DNA of 57,205 bases, counting the filler, from Jimgerdemannia flammicorona (Eukaryota): assembly GCA_003990765.1 (NCBI GenBank). It is 2 parts of 2 records of this genome, joined end to end, with 100 filler letters (N's around TTAATTAATTAA, not from the genome) between each part and the next. Parts side by side here need not be neighbours in the genome. Positions count along the whole stretch, not along the records: positions 1 to 28,562 come from RBNJ01000552.1; 1 more part is not named here. The stretch is one strand, 5' to 3'. The notes beneath the pieces are model-generated. The model had not been told where the DNA came from, searched no databases, and was given only the letters and a program-made list of their open reading frames with translations. Every line of letters begins with the position of its first letter. Within the stretch, counting starts at the first letter, position 1. Shown piece by piece: positions 1-57,205 of the stretch. The translations under genes and the position numbers were made by a program.

Positions 1-64
1 TTTATAGTCACGCCGACTTCTCCATTTATTACTAGTCTATTGATAATTACATGCACCCCTCGCA

Positions 65-3000
65 CTACCCAATCCCCACAGGGGGGTCCCCCCCCACACC
101 CTCCCATATAAGGATGACTCTCCCATCCATTACCCTCATTCTCCCCCTGCTCCTCCAGCACATTTTCTCCACCAATTGATGCCTCTAACCACTCCATGGA
201 CTCCAGCCATGCCACCAGCCAGTCATTATATCCTCCATCAACCTCTGCCACCGCAGAACCCATGCCCCCAAACTCAAGCTCCTCCCATCTTTGAAAACAA
301 ACAACCAGTGACTGGCCAACCCCACCCATACTGCCAAAACCCACCCCAAGGTGAGCCATTCATTTCCAACCCCCCCTATCAATCTATCCCTCAAATCCTC
401 CCACTGACCCCACTCACTATCTCCCCTACATGCTACACCAAGTTGCTCACCAACTGCCAACCAAAAGTCACTCAGCACCTCACATTCCCCCAGCCAATGT
501 TCAGGCATCTGCACATAACCTCCCTCCTGTCCTACTTTGTGGCACTCCTCACAGTCAAAGCTCCCTCCTTCGACAAGGTGCCCTGATCAGAAGTTGAGCA
601 TAACATTTCTCCTTAGCATTCACCACCATACCACCCAATACTTTGGCGGCATCCAACATTGCACTCTATCACTCCACACCCAAATATGTACCACTACAGT
701 CCCACTCCTCGCCAATACCTGCTAGTTGCCAGCTGCTGGGCCATAGATCCTGGCCCGGTCCCCTCTGGCACTCCACTCCATTGCTAATATCAAATCCATA
801 AGGGGAACACCCCCCAACAGTACTTGGTCCCATCTCCACATAGCTGGGTCCCAAGGCTCCTCTCCCTCATTCCCTCACCATCGCACTCCAATATGGTGAG
901 CACCATCTACCACTCTCCACCAGAAGCCTTTGAATTGTATCCTTCCAATGTTCTGAAGTCTGACCAAGGACAGTAGATCTCCTGTAGAGCCTCTTGGTGA
1001 TGACCTCATCTCCCAGACCTTCTGCATCAGGGGAACCCAGCTACCCCCACACAACTCTAACACCCTCTTCAGCCACCATGCATGTAAGCAAAATAGCCGC
1101 TTCGGGAAGTCAACCAGCCCAAGGCCCCCTCTAACCACTGGTAGAGACAAAACCTCCCAACTGATTTGACTTCGTTTTCCAGCCCAGATCCACCCCTTGG
1201 CCAGTTTCATTAACCTCTTCACCACCCAGGCCAGAAAGTCCAGGTCATATGTCAAATACCACAACTTCGGAAGCCAGTAGGTGTTCAGAATTGAGACTCA
1301 CCCCATCAAGGACAGATGACAGCCACCTCAACTCTGCAAGGCCTTCCCCCAGATTGTAATTCTCTGCTCCCACCAGAGTCTCGGAAGGACTGACCCATAG
1401 ACTGACAGATATATACCCAAGTACCGCACTACCTCCCCCACTGGGACAATTGTTCCAATGATGTCCCCTCCCACTAGTCTATTACCCAACACCATTGTCT
1501 CACACTTGTGCCAATTGAGCTGAGCCCCAGAGTGGACCTCGTACTATTCCACTGTCTTCTTGAGCTCCACAACATCCTCAATCAATCCCAGACTGACCAC
1601 TATGTCATCTGCAAAGGCCCCAACTTGCCACCCAATACCATAGATGGAAAGTCTGACTATTTTCCTTCGAATCCTATCCATCAGCGGCTCCAAGGATAGA
1701 GCATACAAAATGGGAGATAGAGGGTCACCCTGAGGTACTCCCCTACCCAGGGGAAAAGCCACCCCTCTGTGTCCATTGCAAATAAGGGCAGCCCTGCTCC
1801 CTTCCAGTAGACTGATCATCACTTTCCTGAACTGAGGGTGTACACCAATTCTGTCCAGTACCCTTGCCAACCAGGCTTGTCAAACATGGTTATATGCCTT
1901 TTCCTGATCCAGGAAGACCAGTTGACCATCCAGTCTACATGTCCATGCCCCCTCAATAACCCCATGCACCCAAGCTATACCATCCCTAATAAGCCAACCT
2001 CCTATAAAGCCATGCTGCTCCTCGCCCAGGACCTGCTGGGCCACGCTCTGCAATCTAGCAACTACCACCTTAGTGACCAACTTTCTGTCCATATCCAGCA
2101 GCATAATTGGCCTCCAGTTCTTCCAGTCCTCCCTCCTCCCTTTGTTCTTAAAAATCAATATCACCAGCCCAAGATCCTGCTCCCCCACCCATCTCCCAGA
2201 CTATAGTATCAGATTGCATAATACCGTCAACTCTCCCAGTATTCCAGGAACTCCCACCATCTTCTTCCAGAAGTCCCAGAGCAGACCATCCTCTCCTGGT
2301 ACTGTGCCCAAAGTGGTCATGGCCAGTATCTGGTGGACCTACTCCTCCTGAACTGGTGACACCAAGTCACCCAGTCCTTCTACTTGCAGTGGGTGCCAGT
2401 CCTCCAGAGCATGGTCAATGGTGGCATCATCTGCCCCATCCTCCTCCTCACTCCAAAGTCCACTCCAGCACTCCTTCAGCACTCCGAGAATGTCTTGTAT
2501 ACCATGTACTAGCAAACCATCAGGTGCCTCTACTCCTTCCCATCTCTGCTTCACCCTCCTCACCCAAAGGGCCCTTGTAAGATACTCCGAAGGCCTTTCT
2601 CCTTCCTCCTGCCCCTGCCATCATAACCTTGCCATCAGGCCCTGCACTTGTGCCTCCTCCTCATCTCGCAGCACCTGTTGTAGTTCCCCAATTTCCAATT
2701 TCACCTGCCTTACTCACCAGTCCTCCCCCCCCTCTCGCACCACCAGATCAGCCCAATCCTCCAAAAGCCTAGCCAATCTAGCAGAAGCCCATCTCCCCTT
2801 TCTTCTCCTCTGACCTCCAACCACTTTGCCAGCCTCACTCCAGTAGACCCTGGCCGCATCTTTCAACCTCAACCACCTGGCTCCGACTGGAGCACCCTCC
2901 TGTATCCAGCCCTCCACCTTCTGCCAAATTTCTATCACCCACTTATCCCACAGCATCTTATCAGCTAGCAAAGAGGAATTGAGGCACCAATGTCCAGGCC

Positions 3001-3724
3001 CATCCCCACTCCCCCCAATATGTCCCTGCCCTAACAAACCCCAATGATCCGACCATGGACACCACTCAACCTCCAGTGACTTCCACACATCGAGACCCCA
3101 GCAGCTTGCTGTCAAAATCCAGTCAATTCTTATCTCCAGGCCTTTTGTCCAATGTGTGTATACCCTCCTGTCACCCTAAATCCCCCTACCAGCATCCATC
3201 AGAGCACTCAACCTTTTCACCTCCTCCCAAGCCTCCAGCCCTCCACTCCTACCCTCAGCCCCCCGCCCTCTGTCGGTTCTATCCACCAACACATCTCTGA
3301 CCATATTAAAGTCCCCACCAAGCAAGTCTATGCCTGCCTCTGCGAGGACTCCACTCTCCCTGAGGCCCTTCACCCAATCTACATGCTCAATCCTCACAGC
3401 AGGGTAATAGCAGGAACCCACCATGGTTGGCTCCCAGCCTGCTCATATCCATTCTCCCCAAACCAGCCTGTCACCCCAATTCCTCACATCCTGGATCTCC
3501 CCTCTACCCCTCCAAACCAGAATCCCAACCTTCCCCATCCAAACTGCCTCCCCTCCCCATTCCTTCGTCCATTCTAACCCTTCCTAGTCATCCTCACATC
3601 TGACATCCTGCAAAAGAAAGAGATCAGCCTCCAATCCCTTTAGCTAAGTAAAGATATTCCAGCACTGAAAAGACCCCCGTAGCCCATTCACATTCAAAGA
3701 AAAAATGTTAGTTGTACTATTCAT
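65..3724 (-). pseudogene. LINE ORF2 (AP endonuclease, reverse transcriptase, C-terminal Cys/His motif), broken by stops
   Basis: MNSTTNIFSLNVNGLRG start, GGDFN and WSDH (APE); WRPIMLL, LDQEKAY, GVPQGDPLSP, AFADD (RT); GGLGLVD; ends DPPVGIG*. Confidence 0.92.
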
Positions 3725-3755
3725 AAGGAAGATTATATAGTTTCAAATGAGTCCT

Positions 3756-5789
3756 CTACTGCTCCATATCCACTTCCTCCTGTGCCCTATCCAAGTTGTG
3801 CTCTGCAATAGCTTCTGCCTCCTCAGCCCTCTTAGCCTCCAATTCAGCCAGGATCTCAGCCATCTCCCCATCCTCCTTTTCCTCAAACTCCTCACAATAC
3901 TCTAAGCAAGCCTCTTGCCAGAGCTACAGTCCATGCCGCTTAGCCCAACAGTGGACAGCCCACTCACCCACCACAACTGCCAGAGCAGCCTCCCTCTCCT
4001 TATCGACCTCATACCCCTCCTCCTCCAAGTATACCACCAGAATTTCTACCTTCAACACTGCCACCACTCCATCGCCCTGCAGGATTCTTACCCAATGTTC
4101 ATCGCTTATCACTCAGAGGTTGACTTCCCCCAGCTCCTCCGCTGCCAAGTTGTTCATCATCTGGCACACCCAGAGCAAATTCCCCACCTCCTTCCCTCCT
4201 GGGGTCGCTGGCCTCCCTCCATCCAACATTGTAGTATCTACTCCAACACTTGCCAACTCATTCCATCCCTCCTCTGGGACATCCATCAATTCCTCCTCTC
4301 CAGTTGCCTCAACCAATCCCCCCTTCTCCACATTTGGGACTCCAAAGTATACCTGCTGAGCACTGCACATCAACACATCCTCCACCACCCTACCTCTTGC
4401 CACTGGTCCCCTTCTGATAAGGGGGGAGGGTGAAGGTGAATTCTCCCAGGTTTCATCCCAAACCTCAAATGTGCCATCCTTATATGGAGTCTTGCTTGGC
4501 ACCTTCTCGGCCTCCTCCAGACCCCCCTCCTCATTCCCTCTACTACTAGCAGCCCAGACACTGGCCTCAGCATCTCCAGCAGTTACACTACCTCCTACCT
4601 TCCTCTTCACCTCCACCCCCATTTTCTCCAACAACTCCCTCTGCCTTCTGCACCCTTGGGACCTCTCTCACACCTCCTTGTTGATGCAGACTCGCTTCTC
4701 TCCAACCACCTCAAGATGCGTCGACTCCTCGAATACCTTCCATGCCTTCGCCTTCCTCTCTACCACCCCACTCAACTCCTCCAGTGCTTCCAACAAATCC
4801 TCCTCCTCCTTCTCACTCCCCTTCACTCTCATCACCTTGCACAAGAAAGCCCCCCATACCATCACTGAGGGCCAGTCCTGAGCCTTCCCATTAGCCTCCC
4901 TCCCTGCCAACCAAATCCTGATATCAACATCCCCAGTCTGGAGGGAGGTTCTTTCCCACACTCTGAACCCAATATTGACCATCTCTCCATACTCCGCCAT
5001 GACCTTCTCAACTCTCTTCCTTGTCTCTACAGTAGTAACAGTGGGAACTCCTTTCACCAGAAGCTACACTACTCTCAGGTCCCACCTCAGGCATCTCACC
5101 ATTGGTACGCACACCTCACCCACTTTCATCCCAGCCATCAAAGCCTCCTCCAATGGCCCAACCTCCTCAAATCCCACCTCCACCCCTTCTAGGCCCTTCA
5201 GGAACTTAACAGATACTGCACCTCTCATCTGCTTCATGATCAGCCCCAGAACCATTTTTGCCATCACCACCAAGCCCTGGAATCACATTGTGACTACAAA
5301 TTCTGAGATCGACTTCTTGAGTAATGGGGCCACCGCCAGTCCCATTACACCATCTGCCAGATCCCCGGACCTTGTGCCCTTCCCACTGCTCGGCCCACCA
5401 TCAGCAGTCCCATCTAGATTTTTTTCCAGATCACCTGTCACACCCCCATCAGCAGTCTCCACCTCAGCTGCTACCCCCCCAGCTCCACCCCTATGGCCCT
5501 CCAGAGAGGCACCCCCATGAGGCTGCTGCCATGTAGCCCTCACCGGCACCTTCTTCCACCTCAGCCAGCTCTCCAGTCCAGCTCCCTGCTGACCTCCCTT
5601 CACCTTCTCCACAAAGCTCACTCTACCAGACCCTTGACCTCCAACTCTGCCCTCTCCTCCACTGCATCCTCCCGCCAACAGGCCCCTCATACTTCCCTCC
5701 AAGCCTGGGCCTCTCTCCACTTGCTGCCAATCGAATGCTCCAGGGCCACCCTGCCCAGTACACACCTCAGGATGCTCATTGGTTGCCAT
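3756..5789 (-). pseudogene. LINE ORF1 (RRM-like region plus acidic/coiled C-terminus), broken by stops
   Basis: Fragments are homologous to the open ORF1 at 27387. The TAG-AGG stop context is conserved with copy 2. Confidence 0.85.
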
Positions 5790-5870
5790 GATACTAGTAG
5801 CTTATCTCCAGAAACTGTATCGAAAGTGTTGCCAAAAGGTTGTGTAACCTGAATGTTACCGGAGAAAGGC

Positions 5871-6221
5871 TCGTTGACTGTTGAGATTGATTGCTTTACA
5901 CTGTTCAGCAAGTTTTTTTCACTGTTGTGGTGATGATTGAATTGTAACAGTCAATTTGTATAACTTTGAAATAATGTTAGAGCTCTTGTTAGTTTTACTC
6001 CAATCACCAAATAGTTGCATGAGATAATCTTGAGCAGCAAGATTCAGAACATGGGCTTGACACCATATATAATTGTTATTAGTGTCAAAGATTACATTTT
6101 CTTATTGTAGTTTGGTTGCCAAAATGTGGAGAAATGTGATATTGTTGGAGGTGTTGTCTGTTGTGATGGTCAATATCTATATTTCAAAATTTTAATATAT
6201 AGAAAATAATTAATAATTAAA

Positions 6222-6271
<50 letters not shown>

Positions 6272-7640
6272 GTTTAAAAAAAAAAAAAAACTCTCATACC
6301 TCAGTTGTAATTCCAAGCTCATGAATACAGTTTATAAATACTTCTGCAATATTTTCTCCAGAATGAGGACCCTCAAGCTTTATGAAATCAAGAGTAAGAG
6401 TTTGAAGCTACCAATTGGAATCAATCCAGTGTCCTGTAATACCAAGAAATAAAATAACATTGGGAGATGTCCAGATGTCAATTGTGAATGAAATTTTACT
6501 CATAGTATTCTATAGTAAAATTTAAAATATAGTCAGTAATTACAATTAATTCAATAATATTCTTCATATTACTAATATTTTACCTAAAACTTTTGACAAA
6601 GATTATTATATTCTTTTTTATAAGCCTCCATAATATCATTATGAATAGTATCAGTGCTTGGAGTGTGTAAATCAGGCTTGATAAGACTAAAGAGACTTTG
6701 TAAAGAAGTACTCTCAATTGCCATAAATGGTTGATCATCACATATAATCCAATGAATAAGTCAATTTCAAAATTCCAAAGCAGGATATGGCTAAATTTTT
6801 TTTTTTTTCATAAAAAAAAAAGAAAAACCTTAAATATAAAAAATATATTTTCAAATTTTTATGAAAATAAAAAAGAGATCATATACTTACTACAGCTAGA
6901 ATATCAATTTTACTTAATACTATATTTAACTCCATTTTATCTAAATGTTGGGCCTTTATGTGCTTTATCATATTTGTTATAGAACTACTGTGTGCTTTAT
7001 ATTTCTGTCTATATTTTAAAAAATTTATATTTATATCAAATAAAATATATCCAAACCAATTATAAGGTTTATTTTTTCTTTTTTTAAAAAAAAAAAAAAA
7101 AAAAATACCTACAATATTTGCAAGTAACTTCATTTTCTCCAGTTTTGGTATAGTGTTGCCAAACTTCGGAATGAGGAGCATAGCATGGAATATTATTTAA
7201 GAAAGGCTGAATATTGTTCAAGGAAGTCTGACTTGAAGTATCACTAGTATTAGAAAATACTGATGACTGATCTATTGATGTTGATATTGATATAGTGTAT
7301 ATATATGTGTGTATATGTGTATGTATACACATATATGTTGGTGGTTGTATTTGTGTATGTATGCTGGTATATGTACCTGAGAATATTTTTCTCTGTTTAT
7401 GCATGTAAAGGAATTGTATAATAAATTTAATTTATCATAGGATTCAAATTAGATGATTCAAACTCTGATTTAAATTTAGAGATTTGAATTCAGTGATTTG
7501 AATTAAGAATTCGAATTTGGTGATTCAAATTCAGTGATTCAAATTTGATGATTCAAATCAGAGCAGTCACAATTTGAACTAATTTGAATTAATCATGTGA
7601 TGAGTTCGAACTGGTTCAAACTGACTTGTTTGAAGTACTA
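5871..7640 (-). mobile_element. hAT DNA transposon relic with intron-containing BED-finger transposase, 3' part cut off by LINE copy 1
   Basis: Minus-strand exons read SEVWQHY..TCKYC / TNMIKHIKAQH (BED finger), DQPFMAIES, KISFTIDIWTSPN..FLGITGHWID..HSGENIA and TTDNTSNN..CQAHVLNLAAQ. Probable terminus TAGTACTTCAAA ends at 7640. Confidence 0.85.
7440..7640. repeat. hAT subterminal array of TTCGAA-derived motifs (TTCGAA/TTCAAA/TTTGAA)
   Basis: About 15 closely spaced variants next to the putative TIR. The variants are the two CpG-deamination products of the palindrome TTCGAA. Confidence 0.7.
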
Positions 7641-9625
7641 CCTACTAGTCTATTAACTATTTGAAAATCTGATATAAGTATAAAATAGGCCATTATATCT
7701 GCTAACACAGTTGAGATCTCACTAAGGAATAAATTGCTAACTAAACTAGTCTAGATAGATATAAACAGTAACTTATTAAAAAGATCTACTAAATCTTTCA
7801 GTATACTCTATACACAATCTTCAATCTCAACTATATATAAATTGCAGACTTTCAGAACCTCTTCTACCCTAAAGTAGATGAACTAAAAGCAAAGATATGT
7901 AGCTACAGAGGTCTACTTCTACAATCTACTCAATATTAAGAATTATAAACTCTATTAAAGTTTCACTTTAAATAAACAACCCTGACCAATAAATTTAGAG
8001 CCTCACTGATTTATTTAAAATACTACCCATATTAATAGATATCTAAGAAATAAAGCTCAAGTCTCAATATAGATGATACTAACTATATTAGATAGAGATC
8101 TCTAACCTCACCCCAATCAGTTTCAGACTAGTATAAACTAATAGAAAACTCTACAATTTTGAGTCAGCAAGAGCTATTTATAGACCTCATTGACTTCTCT
8201 ATACTTAACATCAATATCTCTATTGATTTATATACTAGTTAGGCAGATATAAATAATAAGAATAAGGATAATATTATTTATCTAGTCCTCAACTTTAAGA
8301 TGAGTAAAACAGAAATCAATATAGATTTTAATTTCTAAGAAAAGAAGAATATAATAAAAATTACATTACAAATAAGTTTAATGATATATCATAAATAGTA
8401 ATAATATAATCTAGTGATAACATTATGAATATATAATATATAAGAAGATAAATGAGATGAGCACCAAAATTCCTAAACACTAGAGCTACAATTTATATTA
8501 CATTAACTATATTACTTAACTATTATATTTCTTAAAGTATTTCTTCTGATCACTAACTTAAAGTATTTATCATGAAGACAATATAGGTAATTTATTTTGT
8601 AAACACATAATCAAAAGACCTATATACCAAATTAGTTATATATATAGCTAGAAAATTACAAACTATTACTTAATTAACATATATACATAAATACTATAGC
8701 AATTATATTTAAAATAAACCAGCTTTTAGTAGGGTATAAATCTATCTATATATATATTACTTTAAGTTTTTTAATAATGTTATCTAAGTTACTTTAATAT
8801 ATATTTCTAATGAAACTTCTGAAGCCTAGCTAACTTCTCTCAGAACTAAGAACTGATATACAAATCTAAAAAAATATCTCTTTAAATATGAATTATAAGT
8901 TATTTAGTCTATATATAGTAAGAATAAGTCTCTTATAACTGTAGTTACTAAAGAAGGATAATATATCAATTTTTTATTATATATTAACTATACTTCCTCA
9001 ATTTTACAAGTAAAGGAACAATTTAAAGGCTTTTTGATATATATTAAGTCTCTAAGTAATACTTTATTACATATATAAGTTATTCAAGAATACAAGATGG
9101 GTCAAAATTAGTATTATTATATATACTTATATAATATATATTATGACTTCTATAATAATCTTCTTTATTATCACTTTCAATAGTATCAATTCTATAGTTC
9201 TCTGTTTTTTATAACTGTGATATCTATTACTATATGAGATCTAAAGAAAAAATATATAATAAAATATAGAAAGGATAAATATAAAGATATATACTCTAAA
9301 ACCAATATCTTAATATGTATATAAATAAAAATCTTATATAATCTAACCCTTATCTATTAACAGAAAAAATCTGCTATAAGCTACTATACTTAATTATTAA
9401 GTATATAGAAGCACTCAGCAGACTTCTTTTATAAGCAATACTTAGAGCTGGCTTATATATTATAGTAAAAATATAGAGAGATTAGAGATAATAATAACAT
9501 AGTTCTGAAATCTTAAATAAGTACATACATATTACCAAGGATCAGATATCTAAGAAATATCTTACAAAATAGATCACTTTTTAGAATACACAGACACATT
9601 TCTTAATAAAATCCTTAGTATATAC

Positions 9626-9886
9626 AATGAGGGGGCTCACTCGAGACCACAGGTCAATGAATGCAGGAAGGTCTTGGGCGTATAGCGCCCAAAATGTTTC
9701 AACGCTGTTGTTTGTAAGGTGTTTCTAAATCAGGTGTTTCTAAATCAGGCATAGTCTTTCCTTTTTGGTACTAGCACGGCATGCGCATTACTTCTATAGG
9801 TAATTCTACCATTCACCCAACATTACTTCGTACACGCTTTACACTTATGCTTTTGTGCTTCCGTACATTCGTATGTATTTCATTAC
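9626..9886 (+). repeat. Split direct repeat A1
   Basis: Near-identical to 14829-15076 (AATGAGGGGGCTC...TTTCATTAC); contains the hairpin GGGCG-TATAG-CGCCC. Confidence 0.93.
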
Positions 9887-9892
9887 ATTACC

Positions 9893-11344
9893 ATGGTCCT
9901 CTCTGCAAATTCCTGCCTTCTGTGTCGATACGACCCTTCCTATACATAGAAGGGCCAACATGACCTGGGCTCTGCCGCCTGCTCTTTCCGCTCGGATGTT
10001 AATTTCATCGAGCATGTGCTCCGCTTTCTGCAAGACGACCTGGAATCTGATAGCGAGAACCCCAATGTTGCTATCCTTGTGGATTATCTCGCCACCCTCC
10101 CTGATCACTCTACTTCCGCACCCCACCGAATCACGCGTCTATCGGCGCGTGCCGCATCCAAGGCTCCCGCTAGCACTACGGCAGCCAGACCAGTCTTTTT
10201 CAGCACACCGGCCTCTGATGTTTCCATCGAAGCTAGCGTTGCTCAGCTCCAAGAGCATGCATCCACGCAAGACCGTCGGTTCGACGAACTTTTTCAGCTT
10301 TTACGCTCTCGCCCTGACATCGTACCTTCAGCGGCACCGGCTAGTGCAGTTCCTGCCGTTTCTGGTCAGGATGCGTCTCCTATCATCAATCAAGCCTTTA
10401 TCGATCGCGCTACTGCCTCTCTTTCGGCGGTTCTCGCATCCCCATCCTCATCCCAGCCCTTACCGACTATCCCTTTGGTTCGGTCCACTGGCATTCACGG
10501 CCCTGCCGGTAATCCCCAGGGTGAGTCTATCCCTATACCTCCTTCTGTCGTTTCTGCCCATACCATTATCCGAGGCATCAATCTCTCTTTAAAATACGCC
10601 CATGTTAATCAACGGCTGTTGGCCGCGGTCGTCGACAATTCATTCACCGCCATGTCACTCGGCCATTTCTTAGAGCGAAACGTTGTTTCTATCGGTGGTC
10701 TTCCTGATGCTCAATTCATTGAAACGTTTGACAAATCGGGTGCTCGGATCATTCTTCGAAAGCCGCCATCCCTTATCAAAGATCTTCCGGAAGTCCCTGC
10801 TTTCCTCGCTGCCCTGCTTACGTATTTCAGCATTCTTCATGACACGTACCCGGGCCTCACCGATCCTACTCCATTCTTTTCATACGCCGCAGATTTTATT
10901 TTACTATCAACATCGTCGTATTGATCCGCGCTTCTTGATTATCATGTCTCCTATCACACAAAATGACTGGTGGAGATCGCGAACAATGGTGTTTCTTTGG
11001 TATGGTGCGAGCACTGGGCCCGGCGCGACCCCGACCTCTTTATGGTCCTTAGTCTGCATCAACGTCCGCGAACTCTGACCTCTACATCTAATCCGCTCAA
11101 GCCCTTCAAGTCTCGCAATGTACAACGGGGGCTACGCCTTACTGATGGCTCCTCCGCTCCATCTACCGAGAACGCCTCTCAATGGTCTACTTGTCGGGCA
11201 TACAACGGCGTTCTATTCGATGGATCACCCATGAAGGATCCTGGGTGCAACAGAAAAAAATGCCCTTATGCACATTCCTGTTCTCGCTGCAATAGTGATC
11301 ATCCGTGGTATCGATGCTCCCACAATCCATCGGCTCACCCCTAG
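9893..11344 (+). pseudogene. gag: Ngaro gag-like ORF with C-terminal Cys/His finger; two internal stops
   Basis: ATG 9893 is in frame with ORFs 10016-10924 and 10970-11344. Motif CRAYN..CNRKKCPYAHSCSRCNSDHPWYRC. Confidence 0.82.
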
Positions 11345-13186
11345 GAACTCGCTCCTGTTTATTCTTTACACATACCCCCGGCCGCTCCAAATACCCTACT
11401 CCATCGCCTATTTACCACCCCTCTTAACGAAGCTGCTCAAGACATTCTACATCGTTTTCCTCTTCCTTCTTCCGCTCTTCGCCCTGCCGCGTGGGCGCAT
11501 GAGCTCCAGTTGTATCCTGACCCGCGGGTAGCTCAGGCTGCCATCGCCGCTATTACTCAAGGCACCCTTCTCAGCTTTGATGGGCCTCGTCGGCGTCTGC
11601 TGTCCTACAATCATCACTCCGCTCTCGACCACCCGGAAGCGATCACACCTGACATCAAGCGGGAAGTCGCTGCCGGTAGAATTTGTGGCCTGTTCTCATC
11701 CCCTCCGTTCGAATGCTTTCGCTCATCTCCTCTCGGCGCCGTCGCGAAGAAGAATTCTAATAGCGCATGGTGTCGTATTCACGACCTTTCTTGGCCCCGT
11801 CACGGCGATTCGGTGAATGCTGGCATAGATACCGATGCCTTCCGGCTCTCTTACATTAAGTTCGACGAGGCTTTGGACTTGGTTTGTCGTTTTGGCCAGG
11901 GATGTCTTCTATCGAAGGTCGACCTCGCCGATGCATATCATCATATTCTCATCCATCCTACAGATTGGGAGTTGCTGGGTTTCGAGTGGTCAGGGCAGTT
12001 TTATTTCGATCGGTTCGCTCCTTTTGGCGCATCCTCATCACCATTTCTTTTCAACCTTTTGGCGGAACTTCTCGCATGGATCGCCCACCATCATGACATA
12101 TGCGTGCTCATCCACTACGTCGACGATTTTCTCCTTGTTTTGCCGCCATTCCGGCCGTTTGCCCTCTCCGACCTACGTTTACTTCTTGCCATCTGTCGTC
12201 ATCTCGGCTGGTCGATTCAAGAGCCCAAGGTCGAAGGCCCGATAACGTCACTCGTCTTTCTGGGCATTGAATTGGATACAATGGCTATAGAAGTCCGCCT
12301 GCCTCTCGGCAAGCTTGATACGTTGCTCGCCACTCTTCAGCAGTGGCTATCGTGCACATTATGTATATGCCCTCAACTGCAGTCTCTTATTGGTTCCTTG
12401 GCATTTGCCTGTAAAATCATTCTGCCAGGCCGCCCATTCCTGCGGCGGATTATCGACCTTCTTTCCGGCAACACCTTATTCCATATCTCACTGAATGAGG
12501 AATTCTACGCCGACATTCGTTGGTGGCTCGAATTCCTACCCCACTGAAATGGTATTTCCGTTATACATCCGGTGGCATGGTTCCATGAGCCTGATGCACA
12601 ATTATGGACAGACTCTAGCAGGATCCAAGGCTTTGGTGCACATTTCAATAGCGAATGGTTTTCCGCTCCCTGGCCTCCCGATATAGCCTCACGCGACATT
12701 CAGTTCAAGGAACTTTACGCCATGGTCACTGCCGCTGCTACCTGGGGCGCTCAATGGCGTTTTCACCATATATTGCTTCATTCTGATAATCAGGCGGTCA
12801 TTGCTATTATCAACTCGGGCTCTTCACGCAACCCTCTTCTGCTGGAACTTCTCCACCAGCTCTATTTTCAAATGGTGCATCATGCTTTTCAACTTCGCGC
12901 CATATTCATCTCGAAATCCGATAATGGCATTGCTGATGCTTTATCCCACGCTGATATTCCTCGTTTCCGTCGTCTTGCCCCTTACGCTCAGACGCTCCCG
13001 ACCGCGATTGGTATCGTTTGCATTCCGTGCTTCCACCCGTCGTTGCCTTCTTTTTGTGATTCAGACTGGCAAAATCAACGCGCCGCTCATACTCTTCGGG
13101 AAAACGCAGCTTCCTCCAATTCTGCAATCTCCATGGCGGTAATCATGCCTCCGGCAGGCCTTTGCCTGCGTCCGAACTGGTGCTAA
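11345..13186 (+). pseudogene. pol: Ngaro pol: reverse transcriptase plus RNase H; one TGA at 12545
   Basis: SPLGAVAKK, RIHDLS, KVDLADAY, PFGASSSP, HYVDDFL, FLGIELD (RT); WTDSS, KELYA, SDNQAV, ADALS (RNase H). Confidence 0.93.
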
Positions 13187-14025
13187 TGCGGTGGGTCTGT
13201 AGCTTGGCCTTGCGACAGCTTCAACCATCCACAATCAAATGTTACCTCTCAGCCGTTCGTTCTCTACACATCGACTCCGGCTTTGCTGATCCATTCATCT
13301 GTCTTCACCAACTTCCCCGAGTGATGCGTGGCGTGAAGCGGTGGCTAGGTGTATGCCCAACTCGACCTCGGCTTCCTATCACACTCGGTATTCTTCGCAG
13401 TCTTATCAGTCTGCTTCAGCTATCTGATTATGACGATCTGCATCTTGCGACCGCAATGTCGCTTGCATATGTCGGTTTTCTTCGCTCTGGCGAATTTACG
13501 TGGGACAGGTCTTTCGATCCCGTTTCCCAGCTGTCCCGCGGCTCTGTGGTCTTTCAACCTAGCATTGCCGACCCCACCCATATTACGCTCACCCTGCTGG
13601 CCTCTAAAACAGACCCGTTTCGCCAGGATGCATTACTTTTTATCACCAAAACGGATCCCGCCGCGCCATGTGTTGTATCCTTACTTCGCCTTCTTTACCT
13701 GGTGCACCCAGCCCCACCTGACACCCCTCTGTTCCGGCGTTCCGCGAATCGATCATTCTCTCGGGCCTATCTCGTTAGTCGTCTTCGCGTGTTACTTCCA
13801 CGGATTGGTCTGAATCCGCTTCTTTACGCCGGGCATAGTTTTCAGATTGGTGCAACATCCGATGCCGCTGCGGCCGGTTTATCTGATTATGAGATTCAGA
13901 TATTGGGTCGGTGGGAGAGCATGGCATTTAAAGGCTATATTCACATGCCTATTTCTCGCATTCTCCATCTTCGGGCTTCATTAACTCATAATACTTGTTC
14001 TGCTACTTATATTACTTGTGGTTAA
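13021..14025 (+). pseudogene. Tyrosine recombinase overlapping the pol 3' end (start approximate)
   Basis: GFLRSGE, SKTDPF, GHSFQIGA, LGRWES..Y. In-frame TGA at 13057, and the HxxR arginine is changed to Gln. Confidence 0.92.
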
Positions 14026-14050
14026 CGATTTCCCGTTCCTCTTTTTCTAC

Positions 14051-14414
14051 CGCATAGCCCACGACACCAGCTTATTCCGGGTCCCACGCGGCGCGCGACA
14101 CCAGCCTTTACCTCTCCTCATCGGCCTTACATCACCACGCGGCTCGCGATACCAGCCTTTAATCCACCCACCTCAGCCTCTTGCCACCGCATAGTTCGCG
14201 ATACCAACCTTTTCCGACATTGCGTGGCTCGCGACACCAGCCCTCCTTCTTTTCGTTATCGCACAGCTCGCGACACCAGCCTACTCGGACCCCCGTGCAA
14301 CTCGCGACACCAGTTCTATCCCTCGATCGCTGGGCTCGTTAAATCAGCTTCTTGGCTTTCGCACGATTTGCGACACCTGCCCTCGGTTTTAACCGCGCGG
14401 CTCGCGACACCAGC
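14051..14414 (+). repeat. Array of ten 21-bp repeats (consensus CGCRCGGCTCGCGACACCAGC) with 11-31 bp spacers
   Basis: Copies start at 14051, 14085, 14136, 14188, 14221, 14260, 14294, 14328 (divergent), 14360 and 14394. Confidence 0.9.
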
Positions 14415-14595
14415 CATATCATCGACATTGGGCGCGGCCTTTCTATTAAGCCTTCGGCGCCTTTCTATCTTCTACTCTGCTCACATTTCCACATCCATAA
14501 CCCCCTTTTTACTTCATTTGGGCCGAGTTCTTCCTTTCGGCGCTGCCAACTCACACCGCCACACATCATCATTCCGCACATTTTACATATAACAT

Positions 14596-14829
14596 TTGGG
14601 CCAGTCTTTTATACCGTGTGTTTCCACCCAAATACAGAACAATCGATCATTTATTTGAGGTTTCTTTCCTAGGATTTCGGGGTGATGCATGGTCATTTCG
14701 GTGACACGGGGTTATTGGTGTTTTATCATGAAGATTGACATCACGTGAGCGTAGTATAGTTGATATTATGCAAAACGTAGTATAGTTACGCCTCCCTAGC
14801 GTAGATCGACATTACGGCAAAAACATTGA
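14596..14829 (+). repeat. Split direct repeat B1
   Basis: 234 bp, near-identical to 15111-15344. Confidence 0.93.
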
Positions 14830-15076
14830 ATGAGGGGGCTCGCTCGAGACCACAGGTCAATGAATGCAGGAAGGTCTTGGGCGTATAGCGCCCAAAATGT
14901 TTCAACGCCGTTGTTTGTCTAAGGCGTGTCTAAATCAGGCGTAGTCTTTCCTTTTTTGGTACTAGCGCGGTAGGCGCATTACTTTTATATGTAATTCTAC
15001 CATTCACCCAACATTCTTAGTACGCGCTTTACACTTATGCTTTTGCGCTTCCGTACATTCGTACGCATTTCATTAC
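14829..15076 (+). repeat. Split direct repeat A2
   Basis: Matches A1 and directly abuts B1. Confidence 0.93.
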
Positions 15077-15110
15077 CACCCACCTCACCCTACATATATA
15101 TACATAGTGG

Positions 15111-15344
15111 TTGGGCCGGTCTTTTATACCGTGTGTTTCCACCCAAATACAGAACAATCGATCATTTATTTGAGGTTTCTTTCCTAGGATTTCGGGGTGA
15201 TGCATGGTCATTTTGGTGACACGGGGTTATTGGTGTTTTATCACGAAGATTGACATCACGTGAGCGTAGCGTAGTTGACATTATGCAATACGTAGTATAG
15301 TTACGCCTCCCTAGCGTAGATCGACATTACGGCAAAAACATTGA
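15111..15344 (+). repeat. Split direct repeat B2 (element right end)
   Basis: 234 bp, matches B1. Confidence 0.93.
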
Positions 15345-15945
15345 TTTTCATTCTTTAGTATATATAGTAATATCTTAGCCAAGGTGAATCTTCTGATATA
15401 GATAGTTCTGGCAGTCTGGGTGTTTTACTTGATTGTAAATCTCATTACTCTAAAATATAGTTCTTGAATATTGATTTCTTACTATCTTGAGTATTAATAT
15501 TCATTCTTATCATAAGTTAGAGAAAGGATCACTAGGGGCTACACTTCTGTTTAAATAAAGGAGTATTATCTATTGGCTCATCTTTTCAATAGTATAGTAG
15601 TTTTCTGAAAGATAGTTATTTGTATGATTATGATTAGAGATCCTAGTCTATAGTATCTCTATCTTTCTTATCAATCCAATGAGTGGCACTGATGATGATA
15701 GTCTCAAAGAGAGTGGAAGACCTTTTGATGCCAGATATCTTCTTAACCAAAAGGCTCTTTCTTAGTATATTTCTTATTTTCAGACAATAGTAACTATACT
15801 TAGTCCTTCATCAATATTTCAGAAGTTATCAATATTGGGCAGGATCAAGTGAGAGTCACTACTTTGCAATGACTTTTTAGACAGAGATTTATTCACTCTT
15901 ATCTCTGGGATATTTTATACAAGTTGATTGCTATTTGGTTACTAT

Positions 15946-17425
15946 TATAACAGTGACCCCAGAATGATGACATCAGCACAGGAGACAGCCTTTCCTTGCA
16001 AGCCACCAGATCGGAGCACAAGAAGATTATATGGCATACAAATAAACAATGATGACCAACTGTGAGTCATTGTGTCCACAGTATGGTATCTTGAGGAATA
16101 TAAAAGAAGGATCAAGGAACTATAGTAGCAGTAACCAATAAGACCCATCAATCCCAAAATAGCTCAAAGACTTACCACAAACAAAATGCCTGCTGCTTGC
16201 CAAACCTCAAGGTCAAGGAACCACTAAGGCATCTCAGTCAAAGAAAGAATGTTCTAAGACATCAGAAGAGCCATGAGGACCCACTCAAGAAGGACTCTTA
16301 GTATCAACCTAGGTACTGGTGACTCTTATCACTATATCCTCTACTGCCATAAAATGGAAACAAGGATCACTATTGCTACTGAATGCCTCCAAATATAGCA
16401 GGAGTACAAAATAGGAAACCTCCTCTGCTGGGAGTTCCCACAGGCTAGTACTCAAGAGCTACAAGATGCCACTCTCATGGATATATGCAAAATGAGGACA
16501 GCTAAGAATATCCATCAGATCTTCAGACATGCACCATGGTCAATCCCCAACTTGGAGTATGTTAGAGTCTCAGATTTCAGAGATCTGATATCCCACTGTA
16601 TCAATGCACTAGAAGCCAGAGTGGCTACAGAAGCCCAGTCCACTATCACCCTCAATAGTGATGAAGTAGAAGACTTCTGGCATCTCACCCTTCAGGACAA
16701 CCCAGACCAATTCCTGTAAGGATTGATCTTAGTATTCCAAGACCCAAGCATCCAGATTAGACATCCCCAAGACCCCACATTTGTCCCTTATTTTGTAGAA
16801 GAGAACCTCATAGATTGGAGAGCCCCCAATTTCCCAACCGCCAAACATGATGATATCATCAGCAATGATGTTATCCCATGCAACATCAAAGCACATGAAA
16901 TGTGTGAAGATGAATTCATGGACCTCATTTCCTTCGAAGATATCCTGACCTCTGACAATGAGGATGAAGCCCCCATAGTTCTGAACATTCTGCTCTAAGT
17001 TCCTTGATATACAGGATAATGCTGGCATCAGTATTTTGATATAATACTGAATTATACCAGCATTCTGAACCTATACAACCACCAGTGCCAACCCTGGAGC
17101 TTAGTAGTTTTTCCTGTCCTGGCATTTTATTTTAGCTATCAGAATGTATATTTAGCTTTATATCTTAGCAACCATTGAATTATATTTTGTATAAATACCC
17201 CTCTTAATATCTCTGAAATAAAGTCAGTCAAGTTCACTTATATACACTTCTTTGCAAGCAATCTAAGAGATAACAAGATAGTTAAAGATAAGAAGTTTGA
17301 GAACTATAAGACCTTGGGAAGGCACTCCAATAAGAACTTGCTTATAACAAACTTGAGTTAGTCTAAGAGATATACCTTGAAGAGAATCTGGCATATTTGA
17401 AAGACTCAGCAACCACTACATACCA
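15946..17425 (+). repeat. Putative long 5' LTR
   Basis: Starts TATAACAGTG (possibly decayed TGTAAC), has TATAAATA near 17189 and AATAAA near 17217, and is followed by PBS-like TGGTGCCC at 17429. No partner LTR in the window. Confidence 0.4.
16186..16998 (+). pseudogene. About 270-codon accessory ORF of unknown function upstream of gag, broken by stops
   Basis: ATG 16186 and ORFs 16477-16719 and 16723-16998 share one frame, with the same CpG-poor composition as the Gypsy gag-pol. Confidence 0.55.
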
Positions 17426-17545
17426 ACTTGGTGCCCATTGGCTGGTGATTCGAGACAAATCCCTCACTTTCAAGCTGAAAAATAAACAACCCCCACAACA
17501 GCTATCCTGACTACAAGAGTCACCCCTGTAAGAATTCAAGACAAG

Positions 17546-20500
17546 ATGGAAATGTGTCCCTCCAAATTCTATGGATATACTACTGAAGAGTCAATCCTGA
17601 TCTTTATTGAAGACTTTGAACAATTTGCCACTGTATGAGCCCTTGGTGTGGATACACAACTGGCCCTTCTACCAGTCAGCCTCAGAGGACCTGCCAGAGA
17701 CAAGTTCAATACAGCCACCATTGCTGATACTGGTGCAGCCAAACTTGCCAACATGAAGGCCTTCCTCAGAACAACATATTATATTGAAGAGATCAAGCAA
17801 GCTCTCAAGGATCAACTCAATACTATCTGCCAGGGACTTAGTGAAGATCCCAACTCATTCTATACCTGAATCTGTAACCAGATTGTCTTGGCTGGCTATG
17901 ATGATGCCCTCAAGAAACAAATAGCAGATTCAACCTTTCTTAAAGGAGTTCACCCTGAAATTGCCCTAGTAATCTGGTCTACTCCAGCTGCACTGACTCT
18001 TGATCAGAAAGTGGTCTTTGCACAGAGATATTGGACTGCCAGACACCCTGCCAAACACTCAATAGAGAAAATAACTGGCATCAAGATGGAGCCATCAAAG
18101 CCAACTAGTATTATATCTGCCACAGTTGTAAACAGACAATCAATCCCACCTACCCCCAAGGTAGCCAAAGCTGACCCAGTGGAAGAACTCATCAAGCAGT
18201 TTGCCAAGATGACTATATACCTTGGTGATGTTGTTAGAGAAGTCCAAAACACCAACAGGAGACTAGTGCAGAGATTTGCAGCTGCTACAGAAAAATACAA
18301 TATTACATATTTCAGATGTGGAGAAGAAGGCCACTATATAAAGAATTGCATGACCAAAACGAGATGCAAGGCCCAACCAAGCAATGCTAGCAGAACCAGA
18401 GAACAAATCAATACAGTAGTCATTGAGGAGATTGGTGACACTAATGATGAAGAATACTATGAGGAGCTTGAATTCCACCCTGTTACTAAAGGTATCAGAA
18501 ACTGGTCCAAGCCCTAAGACAGAAAGAGTAATAGTAAGCCAGTTGGAAGACCAAAGAAGACCCCAGCTATCATCATTCAAAGCAAGACCCAGCCTGAGGA
18601 GATTGATCAAGATATGGAGTTAGATGAAGCTGCCCACCAAATTATTGAAGGCACTACTCAAGTCTCAGGAGAAAGTGAAATCAAGAAGAAACAGAAGCTG
18701 CACAAGACCAAGATCCACCAGTATGATATCTACAAGGACCTCAAGGAACAGAAGGTCAATGCTACCTTTGGACAGCTAGCTGAAGTCCCTACCTTCAGAT
18801 AGCAGTTGAGAGTAGGACTTGCAACTACCACCAAGAATCAAGAATACAAGATTATAGAAGCTCACAATGTACAGGAAGAATCTGAAAACTCAGGTGAAGA
18901 ATCTGAAGACCAGTACAAGACATTAGCCTATACTTCATGTCAGATTGAAGATTGTATCTTTGATGCCATCATTGATACTGGTGCTGGAGGATGCCTCATG
19001 AGCAAGAAGGCAATTGACCACTTAGGCTGGGACATTGAAGATTCCACCAAGATGGTCTATGTTACAGCAGATGGTATACAAGCTCCCCCTTTGGCAAAAT
19101 CTGAGAAGTCCCCATCAAGATAGGAGGAGCTACCATCCAAGTAGACATAATTGTTACTAGTGCCACCAACTATGACATTCTCATTAGCAACCAATGCCTT
19201 CACAGACTAAGGCCATCATTGACCTCAATACCCAGAAGATACAGATCAACTATAGAGGAAGAAAGGTATGAGTCTCTAACAATGTCCACAAAGGAGTCCT
19301 ACCAGATATGGAGGAAGGAGATGAAGAGGACACAGAGGTCTTCATACACTAAGTGAACAAGAACAAGAACAAGACACCCAAGCTCACAGATGAACAGTAG
19401 TACAACAAGATCATTGATGGCTATGCCCCTCAAGGAAGATGCCCCCATGGTACTAAGATATACTGCTCTGAACACCTGAATGACTGCTGGTCCTGTATCA
19501 GTGAAGTCAGGTCAATCAACCAACAGAAACATGAGCAAGAAGCCGCTGAAGCAAAAAGGAAAGCCAAAGAAGATGACCAGCCCCCAGAGCTTCAGGCTGA
19601 CAGTGATGATGAGGAGGAATAAGAATCAGACATCACCCTCAAGGTCAAGAAGTTTCACCCTGAAGCCAAGATCCCAGAATACAAGACTGAAGGAGTCATA
19701 GGAATGGACCTTACCAGCATTCAAGATACTATCCTTGAACCACAGACCACCACCCTACTTGGTACTAGAATTGGAGTCAAGCTGCCAGAGAACCATGCTG
19801 GAATTATCAAGACCAGGAGCAGTCTGGCCAAAAGCAAAATCTCAGTTGAAGGAGGAGTAATTGACCCTGATTACATTGGTGAGATCTTTCTCATAGTCAG
19901 GAATCACAACCCCACCACTCCATTCAAAGTCAAGAAGTATGACAGGATTGGCCAGATGCTGATCCACGAAATCAAGAAGCCCAAGATCATAGAAGCCATT
20001 GAACTCATCAAGAGCAAGAGAGGAGAACAAGGCTTTGGATCTACTGAACAAGGAGCCTATGCTGCCACCAAGATTACTGAACTTGAGCACAAGAAAGATA
20101 AGGACCAGAACAAGCACACATATACCATTGGAGAAAACCTCTCCCTGGAACAACAACTTCTCAAGATCCTGCATCAGAATGAAAGAGTACTTGCTACAGA
20201 CTTCAGAGATATCTACAATTAAGAATCCAAGTACTACTATGAAATTAACACTGGTGATACTAAGCCCATCTACCAGAAAGCCAGACCTATACTACCTGCC
20301 TACAGAGAATGGCTGTGAGCAGAACTCAAGGAAATTGAAGAAGCTGGAATCATCAAGCAAGCTATTAGCCCCTGGGTCTCACCCATTGTTTTTGCCCTAA
20401 AGAAAGGAAGCAAGCCTGGAGAGTTTGTGCCAAGACTCTGCATTGACTACTGGAAGCTCAATGCCATCACCAAGAAGAATAGGCAGCCCTTGCCAAATAT

Positions 20501-21101
20501 TCAAGAAATCCTTACCACCCTTGAAAGCAAAGCCAAATACTACACCACCCTGGATCTGTTCTCAGGCTCCATCAGATTGGTCTCACTCAAGATACCAGTG
20601 AGAAATCAGCCTTCATCACACCTGATGCCACCTATATCTATCTGCGAATGCCATTTGGAATGTACAATGCCTCAGCAAGTTTCCAGCAAATGATGAACAG
20701 AATCTTCAGCAATGAGATTGGAAAATGGCTCTTTGTCTATAGTGATGATATGATCATCTTCAGTAACACTGCATGGGAACATATCAATTACTTTGGCTAG
20801 CCCTCAAGAAGCTCAAGGAGCATGGCCTTTACATCAAGCCCAAGAAATGCAAGTTTGCAGCTAAGAAAATCACCTACCTAGGACACCTCATCAACCAGAC
20901 TGGAATCCACACAGACCCTATGAAGATTGAGACTGTTGTAGCCTATCTGAGATCCAGAACAACCACAGAAGTCCATGCCTTCCTTGGACTGGCTAGCTAC
21001 TATAGAAGATTCATCAAAGGATACTCCAATATTGCAGCACCTATGTATCTATGAGCTACTGAAAAAGGAAACCAAATTTGAATGGACCAAGAAGTACCAA
21101 G
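17546..21101 (+). pseudogene. Gypsy gag-pol (gag with CCHC knuckle, aspartic protease, dUTPase, RT)
   Basis: PSKFYG, (Y)FRCGEEGHYIKNC, AIIDTGA, SPWVSPIV, RLCIDY.KLN, LDLFSG, MPFG, VYSDD, YLGH, FLGLASYYRRFI. Confidence 0.9.
19632..20045 (+). pseudogene. dut: Trimeric dUTPase domain within Gypsy pol
   Basis: All five motifs present: GMDL, RSSLA, GVIDPDYIGE, DRIGQ, RGEQGFGST. Confidence 0.92.
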
Positions 21102-21103
21102 CT

Positions 21104-21167
<64 letters not shown>

Positions 21168-21229
21168 GTCACTTGGACTCTTCCTTTATTATGCCCATCT
21201 ATCCCATATAAGTACAGTGAACCCTCCCC

Positions 21230-24200
21230 CTATCCGATCCCCCTAGGGGGGCCCCCCCTCCTTACTCCTTCTCAATGAAAGACTACTCTGTCTAATACAA
21301 TCTCCACCCTCCCACCACTCTGTTCATATATCCTTGTCATCAAACCTCAATGTTGCCCCCCTGAAGGACCCCAACCTATCCACCATCCAGTCATCAGATC
21401 CCCCAACAGCTCCTCCCACCTTAAAACCTTCTCCTGCAGTCTCACCTGCCACCCCTCCTCAAACACAAAAAGCCAATGTTATGCCAATCCCACCCAAATG
21501 GCTAACACCCACCCAACAGTGAGCCAACTATCACCCACCCCCCCCCACTAGCCAAGATCTCAAGTCCTCCCAGTGGTCTCCCTCTCCTGCTGGCCTACAC
21601 TCCACACCCAGTCTATTCTCTATTTCTGTCCAAAAGTCCCCCAAAACCTCACACTCCCCCAGCCAATGTTCTGGCATCTGCACAATACCCCCAGCTTGCC
21701 CTCTATTGTAACACTCCTCACAATCAAAACAGACACCATCCACCAGATGCCCAGTGTGGAAATTCAACATGATATTCCTCCACAGCATTCACCACCACAC
21801 CACCAAGAACTTGAGAGGACGCCACCACTGTACCTCAGCACTCCAAGACCAGACACCTGCCCAGTCCCACTCCTTACCAATCACTACCACCTGCCAACCA
21901 CTCAGCCAAAGATCCTGGCCAAGACCCTGCTGACACTCCACTCCATCCCCAATATCAAATGTGGTAAGTTGAGCACCCCCCAGGAGCAGTCTATCCCATC
22001 GCCACATACCAGGTCCCCACATCCCCTCCCCCTCACTGCCTTGCCAGCACAGACCAATTTGGTGTGCCCCATCGACCACTTCCCACCAAAAGCCCTTAAA
22101 CTGCAGCTGCTGAATTCCATTGAGTCCTACCAAAGAGGGTAGTTCTCCTGAGGACCCTCAGGGGGAGGTTCTCATCTCCCACACCTTCTGCAGCAGAGGT
22201 ACCCAACCCCCTCATTGCAGTTCAGCCACTCTCTTCAACCACCAGGCTTGCAAGCAATGCAACTGCTTAGGGAAATCCACAAGGCCAAGACCTCCCCTTA
22301 CCACTGGTGTTGCAAGAGTATCCCAACTGATCAGGGACCTCCTCCCTGCCCAAATCCAATCCCTAGCCACCTTTGTCAGCCTCTTCACCACCCAAGCTGG
22401 GAAGTCTAGGTGGTAGGCTACATACCACAGCTGGGGGAACCAGTATACATTCAGAATTGACACCCACCCTGCTAGAGAGATATGGCGGCCTCCCCAACCT
22501 TGAAGGGCCTCCCCCCAAATAGCCACCCTACTCTCCCACCACTCCTGTGGCAAGACAGAACCATACACAGAGAGGAAGATGCTCAGATACTATACCACCC
22601 CACCAGTAGGGACAATTGTACCAATGATGTCCCCACCCACCAGCCTATTCCCTAGCACCATAGTCTCACACTTATACCAGTTGAGCTTTGCCCCAGAGTG
22701 AGCCTCATACCATTCCACTGTCTCCTTAAGTGCCTAGACATCTGCCACAGACCCAAGTCCAACCACCATATCATCTGCAAAGACTCCCACCTTCCACACT
22801 ATTCCATAAATAGAGAGCCCTACTACCTTCTGGCGAATCCTATCCAACAATGGTTCTAATGAAAGGGCATAGAGAATAGGGGACAGGGGGTCCCCCTGAG
22901 GAACTCCTCTTTACAAGAAAAATGCCAGACCATGGTGACCATTATACATCAGTGCTGCCTGACTGCCTTCTAGCAGATTCAACATAGAAGCCCAAAATCC
23001 TGGGGGAACCCCAATATGATCCAACACCTTGCCCAACCAAACCTGCCAGACCCAGTCATAGGCCTTCTTCTGGTCCAAGAAGACCAACCTTCCATCCAGT
23101 CCACAAGTCTGGGCCCCTTCAATGACACCATGCACTCATTCAGTTCCATCTCTTATAAGTCTGCCTCCAACAAAGCCCCACTGCTCCTCCCCCAGCATCT
23201 GTTGGGCAACGTTCTGCAGCCTTGCAACAACCACCTTAGTCACCATCTTTCTGTCCATATCCAGAAGCATAATTGGTCTCCAGTTCTTCCAGTCTTCCCT
23301 CCTCCCCTTGTCTTTGTACAACAAAGCCACCAGCCCAAGGTCCTGCTCTCCAACCCACTCACCACTCTGAAGAACATGATCACAGAGAGCAGTCATCTCA
23401 CCCAAAATGCCAGGGACCTTAACCATCTTCTTCCAAAAGTCCCATGGTAATCCATCCTCCCCTGGTGCTGTCCCAGGTTTAGTTGCTGTGAGGACACTCT
23501 GGACCTCCTCGCCTTGCACTGGTAAGGCCAAGTCACCCAGTCCAGCCACTTGTAGTGGCCTCCATTCCCCTAATGTATTTTCAATTGCTGCCTCATCAGC
23601 ACCCCCTTCTTCCTCACTTCACAAACCCTACCATCTCTCTTTCAACACCCCTAAGATTTGTTGCATGCCATGTACCATGTCCCCATCAGCATCTAGGACT
23701 CCATCCCACCAATGTCTCACCCTCCTAGCTTTAAGCAGACATGATAAATATCTAGTAGGCTGCTCACTCTCCTCAAGCCCCTGCCACCTTAGCCTAGCAG
23801 CCATACCTTGCATATGAGCCTCCTCCTCTTCTCTCAACACCTGTTGCAGTTTCATTATCTCCAATTTAACCTGTACTATCCTCCAATCCTCCACCCAATC
23901 AGAAGTAAGCAGATCTGCCCAATCCATTTGCAGTCTCCTCAACCTGTTGGAAGCACACCCCATGCACTTCCTCCTTCGTCTCCCAGCTTCTCTCCCAGCC
24001 CCTCCCCAATAGACCCTCACAGCCTCTTTCAATCTCATCCAACAGACACCTACTGACAAACCCTCACCCCCCCAGCTAAAAACTTTTACCTGAATGTCCT
24101 CCACCTACAAATCCCACAACCCCTTCTCAGCCAGTAGGGAGGAGTTAAGGCGCCAATGTCCAGGTCCATCTCCACTCTCCCCAAACTGCCGACGTCCCAA

Positions 24201-24879
24201 CAGTCTCCAGTGATCAGACCATGAGCACCACTCCACCTCCAATGCCTTCCAAACATCAGACCCCCAGCATTCTGCCATCAGAATCCAGTCAATCCTTATA
24301 CCCAAGCCATTCACCCAATGTGTGTAGACCCTGGTGTTACCTCATTGTGTTCTGACTATATCCCTTTAAGGAGCTCAGCTGCTCCATCTCCTCCCATGCA
24401 TCCAGACCTCCACTTCTCCCTCCTGCACTCCTCCCACCATCAGTTCTGTCCAGATGCTGATCCCAAACCATATTAAAGTCTCCCCTGAGCACATCAACCC
24501 CTTCCTCCAAGAGAATACCCTCCTCCAGCAGCTCCTTAATCTATGCAATCCTCTTGCCCCTAACCACAGGGCAGTAACAAGAGCCAATCTTCACAGACTC
24601 CCACCCCAGCCAATGCCAATCTCCCATCACCCCAGCTCCCAATACTCCCCAAGTCTCCTCTACCCTTCCTCACCAGAATCACCACTTTTCCAAACCAAGC
24701 AGTAGCCCCCCCCATTCCCAAGTCCACTCTGCCTGATCATCCTCATCCTCACACCAATCATCCTGAAGTAAAAAGAGATTGGTCTCCAATTCCTTGAGCC
24801 AAGTAAAAATGTTCTTATATCACCCAGATCCCCTCAGCCCATTCACATTCAAAGAGAAAATATTGGTTGTACTATTCAT
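21230..24879 (-). pseudogene. LINE copy 2 ORF2 (APE plus RT)
   Basis: MNSTTNIFSLNVNGL start, WSDH, APGEDGLP, WRPIMLL, PQGDPLSP, FADD; ends GPPRGIG*. Confidence 0.9.
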
Positions 24880-24908
24880 AAGAAAATGTTATATCATGTT
24901 CCCACCCT

Positions 24909-26921
24909 CTACAATTCCGCATTCCACTCCTCCTGCAACAAATCCAAGTCATGTTCAGCAGCTAGTTCCCTTTTACCAGCTTCCTGTGCCTCCAGCCCTC
25001 CCAGAAGTTCTACCATCACCCCATCTTCTCACTCCTCAAAGTCCTCATGGTATTCCAGACAGGCCTCCTGCCAGAACCGCAGACCATACCACTCTACCCA
25101 ACAGTATGCTGCCTGCTCACCAGTGACTACCACCAGCTTGGCCTTCCTCACTGCACCAACCTCATATCCCTCCTCCTTCAGGAAAATCTCCCCCTTCAGT
25201 GTCTCCACCACTCCCTCACCATGCAGAATCTGTGCCCAATACTCCTCAGGTATTACCCACAGGTCCACTTCCCCCAAAGTCTCAGCTGCAAGGTTGTCCA
25301 TCACCTTGCTCATCCACAGTAAGTTTCCCACCTCCTTCCCTCCTGGAGTCTCTGGTCTTCCTATGTCCAACATCATGGTGTCAGCCCCTATACTGGCAGC
25401 CTCATCCCACTCATCCTCAGAGACATCCACCAGCTCATCCTTGCCAACTGCCACCACCTGACCCCCTTTTTCCACATCAGGGACCCCAAAGTAGACTTGC
25501 CGGGCCCCCTTCATCAGTATATCCTCTGTTGTCTGTCTCTTTCCAGCTAGGCCCCTTCTGATAAGAGGGGGGGGACTGGCCTCCAGTTCCTGCTCCCAGA
25601 CATCAAAAGTGCCATCAGTATAGGGGTCCTTGCCCAGCATCTTCACAGCTCCTTCCTTGCCTACCTCTACCTCTCCAACCCCTTTACCCACCCAAACACT
25701 GGCTTCAATGCCCCCAGCCACTTCAGCTCCAACAGCCTTCTTCTTTGCCTCTATCTCCATCTCGCCAGTAGCTCCCCCTGCCTCCTATGCCTCTGTGCCC
25801 ACTCCCACTGCTTCCTGTCAGTATGGACATACTTCCCATCCACAACCACCAGATGCATTGATGCCTCGTATATCTTCCTTCTCTTCACAGCTCTACTCAA
25901 CTCCTCCAGCGCCTCCAACAAGTCCTCCTCCTCCTCTTAACTCCCCTTCACCCTCGCCACCTTACAGATGAATACCCCCACATCAGCACAGAAGGCCAGT
26001 CACTCATCTTCCCCATGGCCTCCTTGCCTGCCAGCCAAATCCTGACATCTATGTCACCTATCCTGATCATTGTACCCTCCTATACCTAAAAGCCGATGTC
26101 CACCACATCACCATACTCTATCATCACCTCCTCTACCCTCCTCCTAGTCTCCTCCTTAGTTACTGTGGGCACCCCCCTCACCAGAACTGCACCACCCTGG
26201 AGTCTCATCATAAGTACCACACCATGGAGACCACCTCCTCCCCAACTACTACTCTAGTCTTCAGTGTCTTGTCTGGTGGGCCTGCCTCCTCAAAGCCCAC
26301 CTCAACCCCCTCCAGATCCTTCAAGAACTTCACTGAGGCTGCCCCAGCCACCTGCTTCGAAACAAGCCCCAGAACCATCCTCACCATCACTGCCAAGCCC
26401 TGGAAGCACAAGGTTGCTACAAACTCCGAAATTGACTTCTTGAGCAATGGGGCCACTGCCAGTCCTGTTACACCATCTGCCAGGTCCCCCTTCCTCATTG
26501 GGAACCCCTGTCCCCCCTGACCATCAGCTATCACATCTCTTTTTTTTTCCTCCTGATTCACCATCACACCACCATCAGCAGTCCCACCACTACCCCCAGC
26601 AGCTACTCCACCTCCACCACTTCCCACTACCAAAGGCCCAGCTCCCCCAGTACTCCCAACCTTCTTCTTCCCCTTCCCACCTGTCTTTCCACCATGATCC
26701 CCAACGGGCCAATCTCCTGACCTCAGCATGTCCACAAAGCTCCTCCCCTGCTGCCCTCCAGCCCCCCCACCAGTGCCACTTCCACTACCCAAGCTGTCCT
26801 GCCCATCTGGGCCACCAAAAGACCCTATCCCCAGTCTATACCCTCTTCCGACATGCTGCCAGTCGAAGGCCCCAGGTCCACCCAACCTAGTATGCATGTC
26901 AGCTTGCTTGCTGGTTGACAT
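24909..26921 (-). pseudogene. LINE copy 2 ORF1
   Basis: GGPGAFDWQ and DLADGVTGLAVAPLLKKSISEF are shared with copies 1 and 3. Confidence 0.85.
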
Positions 26922-27003
26922 TGTCTTAATATCTTTCTCCAATAAATGACTCGAAAGTGTGTTATAAAAGTGTGTGTAACGTGAATTGTATTGGAGAAAG
27001 ATG

Positions 27004-27304
27004 AGTACCAAGAAACCTTCAATGAACTCAAAACCAGGTTGATGCAAGTACCTATCCTCAGAAGACCAGATTGGAACCTAGAATTCATCCTGCAGACAGA
27101 TGCAAGAGCTGTAGGACTTAGAGCAGTCCTAGCTCAGAAGAAAGATGGACATGAATATGTCATCTCCTATGCAAGTGGAGGTACCTGTGGAGCAGAACAG
27201 AACTATGAGTCATGCAAGCTTGAATGCTTAGCAGTAGTTTGGGCAGTAGACAATTTCCACTACCACCTAGCTGGAAACACTTCACTATTGAAACAGATCA
27301 TTCC
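27004..27304 (+). pseudogene. Gypsy RNase H fragment
   Basis: PILRRPDW..FILQTDA..AVLAQ..ISYAS..AEQNY..LECLAVVWAV..FTIETDHS. Confidence 0.9.
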
Positions 27305-28562
27305 CATCTTTCTCTGGTAACATTCAGGTTACACAAGACTTAGACAACACTTTCTACAACGTTTTTGGTGTCCAACGACTAACAACATGGACAGCAACGA
27401 TCGATCTGGTGAGCGTACTGGCCAGGGGGGTGGCGGCGCCTTTGGCTGGCAGCAGGTGGGGAGGAGGGGAGATGGTTTGGGGATGCCAGGGGCCTCGATG
27501 GCTAGCTGGGGCCCCAGCGGCGGAGGGAGGGGAGGTCTGAGACAGAGAGGAGGGGAGAGGACGACCTTTGCTGACAAGGTCAGAATGGGGGCGATGGCTT
27601 CTGGGCTGGATAGTTGGCTGGGCCTGGGGAAGGCGTCGATGGCTACTACCGGGGGTCAAGGAGGTGCACCCCAGGGTGCTTCTGGTGGTAGGGAAGAGGC
27701 TGGAGTAGGGGCTGGAGATGTGATGGTTGATGGAGCTGTGACTGGGGATCTGGCAAAAAATCCAGATGTGATGGCAGTTGGCAATTTGGGACTTGGAGTG
27801 GGCACGAGGCCTGGGGACCTGGCGGATGGGGTGACGGGCATGGTGTCGGCCCCGTTACTCAAGAAATCGAGGTCCGAATTTGCGGTCACAATGTGCTTCC
27901 AGGGCTTGGCAGTGACGGCAAGGATGATTTTGAGGCTGGTGGCACAGGAGGCTAGGGGAGCAGCATCGGTGAAGTTTTTGAGGGGGAAGGAAGGGGTTGA
28001 AGTGGGGTTCGAGAAAGAAGATGCCTTGTTGGCAGCCATGGAAAAGGGGGTGATGGTTGGCGGGGTTGTGGTCCCTATGGCTCGGTGTATGCGCTGGGAC
28101 CCCCGGGTGGTGCAGTTGACAGTGTTGGACCTCCCTACGGTGTCGAAGGAAAGGACCAGGGAGTTGGTTGTAGAGGCGATTAAGGAGTATGGCGAGATTG
28201 TGGACATGGGGTTCAAGGTCTGGGAGGGCATGGAGCTTAGAACTGGAGACGTCGATGTCAGGGTGAGACTGGCTGGAAAGGAGAATACGGGGAAGTCGAG
28301 GGACTGGCCAGCAGCGCTGAGGTGGGGACAAGTAGAGTGTAAGGTCGCTAGGGTGAAGGGGACTCAGGAGGAGGAGGAGGACTTGCTGGAAGTGCTGGAG
28401 GACCTGGAAGGGGCTGTTGCAAGGAGGAGATTAGCCTGGAAGGAGTTCGAGGCCAGGACGGTGGTGGGAGAGGTGGATGGGAAGAGGGTTCGGATGGAGA
28501 AAGGGGCCTGGGAGAAGATGCAGGGGAGGAGGATTCAGTAGGAGTTGTTGGCAAAGTTGGAC
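27305..28562 (+). mobile_element. LINE copy 3 (5' end and ORF1), youngest copy, runs into the assembly gap
   Basis: Starts CATCTTTCTC like copy 2, interrupts Gypsy RNase H directly after TDHS, and retains CpGs. Confidence 0.9.
27387..28541 (+). CDS. LINE ORF1 N-terminal 384 codons (TAG at 28539 is probably premature)
   Basis: Open frame homologous to ORF1 of copies 1 and 2, whose homology continues past this stop. Confidence 0.8.
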   Translation: MDSNDRSGERTGQGGGGAFGWQQVGRRGDGLGMPGASMASWGPSGGGRGGLRQRGGERTTFADKVRMGAMASGLDSWLGLGKASMATTGGQGGAPQGASGGREEAGVGAGDVMVDGAVTGDLAKNPDVMAVGNLGLGVGTRPGDLADGVTGMVSAPLLKKSRSEFAVTMCFQGLAVTARMILRLVAQEARGAASVKFLRGKEGVEVGFEKEDALLAAMEKGVMVGGVVVPMARCMRWDPRVVQLTVLDLPTVSKERTRELVVEAIKEYGEIVDMGFKVWEGMELRTGDVDVRVRLAGKENTGKSRDWPAALRWGQVECKVARVKGTQEEEEDLLEVLEDLEGAVARRRLAWKEFEARTVVGEVDGKRVRMEKGAWEKMQGRRIQ

Positions 28563-28662
28563 NNNNNNNNNNNNNNNNNNNNNNNNNNNNNNNNNNNNNN
28601 NNNNNNTTAATTAATTAANNNNNNNNNNNNNNNNNNNNNNNNNNNNNNNNNNNNNNNNNNNN
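28563..28662. other. 100-bp assembly gap with TTAATTAATTAA six-frame stop linker
   Basis: N44-TTAATTAATTAA-N44. Confidence 0.97.
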
Positions 28663-28963
28663 TGATAGCTTCAAAGATCAGGGTCTTTGGGCCAGGCAAA
28701 GGGGTAGAGCGGCGGGAGGTCTGGTTGGTTCGGCGAATAGGAGGCATTGTGTGGTGGGTACTTGGTTCTTTGGTGCTGATCCTTGAGGCGGAGTAGGGTT
28801 CTTTAAATAATGTGGTCTTCATTTTGGCTTGGGTCATCTTGTCTTCTTTTGGTGAAATCACTTGATGGATTGGGCTGGTCACCAGTTATCGCACCATAAT
28901 GTCATCTGATCTTGTGGTCACAGGGTACTCTGAATTTGGATAGGGTCAATTGTAGACGTCACA
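28663..28963 (-). mobile_element. Probable LTR terminus of another retrotransposon, truncated by the gap
   Basis: The minus strand begins TGTGACGTC at a sharp boundary with very AT-rich DNA, and an ORF starts at 28747 (MPPIRRTNQTSRRS). Confidence 0.45.
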
Positions 28964-30258
28964 ATATATAAAGATTAAATTAAATAAATAAAATCTTTTT
29001 AGTTTAATAATATAATTCTATTTAACTTATAGTCTCTTTTTAAAATTAATATATCTATTATATCAGATATTCTATTAGATTTAAAATTTAGTATTTTTTT
29101 TTTATTTTTTATTTTTTATTTTTTATTATATATTTATATTTATTAAACATTTTACTAAATTAATAATATATTATTTTCTATATATAACTTTTAATTTTTA
29201 TTATCTATTTTTATTAAATATTTTATTAGATCAATAATATATTATTTCTCTATATTTAATTTACTTATAACTTAATAGTTTTTATTATTTATTTTAGTTA
29301 AATATTTTATATTTCTTATTGCTTTAAGTATAGTTGAATATACTACTTATAAATGTCTTAATACTTATTTTTTAGTCTTAATATATAGTAATTTCTGACT
29401 TAATTTCTTATTTTAAGTATTTCTTAATTTATATAAATAATATAATTTATTAAATATTTGATATTTATATTATTTAATTTAACTATTTCTTATAGATTCT
29501 TAATATATTTATTTATTTTTCAGTAGTTTATAATGTGTATTATTTAGATTATATATTTTTAAGTCTTAGTTTCTTAATCTTGAATTTATTATATAATAAA
29601 AATAGTTTATATTTTTAATTTCTAAGCTTTATACTCTAGATAGATATTTTTATTTCTAAAATCTTCTAATCTCTTGAAGTCTTTATATTTTACTAACAAA
29701 GTGAACTAAGATTTATTTACTCTAATCTGTAGAGTTATTTATATAAGTTAGGCTAAGTATAAGATGATAATTCTCACTAAGTAAGACTAACTAATAGAAA
29801 CAAAATAAAGTTATTACTATATAGTAGCAATTTGGTGATAGTAGATTGACAAGAGTGAAGCTAATACTAATAAAGATAATTTTTAAGCAATTCTATCAAA
29901 GTATAAGATAGAATATTTATAGAATTAGGCTAAACTAAATATAGTTAAGCTATAATACTTAGCAAGGAACACTATTAGAGCCTAAGCCTTATGTATGTCG
30001 GGTTCTCCGAACTGAGCATTCGAGATAGAAATATTCCTCATGCATGCATTCACCCCAATACACATATATACAAACATATATTTATCTAATTGATTTTACT
30101 TATATACGGGTGGCAGTTAAGAGAGGGAACGAAGGAAGATGGGGATTTAATCCTTGTGCAACCGTCACACTGTTAATAGATCCGACCTTTTCAGCCAGAT
30201 TACACAGCCCCATTATACGTTGACTGCCCCGTCATCAAAGAAGAACCATTACAAAACC

Positions 30259-33200
30259 ATGTCCAACCCGACCCGTCTACAGGACATACTAGCCCGACTC
30301 AAGCCCTTCGAACTCCTGCACAGAGACCACCAAACTGAAATCTTAGCCTGGAAGAAAGATTATTCTGAATACGACCAAGAACTTCATGCCTGCCTTGACA
30401 CCTTGGCCGTGCCGCAGCTGGCACCATACCTTGTCTGGATTCCGCACAACCAGTTATATGATTTTAAACAACTCGCCAAAGGCGGGTTTGCTAAAGTTTA
30501 CAAGACCAAAGTTGTTTTGAAGTCAGCATGGTACCATGTGGCCGCCAAAGAATTGAAATTGATGATGGTTGAAGAGGTGAGTTTGGGTTGACGTGATATA
30601 CCTATATTTTCCACATCTACACAATATAATTATCAATAATCTCACTATATTTTCACTTCATCAATGCAGTTAGTGCTGAATGTCTATTTGAGTCGCTGCG
30701 GAAATAACACTAAAAATGCCCCTATAATGGATATTATTGCTGTATCACAATACCCTGAAACCAAAGAGTATCTGATGATTATGCAATTCGCTGATATCGG
30801 TACTCTTGAGAAGCAGCCGTGCGAACAAGATGGTGATTGGTATACAGCTTTCACATATGCCATAAAACTTGCCAGCCGTTTAGCCAGTCTCCACGATATG
30901 GGATTCAGCCATAAGGACCTCCATCCAGGAAACGTGGTATTCCACAAGTCTCACACCGCACTCCTGATCGATGTCGGCCTTAGTCAAGCTGTAGAAAATG
31001 CAAATTCCGTGAAAGGCGTCTATGGTCGACCGGCATACTTCCCTCCAGAGATCTTTAAGGAAAAACAATATACACAGAGATCAGATGTCTACTGCTTGGG
31101 AACTCTGTTGTGGCAATTGATCGTTGGCGTTCCACCACAAGACAACACAATGGCGGCCATTGCCAGAAATCCTGATGGTCTTCGAGAGGAGCTAATTTCT
31201 GGTGCACCCACAACGTTTAACGACATCATCCGGAACTGTTGGCACGTCGAACCCAATGAGCCTAGTGCTCATAAAGTCTACTATCAATTGTTAGAATGTG
31301 CAGCCAGTTTAGTCAGTATTCCTTTCGTCTGGAAACCAAACACAGAAGATCGAATTTTACGAGAGCTTGCAATTACGCCGATTCCTTTTTCACTTGAGAT
31401 GCAATCATTTATCAAGGCAAGACGGATCACCCATCAGCAAGAGCTGAAATCTATAAACGACAGCAAAACCTTCGAATTTGTAGATGGACAGAGTGCAGAC
31501 AACACTGGAAGTAAATTTTACACTCACCTACAACTCCAAGAAATTACTGAAGAGTACTCACAGTTGATGCTTTTTACTCTTGTACAACAAGGAAATCCAG
31601 GTTAATAGTATTACAGATCTCAGAGTGTTCTTGTATATGATATATTTATTTATTTATTAGTAGGCTTTTATGCTCTTGATTTATATCGTATTTATCAGAC
31701 TATAATAATATGTTATATATATTAATTTTCAATTTATATTTAGAGAAGAGGATTAGACCAAACCGGATTTTAATCAGTATATTATAATATATAAACTATT
31801 GTTAGCTATTGTTCATAAATTCATATTTATAATTTAATTATATTTGATTCATTTATAGAAAGAAGAACTGGTGATAAAATTACTTATAACAAGGAGAGCG
31901 ATATTCAAGCAGAGGTTCAGAAGTTGGGCGAGTTAGATCTCTCAGGTATAATTGATGAGTGTAAACTATTATTTACAGAAAATCAAATACACACTCTATA
32001 TATATACTTACTTCTGTCAATATTCAGAAAAGTGCAAGTATATGAAAGATATTGGAAGACGAAATTTGATCAAATTTCTGGAGCAGAATACAAACGTGAC
32101 CAAGCTCAATCTCAGCAGTGAGTCGGAATTATCTGAATTATTAGTTTTGTAGATATGGTATAGAAGTAAGTTGTAATTCAGATATACTCACATCTTCTTA
32201 TTAAATTTAGAAAACGGAATTGGCATTCTGTTTACTCGTACATTGGCAGAGTTTCTGAAGCAGAATGTAACTTTGACCACTCTTAATTTTCAAGGTATAC
32301 TAGAACAGTATAAATCATTGACCTAAACAGAATGATAAAATATAGCTCACAACTTTTACTTATTTTCTCACTCTCTATTCATCTTTAGAAAATAACATTG
32401 GTATTGAGGGAGCAAATACTCTTGCTGATTCTCTAAAGCAGAATATAACTCTAACTGAGCTGAATCTCTATGGTATGTCAGAATTGTATAAAATATTATA
32501 TATAGTTATTTAACAGAATTATATTTATAATCTATACATATTTATTTATTTTAAAGGTAATAGTATTGGTGATAAAGGAGTATATGCTTTAGCTATATCT
32601 TTGAAGCAAAATACAACTTTAATAGAACTAAATCTTGGAGGTATGTTGAGATTATATAAATTGTTATATAATTATATTATTAATAAAGCTTATAATTTAT
32701 ATATATTTATCTATTTCTCATTTATTTTAAAGGCAATAGTATTGGTCATGAAGGAGCATATGCTCTTGCTGAATCTCTGAAGCAAAATAGAAATTTGATC
32801 AAGTTGAATCTCAGATGTATGTTTGAACTATATTAAGTATTATATAAGTATATATGTATAATGAAATTAAGCTCACATTTTACTCAATTATTATTTATTT
32901 TAAAGATAATAGTATTGGTGATGAAGGAGTACAAGCTTTAGCTGAATCTTTAAAACAGAATATAACTTTGATTGAGCTAAATCTTGGAAGTATGTCAAAA
33001 CTATATAAAGTATAGTATATTATTATATAATTAAATGAAGGTTATAATATATATTTACTTATTTATTATTTATTTTTAAAGATAATAACTTTAGCTATCA
33101 AGGAGCATATGTCTTAGCTGAATCTCTGAAGCAAAACTCAACCTTAATAGAGTTAAATCTCTCTTGTAAGTTAGAACTATATATATAAAGTATTATATAT

Positions 33201-33350
33201 AAATATATAATATATAAAACTAACAATATATATTCTTTTTTTTTTTTTAAAAAAAAAAAAAAGATAATAATATTAATCATAAGATTATATATACTATAGC
33301 AAAATCTTTAAAGCAAAACAAGATCTTAACTATATAAGCTAAACTTTAAT
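30259..33350 (+). CDS. TKL-type protein kinase followed by, and probably spliced to, ribonuclease-inhibitor-class 28-aa LRR exons; 3' end decayed
   Basis: Exon 30259-30576 (AKGGFAKVY, AAKEL) and exon from 30670 (HKDLHPGN, IDVG, PPE, SDVYCLG). Phase-1 exons 31744-31776, 31859-31945 and 32028-32117 follow, then six 84-nt exons. Confidence 0.8.
32211..33165 (+). repeat. Six 84-nt LRR exons (NxIGxEGAxxLAESLKQNxTLxELNL), each flanked by AG/GT
   Basis: 32211-32294, 32389-32472, 32557-32640, 32733-32816, 32906-32989, 33082-33165; a degenerate seventh starts at 33264. Confidence 0.92.
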
Positions 33351-33499
33351 AATATATCAGAACTTTATAAAATTAAATATAAAGAAATTTAAGAGTTTTA
33401 TTAAATATAGCTATTATTGATATATTCAAAGATATTTAATAATTTTAAATACTATTATAAATATATTTATCTATTAGTTTTTTTTTAAAAAAAATATAG

Positions 33500-35710
33500 A
33501 GAATATAAATTATTGGGGGTGCAGAGAGACTCCTCTATTGATCACTTCTAATTATCTATAGTAGATTCTTGAAAGAAGATTACTTATAGATAAGGAGTAA
33601 CTTCTACTACTACTAAATTGTAATAAAACTATATACTGATGAAATTAATATATTACAGATAATCAATAGTGACTATCAGTCCTAAGTTCTGAGTTTTTGA
33701 GAAAGTACTGAGTTCTAATTATCTATTATAATAGAGTCCAGATATTGCTTTTAGGTTTTTATACTAATAGAAGTACTGTGCTTATATTTTAAGTTGATTA
33801 GACTCAGAATTATTAACAAGTTAGATCCAAGGGTTCTGTAATAAGAATACTGCTTTTTATTCTTATATCTGAGAAAAGTTGAGCTAAGATTATAATATAC
33901 TTAATATAGAGAGTATTTATATATATTTGAAGCCTATAACTAAATATAATATACTAGTATATCTATATACAATTATACTACTTTAGATAATAATTACTAC
34001 TTGTTAGAAATTCTATAGAAATTTTTATCAGAATTTTCATTGGAATTTTCAAAGACTTATAGATATATATAATGATTCATTATAAGCTTTTAATAAAATT
34101 ATCATTAAGAACTAATTATATACTCTCCTAAGAATAAATAAACTATATCTTCAAGACCAAGATATTCTCTATTGAACTTATAAAATAGATATTATTAGAT
34201 CTATATTAATAAGAAGAATATAGAAAAAATAATTTTTAGAATATAATTTAGACATTATTAGTTCTGAGTTATATATTTTAGTCTGATTAATATATTAGTA
34301 ATCTTCTAAGATCTCATGAATGATATTTTTGAACTACTGCTCAATATATATATCTTAGTACATATACATATATTGATAATATACTAATCTATATGAAAAC
34401 CATTAAGTTATATTATACTTATATATCTCTAAAGTATATTGACTCTATTGTACTAATATTAACTCTATATTAAGATAAGTAAGTATAAATTCTACTAAGA
34501 TTAGATCAAGTACTTGAGATATATTATTTCAATAGATAGTATTAATATGAACTTCTAGAAGATATTGACTCTATAAAATATTCTCATCTTTATTACTCTC
34601 AAGCTTCTTCAATACTTTTTAAAGATTACAGAATACTACTAATAGTTTATTTAAAGATATTCTGTAATTACTGTTCTACTTATCAGTCTGATATAAAAAA
34701 GAGTCAATATTAAGATTAAATAAATTCTCATCTATATAGTAGTTATAAATTATCTCAAAAGATATCTCAGTATTAATTATATTAAACTCTATTAAATTCT
34801 TTACTCTAACTACAGATATATTAGATATATATTACTATTAGAACTATACTTAGTCAAGAGGACTATCCAGTAGTCTATCTGTATCAAAAGCTTAAGTCAG
34901 TAGAAATCTGATATATTATCAATAAAAAGAAACTCTTGGTTATAGTAACTACTCTCTAGAAATAGTACTACTTTCTACTAGAATGGCTATTTATAGTCTA
35001 TACAGATTACTATATACTTAGATATATCTATACTTAGCTAATACTAATCTATAAATAAGTATGTTAGATGAAAATTATTATTCTCTTTAATATAAAAATC
35101 AAGTATATCTCAGATAAAACCAACTGAGTAGCTGATGGTTTCTCAAGATATATATATATAAAATAAAATTATCTTCATAATCAAGGTAATTGAAGACCTT
35201 ATCTAATTAATTAAGAATAACTATCAATAAGATAACCCACTACTGGATTTTCTCTAGTACTACTAGAATTCAAAGACCAAGATATTAGAACTAATAAAAA
35301 GAATAGCCAAAAGATTCATATATTAAGATGAACTCATCTACTGGAACTATAAAAGAATGGTGGTACCTAGAGATAATATACTCTATCTCAAGATTATACA
35401 AGAACTCTATAATATACATACCAGTAGCAGGATACTTTAGATTTAAAAAAACCTACAACCTAATCTTCAGAGAATTCTACTGACCAAAGATGATAAGGAT
35501 ATCAAGACCTTCATAGTATCTTATGATATGTATCAAAGGTTTAAGAGTGGTAACAAGCTACTAGCCAGGCTTCTGCAACTCCTGTCAATTTTCACTCATA
35601 ACTGGGATCAAATTACCATGGACTTTATTGTCCAACACTCCAAGACCTGGATGCTATTGTAGTTTTTATTGACCATCTTAGCAAGCAAGCTCACTTTTCA
35701 CCAGCATGAA
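33500..35710 (+). mobile_element. Heavily decayed Ty3/Gypsy pol relic (RT, RNase H, integrase); left boundary approximate
   Basis: YIDNILIY (decayed YIDD), QKLKSVE..KKELL (RNase H), WDQITMDFIV..DAIVVFIDHLSKQAHF (integrase). Confidence 0.8.
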
Positions 35711-37200
35711 TATACTATGCCTTGGTGGCATTGTATGAAATACTAATGTGATGGTTATTCAACAAACCAAACCTGAGGGTTGCCTACATTCAGTCCCACC
35801 TTTCGATCATGTGTCTGCGGCATTTAGTCAGCTTCCTGCTCATTTATCGCTTGAAAACGAGGATTGGATACAGTTTTCCCCACTATGCATGATATTGCTT
35901 GGGATGACATGCATGCAATAGCAATGTGTTCTGTTAACCTGAAATGAAAATAATGGGCGAAATATACAGAATTGTGCAAAGTAGATGTATGAGTTTTGTT
36001 GCTCATATAATGCTCCAATTATACTTACAATACAATGACAAATTAACATACATATGTTCATTTTTAACAAAGCACACATACCAAACCAAAAGACTGAGGA
36101 ACATATAGAAATATACGGAGGAAAAAAAGTTCAGTATATTGAAATGCAGATTCTCATCCCCTGGCAATATGTATCGACTAGAAATACCCACAAACGCACA
36201 CACGCATGGCATCCCCATTCGCGCGGCTGCGCCCAGGGCTTAGAACTGGGTGCACATGTTATGATTGGGAGTGTGGCAAAATAAAATAAATGCATTGATA
36301 ATATTGGTTTGCGTTGGGTGATCTCGAATTCTAAAAAAAAAAAATGCTCGAAGCGCGTTGTGCAATTGTGCAAAACACCCCCACCGCCAAGGATCGGGTT
36401 TGGAGCATGGGACGAGTTGATGGGGGACGATCATGGCGGGATAATCCATCTACATTTTGGTAGATTGGGGGCTGAGTCTTGTCCGTGTTGTCAATGCTGA
36501 TTCTTGAAGTTTGTATTGGACAGTGACGTCGCTTTTTGAGGTTGGTTGTGTAAAATATTGGAGATAGTCTTATACTCGCTAAGGATGAGATGTTGTATCA
36601 ATTGTCGACTTCTGATCCTTCATCACAAAGTCTTATCTGATAACGCCATATTGAGCACATTTAAGTGATATGGTTTATGATCGATTGTGGAGTCAGGGTA
36701 TGTGCCTTTGGAATGTTGAAATACATCTTCCTATGAAATTCTTTATTTGGCAGCGAAAGGGCGGGAACGTTGCAGCATCAATGATGTTTAACAAGCAATT
36801 TTGAAACTTTACAGAAGTTGCATTCAGAATAAGACTTGGGTCAAGATTAATTGCGATTTTTGAAGTTGCTAGGATAGCAGGTATTGAGATGTTGTATCTG
36901 GTGATTTGTGACCCTTCAGCACAAAATCTGTTACCATATTGAATACCATTGAAGAACATATGTTATGTGGTTTGGTGGTGCTCTAATTGCGGAGTCGAAG
37001 ATGTCCTATCAGAATGTTTAAATACCTCTTCCTTTACGAGATGAGATATGAAATAATTTATTTAACAATAAACGGTGTGAATGCCAAACAATCAATGGAT
37101 TTTAACGATACAATTGTGAAACGTTATGATCAAAATATGACTCGGGTCAAGGTTTAACTATAAACATATATGCGATCGCTATCTGCTCTCCAATTCCGTC

Positions 37201-40200
37201 TCACATCCTCATTGTTTTCCATGCTTTGGTCTCCTGCTCCCCTTGATCTCTGAACGCTGAATGATGGATCAGAGGAACGACCTCCTTCAACCATCGCACT
37301 ACGTCTTCCTCAAACCACACCATGCCCTTGTCACACTGGCCATTAACACTGTTGTGGAGGTCATCCAGGCACTTCCTCACATCCTCTTCCAAGTAGGGCT
37401 TCATTTTACCATTCTGCCCTATCTCTATCTGGCAGATCACGAAGCACATAGGCCACACTAGGCTGTTGATCGAGATGCTATCGTACACAATACCGGTATG
37501 ATCCTCGCTGTTACTGTGACGATCGCGACTCTCCTTGCGGATGGTCCACTGGTTCCGGCCGAGGGACTTCTCCAATAAGATCACAACTTGTGCGTGGCAG
37601 TGGGCGAGCTCGTCTGAGGTCCCTTTTGTGTAGCTGGATTGGCTTTTGATGACGTCATCTGCTGTTTGGGGTGGATTGAAAACGTAGGTATATAAATACG
37701 GGGAAGATGCTCAAAAATTAGGCTATCATAATCCTCAGATGATGACAATGACATACCCTATGTCAGACACACCAGAAAAGGCAGTTCCGCCTCTTTGATA
37801 GTCTTGGCCACGTTTCCAGTAAAAAGCTACCATAAAGCAAAATAACGGTAACCCAAACGTTTAGCTAATTTGTGCCATCAATTACATACCACCAAAAGGA
37901 AGCTTACCTTTTCGTAATTTCTTGTATGAACTTTATTCACTTCAGCAAGAATAACGATGGCATTGAGAAGGCAAACACCGTGGTGGGTGGTCGCATTTAC
38001 AACCTTGGCCTCCTCGTCCGAGCCTGGGAAATCGATGATGAAAATATTCTCACTCGGCATCCACAATTGGAGTTGCAGGGTCGCATTGGCAAGGACTTCA
38101 GGAAAAAGACACTCGAGCAATGTGGATTTCCCTAAGAAACAGGCCTATCACATTAGACAATGATATCGACATGCATTGGCTCCAATGATCGAGACATGGC
38201 AATACTCACCCATGCGTGACCCACCGACAACCCCGATCATAAAAGTTGCATTGTAGATGGACTGAATCCTTCCGACAACTCTGACTGATTGTGCCCAGTT
38301 CAGGAAGGCAGTCCGGTTGTTTTGGGGCTCCCATTTGAAAATGGTTTGAGCTTCTCTGAGGACATTGAGCACGCACTCGTCGATTGGGTTTTCTCCACCG
38401 GATCGGTCAATATAGGTGTTGTCAAGGATGAACGTTTTATCGCAGCTATCTTGTAACCGTTTCCAAACCTCCAGCTCCATAGAGGGGATGTCCATGGGAG
38501 ATATGACGCGAGCCATGAGGAATAGGGATTCAAGTTTCTGACGATATATATCTTCTCCATATTGAGAGAAATCACTAGCAGGTGGTTCATTCCACACAAC
38601 CAGCATTTCCTGCTGCTTTCTGTCGGAGAAGGACATATATAAATAAAAGTAACCTATACCTAGTAATCCGATAGCAGCTGCAGCTGCTGGTAGTGAAATT
38701 AAAGCAAGTTTTCCAATTGTCATTAAAGCAGTAAACATGGAATAACATGTCCTTGGGCCGTATTTCACCAAATAATCTACCGATTGCAGATGAGATAGCA
38801 CCAAAGCCTCCATCCTCATCATACCAGGGATCAGTATCAACGAATACTTGTCACTCAGAATCTTTTGGATTTGTTGACGGACCTCGATCGACAGCGAGCT
38901 CGCAACGATATCCTCCATGTCTGATTGCACCCGATCGTGAAAATAGCGCACCAGCTTCTGCAGGCTCCAGCTTGGGATTTTACAGCTGAGTGGAGTCACA
39001 TCCATGTTCACCTCCCCCACAAAACTGCGTCTCTTGATCGTGGTTTGCTGGCCTTCTTGGTGGATTTCGGGCATATTCCAAATGTCTTCATCAGATACAG
39101 ATTTAAAGCTGATTTCCATTTCATTTCGCACGTGCTTCATGACGTTGTTAAACACACATTCAAACAAATCGAGTTGAGTCATCGCAAGTAAGTCGTCAAA
39201 TAAATTCTGAATCTCCCCTACATTTGTATCATTGGGTGTTGTCTTCAGGGCCGTGATGGGCTGAAAGTCATCAGCTTCTTTGATGGCTTTGGCATAAGTC
39301 ATGACGATATCGCTTTGGTTAATAAGAATGACTCGTAAAAACATTTTCTTCAGCAGTTGACTGGTTGTCTCCTTGAGTGTGCCAACAAAACCGACGTAAT
39401 GCATCACCAAATCTGTTGTCACCATGTCGCCAAAGAGGGTAACGAGGACCAACTTTGGATCAATGAGAGGTTGTCGACAGGTATCAAGGCTGTCACCGAT
39501 GTCTGCTCTGTGGGCTCGTTGCTATCTTCGTTCACTGTCCTGATATTTATGTGTCGACGATATCTAACTTTGGCAGCGTGCTCTGAGGTTTTGCGATCGC
39601 CCTTGCTTTGTGCACGGATGGCGGCGAATAGTTTTTCAGGCACAATGGACGGGAACTGAACGTTAAATTTTAAGTATAAGTACCTCTCCACTTGTTGAAC
39701 TCTATCAAGAAGGCATTCACAACGATATTTCCAAAAGATGGATAGATCAACTGGTCAAGAACCTGCTGAATGTACTCCATGTTGTTCGAATCGGGCACGA
39801 AGGTTTTCTGGCCGAATTGTTCGGGAAGTTGTCAACGTAGTTTTGGATGCTATGGTGTTCCAAAAGATCCGCATCAAGTCTCTCGAGGAAGGTAGCCAGA
39901 TCTCCGAGGTGGTGACTAAAGAACGACAGAAAAGGAGTCGGTGATTTCGGAATGTCCAGAACCCCGTCCTTTTGGTAATATAAATAATATATACCAAATG
40001 GCACAAATATATGGTCGACATCTGATACCATCTTGATTCGTTTGACAAGCTTTCGAAATGTATCAATTGCAGTCTTCAGGGCGAGAGCAAACAGGGTCTA
40101 TATAATGACCACAGCCTTCAATAACTCCTGAAGTACTTTGACGAGTTTGGATCCATACTCTTCGCCTAATTTCTGCAGTAATACTGGCAAAAGGTTTAAG

Positions 40201-40957
40201 AGTATCATTACAGGATCTCCGGAAATCACAAAATTGTGGAAAATTTCTTTGCTGGCTTTCATGGCGAGCTGATGGCAAGCAACAAGCAGTGCACCAAATG
40301 TAATGACTAGAAGAAATTATTATGATACTGTTGTTATCGGCAATTGATCCAGAAATTGGCTTAGATAATGAACATGGCTTTAGAATGTTGCCCCACCTGA
40401 TAGTCTACATGTTTTTTCCTGTTGGCCTGGTCGGCAGCCTGGTCGTCTTCAGTTTGGGGCTCACAGCTCTCCCACACATTGACGAAACGGAAAGCTGACA
40501 GCCCCAATAGAGTATCCAGGCCGATCATTGTACTTACAGCGCCTCCCAAGCTGTGGCCTGTGATGATGCAGGGAAAATTCTTGAGGCACATCCGGATGAT
40601 GTCCACGGGTACGGTCTTGGCCTGGTCAAAGAAATTTTTGTGAATGTGTGCACTGAGATTGCCGGCGAAAGTGTTGATGATGGTGCAGTCAGCCATACCC
40701 TCGAAAATATTGTCAGTTCCACGGAATGTGAAATATATGGTGGGTTCCTCAGCTTCTACTCGTCGCGCGATGCCCATGAGCATGTGCTGCCGAACTTCCA
40801 TCTTCGTGCCATCGTACACTGGCTGAGATTCAACAACTTTCACAACGACAAGGGACATGGCACATCGGCCTCTTTGTTTCTCAAAAGTCTCAATCGGGTT
40901 GTCTTCGTACGCCAGGCGTGATAGGATTGCGGCGTTGGTGAAGACCTCCAATGACAT
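37201..40957 (-). pseudogene. Multi-exon lipase class 3 / hydrophobic segment / P-loop GTPase fusion gene, apparently disrupted
   Basis: LSRLAY, FRGT, ITGHSLGG (lipase_3). GVVGGSRMG/KST spans intron 38132-38209 (G1), IIDFPG (G3), LVCLT*AD (G4-like, TAG at 37758-37760). Frame breaks lie between about 39400 and 40360. Confidence 0.68.
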
Positions 40958-41241
40958 TGCAAAATTGATGTGGGTTGTTGGAAGGACGTTTTTCCAAGCA
41001 AACGAGAGATAACCAAGTCACGGCCAACTTGTTTCAGTTCCCATCTGGTTATTTGGGGCGTGCTGCAATAAACCCAGACAAAGTGAACATGCAACATCAC
41101 TCAGGCATTAGGCTCAAAGATTTATTTTCACTCATGCTTTATCTGTAAATTCTTAATTATTCAATATCTACCACATAAAATGATTACAGTAAGTAGTCCA
41201 AAGAGATAACCTAATGCTCTTTGCTTTCATGCTTCTCTTCT

Positions 41242-41244
<3 letters not shown>

Positions 41245-41331
<87 letters not shown>
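41245..41331. repeat. 87-nt poly(T) tract
   Basis: Direct reading. Confidence 0.9.
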
Positions 41332-41332
<1 letters not shown>

Positions 41333-43512
41333 ATATTCTGACTTGTTTTATATTTCTGAGCAGCTTTGGAAAAGTCTTCATCTTTAAGATCACTTATTTC
41401 TTGCTTGACTTGATAAACATTAGGAGCTTTTATAATATTTCTGATATATTTATAGTCCAGTATAACAAATAATTTATCACTTATACCAGAAAAAGTCTTC
41501 AATAATCTTCTATTATAAATAGATCATTAATAAATATATCAAAATGAGGATGATTTTTTTTTTTAATTTATTCTCAGTAATATTCTTTTCTTTTCTTAAA
41601 CCTCTCAGGTTTTTGGATCATTAAACTTATGTTTAAAAACTTGCCTAAACTATTGAAAAACTTATTATTTTTTCTATTTCTATTACTAGTACTAATAATA
41701 ACCAATTCACTAATTAAATCTGCTTTTAAACAAGTCAATAACTCCTCAGCAATAGAAAGAAAAAGAGTGTTTTGATAATAATTAAAGTCTTTTAAATATC
41801 TTAGAAAAGGCTCTTCAGTCATTTTTTTTCTTTCTTAGTAATTTTTATCTTTAGATACTTGTTGAAAGCAAAAGCTATTTCAATACTTTCCCTACCATAC
41901 TCTATATATTCCTTTGAAACCATTTATTATTAAAAGGAGGATTTTCTTTTTCATGTCAACCTTTTTCATTAGTGAGTTACTATACTTTAGAATTTACTAG
42001 CTATAAGTATTTATCCAAATCAGTAATAATTTTGAGAGAGTGATCTTTGAGTTTTGCTTATTTATTAATAAAATAGTAGAGATATTTAGTTTTATTTTGA
42101 TTCATATTTATAGGTTTGGTAATATAAATAATTTTATTTATTAATAGGGTTAATTGGTCTTAGATAAGTAATATCTTTAAATTTATTCTAGACAAAGGGA
42201 CAAATATTGTGATAAAGATACTCCTGATATTTCAATTTCATAGAAAGAGACTTAAGTACTAGAAATGACAAGACTTTGATTTTTTCTATAGCTTGAGAAG
42301 TTATAGATTTACTAATCTTTAATAACTTAAATTTCTAGAAAGAATCATTAGCAATTTCTTAGACTTTGATCACTCTAAGTATTGAAACTTTTGCAGACTA
42401 GGTAATTTTTTAAAATAAGCTTATAGACTACTTATAATATTATAATATTGAAAATCTTTATCACTATTATAATATTGAGCTTTATTTAGTCTGATAATGC
42501 CAGATCTTTTTACTATATCTATAATATGATCTATACAGTCTACTGTAGTTTTAGAATAAAGTCTTTTAATCAGACCAAAGCTATTATTGCACTTGAATTT
42601 GATATAAACTGGTACTATAAAATTTAACTTAATACTTTCATAATAACTAATAATTACCAGATATAGGTAAAATCAAAGAGTGGTATTATTTTTGTTCTAC
42701 TTATCTACATTATTATATATAACTTTCATATTTATTTAATTACTTGATTCTATCAAAGACTAAGCTAAGTATATTATTTAGATTTTTTTCAAGTAGTTTA
42801 TTCTCATCAAGAACATAATTAATTTATTTTTTTACTACTTCATTTTACATATTAAACAAATATACTTTACAAGTACTAAGATAATATATCTTGCTGATTT
42901 ATTGATCTAATTGAGACATATGGACATTTTGAGCTCAGTTATAACTATAATATATAATTGCATTAATACTACAAGACAGTATCTTATCTTTTAGTATAGA
43001 ATAACTCTAATTAATGAGTTTTCTTTATTTTTTTACAAGGTTGATATTTCTATTATAATAGTTTCATTCTAATTTAACTTTAGTGAGATATTTTTTATAT
43101 CTCTTTAATAAATCTTGGACCTCTTTCTCTTTATGAGCTTTGAATTATAAATCATTCTATAAATATTGACAAGAATTATATAAATTAGTTCAGAGGTATA
43201 TACAGAGTTAACTAATATTATAATTTATAGAAGGTATCATATTTAAGAATATGCAAATTACTATTTTCTTTCAAGTCAGCTAAAAAGTCCTAGTAAACAG
43301 ACTTGTAACTCATTTCTACAAGTAAAAAGATAATCAATTGGATCACATGATTAATATTTCTTACTAAGCTAGATAGTTTATAAACTTCAGTATAATTCAA
43401 AAGAAAATTCTTCATTATAGTAGCTATATCTTTATTAATAATTATCTTGGTTTTTTTACTATGATATTCTCTTTATATTATTATGGAGTTATAACAGAAA
43501 ATCATTTTTTAC

Positions 43513-44713
43513 AGCATCCCTCTCTCTACTACCTTACTGGTCACAAGGTTTGGTAGGCAACCTTCTGAGTCCCCTTTTCCCTATTATTACTCTCTCTATC
43601 TCAGGTTGGTTTGCTGTACTTGCATAGGCATGGTGGGAGGAGGGCAATGGTGATGAGTTGCCCCTTTATCGGTATCAGATTGGTGTCTTCTCTACTTTTT
43701 CATAGTTTCTGGTACCTTCAGCTGCATCTGAAGTATATCCATTTTGGTGTAGCACCTTCTTCTTTTGCCATTGCCAACAAGGTATTGCCTTGGTTTGTCA
43801 CAGATTATATAGGAAGTCAGCTGACCTTGGGCATCAAGTACTCAGTATAGGTTATTTGCAGGTCCTTGGTACTTATGGTGGAGCTCTCTGGCTTTGGTGA
43901 GCTTCCCAGCAAGTACAGTTCTGGTATAGATGACTGTTTTTTGGGTATTGTCAGAATGAGAGGAGAGATAGCCATCACAGATAGAAGGATGGGTGATAAC
44001 AGTAAACCAGTGAGATGCCAGGCTGGGGGCAGTCATTGGGCCTGGGGCAGACAATATTTCAGTAGGGCCTTTTGATTGACTGGTGGAGAGTGGGGTAGTG
44101 CAGGGGCTGGCATCCTGGCTGTACCCAACTGAAACTGGGAGCTGACATGATAATGCGATCAAGGCCCATAGGCTTGGGGAGTGGGGCCTTTCTCATTTGG
44201 CAGTATCTGACTAGAACTGGGAGCTGATATGGCAATATGATCGAGGCCCACAGGCTTGGGGAGTGGGAGTGGGGTCTTTTTAGACCCTAGCCTATGTGTA
44301 AGTCCTTTGAGGAAAGTGCTGTATATAAGTTCTTTACTCACCCACTTTGAATCTACTTTGCTCTCTATTGGTTAGTTGGGGGGTTTTTTCTTTGCCTCAG
44401 GCTTTCTTTTGGAGTTTGGGGGGCTATTCTTTATTCAGTCCCAGCACTGCTAGGTCTGATGCATAGGTGTGCTCTCATGTATAAATGATGATCCAGCCCT
44501 GGTGAGCAGACAAGTCTAGTCTATATTGTGGGGGTTGATGTAGCTGGTGTTTGACAGGTATAGCTGGAGCAGTGGAATTGCTGGACAATTTAGTAGCCTA
44601 GGTTAATGGGGGGATATTGTTTAGTGGGTAGTGGGGGAGGGTTTTGGCCTATAGTCTAGGTTCTCTTCCAATAAAAATCCGCGGGACTATGAGTCTGTAA
44701 AAAAAAAAAAAAA
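43513..44713 (+). mobile_element. 5'-truncated non-LTR retroelement of a second family
   Basis: G-rich block within AT-rich DNA, AATAAA then poly(A) at about 44699-44713, and flanking duplication ATTTTTTAC at 43504-43512 and 44716-44724. Confidence 0.65.
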
Positions 44714-45764
44714 CTATTTTTTACTAAATAATTTTATATATTTTCAAAATGAGTATAACTAATTTTAAGTATATTTAAATAGATTTTCTAACAAAGAGAT
44801 ATACTATGGTCTAAGTAGTATAGAGTTCTTTTATTAATATATATAGACTTTCTTTTTGAGTTAGCAACTAGTACTTATAGATCTACTATCTATAACCTTA
44901 AGTTGAGTTATTAAAAAGATATCTTATTCCAAGTTAGAATGAGCTTAAAAAGCCTTATATATCTCAGTAAATACTTTCTTTAGAATTTTAGAGGAGCAAC
45001 TACAACTGCATTCAATCTCTAAAAATTAGAGTGCTTTCTCATTTAGTTATAATTGTATCATTTATTATATATATATTTTTTATATTTACTTTGTCTGATT
45101 TTGTAAAATTTCTTCTATATAGTATATTGAAAATATAAAGAAATACCCTTATATAATCTTTTAATCTTCTGATATTTTTCTTTTTTCTCAGTTCTTGGAA
45201 TATTTCTGGTAATTTCTGCTTATTGGAATTTAATTCCTACTGACTTTGTTCAGAAATATCTTCTTGGTAAGTAGTATTTATACTTCTATTAGAATTAATA
45301 TATAATTTTTAGTAAATTTTATAGATAATTCTCTCTATATCTAAATAGCTTTGATGTCAGATACTTTGGACAATTTTTTTGCCTTGCTTCTGTTTCAAAA
45401 TACTTCTAATGATACTGTAGTTTTTGGATTCCATAATGAACTTTATGTAAATTGGTTTCATATATTTATATTATTTATATAGGGATAGTCTTATGTTATA
45501 TATCCTTAATATTTTCTCATCTCAATAAAGCCGCGCAACTAACCTCTCCAACCTTTTTCTTCTCAAGTCTCTCTCTACCATCTTTTCTGCCACTTTCTCT
45601 GCCATCCTTACTATCTCCCTAGAATCCTCCTATCCTAACCCCACTCTTTTTATCACGCATTCCTTTGCCCATTGCTACATTCCCCTCTCCTTAATGTTCC
45701 AACCGTACCGCTTCCTCAGAAATCCAAGTGCAACGAGCCTGCCTTTAGTTGCACCACCTAATTG

Positions 45765-48700
45765 TTATTTCCGAGCCTTTTTAGGTGTTGGCATTTCTGT
45801 GACTGAGAACTGATCTTTCGCGATTCCGGAAAAGCTCACCCTCGTTCTTTGTGCTTCTGCTCGTAGTGCTTGTACAAGTTTCTTCGATCTTGCAATAAGC
45901 GACTACAGAACAGAATATATGTTTATAAAAGCATGCGAATCCAGAGGATATCTTGAAACCGCCTTTCTTCTTACCTTAATTTTGAGGGTCAAACGGCACA
46001 TTGACAGCGCATCGTGGATGGATTCAATCGAATGAGGTAGATAGGCGCTCCCCATCTCGGCAATGGCAAATACATTACTACCAACGTGGAAGACAATGTT
46101 CACCATTATTCGGAAGCCGACCACATGAACAGCAACCACACTCAATGCGGCGATCCCACTACGGAGCCGCTCAGAGAGATCGGCAGATCCGTAATCATTC
46201 TGGATCGTGCGAATAATGTGATTTAGTTGATCCCTTGCTGTCTTGACGGCCTTCACGAGATCTGCGCGAGACTTATCCGCTGCTTCCAGGTGGGTTGGAC
46301 CTGAGTTTTGCGCGATCCCCAGCTCTAGACCTCGAACGTTGTCCGGAAATAGTTGATAATTCTTAAAAAAAAAAAAAAAAAAAAAAAACACGTTCAAAAC
46401 TATCAAGGTATAACCGTAGAAAAAGGTATATATTTATATATACCGAGAAAAGCCAGTCAAAACGGTCGCCAACCGGCTTCGCAGTCGTCTTGCCTTCTTC
46501 TCGTCGAAAACGCGAAACCCTCGATTCCCCTTCACCGCTGGTTTAAAGATCGAAAAGAGTTATATCACTGAAAAATACAGCCGTTTATTGAGTACTTTAC
46601 TTACTAATGAAGGTGTATCTCCTCCCAAAGGATATTAAAAAAAGGACGTATAAGATGCACGTCAACATCTCTTTCCGTCAGTTCTGTTAGTAGAAACCCA
46701 GATCGAATGACCGTAAGGCTGGTAGAAAAAAAAGAAGGTATTAGCTAATTTGCGCTGCATGAGAATTGGAACTATCAGAAGGATTTACATACCAGTCTTC
46801 AATCGCACGAAAAACCCATTGTATTTCACCATCTTCGCCACTTAAACTCGTTAGATCGTTCGTGATATTGGATACTACTGTATTCGAGTGTATTTCTCCT
46901 TCGAGCAATTCGGACAGTGTTACAGGATTTGAGGTGCGGTATTCATTGGCTTTAAGTCGCCGGAGAAGGCCTGAGGCACCCTCTGAGCCAAGGTGGCGCG
47001 TTAATGATTCTATTGATTGGGCCGAGAGCTGCAAGCAAATACAAACAGGAATGAGAACACATACATACATGCATACAACATAAATGGAGCCAAATCCTAC
47101 CTGCTCCAAGACTTTCAGGATTTTATCCACACTATCAGAGAAGCGGGAAGCATTCATTGAGATGTTTTCAGCCTTGTCGTGTAGTATCTTGAGATACGGC
47201 ACCTCGATAAGGCTCGACGCACGTATATCACTATGGGTCAGTGATGGCGGGCGGATGTCAATTACGCGATAATATATTGGACTTGGGAATAAAGACATGC
47301 ATGTTAATAATTTTCTCTAAGAAGCAGCTACCATGCCATGTTACATTTATCTACCTGTAGTGTCCGTCTGGCAGTTCACGTACATCGTCGATTGACTGAA
47401 TTAAACTGCGGAGGAATGGATCACTCTCCTTGTGTGTAGGAAAGGGCGAATTAGAATTTTCAATACCAAAACACGAAATACACCTCTTCGATATAATAAT
47501 AACGACAAAATGCGGCCCGCAGCCTTTTAAGCAGAGCCTACCTCACTATCGTCCCTGTGATCCCCATTGCTGTTCTCCTCGCTGAGATCACTCTTGGCCT
47601 TGGTAGAAAAAAGACAAAAATTACAAGTGACAAAATTATATGTTATAGTTTGATAGTATCAAATCGAATTAATCCATACCTCTTCAGACTGCTCTTCTCT
47701 GAAAGATAGGGGTTTCCTTTTCTTCCTCTAGAAAGTTCAAACCTCGCATTCATTAATATGAGTAAATTCCGTATAACAATGAGCATCCTTTCTAAATTTG
47801 ACAACAATATATACCTTCGAAACCTTAGATATTTTTATCGGTGGACTTTCTTCAGTATCGCTGGCGATACTAAACGCATAAGTATAAGGTCAAATTGTAA
47901 AATAGTTAAACAGTGATGCTTGAAAGTAACTTACGATGGGAGATATTCCGAATTTAATCCTTCATCCAAATCCTCATCATCATCCTAACATATCAGCATT
48001 GTAATTGTAATTTTGTTAGCAATTTCGTTGTGCCAGTACTTCGCAAGCCACTTTTGATCGGCACTAAACGATTCTTACCTCGGATTCATCATTCACATCA
48101 GAGTCCCGACGTTTCACTTGCGAGCCCAGCCGTCCATGTAAATCCGATACATAATCAACTCGCGCTCTATCCTGGATGTCGTGAACCTTATTCCCTGTCT
48201 TGAAACAATTTGCAGCGAATTGGATCTGCAGAACAAAAAGTACACAAACATGTTAAATATATCTTTCTTGCTGAGGTAACACATCAAACAAGTATTACAT
48301 ACTTGCGCTACTTCTACTTCCCGTTCTTTTAACTCTTTTTCAACTTCTAACCAAAAAGCTCTGACCTCTCGTGTTCGTGCTTCACGCTTTATAACAATGT
48401 AAGAGAAATTAAACACATGCACCATACGCTTACGCTTTTTCAGAAAAAATTCGACTCAAAAATTTTTGGCTCTGGAGCCCACCGAAGACGTACTCCGTAA
48501 CAGCCCAAGACGTACTCAGATTGCTTAGGTGGGGACAAGGCTTAGGATGAGCCCACCGAAGACGTACTCCGTAACAGCTCAAGACGTACTCGGGCTGCTT
48601 AGGTGGTTGCATCGACACGTAGTCCGACTCATCCCTATCTCCTTTTTTTTTTGCCGTTGTAATGAAATAAAAGTCTTACCTTTACTTCAATTCCATTAGC

Positions 48701-48859
48701 AGCAAGAACCCATCTTTCATCGTCAGTAGTTTTAGGTATATGCTCCAAGAACTTGGCGATCTCGAAATGTTCTCTCGAAGAATCAAAGGAGAAATCGCTC
48801 TTCTCTTGACGGAATTTTAATATTGACAACAGACTAAGGTTTCCGGGATCTAAGGACAT
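45765..48859 (-). CDS. Multi-exon hypothetical gene with a C-terminal PD-(D/E)xK (REase-like, Crinkler-effector-like) domain; probably damaged
   Basis: GT-AG exons. TERDVD..IRPFF, ELGIAQNSG..DKSRADLVKAVK, VVAVHVVGFRI; ends MPTPKKARK*. Confidence 0.6.
48475..48606. repeat. Two-copy tandem repeat (period about 74 bp) in the first intron
   Basis: GAGCCCACCGAAGACGTACTCCGTAACAGCYCAAGACGTACTC...TGCTTAGGTGG occurs twice. Confidence 0.85.
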
Positions 48860-49339
48860 TTCCCATTGTCAAAGTCTCGTGGTACATAGGTCTGGGATAT
48901 CCGTGTAGATTTCGGAAAAACAGTCTAGTCAGATATCCGTATAAAATAATGCAGCCACGCGGAGGTCGAAGAAAATAATGACAGATCTAGGGGGGGTTTC
49001 TTACTCATATATTGAGTATGATCAAATGCCTTTCAAAAACAAGAATACTATACCTCGCCTGCAGCCTTGGACTGTTCCTCTGGCATCATACTGAGAACGA
49101 ATACACGAGAAAGAGTTTCTAGCAAGCGGTGAAAGGACAGTGCTTGTAATGATAGTTCCTGACAAAGTTGTTACGATTGTTAATTTTAAAGTCCTTACGT
49201 CGACGGTAGTGATTGTCGACGCTGCTTGGCTTATACCGTGACGTAATGCTCGATGCGTGACGTCAATGTTCACGTTGTTGCAGCACGCCCCATTTATACA
49301 ATTTGTGGCGCATGTGGTGGTGTATATATACGTCATCTG

Positions 49340-50010
49340 GCCATACTATGGCATTTGCTCGAACGAGTTTTTGCGATCCGTGAGATCAGAGTATCCACAA
49401 ATGGCGTCATATATGAACAACCTGGCTTCGCTCCACTTTAACAAGTGCAAATACGATAGAGCCCCCAGACACAGCAACATCTCTGAACCTGGCGATGCTC
49501 TGTGAAAGCTTGGGCAAAAATGACAATCACTTGCAATTCGTATAAAGGTGTTGAAATCAGAGCACGCAGACGTGGTGGCATTTTTGAACAACATGGCGAT
49601 GCTCTATAAAAGCTGGCGCAATTACGACAAAGCGGAGCCATCCGTGAGAAGGTGTTGGGATCAGAGCACTCGGACATGACATTATCAATGAATGACTAGG
49701 CTGTGTTATACTTTTATCCAGGCCAAGTATGACAAGGCGGAGCCGCTCTTCGAACAGGTGCTTGCAATCCATGAGAAGGTGATGGGATCAGAGGGCACAA
49801 TCTCTGGACAACCTGGCCAACGCTAGGGAAATTATGACAAGGCTGAGCCACTAAGCGAACGGACGCTTGCAATCCGTGAGAAGGTGTTGGGACCAGATTG
49901 CGAAATCTCTGAACAGCCTGGCTATTCTCTACAAATGTCAGGCCAAGTATGGCAAGGCGGAGCTACCTGGCGATTTGTTGGGACCAGAACACCCATGTCA
50001 ACATCATCCG
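49340..50010 (+). pseudogene. Frameshifted relic of kinesin-light-chain-like TPR repeats (NLR sensor type)
   Basis: Recurrent TCCGTGAGAAGGTGTTGGGATCAGAG (IREKVLGSE), NNLA..Y and GKYDKAEPLFE fragments across shifting frames. Confidence 0.8.
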
Positions 50011-50161
50011 GAGCATTAACGTCACAAACACATAAACACCATTATATCATATGTACACCACAAAACCAGCTTTATTTACTAAATAAAATTATTTCGCTTC
50101 ACACACGATGACGAAGTTTCTTATTATTAACACCATCATCATGACGGACTCAATGATGTAG

Positions 50162-52790
50162 TTATTTTCGCTGTCGCTTGCTCGGCGTTGTCATACACTC
50201 AGGCACCACTGCTCTCTTCACTTGACTTTTTTTTGTCATGCTTATTTTCTTGAATTCCTCCGCCGTAGTTGGTACTTTGCTGTTTACAGCCTTCACCGTT
50301 TCTCGTATAGCAACCTGACATATGGTGTGGATTAAAACAGTATGTTACGAATATTGTAGACACAATGCTAATCATATTTCGAGATCTTAATTGAAATTAC
50401 CTTAATACGCAATACAGTGGCAAGGATTTCTAGAACTGATGGGAATTTTTCATCGCTATCGGGAATCTCCATGATTTCGCCTCGCTGCACCCTGTATACA
50501 AACCCACATGGGCGGTCCATATAGATTGTCATCATGATGAGCCCTACAAATAATGTCTGAAAATCAGCATACATTCTACATTTTTCGTTCATATTCACCC
50601 GATACAATAAAGTACTCACCAGCGTGAATGATGCCAAAAGTTTGTATTTTCGCGCAATTCACTGGATCCCACTCTGCTTTCCTCATCAACTTCATAAGCA
50701 TATCTTTCAATATCTTTGGCAACTTCAGGCCTGCCTCCTTCAAGAATTTTGTCCCGAACTGGTCCGCCCACTGTTTTCCAGCTTCTCCCGCACCGTACTC
50801 GTCCCGTTCACCATTCCCGACACTCCTCAATATCCAATCACCACGGCGACCTAGCTTCCGCCGATTAGTCAACGTCCTGTGGGCATTCTTGCGAAGTGTG
50901 GTTGCGATGCTCGTACTTTCTCCACTTAACAAATGGAAAAGTCAACCAATTAGCGAGTACTCCTGTAATTTCATTAACAAATAGTTGAATACATGACACT
51001 TACCGTATAACAGCAATCCCTTTTAAATCTCTGATCGATGACTGCATGCCATACATGACAGTTATACCACGACTCGAAGTTGTTGCCTCGGAGTTGACCA
51101 CTCTCGATTTCTCTGATACTGAATAATAATCTTTCATTACATGCTGCTATCGAATATTCGCAAATAACGAAGGAAATCGACAACTTACATTGCATACAAT
51201 GCGAACCGGATGTAATCTAGATCGTGGTAAAGATCTCGAACGTAGTTTTTATCAAAGCGAGTGTCGCTCTTGTTCATTATCTCTCGAATATCTGTCAGAT
51301 TAGTCTTGCCGCTAAACTGGCTTAGATACTCAGCGACTTCGTCAAAAAGGTCCGGTATAATCGGCCCCGGCGTATCAATAATTTCTTCCAAATCTGCGTT
51401 ACTGAAATGCTTCTGGATAATTTCGTCATCGGTATCCAAGATGAACGAATGAATAGCACTAAAAGAAAGAAAAAAAGAAAAAAAAAAAATTAAAGCCCTT
51501 CGTATAGAATAATTATTATCAAGCAAACGTCTTAATTACTTACTGTTCAAATCTCAGTTCTTGTCCGATCCGGTACAGCTCTTCCTCAACGATCGTGCCG
51601 CTTTTTAATTTCCACATCTGCGACTTTGGCATTCGGTCATAGGCCGCTTTAATCTCCTCTCTGTGGACGTTGGTCAACGCAAATGGACCACCTACAGAGA
51701 AAATAGTGGGAATGTCTAGCTTCAACCGATATGGTGATTGATATTTCAAACAACGAAGTCTCACCACCTCTGCAGCAGAATCTTGGCACTTATTGTCCTC
51801 ACTCTCCGCTTCTCCTTCATCTTCATTCTCGCTTTCCTCCTCCTGAGCATGGGAATCAATATATTCAGCAACCAACCACAACTTTACAAAAACAAAGACA
51901 AGATACTGACCGGATCCTGTTTGTCCTGGTCGTCAGATTGCTCGCTGAGTAGGCTGGTAGTGGAGTTCGCCTATATGAATTAATTCACAAAGTTTGAAAA
52001 CTCAACATATGAACGATACCGCAATGAGCTGTACATGATTCATAAGAGCTTACTAGTTGTGTCCCTTGTTGATCTCCTCGAATTGCCTTCGACATAACTC
52101 GCTCGGACATTTCAGCAATAAAAGTGTTGGAGTTCCCCATCAAAGAGTTCCCCGTAAACGTAGTATTGTGGAGTTGAATTAAGGGTGGGCGACTTGCTCT
52201 GCTGTTGCGCCATATTTTAGCCTCCTGGCGATCAGATCGAGAGCCCTGTCACAAAATCATTTAAGAATATTTGCAGTATCCTCGACTAACATGTCTTTAA
52301 TCCTATCCGATTTCTTATTCCCATTAGATCGACATATAGGCGCGAACGTCGAGACCTATAGCCTTGAACGACAGAAATCCTATAGATTCCTGGGCTTCTA
52401 ATGGGGCCAGTGCTAAGTCGACCTATAGTCTTTGAACGTCAGAAATCCTATAGATTCCTGGGCCCTAGCAGTAGCTTCGTGGGCTCACCATATAGGCTTG
52501 AATGACAAAGATCCTATAGGTCCAAGCCACGCCACCAAATTTTTAACCAAAAAAAAAGAAAAAGAAAAAAAAAAACTCGCCTTCCGCTTGTATCTCTCAA
52601 TCAGTTTCCGTGCTCGTTCCTGTCTTCTGCCTTCTTCAGTATCCACGATGGCCACCAGAGAAGCAAGGTAAGACCCTATCTTGCATTGGAAAAGTTCCAG
52701 GTCACATTGGTTGAGGAAATCAACAATATTCCAAGTGGAGGACTTGCGCGTTTGCAAGGAGTACCAGTGCCGATTGGCTCGTTCAGTATG
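50162..52790 (-). CDS. Multi-exon hypothetical gene with a C-terminal PD-(D/E)xK (REase-like) domain; start codon unclear, possibly a pseudogene
   Basis: WNIVDFLN, MWKLKSGTIVEE, HSFILD, GESTSIATTLRKN..GRRGDWIL..EYGAGEAG..KLPKILKDML; ends MTTPSKRQRK*. Confidence 0.68.
52330..52522. repeat. Degenerate tandem repeat (about 67 bp, 2-3 copies) in the first intron
   Basis: ACCTATAGYCTTGAACGWCAGAAATCCTATAGATTCCTGGGC occurs twice, plus a diverged third copy. Confidence 0.75.
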
Positions 52791-53174
52791 ATTTGGGTGA
52801 CGTCACCGGCAGCAATTTTAAAGCACCATCAAAACAAATTGCGGGTCATATGATAGCTCGTCAGGTGACCTGCAATAGCTTATTGTGGGTTATCATATAT
52901 CATTACTATGATAAGAGATAATCTCAAGATTAAGAGATTTTATATTACTTTTAAAATCTCATAAATCTAATACTTACTATAATCTCTACTAAAGTATGAA
53001 AATAACTATTAAATCTAATAACTAAGTAACTATCAGTATAGATATTAATATAGAAGTTTCTAGTCTAGTTAAAAAAGAAAAACTCTATATAGCTAAAGAA
53101 GTTATAGACTAAAGTTTTAAAGAAAAAATCAAGATCTTATTATATAATATAAGATAGAAATCAATTGAAGTTAT

Positions 53175-54600
53175 TAGTACTTCCAAATGAATTAAATCAA
53201 TTCAAATTAAATTGAATTAAGGGTAATTTGAATTAAATCAAATTAAAGATTTTTTAATTTATTTATTATTCAATATAATATATTCAGTACTTGTGATACT
53301 TGCTCAATATATTCTACTTGTCTGATATATTCTACTTACTTAATATATTTCACTTACTCAATACATTCCACTCACCTAATATATTCTACTTACTGATATA
53401 TTCTACTTATCTAATACTCAATACCTAGTAGTATATTTGACTATAGTAATAGCCAATTGATAGGAATTGTCATAAGTTATTTTTTTCAAATACAGATTAG
53501 GAATTAATAAATTCAACTTCTGGCAAATTTTAAGAAGGATATCATAAGTCTTCTTATATTATTTGTAATTATTACAACTAGTCTGAGGATGGCCTCTTGG
53601 CTTTGAGATTGCTGAGATAACTGAGACTATAGGGGCTAGAGCTGGGGGGGCCAGAGTGATGACCAGGACTAGGGTGATGATCAGGGCCAGGGTGATGACT
53701 AGAGCTGGAGGAGTAATCAGAGCAACAACTAGAGCTGGAGTGATGACTGGAGCTAGAAAGATGACTGGAGCAGCTAAGAGGGTCAGGACAATAGTCAAGA
53801 TAAATTACTCAATCACATTATTAATTATTTTTTTCTTTTTTTTATATTTATTTTAAGTAGTATCAATTTTATCAATTATGTACCACCCAAATAGATATTT
53901 TATCAATTGTATAGTTCATATCTTTGAAATAATTTAAGAGATAGTTGAGATAAGCTTGAATATATATTTTATTTTCTTTTTATTAAGTTTTTTATTTTTT
54001 TATTTTTTTATTAAAGATAGTAGTCTAGATAGCTTATTTATATATTTTTAATACCAGACCAATAAGCAAACTCTGAGAGCTTCATAAGCCATAGTGATAT
54101 AATTAAAGCTTTAAATATAGTTGAGAGCTGTAGTGATACAATTAATGAGCAAGTCCTGAGAGCTTCAAATATGGTGCCAAGAGCATAAGTAAGCTAGAAG
54201 CTAAAGCTATAGTGATATAATTAATGAGTAAGCTCTGAGAGCTTTAAATATGGTGCCAAGAGTATAAATAAGTCAGAAGATACATAGTACTAAAAGCTAT
54301 AGTAATGCAATTAATGAGCTAACCTTAAGAACTTTGAATATAATAGTATATATATTAGAAATTATATTCAAATATTATAATATAGATATATTTATTTAGT
54401 ATTTTTAGATTAAACTATATGTTAAGATATTTTGACTATATTTTAAGATTTTGAGATTTATTAGCTTATTACTATATCTTTAAACACATATATTTACAAA
54501 TTGTTTCAAAGTCTAAAGTACCTCTTTTAGGTACTATAAGATCTTAATCTCTTGAAAAAACTCTCTCTATAAGTGTACTTATTACTGGGATAGCTAAATA
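53175..54600. mobile_element. AT-rich decayed DNA-transposon-like relic with internal minisatellites (right boundary uncertain)
   Basis: Begins TAGTACTTC plus TTCAAA/TTGAA motifs like the hAT end at 7640. Tandem repeats at about 53285-53420, 53630-53790 (18 bp) and 54065-54340 (about 78 bp). Confidence 0.45.
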
Positions 54601-54614
54601 GTTACATGCTCTCT

Positions 54615-57205
54615 ATAAGTTTCTCATGAGGGCCCTTTGGGTAAGAAGAGTTCAGCAGAGGTAGGAGGGAGCATTGAATACTAATGGTCATCTAGTATAT
54701 GGCATATAAGATATTCTTAGATTATTAAAGAAGAGATGGAGTGGTCTGTGGAGTGAGGAGGTGGGAGAGACTAATGATACTGCTATTGACTATACTTTGA
54801 AGAATTGGTATCCACTATAGGTAGAAGGACTGAGCAGTCTGGTATTACTAGTATGGGAGGAGGAGATTTGCTAGGTTTTTGCTATAACTATACTGGGTAT
54901 GGCACCAGGGGAGGATGACTTGCCCTAGGACTTTTGGAAGAAGATAGTGAAAATCCCTAGTATACTAGAAGAGCTGATGGTAATGTATAACTTGGTGCTA
55001 CAGTTAGAGAGATAGGTGGGTAAGTAGAATCTGGAGCTGGTGGCACTACTTTATAAGAATAAAGGCAGAAGAGAGGACTGGAGGAACTGGTAGCCAATTA
55101 TGCTGCTGAATATGGACAGAAAGTTGGTTACTAAGTTGGTGGTGATAAGATTGCAGAAAGTGGTCCAGCAGGTATTGGGAGAGGAGTAGCAGGGCTTTGT
55201 AGGTGGCCAGCTCATTAGAGATAGTATAGCTTGAGTGCATGATATTATTGAGAGGATACAAGCCTGTGGACTAGATGGATGTCTGGTTTTTCTAGATCAA
55301 GAGAAGGTATATGACTGTGTTTGGCAGGTCTGGTTGGTGAAGGTACTGGATAGAATTAGCATCCCTCAGCAATTTCAAGTAGTAATGTTCAGTTTACTGG
55401 AAGAGAGTAGAGCAGCACTCATGTATAATAGACACCAAGAGGGAGCTTTTCTTCTAGATGGGGGGGTTTCCCAAGAGGATCCATTGTCTTCCATTTTGTA
55501 TGTACTCTCATTAGAGCTATTGATGAATAAGATTCAGCAGAAGATTATAGGGCTCTCAATAGGGCATTGGATAGAATGTTGGAGCCTTTGCAGATGATAT
55601 AGTAGTTGGCCTGAGATCAATTGCTAATGTGGAAGAACATAAGACAACAGTGAAGTGGTATGAGGTATATTCTGGGACTAAACTCAATTAACACAAGTAT
55701 AAGATAATGGTGTTAGGTAATGGCCTAGTGAGAGGGAATATCATTGGAATAATTATCCCTATGGGAGAGATAGTGAGATACTTAGATATTTATCTCTCAA
55801 TATATAGATTGGTCTTACCAAAAGCTTAGTAGGAGTAGTGAGTTGCAATCTGAGAAGAGACCTTGCAAAGTTGGGGTAGCTATCACCTGTCTCTAGTAGA
55901 GTATATTTCTATTTTGAATATCTACTGACTACTGAAGCTGTGGTATTTGGCTTATTATCTGGACTTCTCAGCCTAGGTAGTGAAGAGATTGCTGAAGCTG
56001 GCCAAGGATTGGATCTGGGCTGAGAGGAGGAGTTAGATTAGCTGGAAAATCTTATCTTTGCTAGTCACTAGAGGAGGTCTGAGACTGGTTGACTTTCTGA
56101 AGAGGCTATACTACCTGAGAGCATGGTGACTGAAGAGGACAGTGGAGCTGAGAGATATAGCTGAATTCCTCTAATGAAGAGGGTCTGAGAGATGAGGTCC
56201 TCACCAAGAAGCTTTATAGATGATCTACTGTCCTTAGTTGGGCTTCAGAACAATGATCACATATAGTACAAGGGATTCTGGTAGGGGGTTGTAGATGAGA
56301 TACACTATATTGGAATTTACTGACAGAGAGATAAAGGGGAGATACCTTGGGGTCCTGCAATATAGAGATAGGACTATATACTATTGGAGAGCATCTCATT
56401 ACTTGACTTCAATATTAGCAATAGGGTTGAATATTAGAGGGAGTTAGGACAGAATTTGTGGCCTAGCAGATAGCAGCAGGCAGATATTAGGGAGGAGTGA
56501 AACTGGAATGAGGTTTGGACCTAGAGTGCTGAGGTCAAGCAATAGTTACCACCAAAGTACTGAGTAGTTTGGAAGCATATGTTGTAGAGGAATATCATGC
56601 TCAACTTTTGCTCAGACCATCTAGTTGAGGGGAGAAGTTTTGACTATGAGGAGTGCTATAATGTAGGGCAGAAAGGGGGTTTTATACAGATATCTGAATA
56701 TTAGCTGGAAGAGTGTGAGATGCTTAATGACTTCTGGTTAATAGTTGGGCATTGATTGGATATAGTGTATAGGAGAGTTGATGTGAGGGGCTGATGGGAG
56801 GATTTGCAGAATAGATTGGTGGGGGGGGGGTTGGGGTAGAGTGACTTACTTTAGGTTGAGTTATGACTATATGAGTAGGGTTAGCAGGTCACTGGTTGTT
56901 TGTGTTTAAGGATAAGAGGAGTCTAAGATTAAGAATATAGTTACTGAGATAAGAAGGGCTGATGGAGGACATCTTGATGGGCTAGTGGCTTGGTTAAAGT
57001 CTACAGAGTAGTCAGTAGTATAGTTTGGTAGAGAAAGTCTATAGACAGAGTAGGAGAAGAGTTGGGATAGTAAGTGATAGGGTATCTTTCAAGTATAAAA
57101 ATATAGGAAGAAGCTCTCCTAGGGGGATTGAGTAGTGGGAGAAGGTATTGTAACTATATCTATAGACTGGTAATAAATGGCAAAATCCAAGTGACTATAA
57201 AAAAA
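54615..57205 (+). mobile_element. LINE copy 4, 5'-truncated and most decayed (ORF2 RT half plus 3' end)
   Basis: Colinear with copy 1 ORF2 (LDQEKVYD, SQEDPLS, AFADD); ends AATAAA...GTGACTATAAAAAAA at the window end. Confidence 0.92.

Follow-up and report, generated by a model that had tools for sequence, protein, structure and literature searches.

What could a ten-fold series of short repeats in the tail of a retrotransposon be for? In the stretch of Jimgerdemannia flammicorona DNA analysed here (57,205 nucleotides with filler; hereafter the window), ten copies of a short motif lie between the tyrosine recombinase (YR) and the split repeats of a Ngaro retrotransposon, separated by spacers. 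A preliminary description of the locus proposed recombinase-binding sites, a Gag packaging signal or a processed small-RNA array tied to the reverse transcriptase and recombinase.

The element and its array

The host element is an unremarkable member of the Ngaro superfamily, its split direct repeats standing in the order A1-[ORFs]-B1 A2 B2 (Table 1). The context first described for the array was supported, including reverse transcriptase and RNase H (RT/RH), YR and the split direct repeats, and RT/RH, YR and split direct repeats make up the superfamily layout in the accessible parts of the literature (PMC3783388; PMC8547959; PMC13465315). Stop codons break gag and pol, and the window copy is therefore dead; one stop falls at 12545-12547 in the RT/RNase H frame, and the RNase H frame overlaps that of YR. 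The probable gag region is so named from its position in the Ngaro layout. Its ORFs matched no Pfam family, and its last piece (10967-11344) ends in a Cys/His-rich stretch for which an Atlas search gave no match at 0.9; the look-alikes, all below 0.9, include one cluster with zf-CCCH in 10% of members, which is a lead only. The named relatives of YR among the 447 found are fungal. The window YR deviates at a nearly invariant arginine column of the alignment, and its direct Pfam matches are weak. Lack of a DNA adenine methyltransferase sets Ngaro apart from DIRS and PAT, and no such domain was detected in the six ORFs scanned.

Table 1. Coordinates of the Ngaro element, of selected array units and of the domain found in external relatives (window positions unless a locus is named)
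Feature	Position	Strand	Remarks
Split direct repeat A1 (5' terminus)	9626..9886	+	88.6% identity with A2 over 262 nt
Probable gag region	9950..11344	+	ORFs broken by stop codons
Reverse transcriptase and RNase H	11345..13186	+	RVT_1 E 1.2e-11; RVT_3 E 5e-4, under curated cut-off
Tyrosine recombinase (YR)	13060..14025	+	447 relatives, many with PF00589; conserved columns align
Array, ten 21-22-nt units and fixed pyrimidine-rich spacers	14051..14415	+	
Unit 4, C8-G20 to U8-A20	14188..14209	+	Fixed in 30 young copies
Unit 7, two stem 2 G-C pairs to A-U	14294..14315	+	Fixed in 97-100% of 30 young copies
Unit 10, full example of proposed pseudoknot	14394..14415	+	
Split direct repeat B1	14596..14829	+	97% identity with B2 over 234 nt
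Split direct repeat A2	14829..15076	+	Holds look-alike of motif core at 14842-14855
Split direct repeat B2 (3' terminus)	15111..15344	+	97% identity with B1
External domain, examples	L089:4903-5060, L119:2683-2840, L092:4614-4770		13 more external loci

The ten 21-nt copies between the YR stop and B1 stood up to re-examination, with units starting at 14051, 14085, 14136, 14188, 14221, 14260, 14294, 14328, 14360 and 14394 and agreeing with the 21-mer at 15-21 of 21 positions. The periods (34, 51, 52, 33, 39, 34, 34, 32 and 34) and spacer lengths (13, 30, 31, 12, 18, 13, 13, 11 and 13 nt, six of the nine being 11-13 nt) were confirmed exactly. The array starts 25 nt past the YR stop and ends 181 nt short of B1. 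The functional unit probably extends to 22 nt rather than 21, since unit position 6 pairs with the first base of the spacer. The 14-nt core, with at most two mismatches, was matched seven times in the window, always in the array, compared with 0.08 on average, and never more than 1, in 100 shuffles. Tandem Repeats Finder did not report the array, and an Rfam scan (E up to 1; eight loci including the array locus) matched no family there, its one weak and unrelated match being in L089.

The spacers are pyrimidine-rich as described (117 of 154 positions). Their description as mostly unrelated needs a correction, in that pairs 1/6 and 2/3 exceeded shuffles (p 0.037 and 0.048; two of 36 pairs, uncorrected), although all pairs jointly did not (p 0.26). 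All ten units point one way and the periods keep no constant phase. Seven of the nine periods cannot be divided by three, which shifts the motif from frame to frame; the frame is not kept and indels occur within the array, in line with the earlier view that it is non-coding and conserved at the DNA or RNA level.

Elsewhere in the window, 4.5 copies of a 176-nt tandem repeat (32397-33183) have a unit that looks like one exon plus intron of a leucine-rich-repeat gene. Strong GC skew of about -0.5 marks positions 1-6000 and 21001-29000, flipping to +0.47 near 27000-29000, and poly(T) runs at 6229 and 21107 adjoin such skewed stretches, which with their poly(T) are probably other retroelements.

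Copies, subfamilies and other lineages

A search of the own genome with the array region, in which 40 of 75 candidates were scored, returned at least 35 full-length and four partial matches, and the array is thus present in sibling elements, which were compared over 30 copies. Ten units with nearly equal periods were seen in 25 of the 30 best siblings; three showed nine detected units and one doubled period (one unit under threshold), and two had lost one whole unit together with its spacer. In 28 of the 30, each of the ten positions is retained, and the spacers and their order are unchanged. The B1/A2 junction was likewise found at 37 places (40 of 244 candidates scored), every one adjoining an array match. 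The array is inherited together with the element.

Mean identity to the window copy is 91-98% per spacer and 79-94% for the repeats among siblings. The repeats are the less identical because they are CpG-rich, almost all changes being CpG transitions. Change rates within the family (repeats against spacers: 0.034 and 0.018 for non-CpG, 0.26 and 0.19 for CpG) reflect decay after insertion and are therefore useless for contrasting repeats with spacers. The spacer-target search covered one of the nine spacers and was confined to the own genome: a 22-nt segment taken from spacer 3 gave 33 matches, 33/33 inside sibling arrays. Since the spacers are fixed in order over 30 copies and spacer 3 had no match outside the family, a system of acquired spacers is unsupported.

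From 126 recombinase matches, 40 more diverged loci were fetched. Five of them form an older subfamily that carries 10-12 units of the same motif, with spacers orthologous to those of the window. One unit is duplicated together with its spacer in a copy of this subfamily (L043), other copies are without one unit, and indels of 1, 2, 4 and 34 nt inside the array separate the young and older subfamilies. The duplication of a unit with its spacer and the gains and losses of whole units point to growth of the array by tandem duplication of unit plus spacer.

Constraint was assessed between six young and five older copies by counting only gaps and changes between purine and pyrimidine classes, which lie beyond the reach of C>T and G>A decay. 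Such differences affected 3/210 repeat columns, 10/154 spacer columns and 20/181 columns of the 3' flank (Fisher p 0.019 for repeats against spacers and 5e-5 for repeats against 3' flank), with 14/105 columns in B1 and 9/91 upstream. The expectation that the motif is more conserved than its spacers is therefore borne out between two subfamilies. Unit-to-unit conversion or the easier alignment of repeats could also lower repeat divergence. The characterization of the array as unlike a minisatellite holds in that the motif is stricter than the spacers; it does not hold in that growth proceeds by duplication of unit plus spacer and that the spacers of two further lineages, F3 and F4, are still plainly homologous and form higher-order repeats.

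These lineages carry arrays of other motifs in the same place, with ten units and a 48/48/56 higher-order repeat in F3 and about 10-12 units in F4. The sister family F2, represented by 11 of the 40 loci, has 1-2 motif matches per locus at threshold and three recognisable motif copies in a 20-row alignment, and comprises at least 20 copies. A quick tree of 59 recombinases, whose rows include no named Ngaro reference elements, recovered F2, F3 and F4 as one group each at 98-100% and the window lineage F1 as one group at 65% only, and placed the 43 own-genome rows apart from the 16 external rows at 99%. As a separate observation, two F4 ends occur tail to tail in inverted orientation in L174/L180 and L066 (contig C2774).

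External relatives were drawn from 80 loci with 32-46% YR identity, ten of them too short for the array test. No family of five or more units was found in the 70 external loci of sufficient length, and the window motif was absent from the 76 external loci scanned. In 16 loci of an external YR clade, the YR stop is followed at once by a conserved domain some 160 nt long, with a duplicated CCTGCC helix arm, a long-range helix and double changes in 5/23 predicted pairs (16 sequences). No Rfam family (E up to 1) covered it in the three loci scanned. The interval between the YR stop and B1 is thus shown to hold a predicted RNA structure in relatives, in the form of a different covarying domain.

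The preliminary description had noted an 11/14 match to the motif core at 14842-14855. This match exists, and outside the array the element has none better; it lies 14 nt inside A, with a chance probability of 0.004 when the first 60 nt of A are considered and 0.30 over the entire element. When units were scored against the A start of their own lineage, z values were 0.2 in F1, 0.7 in F3 and 0.1-0.6 in F4, and the highest array/A values (2.5-3.0) arose between non-cognate pairs, in what is a rough test of ten units per lineage and nine A starts, on decayed copies with 30 shuffles each. The A start of F1 recurs in F2 and in two further families, yet these have few or no motif matches. Own-A matches are no better than shuffles in three lineages, and the idea of recombinase sites copied from terminus A is thus unsupported, no own-family preference being seen.

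Several features of the terminal repeats deserve mention in their own right. At the B1/A2 junction (14821-14856; also L038, L059 and L045), B ends in CATTGA and TCAATG lies about 30 nt into A; these hexamers are reverse complements, and folding them into a hairpin would require B and A to adjoin. An imperfect palindrome, different in F3, fills the 20 nt that separate them, and the junction hairpin is a possible folded single-strand substrate for the recombinase. B starts with TTTGGG, followed 30-70 nt on by CCCAAA, in all own-genome families seen (14596-14640; F2, F3 and F4), likely to be a conserved stem that marks the 5' edge of B. Another TTTGGGCC lies upstream of B1 at about 14517-14524. 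The 11-mer CCACCCACCTC occurs at 15076-15086, near the A2 end, and at 14164-14174 inside spacer 3, the latter by coincidence or capture; it is present in 52/215 loci, lying near the A2 end in F1 and F4 loci and in four external loci (cited loci: L034, L050, L053, L055, L066, L069, L072, L073, L081 and L082). Contigs of run X1, whose kind is uncertain, start at the A start or stop at the B2 end on window positions 14828-15344, with unrelated flanks; they cover parts of the terminal repeats, leave the array and ORFs uncovered, and may be other insertions or solo A-B remnants, so that they speak neither for nor against expression.

A candidate fold of the unit

Pairing within the unit was evaluated on the commonest base per unit over 30 copies, for 210 candidate 4-bp helices. 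Positions 1-4 with 10-13 (stem 1) ranked first, with 38/40 cells paired, and positions 6-9 with 19-22 (stem 2), which cross stem 1, ranked second with 34/40. The predicted fold has stems of 4 + 4 bp and loops of 1, 0 and 5 nt, loop 1 being position 5 and loop 3 positions 14-18, of which A14, A16 and C18 are invariant in the window units. H-type pseudoknots typically combine a short loop 1 with a loop 2 of 0 or 1 nt and a longer loop 3 that contains A. By these geometry rules the fold fits the plus strand only, as the loop lengths are swapped on the minus strand.

Stem 2 contains four compensatory cells, in unit 1 (6-22), unit 4 (8-20) and unit 7 (6-22 and 7-21). The older subfamily has A at position 7 and T at 21 of unit 7 in 5/5 copies. 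Its unit 4 has the ancestral pair C-G, with C in 5/5 and G in 4/5, and its last unit has C9 in 5/5 and G19 in 2/5, a double change at the fourth pair of stem 2. In F2, the first motif copy has C9-G19 in 8/20 rows with U-G and G-U beside it, a CA/TG mix as from decayed CpG; the second copy retains three stem 2 pairs and the third only two, with two mismatches.

In permutations counting Watson-Crick pairs, stem 2 by itself had p 0.024 and the two stems combined 0.005; with G-U allowed, the values were 0.087 and 0.026, respectively. A helix as good as stem 2 arose in 112/3000 column shuffles (0.037, with helix choice allowed for). For the ten window units alone, the covariation score was reached by 24/500 shuffles and percent paired by 51/500. 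Covariation of stem 1 alone was not significant (p 0.10-0.11). Stem 2 is mismatched in 5/10 units, with two mismatches in unit 9, and all compensatory changes are from G-C to A-U or the reverse, a class favoured by the dominant C>T and G>A decay. Thermodynamic folding gave z -0.31 for the whole array, no better than shuffles for a decayed copy and a model that leaves pseudoknots outside, and single units were more stable on the minus strand (mean -4.6 against -2.7 kcal/mol on the plus strand; 296 units). Units of F3 form a 4-bp hairpin (35/40 cells) with no second stem. In F4, a loose pattern caught 12 units, two of them probably spurious, for which the best helix pairs 35/48 cells with five compensatory changes. 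Taken as a model, a 22-nt H-type pseudoknot in each unit, or at least its first hairpin, is supported, short of demonstration; the covariation statistics are modest, and the structure was picked after looking at the data.

Explanations and known systems

The explanation to which we give about even chances is that the array would be a multiplied cis-acting signal read on the plus-strand RNA of the element. The motif would serve as an RNA signal within the transcript's 3' non-coding region and would owe its copy number to template slippage or strand transfer, and the pyrimidine-rich spacers would hold the folded units apart. An element-encoded protein may bind the folds; both the protein and the step it serves are our suggestions. 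Gag picking RNA for packaging would be the most likely binder, taking about half of the probability of the RNA-signal reading, and our second guess is a reverse transcriptase positioned near B1 for priming or strand transfer. Additional units would add avidity without being required. A packaging-type RNA signal, as suggested at the outset, remains the leading idea and gains some backing from covariation, and Gag as its reader is what we infer, in view of the Cys/His-rich end of the first ORF and the analogy with foot-and-mouth disease virus pseudoknots discussed below. The parallel stem-forming arrays of about ten units in F3 and F4 and the covarying domain at the corresponding place in distant relatives speak for an RNA signal; the spread of F2 to at least 20 copies with 2-3 motifs and the absence of the motif from the 76 external loci scanned speak against it.

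The array may instead be a by-product of reverse transcription, in which slippage or strand transfer in a tolerant 3' region generates repeats as in Ogre/Tat arrays, one or two ancestral copies matter at most, and recent duplication or conversion keeps the rest alike. This is a credible minority view. Whole units are gained and lost, giving 10-12 in the lineage, homologous spacers within higher-order repeats are seen in F3 and F4, spread has also occurred in families with 0-2 detected motifs, and the external loci long enough to test held no family of five or more units; such arrays are also called common in Tat/Ogre 3' UTRs in the part of PMC7004042 consulted. A mere by-product would, however, leave the stricter motif at orthologous positions next to its spacers, the compensatory changes of stem 2, the stable unit number of the young family (28/30 copies, hence not hypervariable) and the recurrence of about ten stem-forming units in each of three lineages to be accounted for. 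We consider it unlikely that the units act as double-stranded DNA, with inverted half-sites (4 bp, a 5-bp gap and 4 bp) bound by a dimeric host transcription factor or recombinase in an enhancer or accessory array near B1. The 4-5-4 dyad does occur in F1 and F3 units despite their different sequence, the motif is conserved, and its best match outside the array is the one just inside A (p 0.004 or 0.30, as above). Against this stand the lack of own-family matches to the A start in three lineages, the double and G-U-compatible changes of stem 2, which are unexpected of a duplex site, the single orientation without constant phase, and the CpG-richness and fast post-insertion decay of the dyad (26% of CpG cells changed).

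A CRISPR-like array, or one processed into small RNAs, in association with the RT and recombinase would explain the repeat-spacer appearance, and the units could form processing hairpins, but it is very improbable. Siblings agree in how many spacers they have, in their order and in their sequence, the older subfamily holds orthologous ones, the 22-nt segment from spacer 3 finds sibling arrays only, six of nine spacers are just 11-13 nt long, and the array locus matched no Rfam family. An array of acquired spacers is largely refuted by the fixed sibling spacers and the spacer 3 search. The chance that the motif encodes an in-frame peptide repeat (ARDTS), whether in a fourth ORF or in a lengthened recombinase, is close to nil: one plus-strand frame is indeed open over the array (14026-14592, 188 codons stop to stop), but this ORF has no Pfam match and most periods shift the motif out of frame. 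The frame-breaking indels of 1, 2, 4 and 34 nt, common to whole subfamilies, refute it.

A short, apparently covarying unit, lineage-specific within one genome, would offer a 22-nt RNA handle with natural cognate and non-cognate pairs. The broader proposal that Ngaro elements select their own RNA through lineage-specific arrays between the YR stop and B1, 22-nt pseudoknots here and plain or bulged hairpins in two lineages, is a tentative one that we rate as somewhat doubtful. If it holds, split-repeat YR elements would gain their first defined signal for packaging or priming, and the unit would be among the smallest pseudoknots occurring as a ten-fold array. If the array were a mere by-product, the Ogre-type 3' array phenomenon would extend to Ngaro, which is of minor interest. 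We found no description in the open literature of a packaging signal for YR retrotransposons, nor of an array or pseudoknot in a Ngaro tail there, subscription papers, Repbase reports and supplements lying outside the search.

Internal tandem arrays occur in two other split-repeat retroelements, TOC1 of Chlamydomonas and kangaroo-1 of Volvox, in which the units are longer and homogeneous, without a pattern of conserved motif and divergent spacers. Literature searches for the tandem repeats of TOC1 and kangaroo returned no confirming passage. In DIRS-1 of Dictyostelium, which belongs to the same order as Ngaro and has inverted terminal repeats and an internal complementary region in place of split direct repeats, a single-stranded cDNA intermediate is formed, an internal non-coding region is needed and the reverse-transcription primer is stated as unknown, according to the sections of PMC7192593 available, in which the word 'packaging' had no matches.

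In foot-and-mouth disease virus, small tandem pseudoknots beside pyrimidine-rich sequence originated by duplication and differ in number, and packaging requires at least one of them, as stated in the accessible portions of two reports (10.1101/2020.01.10.901801; PMC11734982). Those units measure about 48 nt and number two to four in the 5' UTR of an RNA virus, and we draw the parallel as one of working principle, claiming no sequence relation. Closer in position are the 3' UTR arrays of Ogre/Tat elements, as far as the consulted part of PMC7004042 describes them, which share with the present array the location downstream of the coding region, family-specific monomers and growth by unit duplication. 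Short family-specific units downstream of the last gene are thus found in both, but the Ogre/Tat host is a Ty3/gypsy Tat element and the host here a YR element of another retroelement order; the present array also differs in its stable unit number, a motif more conserved than its spacers, and stems with apparent covariation. The word 'tandem' is absent from the main texts of two accounts of the Ngaro superfamily (PMC3783388; PMC13465315). With that superfamily the window element shares RT/RH, YR and split repeats; it differs in the row of ten units that separates the YR stop from B1. The additions made here are the constraint on the motif, the crossed stems and the parallel hairpin arrays in other lineages.

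What the first reader, a model, noticed from the sequence alone, without database searches (positions are those of the whole stretch)
30259..33350. Kinase linked to a one-exon-per-repeat LRR array, an immune-receptor-like architecture in a fungus
Seen: six exact 84-nt exons, all bounded by phase-1 introns, each encoding one 28-aa RI-class LRR. They are reachable in frame from the kinase via phase-1 exons of 33, 87 and 90 nt. The introns resemble each other, indicating tandem exon-plus-intron duplication. Known: 84-nt single-LRR exons typify animal NLRs such as NOD2 and NLRC3, whereas fungal NLR sensors mostly use TPR, WD40 or ankyrin repeats. Inference: any exon can be skipped, duplicated or shuffled without frameshift, giving a diversifiable intracellular sensor kinase.
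Basis: partly seen in the sequence, partly recalled or inferred. Interest (0 to 1): 0.72.

Follow-up and report, generated by a model that had tools for sequence, protein, structure and literature searches.

The report
Fungal kinase gene with exon-per-repeat LRRs
A gene of an Endogone-like soil fungus joins a protein kinase to a tail of leucine-rich repeats, each on its own 84-base exon; relatives share the design, but nothing shows it is an immune sensor, and here the splice site joining the two halves is weak.

Summary
Six 84-nt AG..GT exons (32211-33165), all phase 1-1, each encode one 28-aa RI/NLRC3-type LRR. With an 87-nt exon, a 90-nt exon and a terminal exon they read in frame from the kinase. 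The model is a 2004-nt, 667-codon ORF without internal stop, collinear and 52% identical with a 769-aa kinase+LRR_6 protein annotated in Endogone sp..

A soil-metagenome relative (L003) has GTAAGT at the homologous junction. Phase-1 LRR exons of 54, 84, 90 and 84 nt follow it. The architecture is therefore ancestral to an Endogonales-type family.

- There is no NOD domain, so this is not an NLR.
- dN/dS between repeats is 0.18-0.36, which is purifying selection.
- Intron similarity is limited to four introns.
- The window's junction donor is GTTAAT, against GTAAGT or GTATGT in 3 of 3 relatives.

No RNA data could be laid, so a kinase-only product ending at TAA 31603 stays possible. The kinase ORF is broken in three of four metagenomic relatives, which suggests gene birth and death. 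One-exon-per-LRR kinases are already described in brown algae. Verdict: a real, uncharacterised variant of moderate interest.

The parts
30259..30576 (+). Exon 1: ATG, conserved N-terminal extension, and kinase N-lobe (G-loop KGGFAKV, beta3 Lys in VAAKELK). Donor GAG|GTGAGT, phase 0.
   Evidence: Aligns to P0001 residues 4-~105. Donor read.
30577..30669 (+). Intron 1, 93 nt, GTGAGT..CAG, phase 0.
   Evidence: Gap in the tblastn alignment to P0001 at this place. Sequence.
30670..31600 (+). Exon 2: kinase core (HKDLHPGN, DVG, PPE) plus a family-specific C-terminal extension of about 110 aa.
   Evidence: Pfam Pkinase 1.3e-21 and PK_Tyr_Ser-Thr 1.1e-20. 57-63% identity to Endogone and metagenome relatives.
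31601..31606 (+). Kinase-to-LRR junction donor CAG|GTTAAT, phase 1. The read-through stop TAA lies at 31603-31605.
   Evidence: Homologous position carries GTAAGT in L003 and L001 and GTATGT in L002. It is the only donor of 10 in the gene with +3 T.
31744..31776 (+). Candidate 33-nt phase-1 exon (KRIRPNRILI). Unsupported and optional for the frame.
   Evidence: Open with AG/GT bounds. No counterpart in P0001 or L003.
31859..31945 (+). 87-nt phase-1 exon, a degenerate first LRR ending in GELDLS.
   Evidence: Ends like P0001 ..STELDLS in the collinear alignment. Splice sites.
32028..32117 (+). 90-nt phase-1 LRR exon (KCKYMKDIGRRNLIKFLEQNTNVTKLNLS).
   Evidence: L003 has a 90-nt exon at the same rank, followed by an 84-nt exon. 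tblastn to P0001 residues 491-517.
32211..32294 (+). LRR exon R1, 84 nt, phase 1-1.
   Evidence: Resembles the L003 exon NRIGVLLVRILAEALKRN.. and P0001 NNFGTLLCRTLAGSL...
32389..32472 (+). LRR exon R2, 84 nt, phase 1-1.
32557..32640 (+). LRR exon R3, 84 nt, phase 1-1, GC3 0.07.
   Evidence: LRR_6 half-match E 2.7e-4.
32733..32816 (+). LRR exon R4, 84 nt, phase 1-1.
32906..32989 (+). LRR exon R5, 84 nt, phase 1-1, 83% identical to R3.
33082..33165 (+). LRR exon R6, 84 nt, phase 1-1.
33264..33337 (+). Terminal exon: a truncated last LRR (NNINHKIIYTIAKSLKQNKILTI) and stop TAA at 33335-33337.
   Evidence: tblastn to P0001 LRRs. Completes the 667-codon ORF. P0001 also ends inside a last repeat..QNMILTQLIL.
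32397..33183 (+). Tandem exon-plus-intron array: period 176 nt (4.5 copies), with a higher-order 349-nt two-unit duplication over 32542-33182.
   Evidence: TRF. Intron identities 71-77%.

Best explanation
The locus is one gene of an uncharacterised family found in Endogonales-type Mucoromycota fungi. It encodes a soluble protein kinase of non-RD type (HKD). The kinase has conserved N- and C-terminal extensions and is fused at its C-terminus to about nine ribonuclease-inhibitor/NLRC3-type leucine-rich repeats.

Shown:
- The kinase-then-LRR order, the phase-1 junction and the one-exon-per-repeat layout are shared with relatives, so they are ancestral.
- The array grew by tandem duplication of exon+intron units, most recently a two-unit 349-nt block.
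- Since then the repeats have evolved under purifying selection. Synonymous sites and introns drifted to extreme AT-richness.

Inferred:
- The LRR horseshoe is a protein- or ligand-binding module. It either holds the kinase inactive until bound or brings it to its substrates.
- In this copy the junction donor is weakened. The gene probably gives a mix of a kinase-LRR product (spliced) and a kinase-only product (intron retained, stop at 31603), or it is at an early stage of losing the fusion.
For: - Kinase: Pfam Pkinase 1.3e-21. The catalytic Lys, HxD Asp, Asn, DVG Asp and PPE Glu are present and conserved in alignment A1.
- Fusion in relatives: P0001 of Endogone sp., 769 aa, has its kinase at 135-311 and LRR_6 at E 1.3e-33 C-terminal to it. 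L003 has ACAG|GTAAGT at the homologous codon, then phase-1 exons of 54, 84, 90 and 84 nt that encode LRRs. L001 and L002 carry GTAAGT and GTATGT at the same spot. ORF calls on 6 further relatives stop one residue after the same Gly.
- Window model: 2004 nt, 667 codons, no internal stop, 341 of 657 aligned residues identical to P0001 and collinear. The other 9 donors are GT[AG]NNN and all acceptors are AG.
- Spliced LRR part: the 250-aa LRR domain hits LRR_6 proteins at up to 3.7e-57. It hits P0001 at 6.5e-41 and fish NLRC3 at about 1e-36.
- Selection: GC at codon positions 1+2 stays at 0.33-0.41 in R1-R6 while GC3 falls to 0.07-0.11 in R3 and R5. dN/dS between repeats is 0.18-0.36 in 12 of 12 computable pairs. 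Kinase against L001 gives dN/dS 0.16. The window's branch is 0.33 against a median of 0.38.
- Duplication.
- Solubility: the highest 19-residue Kyte-Doolittle mean is 1.25 in the window model and 1.36 in P0001. I take this to be below the usual transmembrane threshold, a value I recall rather than computed.
Against: - No transcript evidence was obtained.
- The junction donor GTTAAT departs from consensus at +3 and +5, and TAA TAG follow at once.
- The window kinase lacks the subdomain-XI Arg that 13 of 14 aligned sequences have.
- Three of four metagenomic relatives (L002, L003, L004) have frameshifts or stops in the kinase. Decay is therefore common in this family, and L003 itself is a broken copy.
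- Fused status in Endogone rests on an automatic gene model that I could not check against DNA or RNA.
- The LRR part is most similar to a Jimgerdemannia MYND+LRR_6 protein (52%). P0001 ranks only 31st of 263 hits. LRR similarity alone does not tie the array to the kinase.
- The ligand-binding and regulation steps are inference only.
Confidence: 0.65

Rival explanations
1. In this genome the fusion is already lost. The donor mutation makes the kinase terminate at TAA 31603. The LRR exons are then a recently orphaned relic, or are expressed on their own from the in-frame ATG inside the 90-nt exon as an RNI-like LRR protein.
For: - The donor reads GTTAAT, against GTAAGT or GTATGT in 3 of 3 relatives.
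- The subdomain-XI Arg is lost.
- The family shows frequent pseudogenes, with 3 of 4 loci broken.
- Stand-alone RNI-type LRR proteins form a mostly Mucoromycota cluster in the Atlas (a lead only).
- The 90-nt exon holds an in-frame Met.
Against: - Nine LRR-region exons stay open with canonical splice sites in DNA of 8-28% GC introns.
- dN/dS is 0.18-0.36.
- The exon side of the junction is a perfect CAG|GT.
- Two other donors in the gene also have +5 A.
- There is no separate N-terminal head or evident start upstream of the 87-nt exon.
Confidence: 0.25
2. This is the first reader's reading: a diversifiable intracellular immune sensor kinase. Exon skipping, duplication and shuffling of the symmetric LRR exons would generate recognition variants, by analogy with animal NLRs or the brown-algal LRR-ROCO and LRR-kinase genes.
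For: - All LRR exons are 1-1 and of equal length.
- Unit duplication did occur.
- Repeat number differs from P0001, about 9 against about 12 by eye.
- The kinase is non-RD in 10 of 13 family members read. The link between non-RD kinases and innate immunity is recalled from Dardick and Ronald 2006 and was not seen here.
- The gene sits among transposons, and the family shows birth and death.
- The same LRR type is joined to other heads: MYND in Jimgerdemannia and NACHT in unnamed eukaryotic contigs.
- Precedent: Zambounis 2012, PMC3341825 (passages).
Against: - No NOD domain is present.
- Repeats are under purifying selection, not diversifying.
- The duplications are old, with dS of 0.43 or more.
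- The beta-strand motif ELNL is almost invariant.
- There is no evidence of alternative splicing, of paralogue number or of allelic repeat variation, because no genome or RNA was at hand.
Confidence: 0.12
3. Kinase and LRR array are two unrelated neighbouring genes, and the in-frame continuity is chance.
For: A stop lies right at the end of the kinase ORF. The best LRR match is a non-kinase protein.
Against: - The same adjacency, strand, phase and junction codon are seen in L003.
- The fused P0001 is collinear from end to end.
- The 90-nt then 84-nt exon order is shared.
- Only 253 nt separate the stop from the 87-nt exon.
Confidence: 0.04

Closest known systems
Endogone sp. FLAS-F59071 hypothetical protein BC937DRAFT_86469 (P0001, 769 aa)
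   Same: Same domain order, with N-terminal extension, kinase, C-terminal extension and RI-type LRRs. It is 52% identical over 657 aligned residues and collinear. It ends inside a truncated last repeat.
   Different: It has a longer acidic, Asn-rich linker and about 12 repeats against about 9 (counted by eye). It is uncharacterised, and I could not inspect its exon structure.
Brown-algal (Ectocarpus) LRR-ROCO and LRR-kinase candidate receptors (Zambounis et al. 2012, PMC3341825, passages seen)
   Same: One LRR per exon, exons of equal length that keep the frame, and a cytosolic signalling domain attached. The authors proposed exon shuffling. The genes show birth and death.
   Different: Their exons are 72 nt and encode 24-aa LRRs of another class. 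The authors call the exons 'phase 0'. LRR position relative to the kinase was not checked in that paper. Positive selection was reported there, whereas here dN/dS is below 1.
Animal NLRC3/NOD2-type NLRs and ribonuclease inhibitor
   Same: 28-aa RI-class LRRs. The P0001 LRR hits RI at 5.3e-29, chain 5irm_A at 2.6e-26 and NLRP chains. I recall 5irm as rabbit NOD2; the table calls it 'Uncharacterized protein'. The window's spliced LRR hits fish NLRC3 at about 1e-36. The 84-nt phase-1 exon layout of those animal genes is recalled and was not verified.
   Different: There is no NACHT/NOD and no CARD or PYD. The head is a kinase.
Other eukaryotic kinase+LRR_6 proteins (P0093 of the diatom Skeletonema, plus P0119, P0135, P0141, P0150 whose organisms I did not establish)
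   Same: They combine Pkinase with LRR_6 repeats in soluble proteins.
   Different: In 5 of 5 the LRRs are N-terminal to the kinase. Here and in P0001 the order is reversed, so this is probably an independent fusion.
Fungal LRR+kinase proteins listed by Soanes and Talbot 2010 (PMC2939053, passages seen; Table S8 not seen)
   Same: They are fungal proteins with both domains and no transmembrane helix.
   Different: Those are four Batrachochytrium genes and five intron-less ascomycete genes that resemble bacterial LRR-kinases. This gene is intron-rich and of RI type. Whether the Batrachochytrium ones are related was not tested.

Membership tests
Eukaryotic protein kinase superfamily (Pfam PF00069/PF07714) | Significant match to the kinase domain profile | tested here: met
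   Exon 2 scores Pkinase 77.6 bits (cut-off 31.7) and PK_Tyr_Ser-Thr 74.5 bits (cut-off 23.1).
Eukaryotic protein kinase superfamily (Pfam PF00069/PF07714) | Catalytic residues: beta3 Lys, HxD Asp, catalytic-loop Asn, DxG Asp, APE Glu | tested here: met
   Read from the translation: VAAK, HKDLHPGN, DVG, PPE. Motif numbering is recalled.
Eukaryotic protein kinase superfamily (Pfam PF00069/PF07714) | Subdomain XI Arg that pairs with the APE Glu | tested here: not met
   The window has a one-residue gap where 13 of 14 aligned sequences have R (alignment column 372). This does not remove it from the superfamily, but it may lower stability or activity.
RI-like / LRR_6 leucine-rich repeats (PF13516) | Tandem 28-29-aa repeats LxxLxLxxNxIGxxGaxxLaxxL that match the profile | tested here: met
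   Single exons reach only 21.2 bits against a cut-off of 23.4, because the profile spans the exon boundary. The spliced 250-aa domain hits LRR_6 proteins at up to 3.7e-57. The homologue P0001 scores LRR_6 at 112.8 bits.
NOD-like receptors (NLR / STAND) | Central NACHT or NB-ARC NTPase domain | tested here: not met
   No such Pfam hit in the window's exons or in P0001 at E of 1e-5 or better. The whole protein is accounted for by kinase, extensions and LRRs.
NOD-like receptors (NLR / STAND) | C-terminal superstructure-forming repeat sensor domain | tested here: met
   About nine C-terminal LRRs.
Plant/oomycete-type LRR receptor kinases | N-terminal extracellular LRRs, one transmembrane helix, C-terminal kinase | tested here: not met
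   The order is kinase then LRR. The highest 19-residue hydropathy is 1.25 in the window model and 1.36 in P0001. I take this as no transmembrane helix; the threshold is recalled. No signal-peptide predictor was run.
ROCO / LRRK kinases | Roc GTPase plus COR domain between LRR and kinase | tested here: not met
   No Roc or COR Pfam hit in P0001 or in the window exons.
Exon-per-repeat shuffling receptors (Ectocarpus type) | Each repeat on its own exon of constant length with symmetric phase | tested here: met
   Six 84-nt 1-1 exons. L003 has the same layout.
Exon-per-repeat shuffling receptors (Ectocarpus type) | Signs of diversifying selection or exon exchange between loci | tested here: inconclusive
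   Pairwise dN/dS is 0.18-0.36, but on only 27 codons per pair and without a site model. Exchange between loci is not testable without the genome.

The most novel reading that the evidence does not exclude
Endogonales, mycorrhiza-forming Mucoromycota, may possess a NOD-less class of cytosolic LRR receptors. An RI-type LRR cassette built from shuffle-ready 84-nt exons would be wired directly to a non-RD kinase, and in paralogues to other heads such as MYND. The family would turn over by birth and death in transposon-rich DNA. It would serve non-self or symbiont sensing, and would be an exception to the reported absence of LRR-based receptors in fungi.
Probability: 0.12. Interest if true: 0.7.

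Novelty: new variant of a known kind. Interest (0 to 1): 0.45.

Why it matters
Surveys of fungal immune-type receptors report no LRR sensors (Dyrka 2014; Soanes and Talbot 2010; passages). Those surveys rest mostly on Dikarya.

This locus, its Endogone homologue and soil-metagenome relatives show that an early-diverging mycorrhizal lineage carries RI/NLRC3-type LRR cassettes joined to signalling heads. The one-exon-per-repeat layout is the one seen in brown-algal candidate receptors.

If the protein proves to be a sensor, it would widen the known repertoire of fungal recognition systems. It would also give a simple case of a receptor wired directly to a kinase. If not, it is one more lineage-specific kinase with a protein-binding tail.

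The gene is also a clear example of coding sequence held by selection inside strongly AT-drifting DNA. GC3 falls to 0.07 while GC at codon positions 1+2 stays near 0.4.

Tried and rejected
- Whole genome: none is held for the window, so paralogue counts were impossible.
No transcript evidence exists either way.
- The search of protein representatives with P0001: all but one of the 150 listed hits matched only the LRR part, most of them long multi-LRR proteins. It told nothing about kinase-LRR fusions.
- Earlier findings of the scan: three look-ups were blank.
- 33-nt exon: it is open and well bounded, but has no counterpart in P0001 or L003. I keep it as optional only.
- Alternative phase-1 donors upstream, 31493 (GTGCAG) and 31511 (GTAAAT): rejected as main donors because they would delete the conserved SKF.T..L segment.
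- Kinase subfamily from the PDB: no close family. The best E is about 1e-13, spread over PknB-like, SGK1, FAK, DLK, CSK and TAK1.
- Literature on a fungal kinase to RI-LRR fusion: nothing describing it turned up.
- Literature on 84-bp LRR exons in animal NLRs: no usable passage, so that point stays recalled.
- Structure prediction and complex prediction: not run. They could not settle the splice question, and only one sequence has both domains.
Full report
**Observation**

The region was read directly and scanned by script. Six AG..GT-bounded segments of exactly 84 nt are open in phase 1: 32211-32294, 32389-32472, 32557-32640, 32733-32816, 32906-32989 and 33082-33165. Their spacing is 168-178 nt. 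In 2000 shuffles of 32118-33400 the count of such segments averaged 0.19 and never exceeded 3.

Each exon encodes xNxIGxxGAxxLAxSLKQNxTLxELNLx. Upstream lie phase-1 exons of 87 nt (31859-31945) and 90 nt (32028-32117). A terminal exon (33264-33337) ends in TAA. A 33-nt candidate (31744-31776) is open but optional.

The kinase has two exons, 30259-30576 and 30670-31600. Intron 1 is phase 0 with donor GTGAGT. This is a small correction to what I first assumed.

Joined by coordinates without the 33-nt exon, the model is 2004 nt and 667 codons with no internal stop.

**What the parts are**

- Exon 2 is a protein kinase: Pkinase 1.3e-21 and PK_Tyr_Ser-Thr 1.1e-20.
- The catalytic residues are present: VAAK, HKDLHPGN, DVG and PPE. 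The HxD motif is non-RD (HKD).
- One oddity is that the window lacks the subdomain-XI Arg present in 13 of 14 aligned sequences.
- Single LRR exons hit Pfam LRR_6 only over profile positions 13-24, at 21.2 bits against a cut-off of 23.4. The 24-residue profile straddles the exon boundary.
It matches P0001 at 6.5e-41 (rank 31 of 263 hits) and fish NLRC3 at about 1e-36.
- The P0001 LRR part hits ribonuclease inhibitor (5.3e-29), chain 5irm_A (2.6e-26) and NLRP chains in the PDB. I recall 5irm as rabbit NOD2.
- No NACHT, NB-ARC, Roc or COR was found.
- Peak 19-residue hydropathy is 1.25 in the window model and 1.36 in P0001. I take that as no transmembrane helix; the threshold is recalled.

**Relatives**

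The best long relative is an annotated Endogone sp. FLAS-F59071 protein, P0001 of 769 aa. Its kinase lies at 135-311 and LRR_6 repeats lie C-terminal to it. The window model aligns with it collinearly, with 341 of 657 residues identical.

Other named kinase relatives are from Endogone and Jimgerdemannia at 35-47% identity. Atlas look-alikes of the kinase are mostly Mucoromycota clusters (a lead only). The window is therefore most likely from an Endogonales-like fungus. No hit exceeded 63% over most of the query (73% in the best segment of L003).

ORF calls on short metagenome contigs end one residue after the same Gly where the window ORF stops: GK*, GV*, GM* and GT*. DNA of three such loci explains this. 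The homologous codon is split by ACAG|GTAAGT in L003, TTAA|GTAAGT in L001 and CTAG|GTATGT in L002.

In L003 the donor is followed by phase-1 exons of 54, 84, 90 and 84 nt that encode LRRs. The 90-then-84 order and the IG.L..R.LAE.L motif match the window's 90-nt exon and R1. The kinase-to-LRR junction and the exon-per-repeat layout therefore predate the divergence of these copies.

**Growth and selection**

- Exons R3 and R5 are 83% identical.
- The introns after R2-R5 are 71-77% identical in 6 of 6 pairs, with shuffle maxima of 0.64-0.67. The remaining 22 intron pairs lie near background.
- TRF reports period 176 (4.5 copies) and period 349 (1.8 copies, 79% matches). The latter is a two-unit block duplication.
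- dN/dS between repeats is 0.18-0.36 in 12 of 12 computable pairs, and 3 of the 15 pairs had saturated dS. dS is 0.43 or more, so the duplications are not recent.
- GC3 falls along the gene from 0.56 in exon 1 to 0.07-0.11 in R3 and R5, and intron GC falls to 0.08-0.13. GC at codon positions 1+2 stays at 0.33-0.41 in R1-R6. Coding constraint has evidently held while the DNA drifted towards AT.
- Kinase against L001 gives dN/dS 0.16, with dS saturated.
- The window's branch in the kinase tree is 0.33, against a median of 0.38.

**The weak point**

The window's junction donor reads CAG|GTTAAT and is followed by TAA TAG. Of the gene's 10 donors it alone has +3 T. The other nine have A in 7 and G in 2. 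At +5, A occurs in two others.

No RNA could be examined.

Three of the four metagenomic loci have damaged kinase ORFs:
- L002 has two frameshifts.
- L003 has a frameshift, a stop and a deletion of about 20 aa.
- L004 has a stop and a frameshift.

Decay is therefore common in this family, and L003 documents ancestry rather than function. I put about 0.65 on the window copy still producing, or having very recently produced, a kinase-LRR protein. I put about 0.25 on an already uncoupled kinase-only gene with an orphaned or independently used LRR array.

**Mechanism**

Shown:
- The domain content and order.
- The lack of a transmembrane helix and of a NOD domain.
- An intact catalytic motif set.
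- Purifying selection on both halves.

Inferred:
- The RI-type horseshoe binds a protein or small ligand. It either restrains the kinase or targets it.
- The weak donor could yield both a long and a short isoform.

**Comparison with known systems**

- It is not an NLR, because it has no NOD domain.
- It is not a plant-type LRR receptor kinase, because the order is reversed and there is no membrane span.
- It is not a ROCO kinase.
- Among the 120 listed LRR relatives of P0001, 7 carry kinase Pfam domains. In the 5 where my scan found both domains, besides P0001, the LRRs are N-terminal. The kinase-first order looks like a separate fusion.
- By my count by eye, about 40 of the 120 carry NACHT. 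A Jimgerdemannia protein joins MYND to the same LRR type and is the best match of the window's LRR part.
- The nearest published concept is the Ectocarpus LRR-ROCO and LRR-kinase set, with one 72-nt exon per 24-aa LRR (PMC3341825, passages; also mentioned in PMC13449251).
- Dyrka 2014 found no LRR in fungal NLRs (PMC4986451, passages).
- Soanes and Talbot 2010 list only a few fungal LRR+kinase proteins: four in Batrachochytrium, and five ascomycete genes that are intron-less and bacteria-like (PMC2939053, passages; Table S8 not seen).
- My searches found no description of this fungal kinase to RI-LRR family.
- The 84-nt exon layout of NOD2 and NLRC3 is recalled only. The searches and the passages gave nothing.

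**Verdict**

The locus is a real and correctly described gene structure. It is a member of an uncharacterised Endogonales-type kinase-LRR family. The immune-sensor reading is unproven, and this copy's junction is doubtful. Interest is moderate.

Noticed in passing
window 1-6000, 21100-27100 (direct), 27300-28500 and 54600-57200 (inverted): A repeated element of about 6 kb with 50-54% GC and a very strong strand skew, with GC skew about -0.5 (+0.3 to +0.47 for the inverted copies). Copies are 71-77% identical. Its long ORFs have no Pfam hit. It brackets the AT-rich island that holds the kinase-LRR gene.
   Followed up: partly
window 11345-13186 and 19623-20222; repeats 14596-14829 / 15111-15344: Retroelement remains: RVT_1 (1.2e-11), RNase H-like RVT_3 (5e-4) and a dUTPase ORF (2.6e-27). 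Nearby lies a 234-nt direct repeat pair at 97% identity.
   Followed up: partly
window 30259-33337: There is a steep composition gradient inside one gene. GC3 is 0.56 in exon 1 and 0.07-0.11 in LRR exons R3 and R5. Intron GC falls from 0.30 to 0.08. Amino-acid-determining positions keep their GC.
   Followed up: yes
L002, L003, L004 (metagenome loci): Three of four soil-metagenome relatives of the kinase carry frameshifts and/or in-frame stops, and L003 also has a deletion of about 20 aa. The family seems rich in pseudogenes.
   Followed up: partly
P0109 (Jimgerdemannia flammicorona, 457 aa): A MYND zinc finger joined to the same LRR_6 type is the best match of the window's spliced LRR part (52% over 215 aa, E 3.7e-57). 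In Endogonales this LRR cassette occurs with different heads.
   Followed up: partly
window ~28545-28660: A run of N (88 in the window) forms a scaffold gap between two inverted copies of the GC-rich element. The local arrangement there may be an assembly join.
   Followed up: no
window 40361-41017 (- strand): An ORF with a class-3 lipase match (Lipase_3, 4.2e-7), probably one exon of a neighbouring gene.
   Followed up: no
window 33237-33262: The last intron ends in a run of about 13 T directly followed by about 14 A before the acceptor AG. This is an unusual acceptor context.
   Followed up: no
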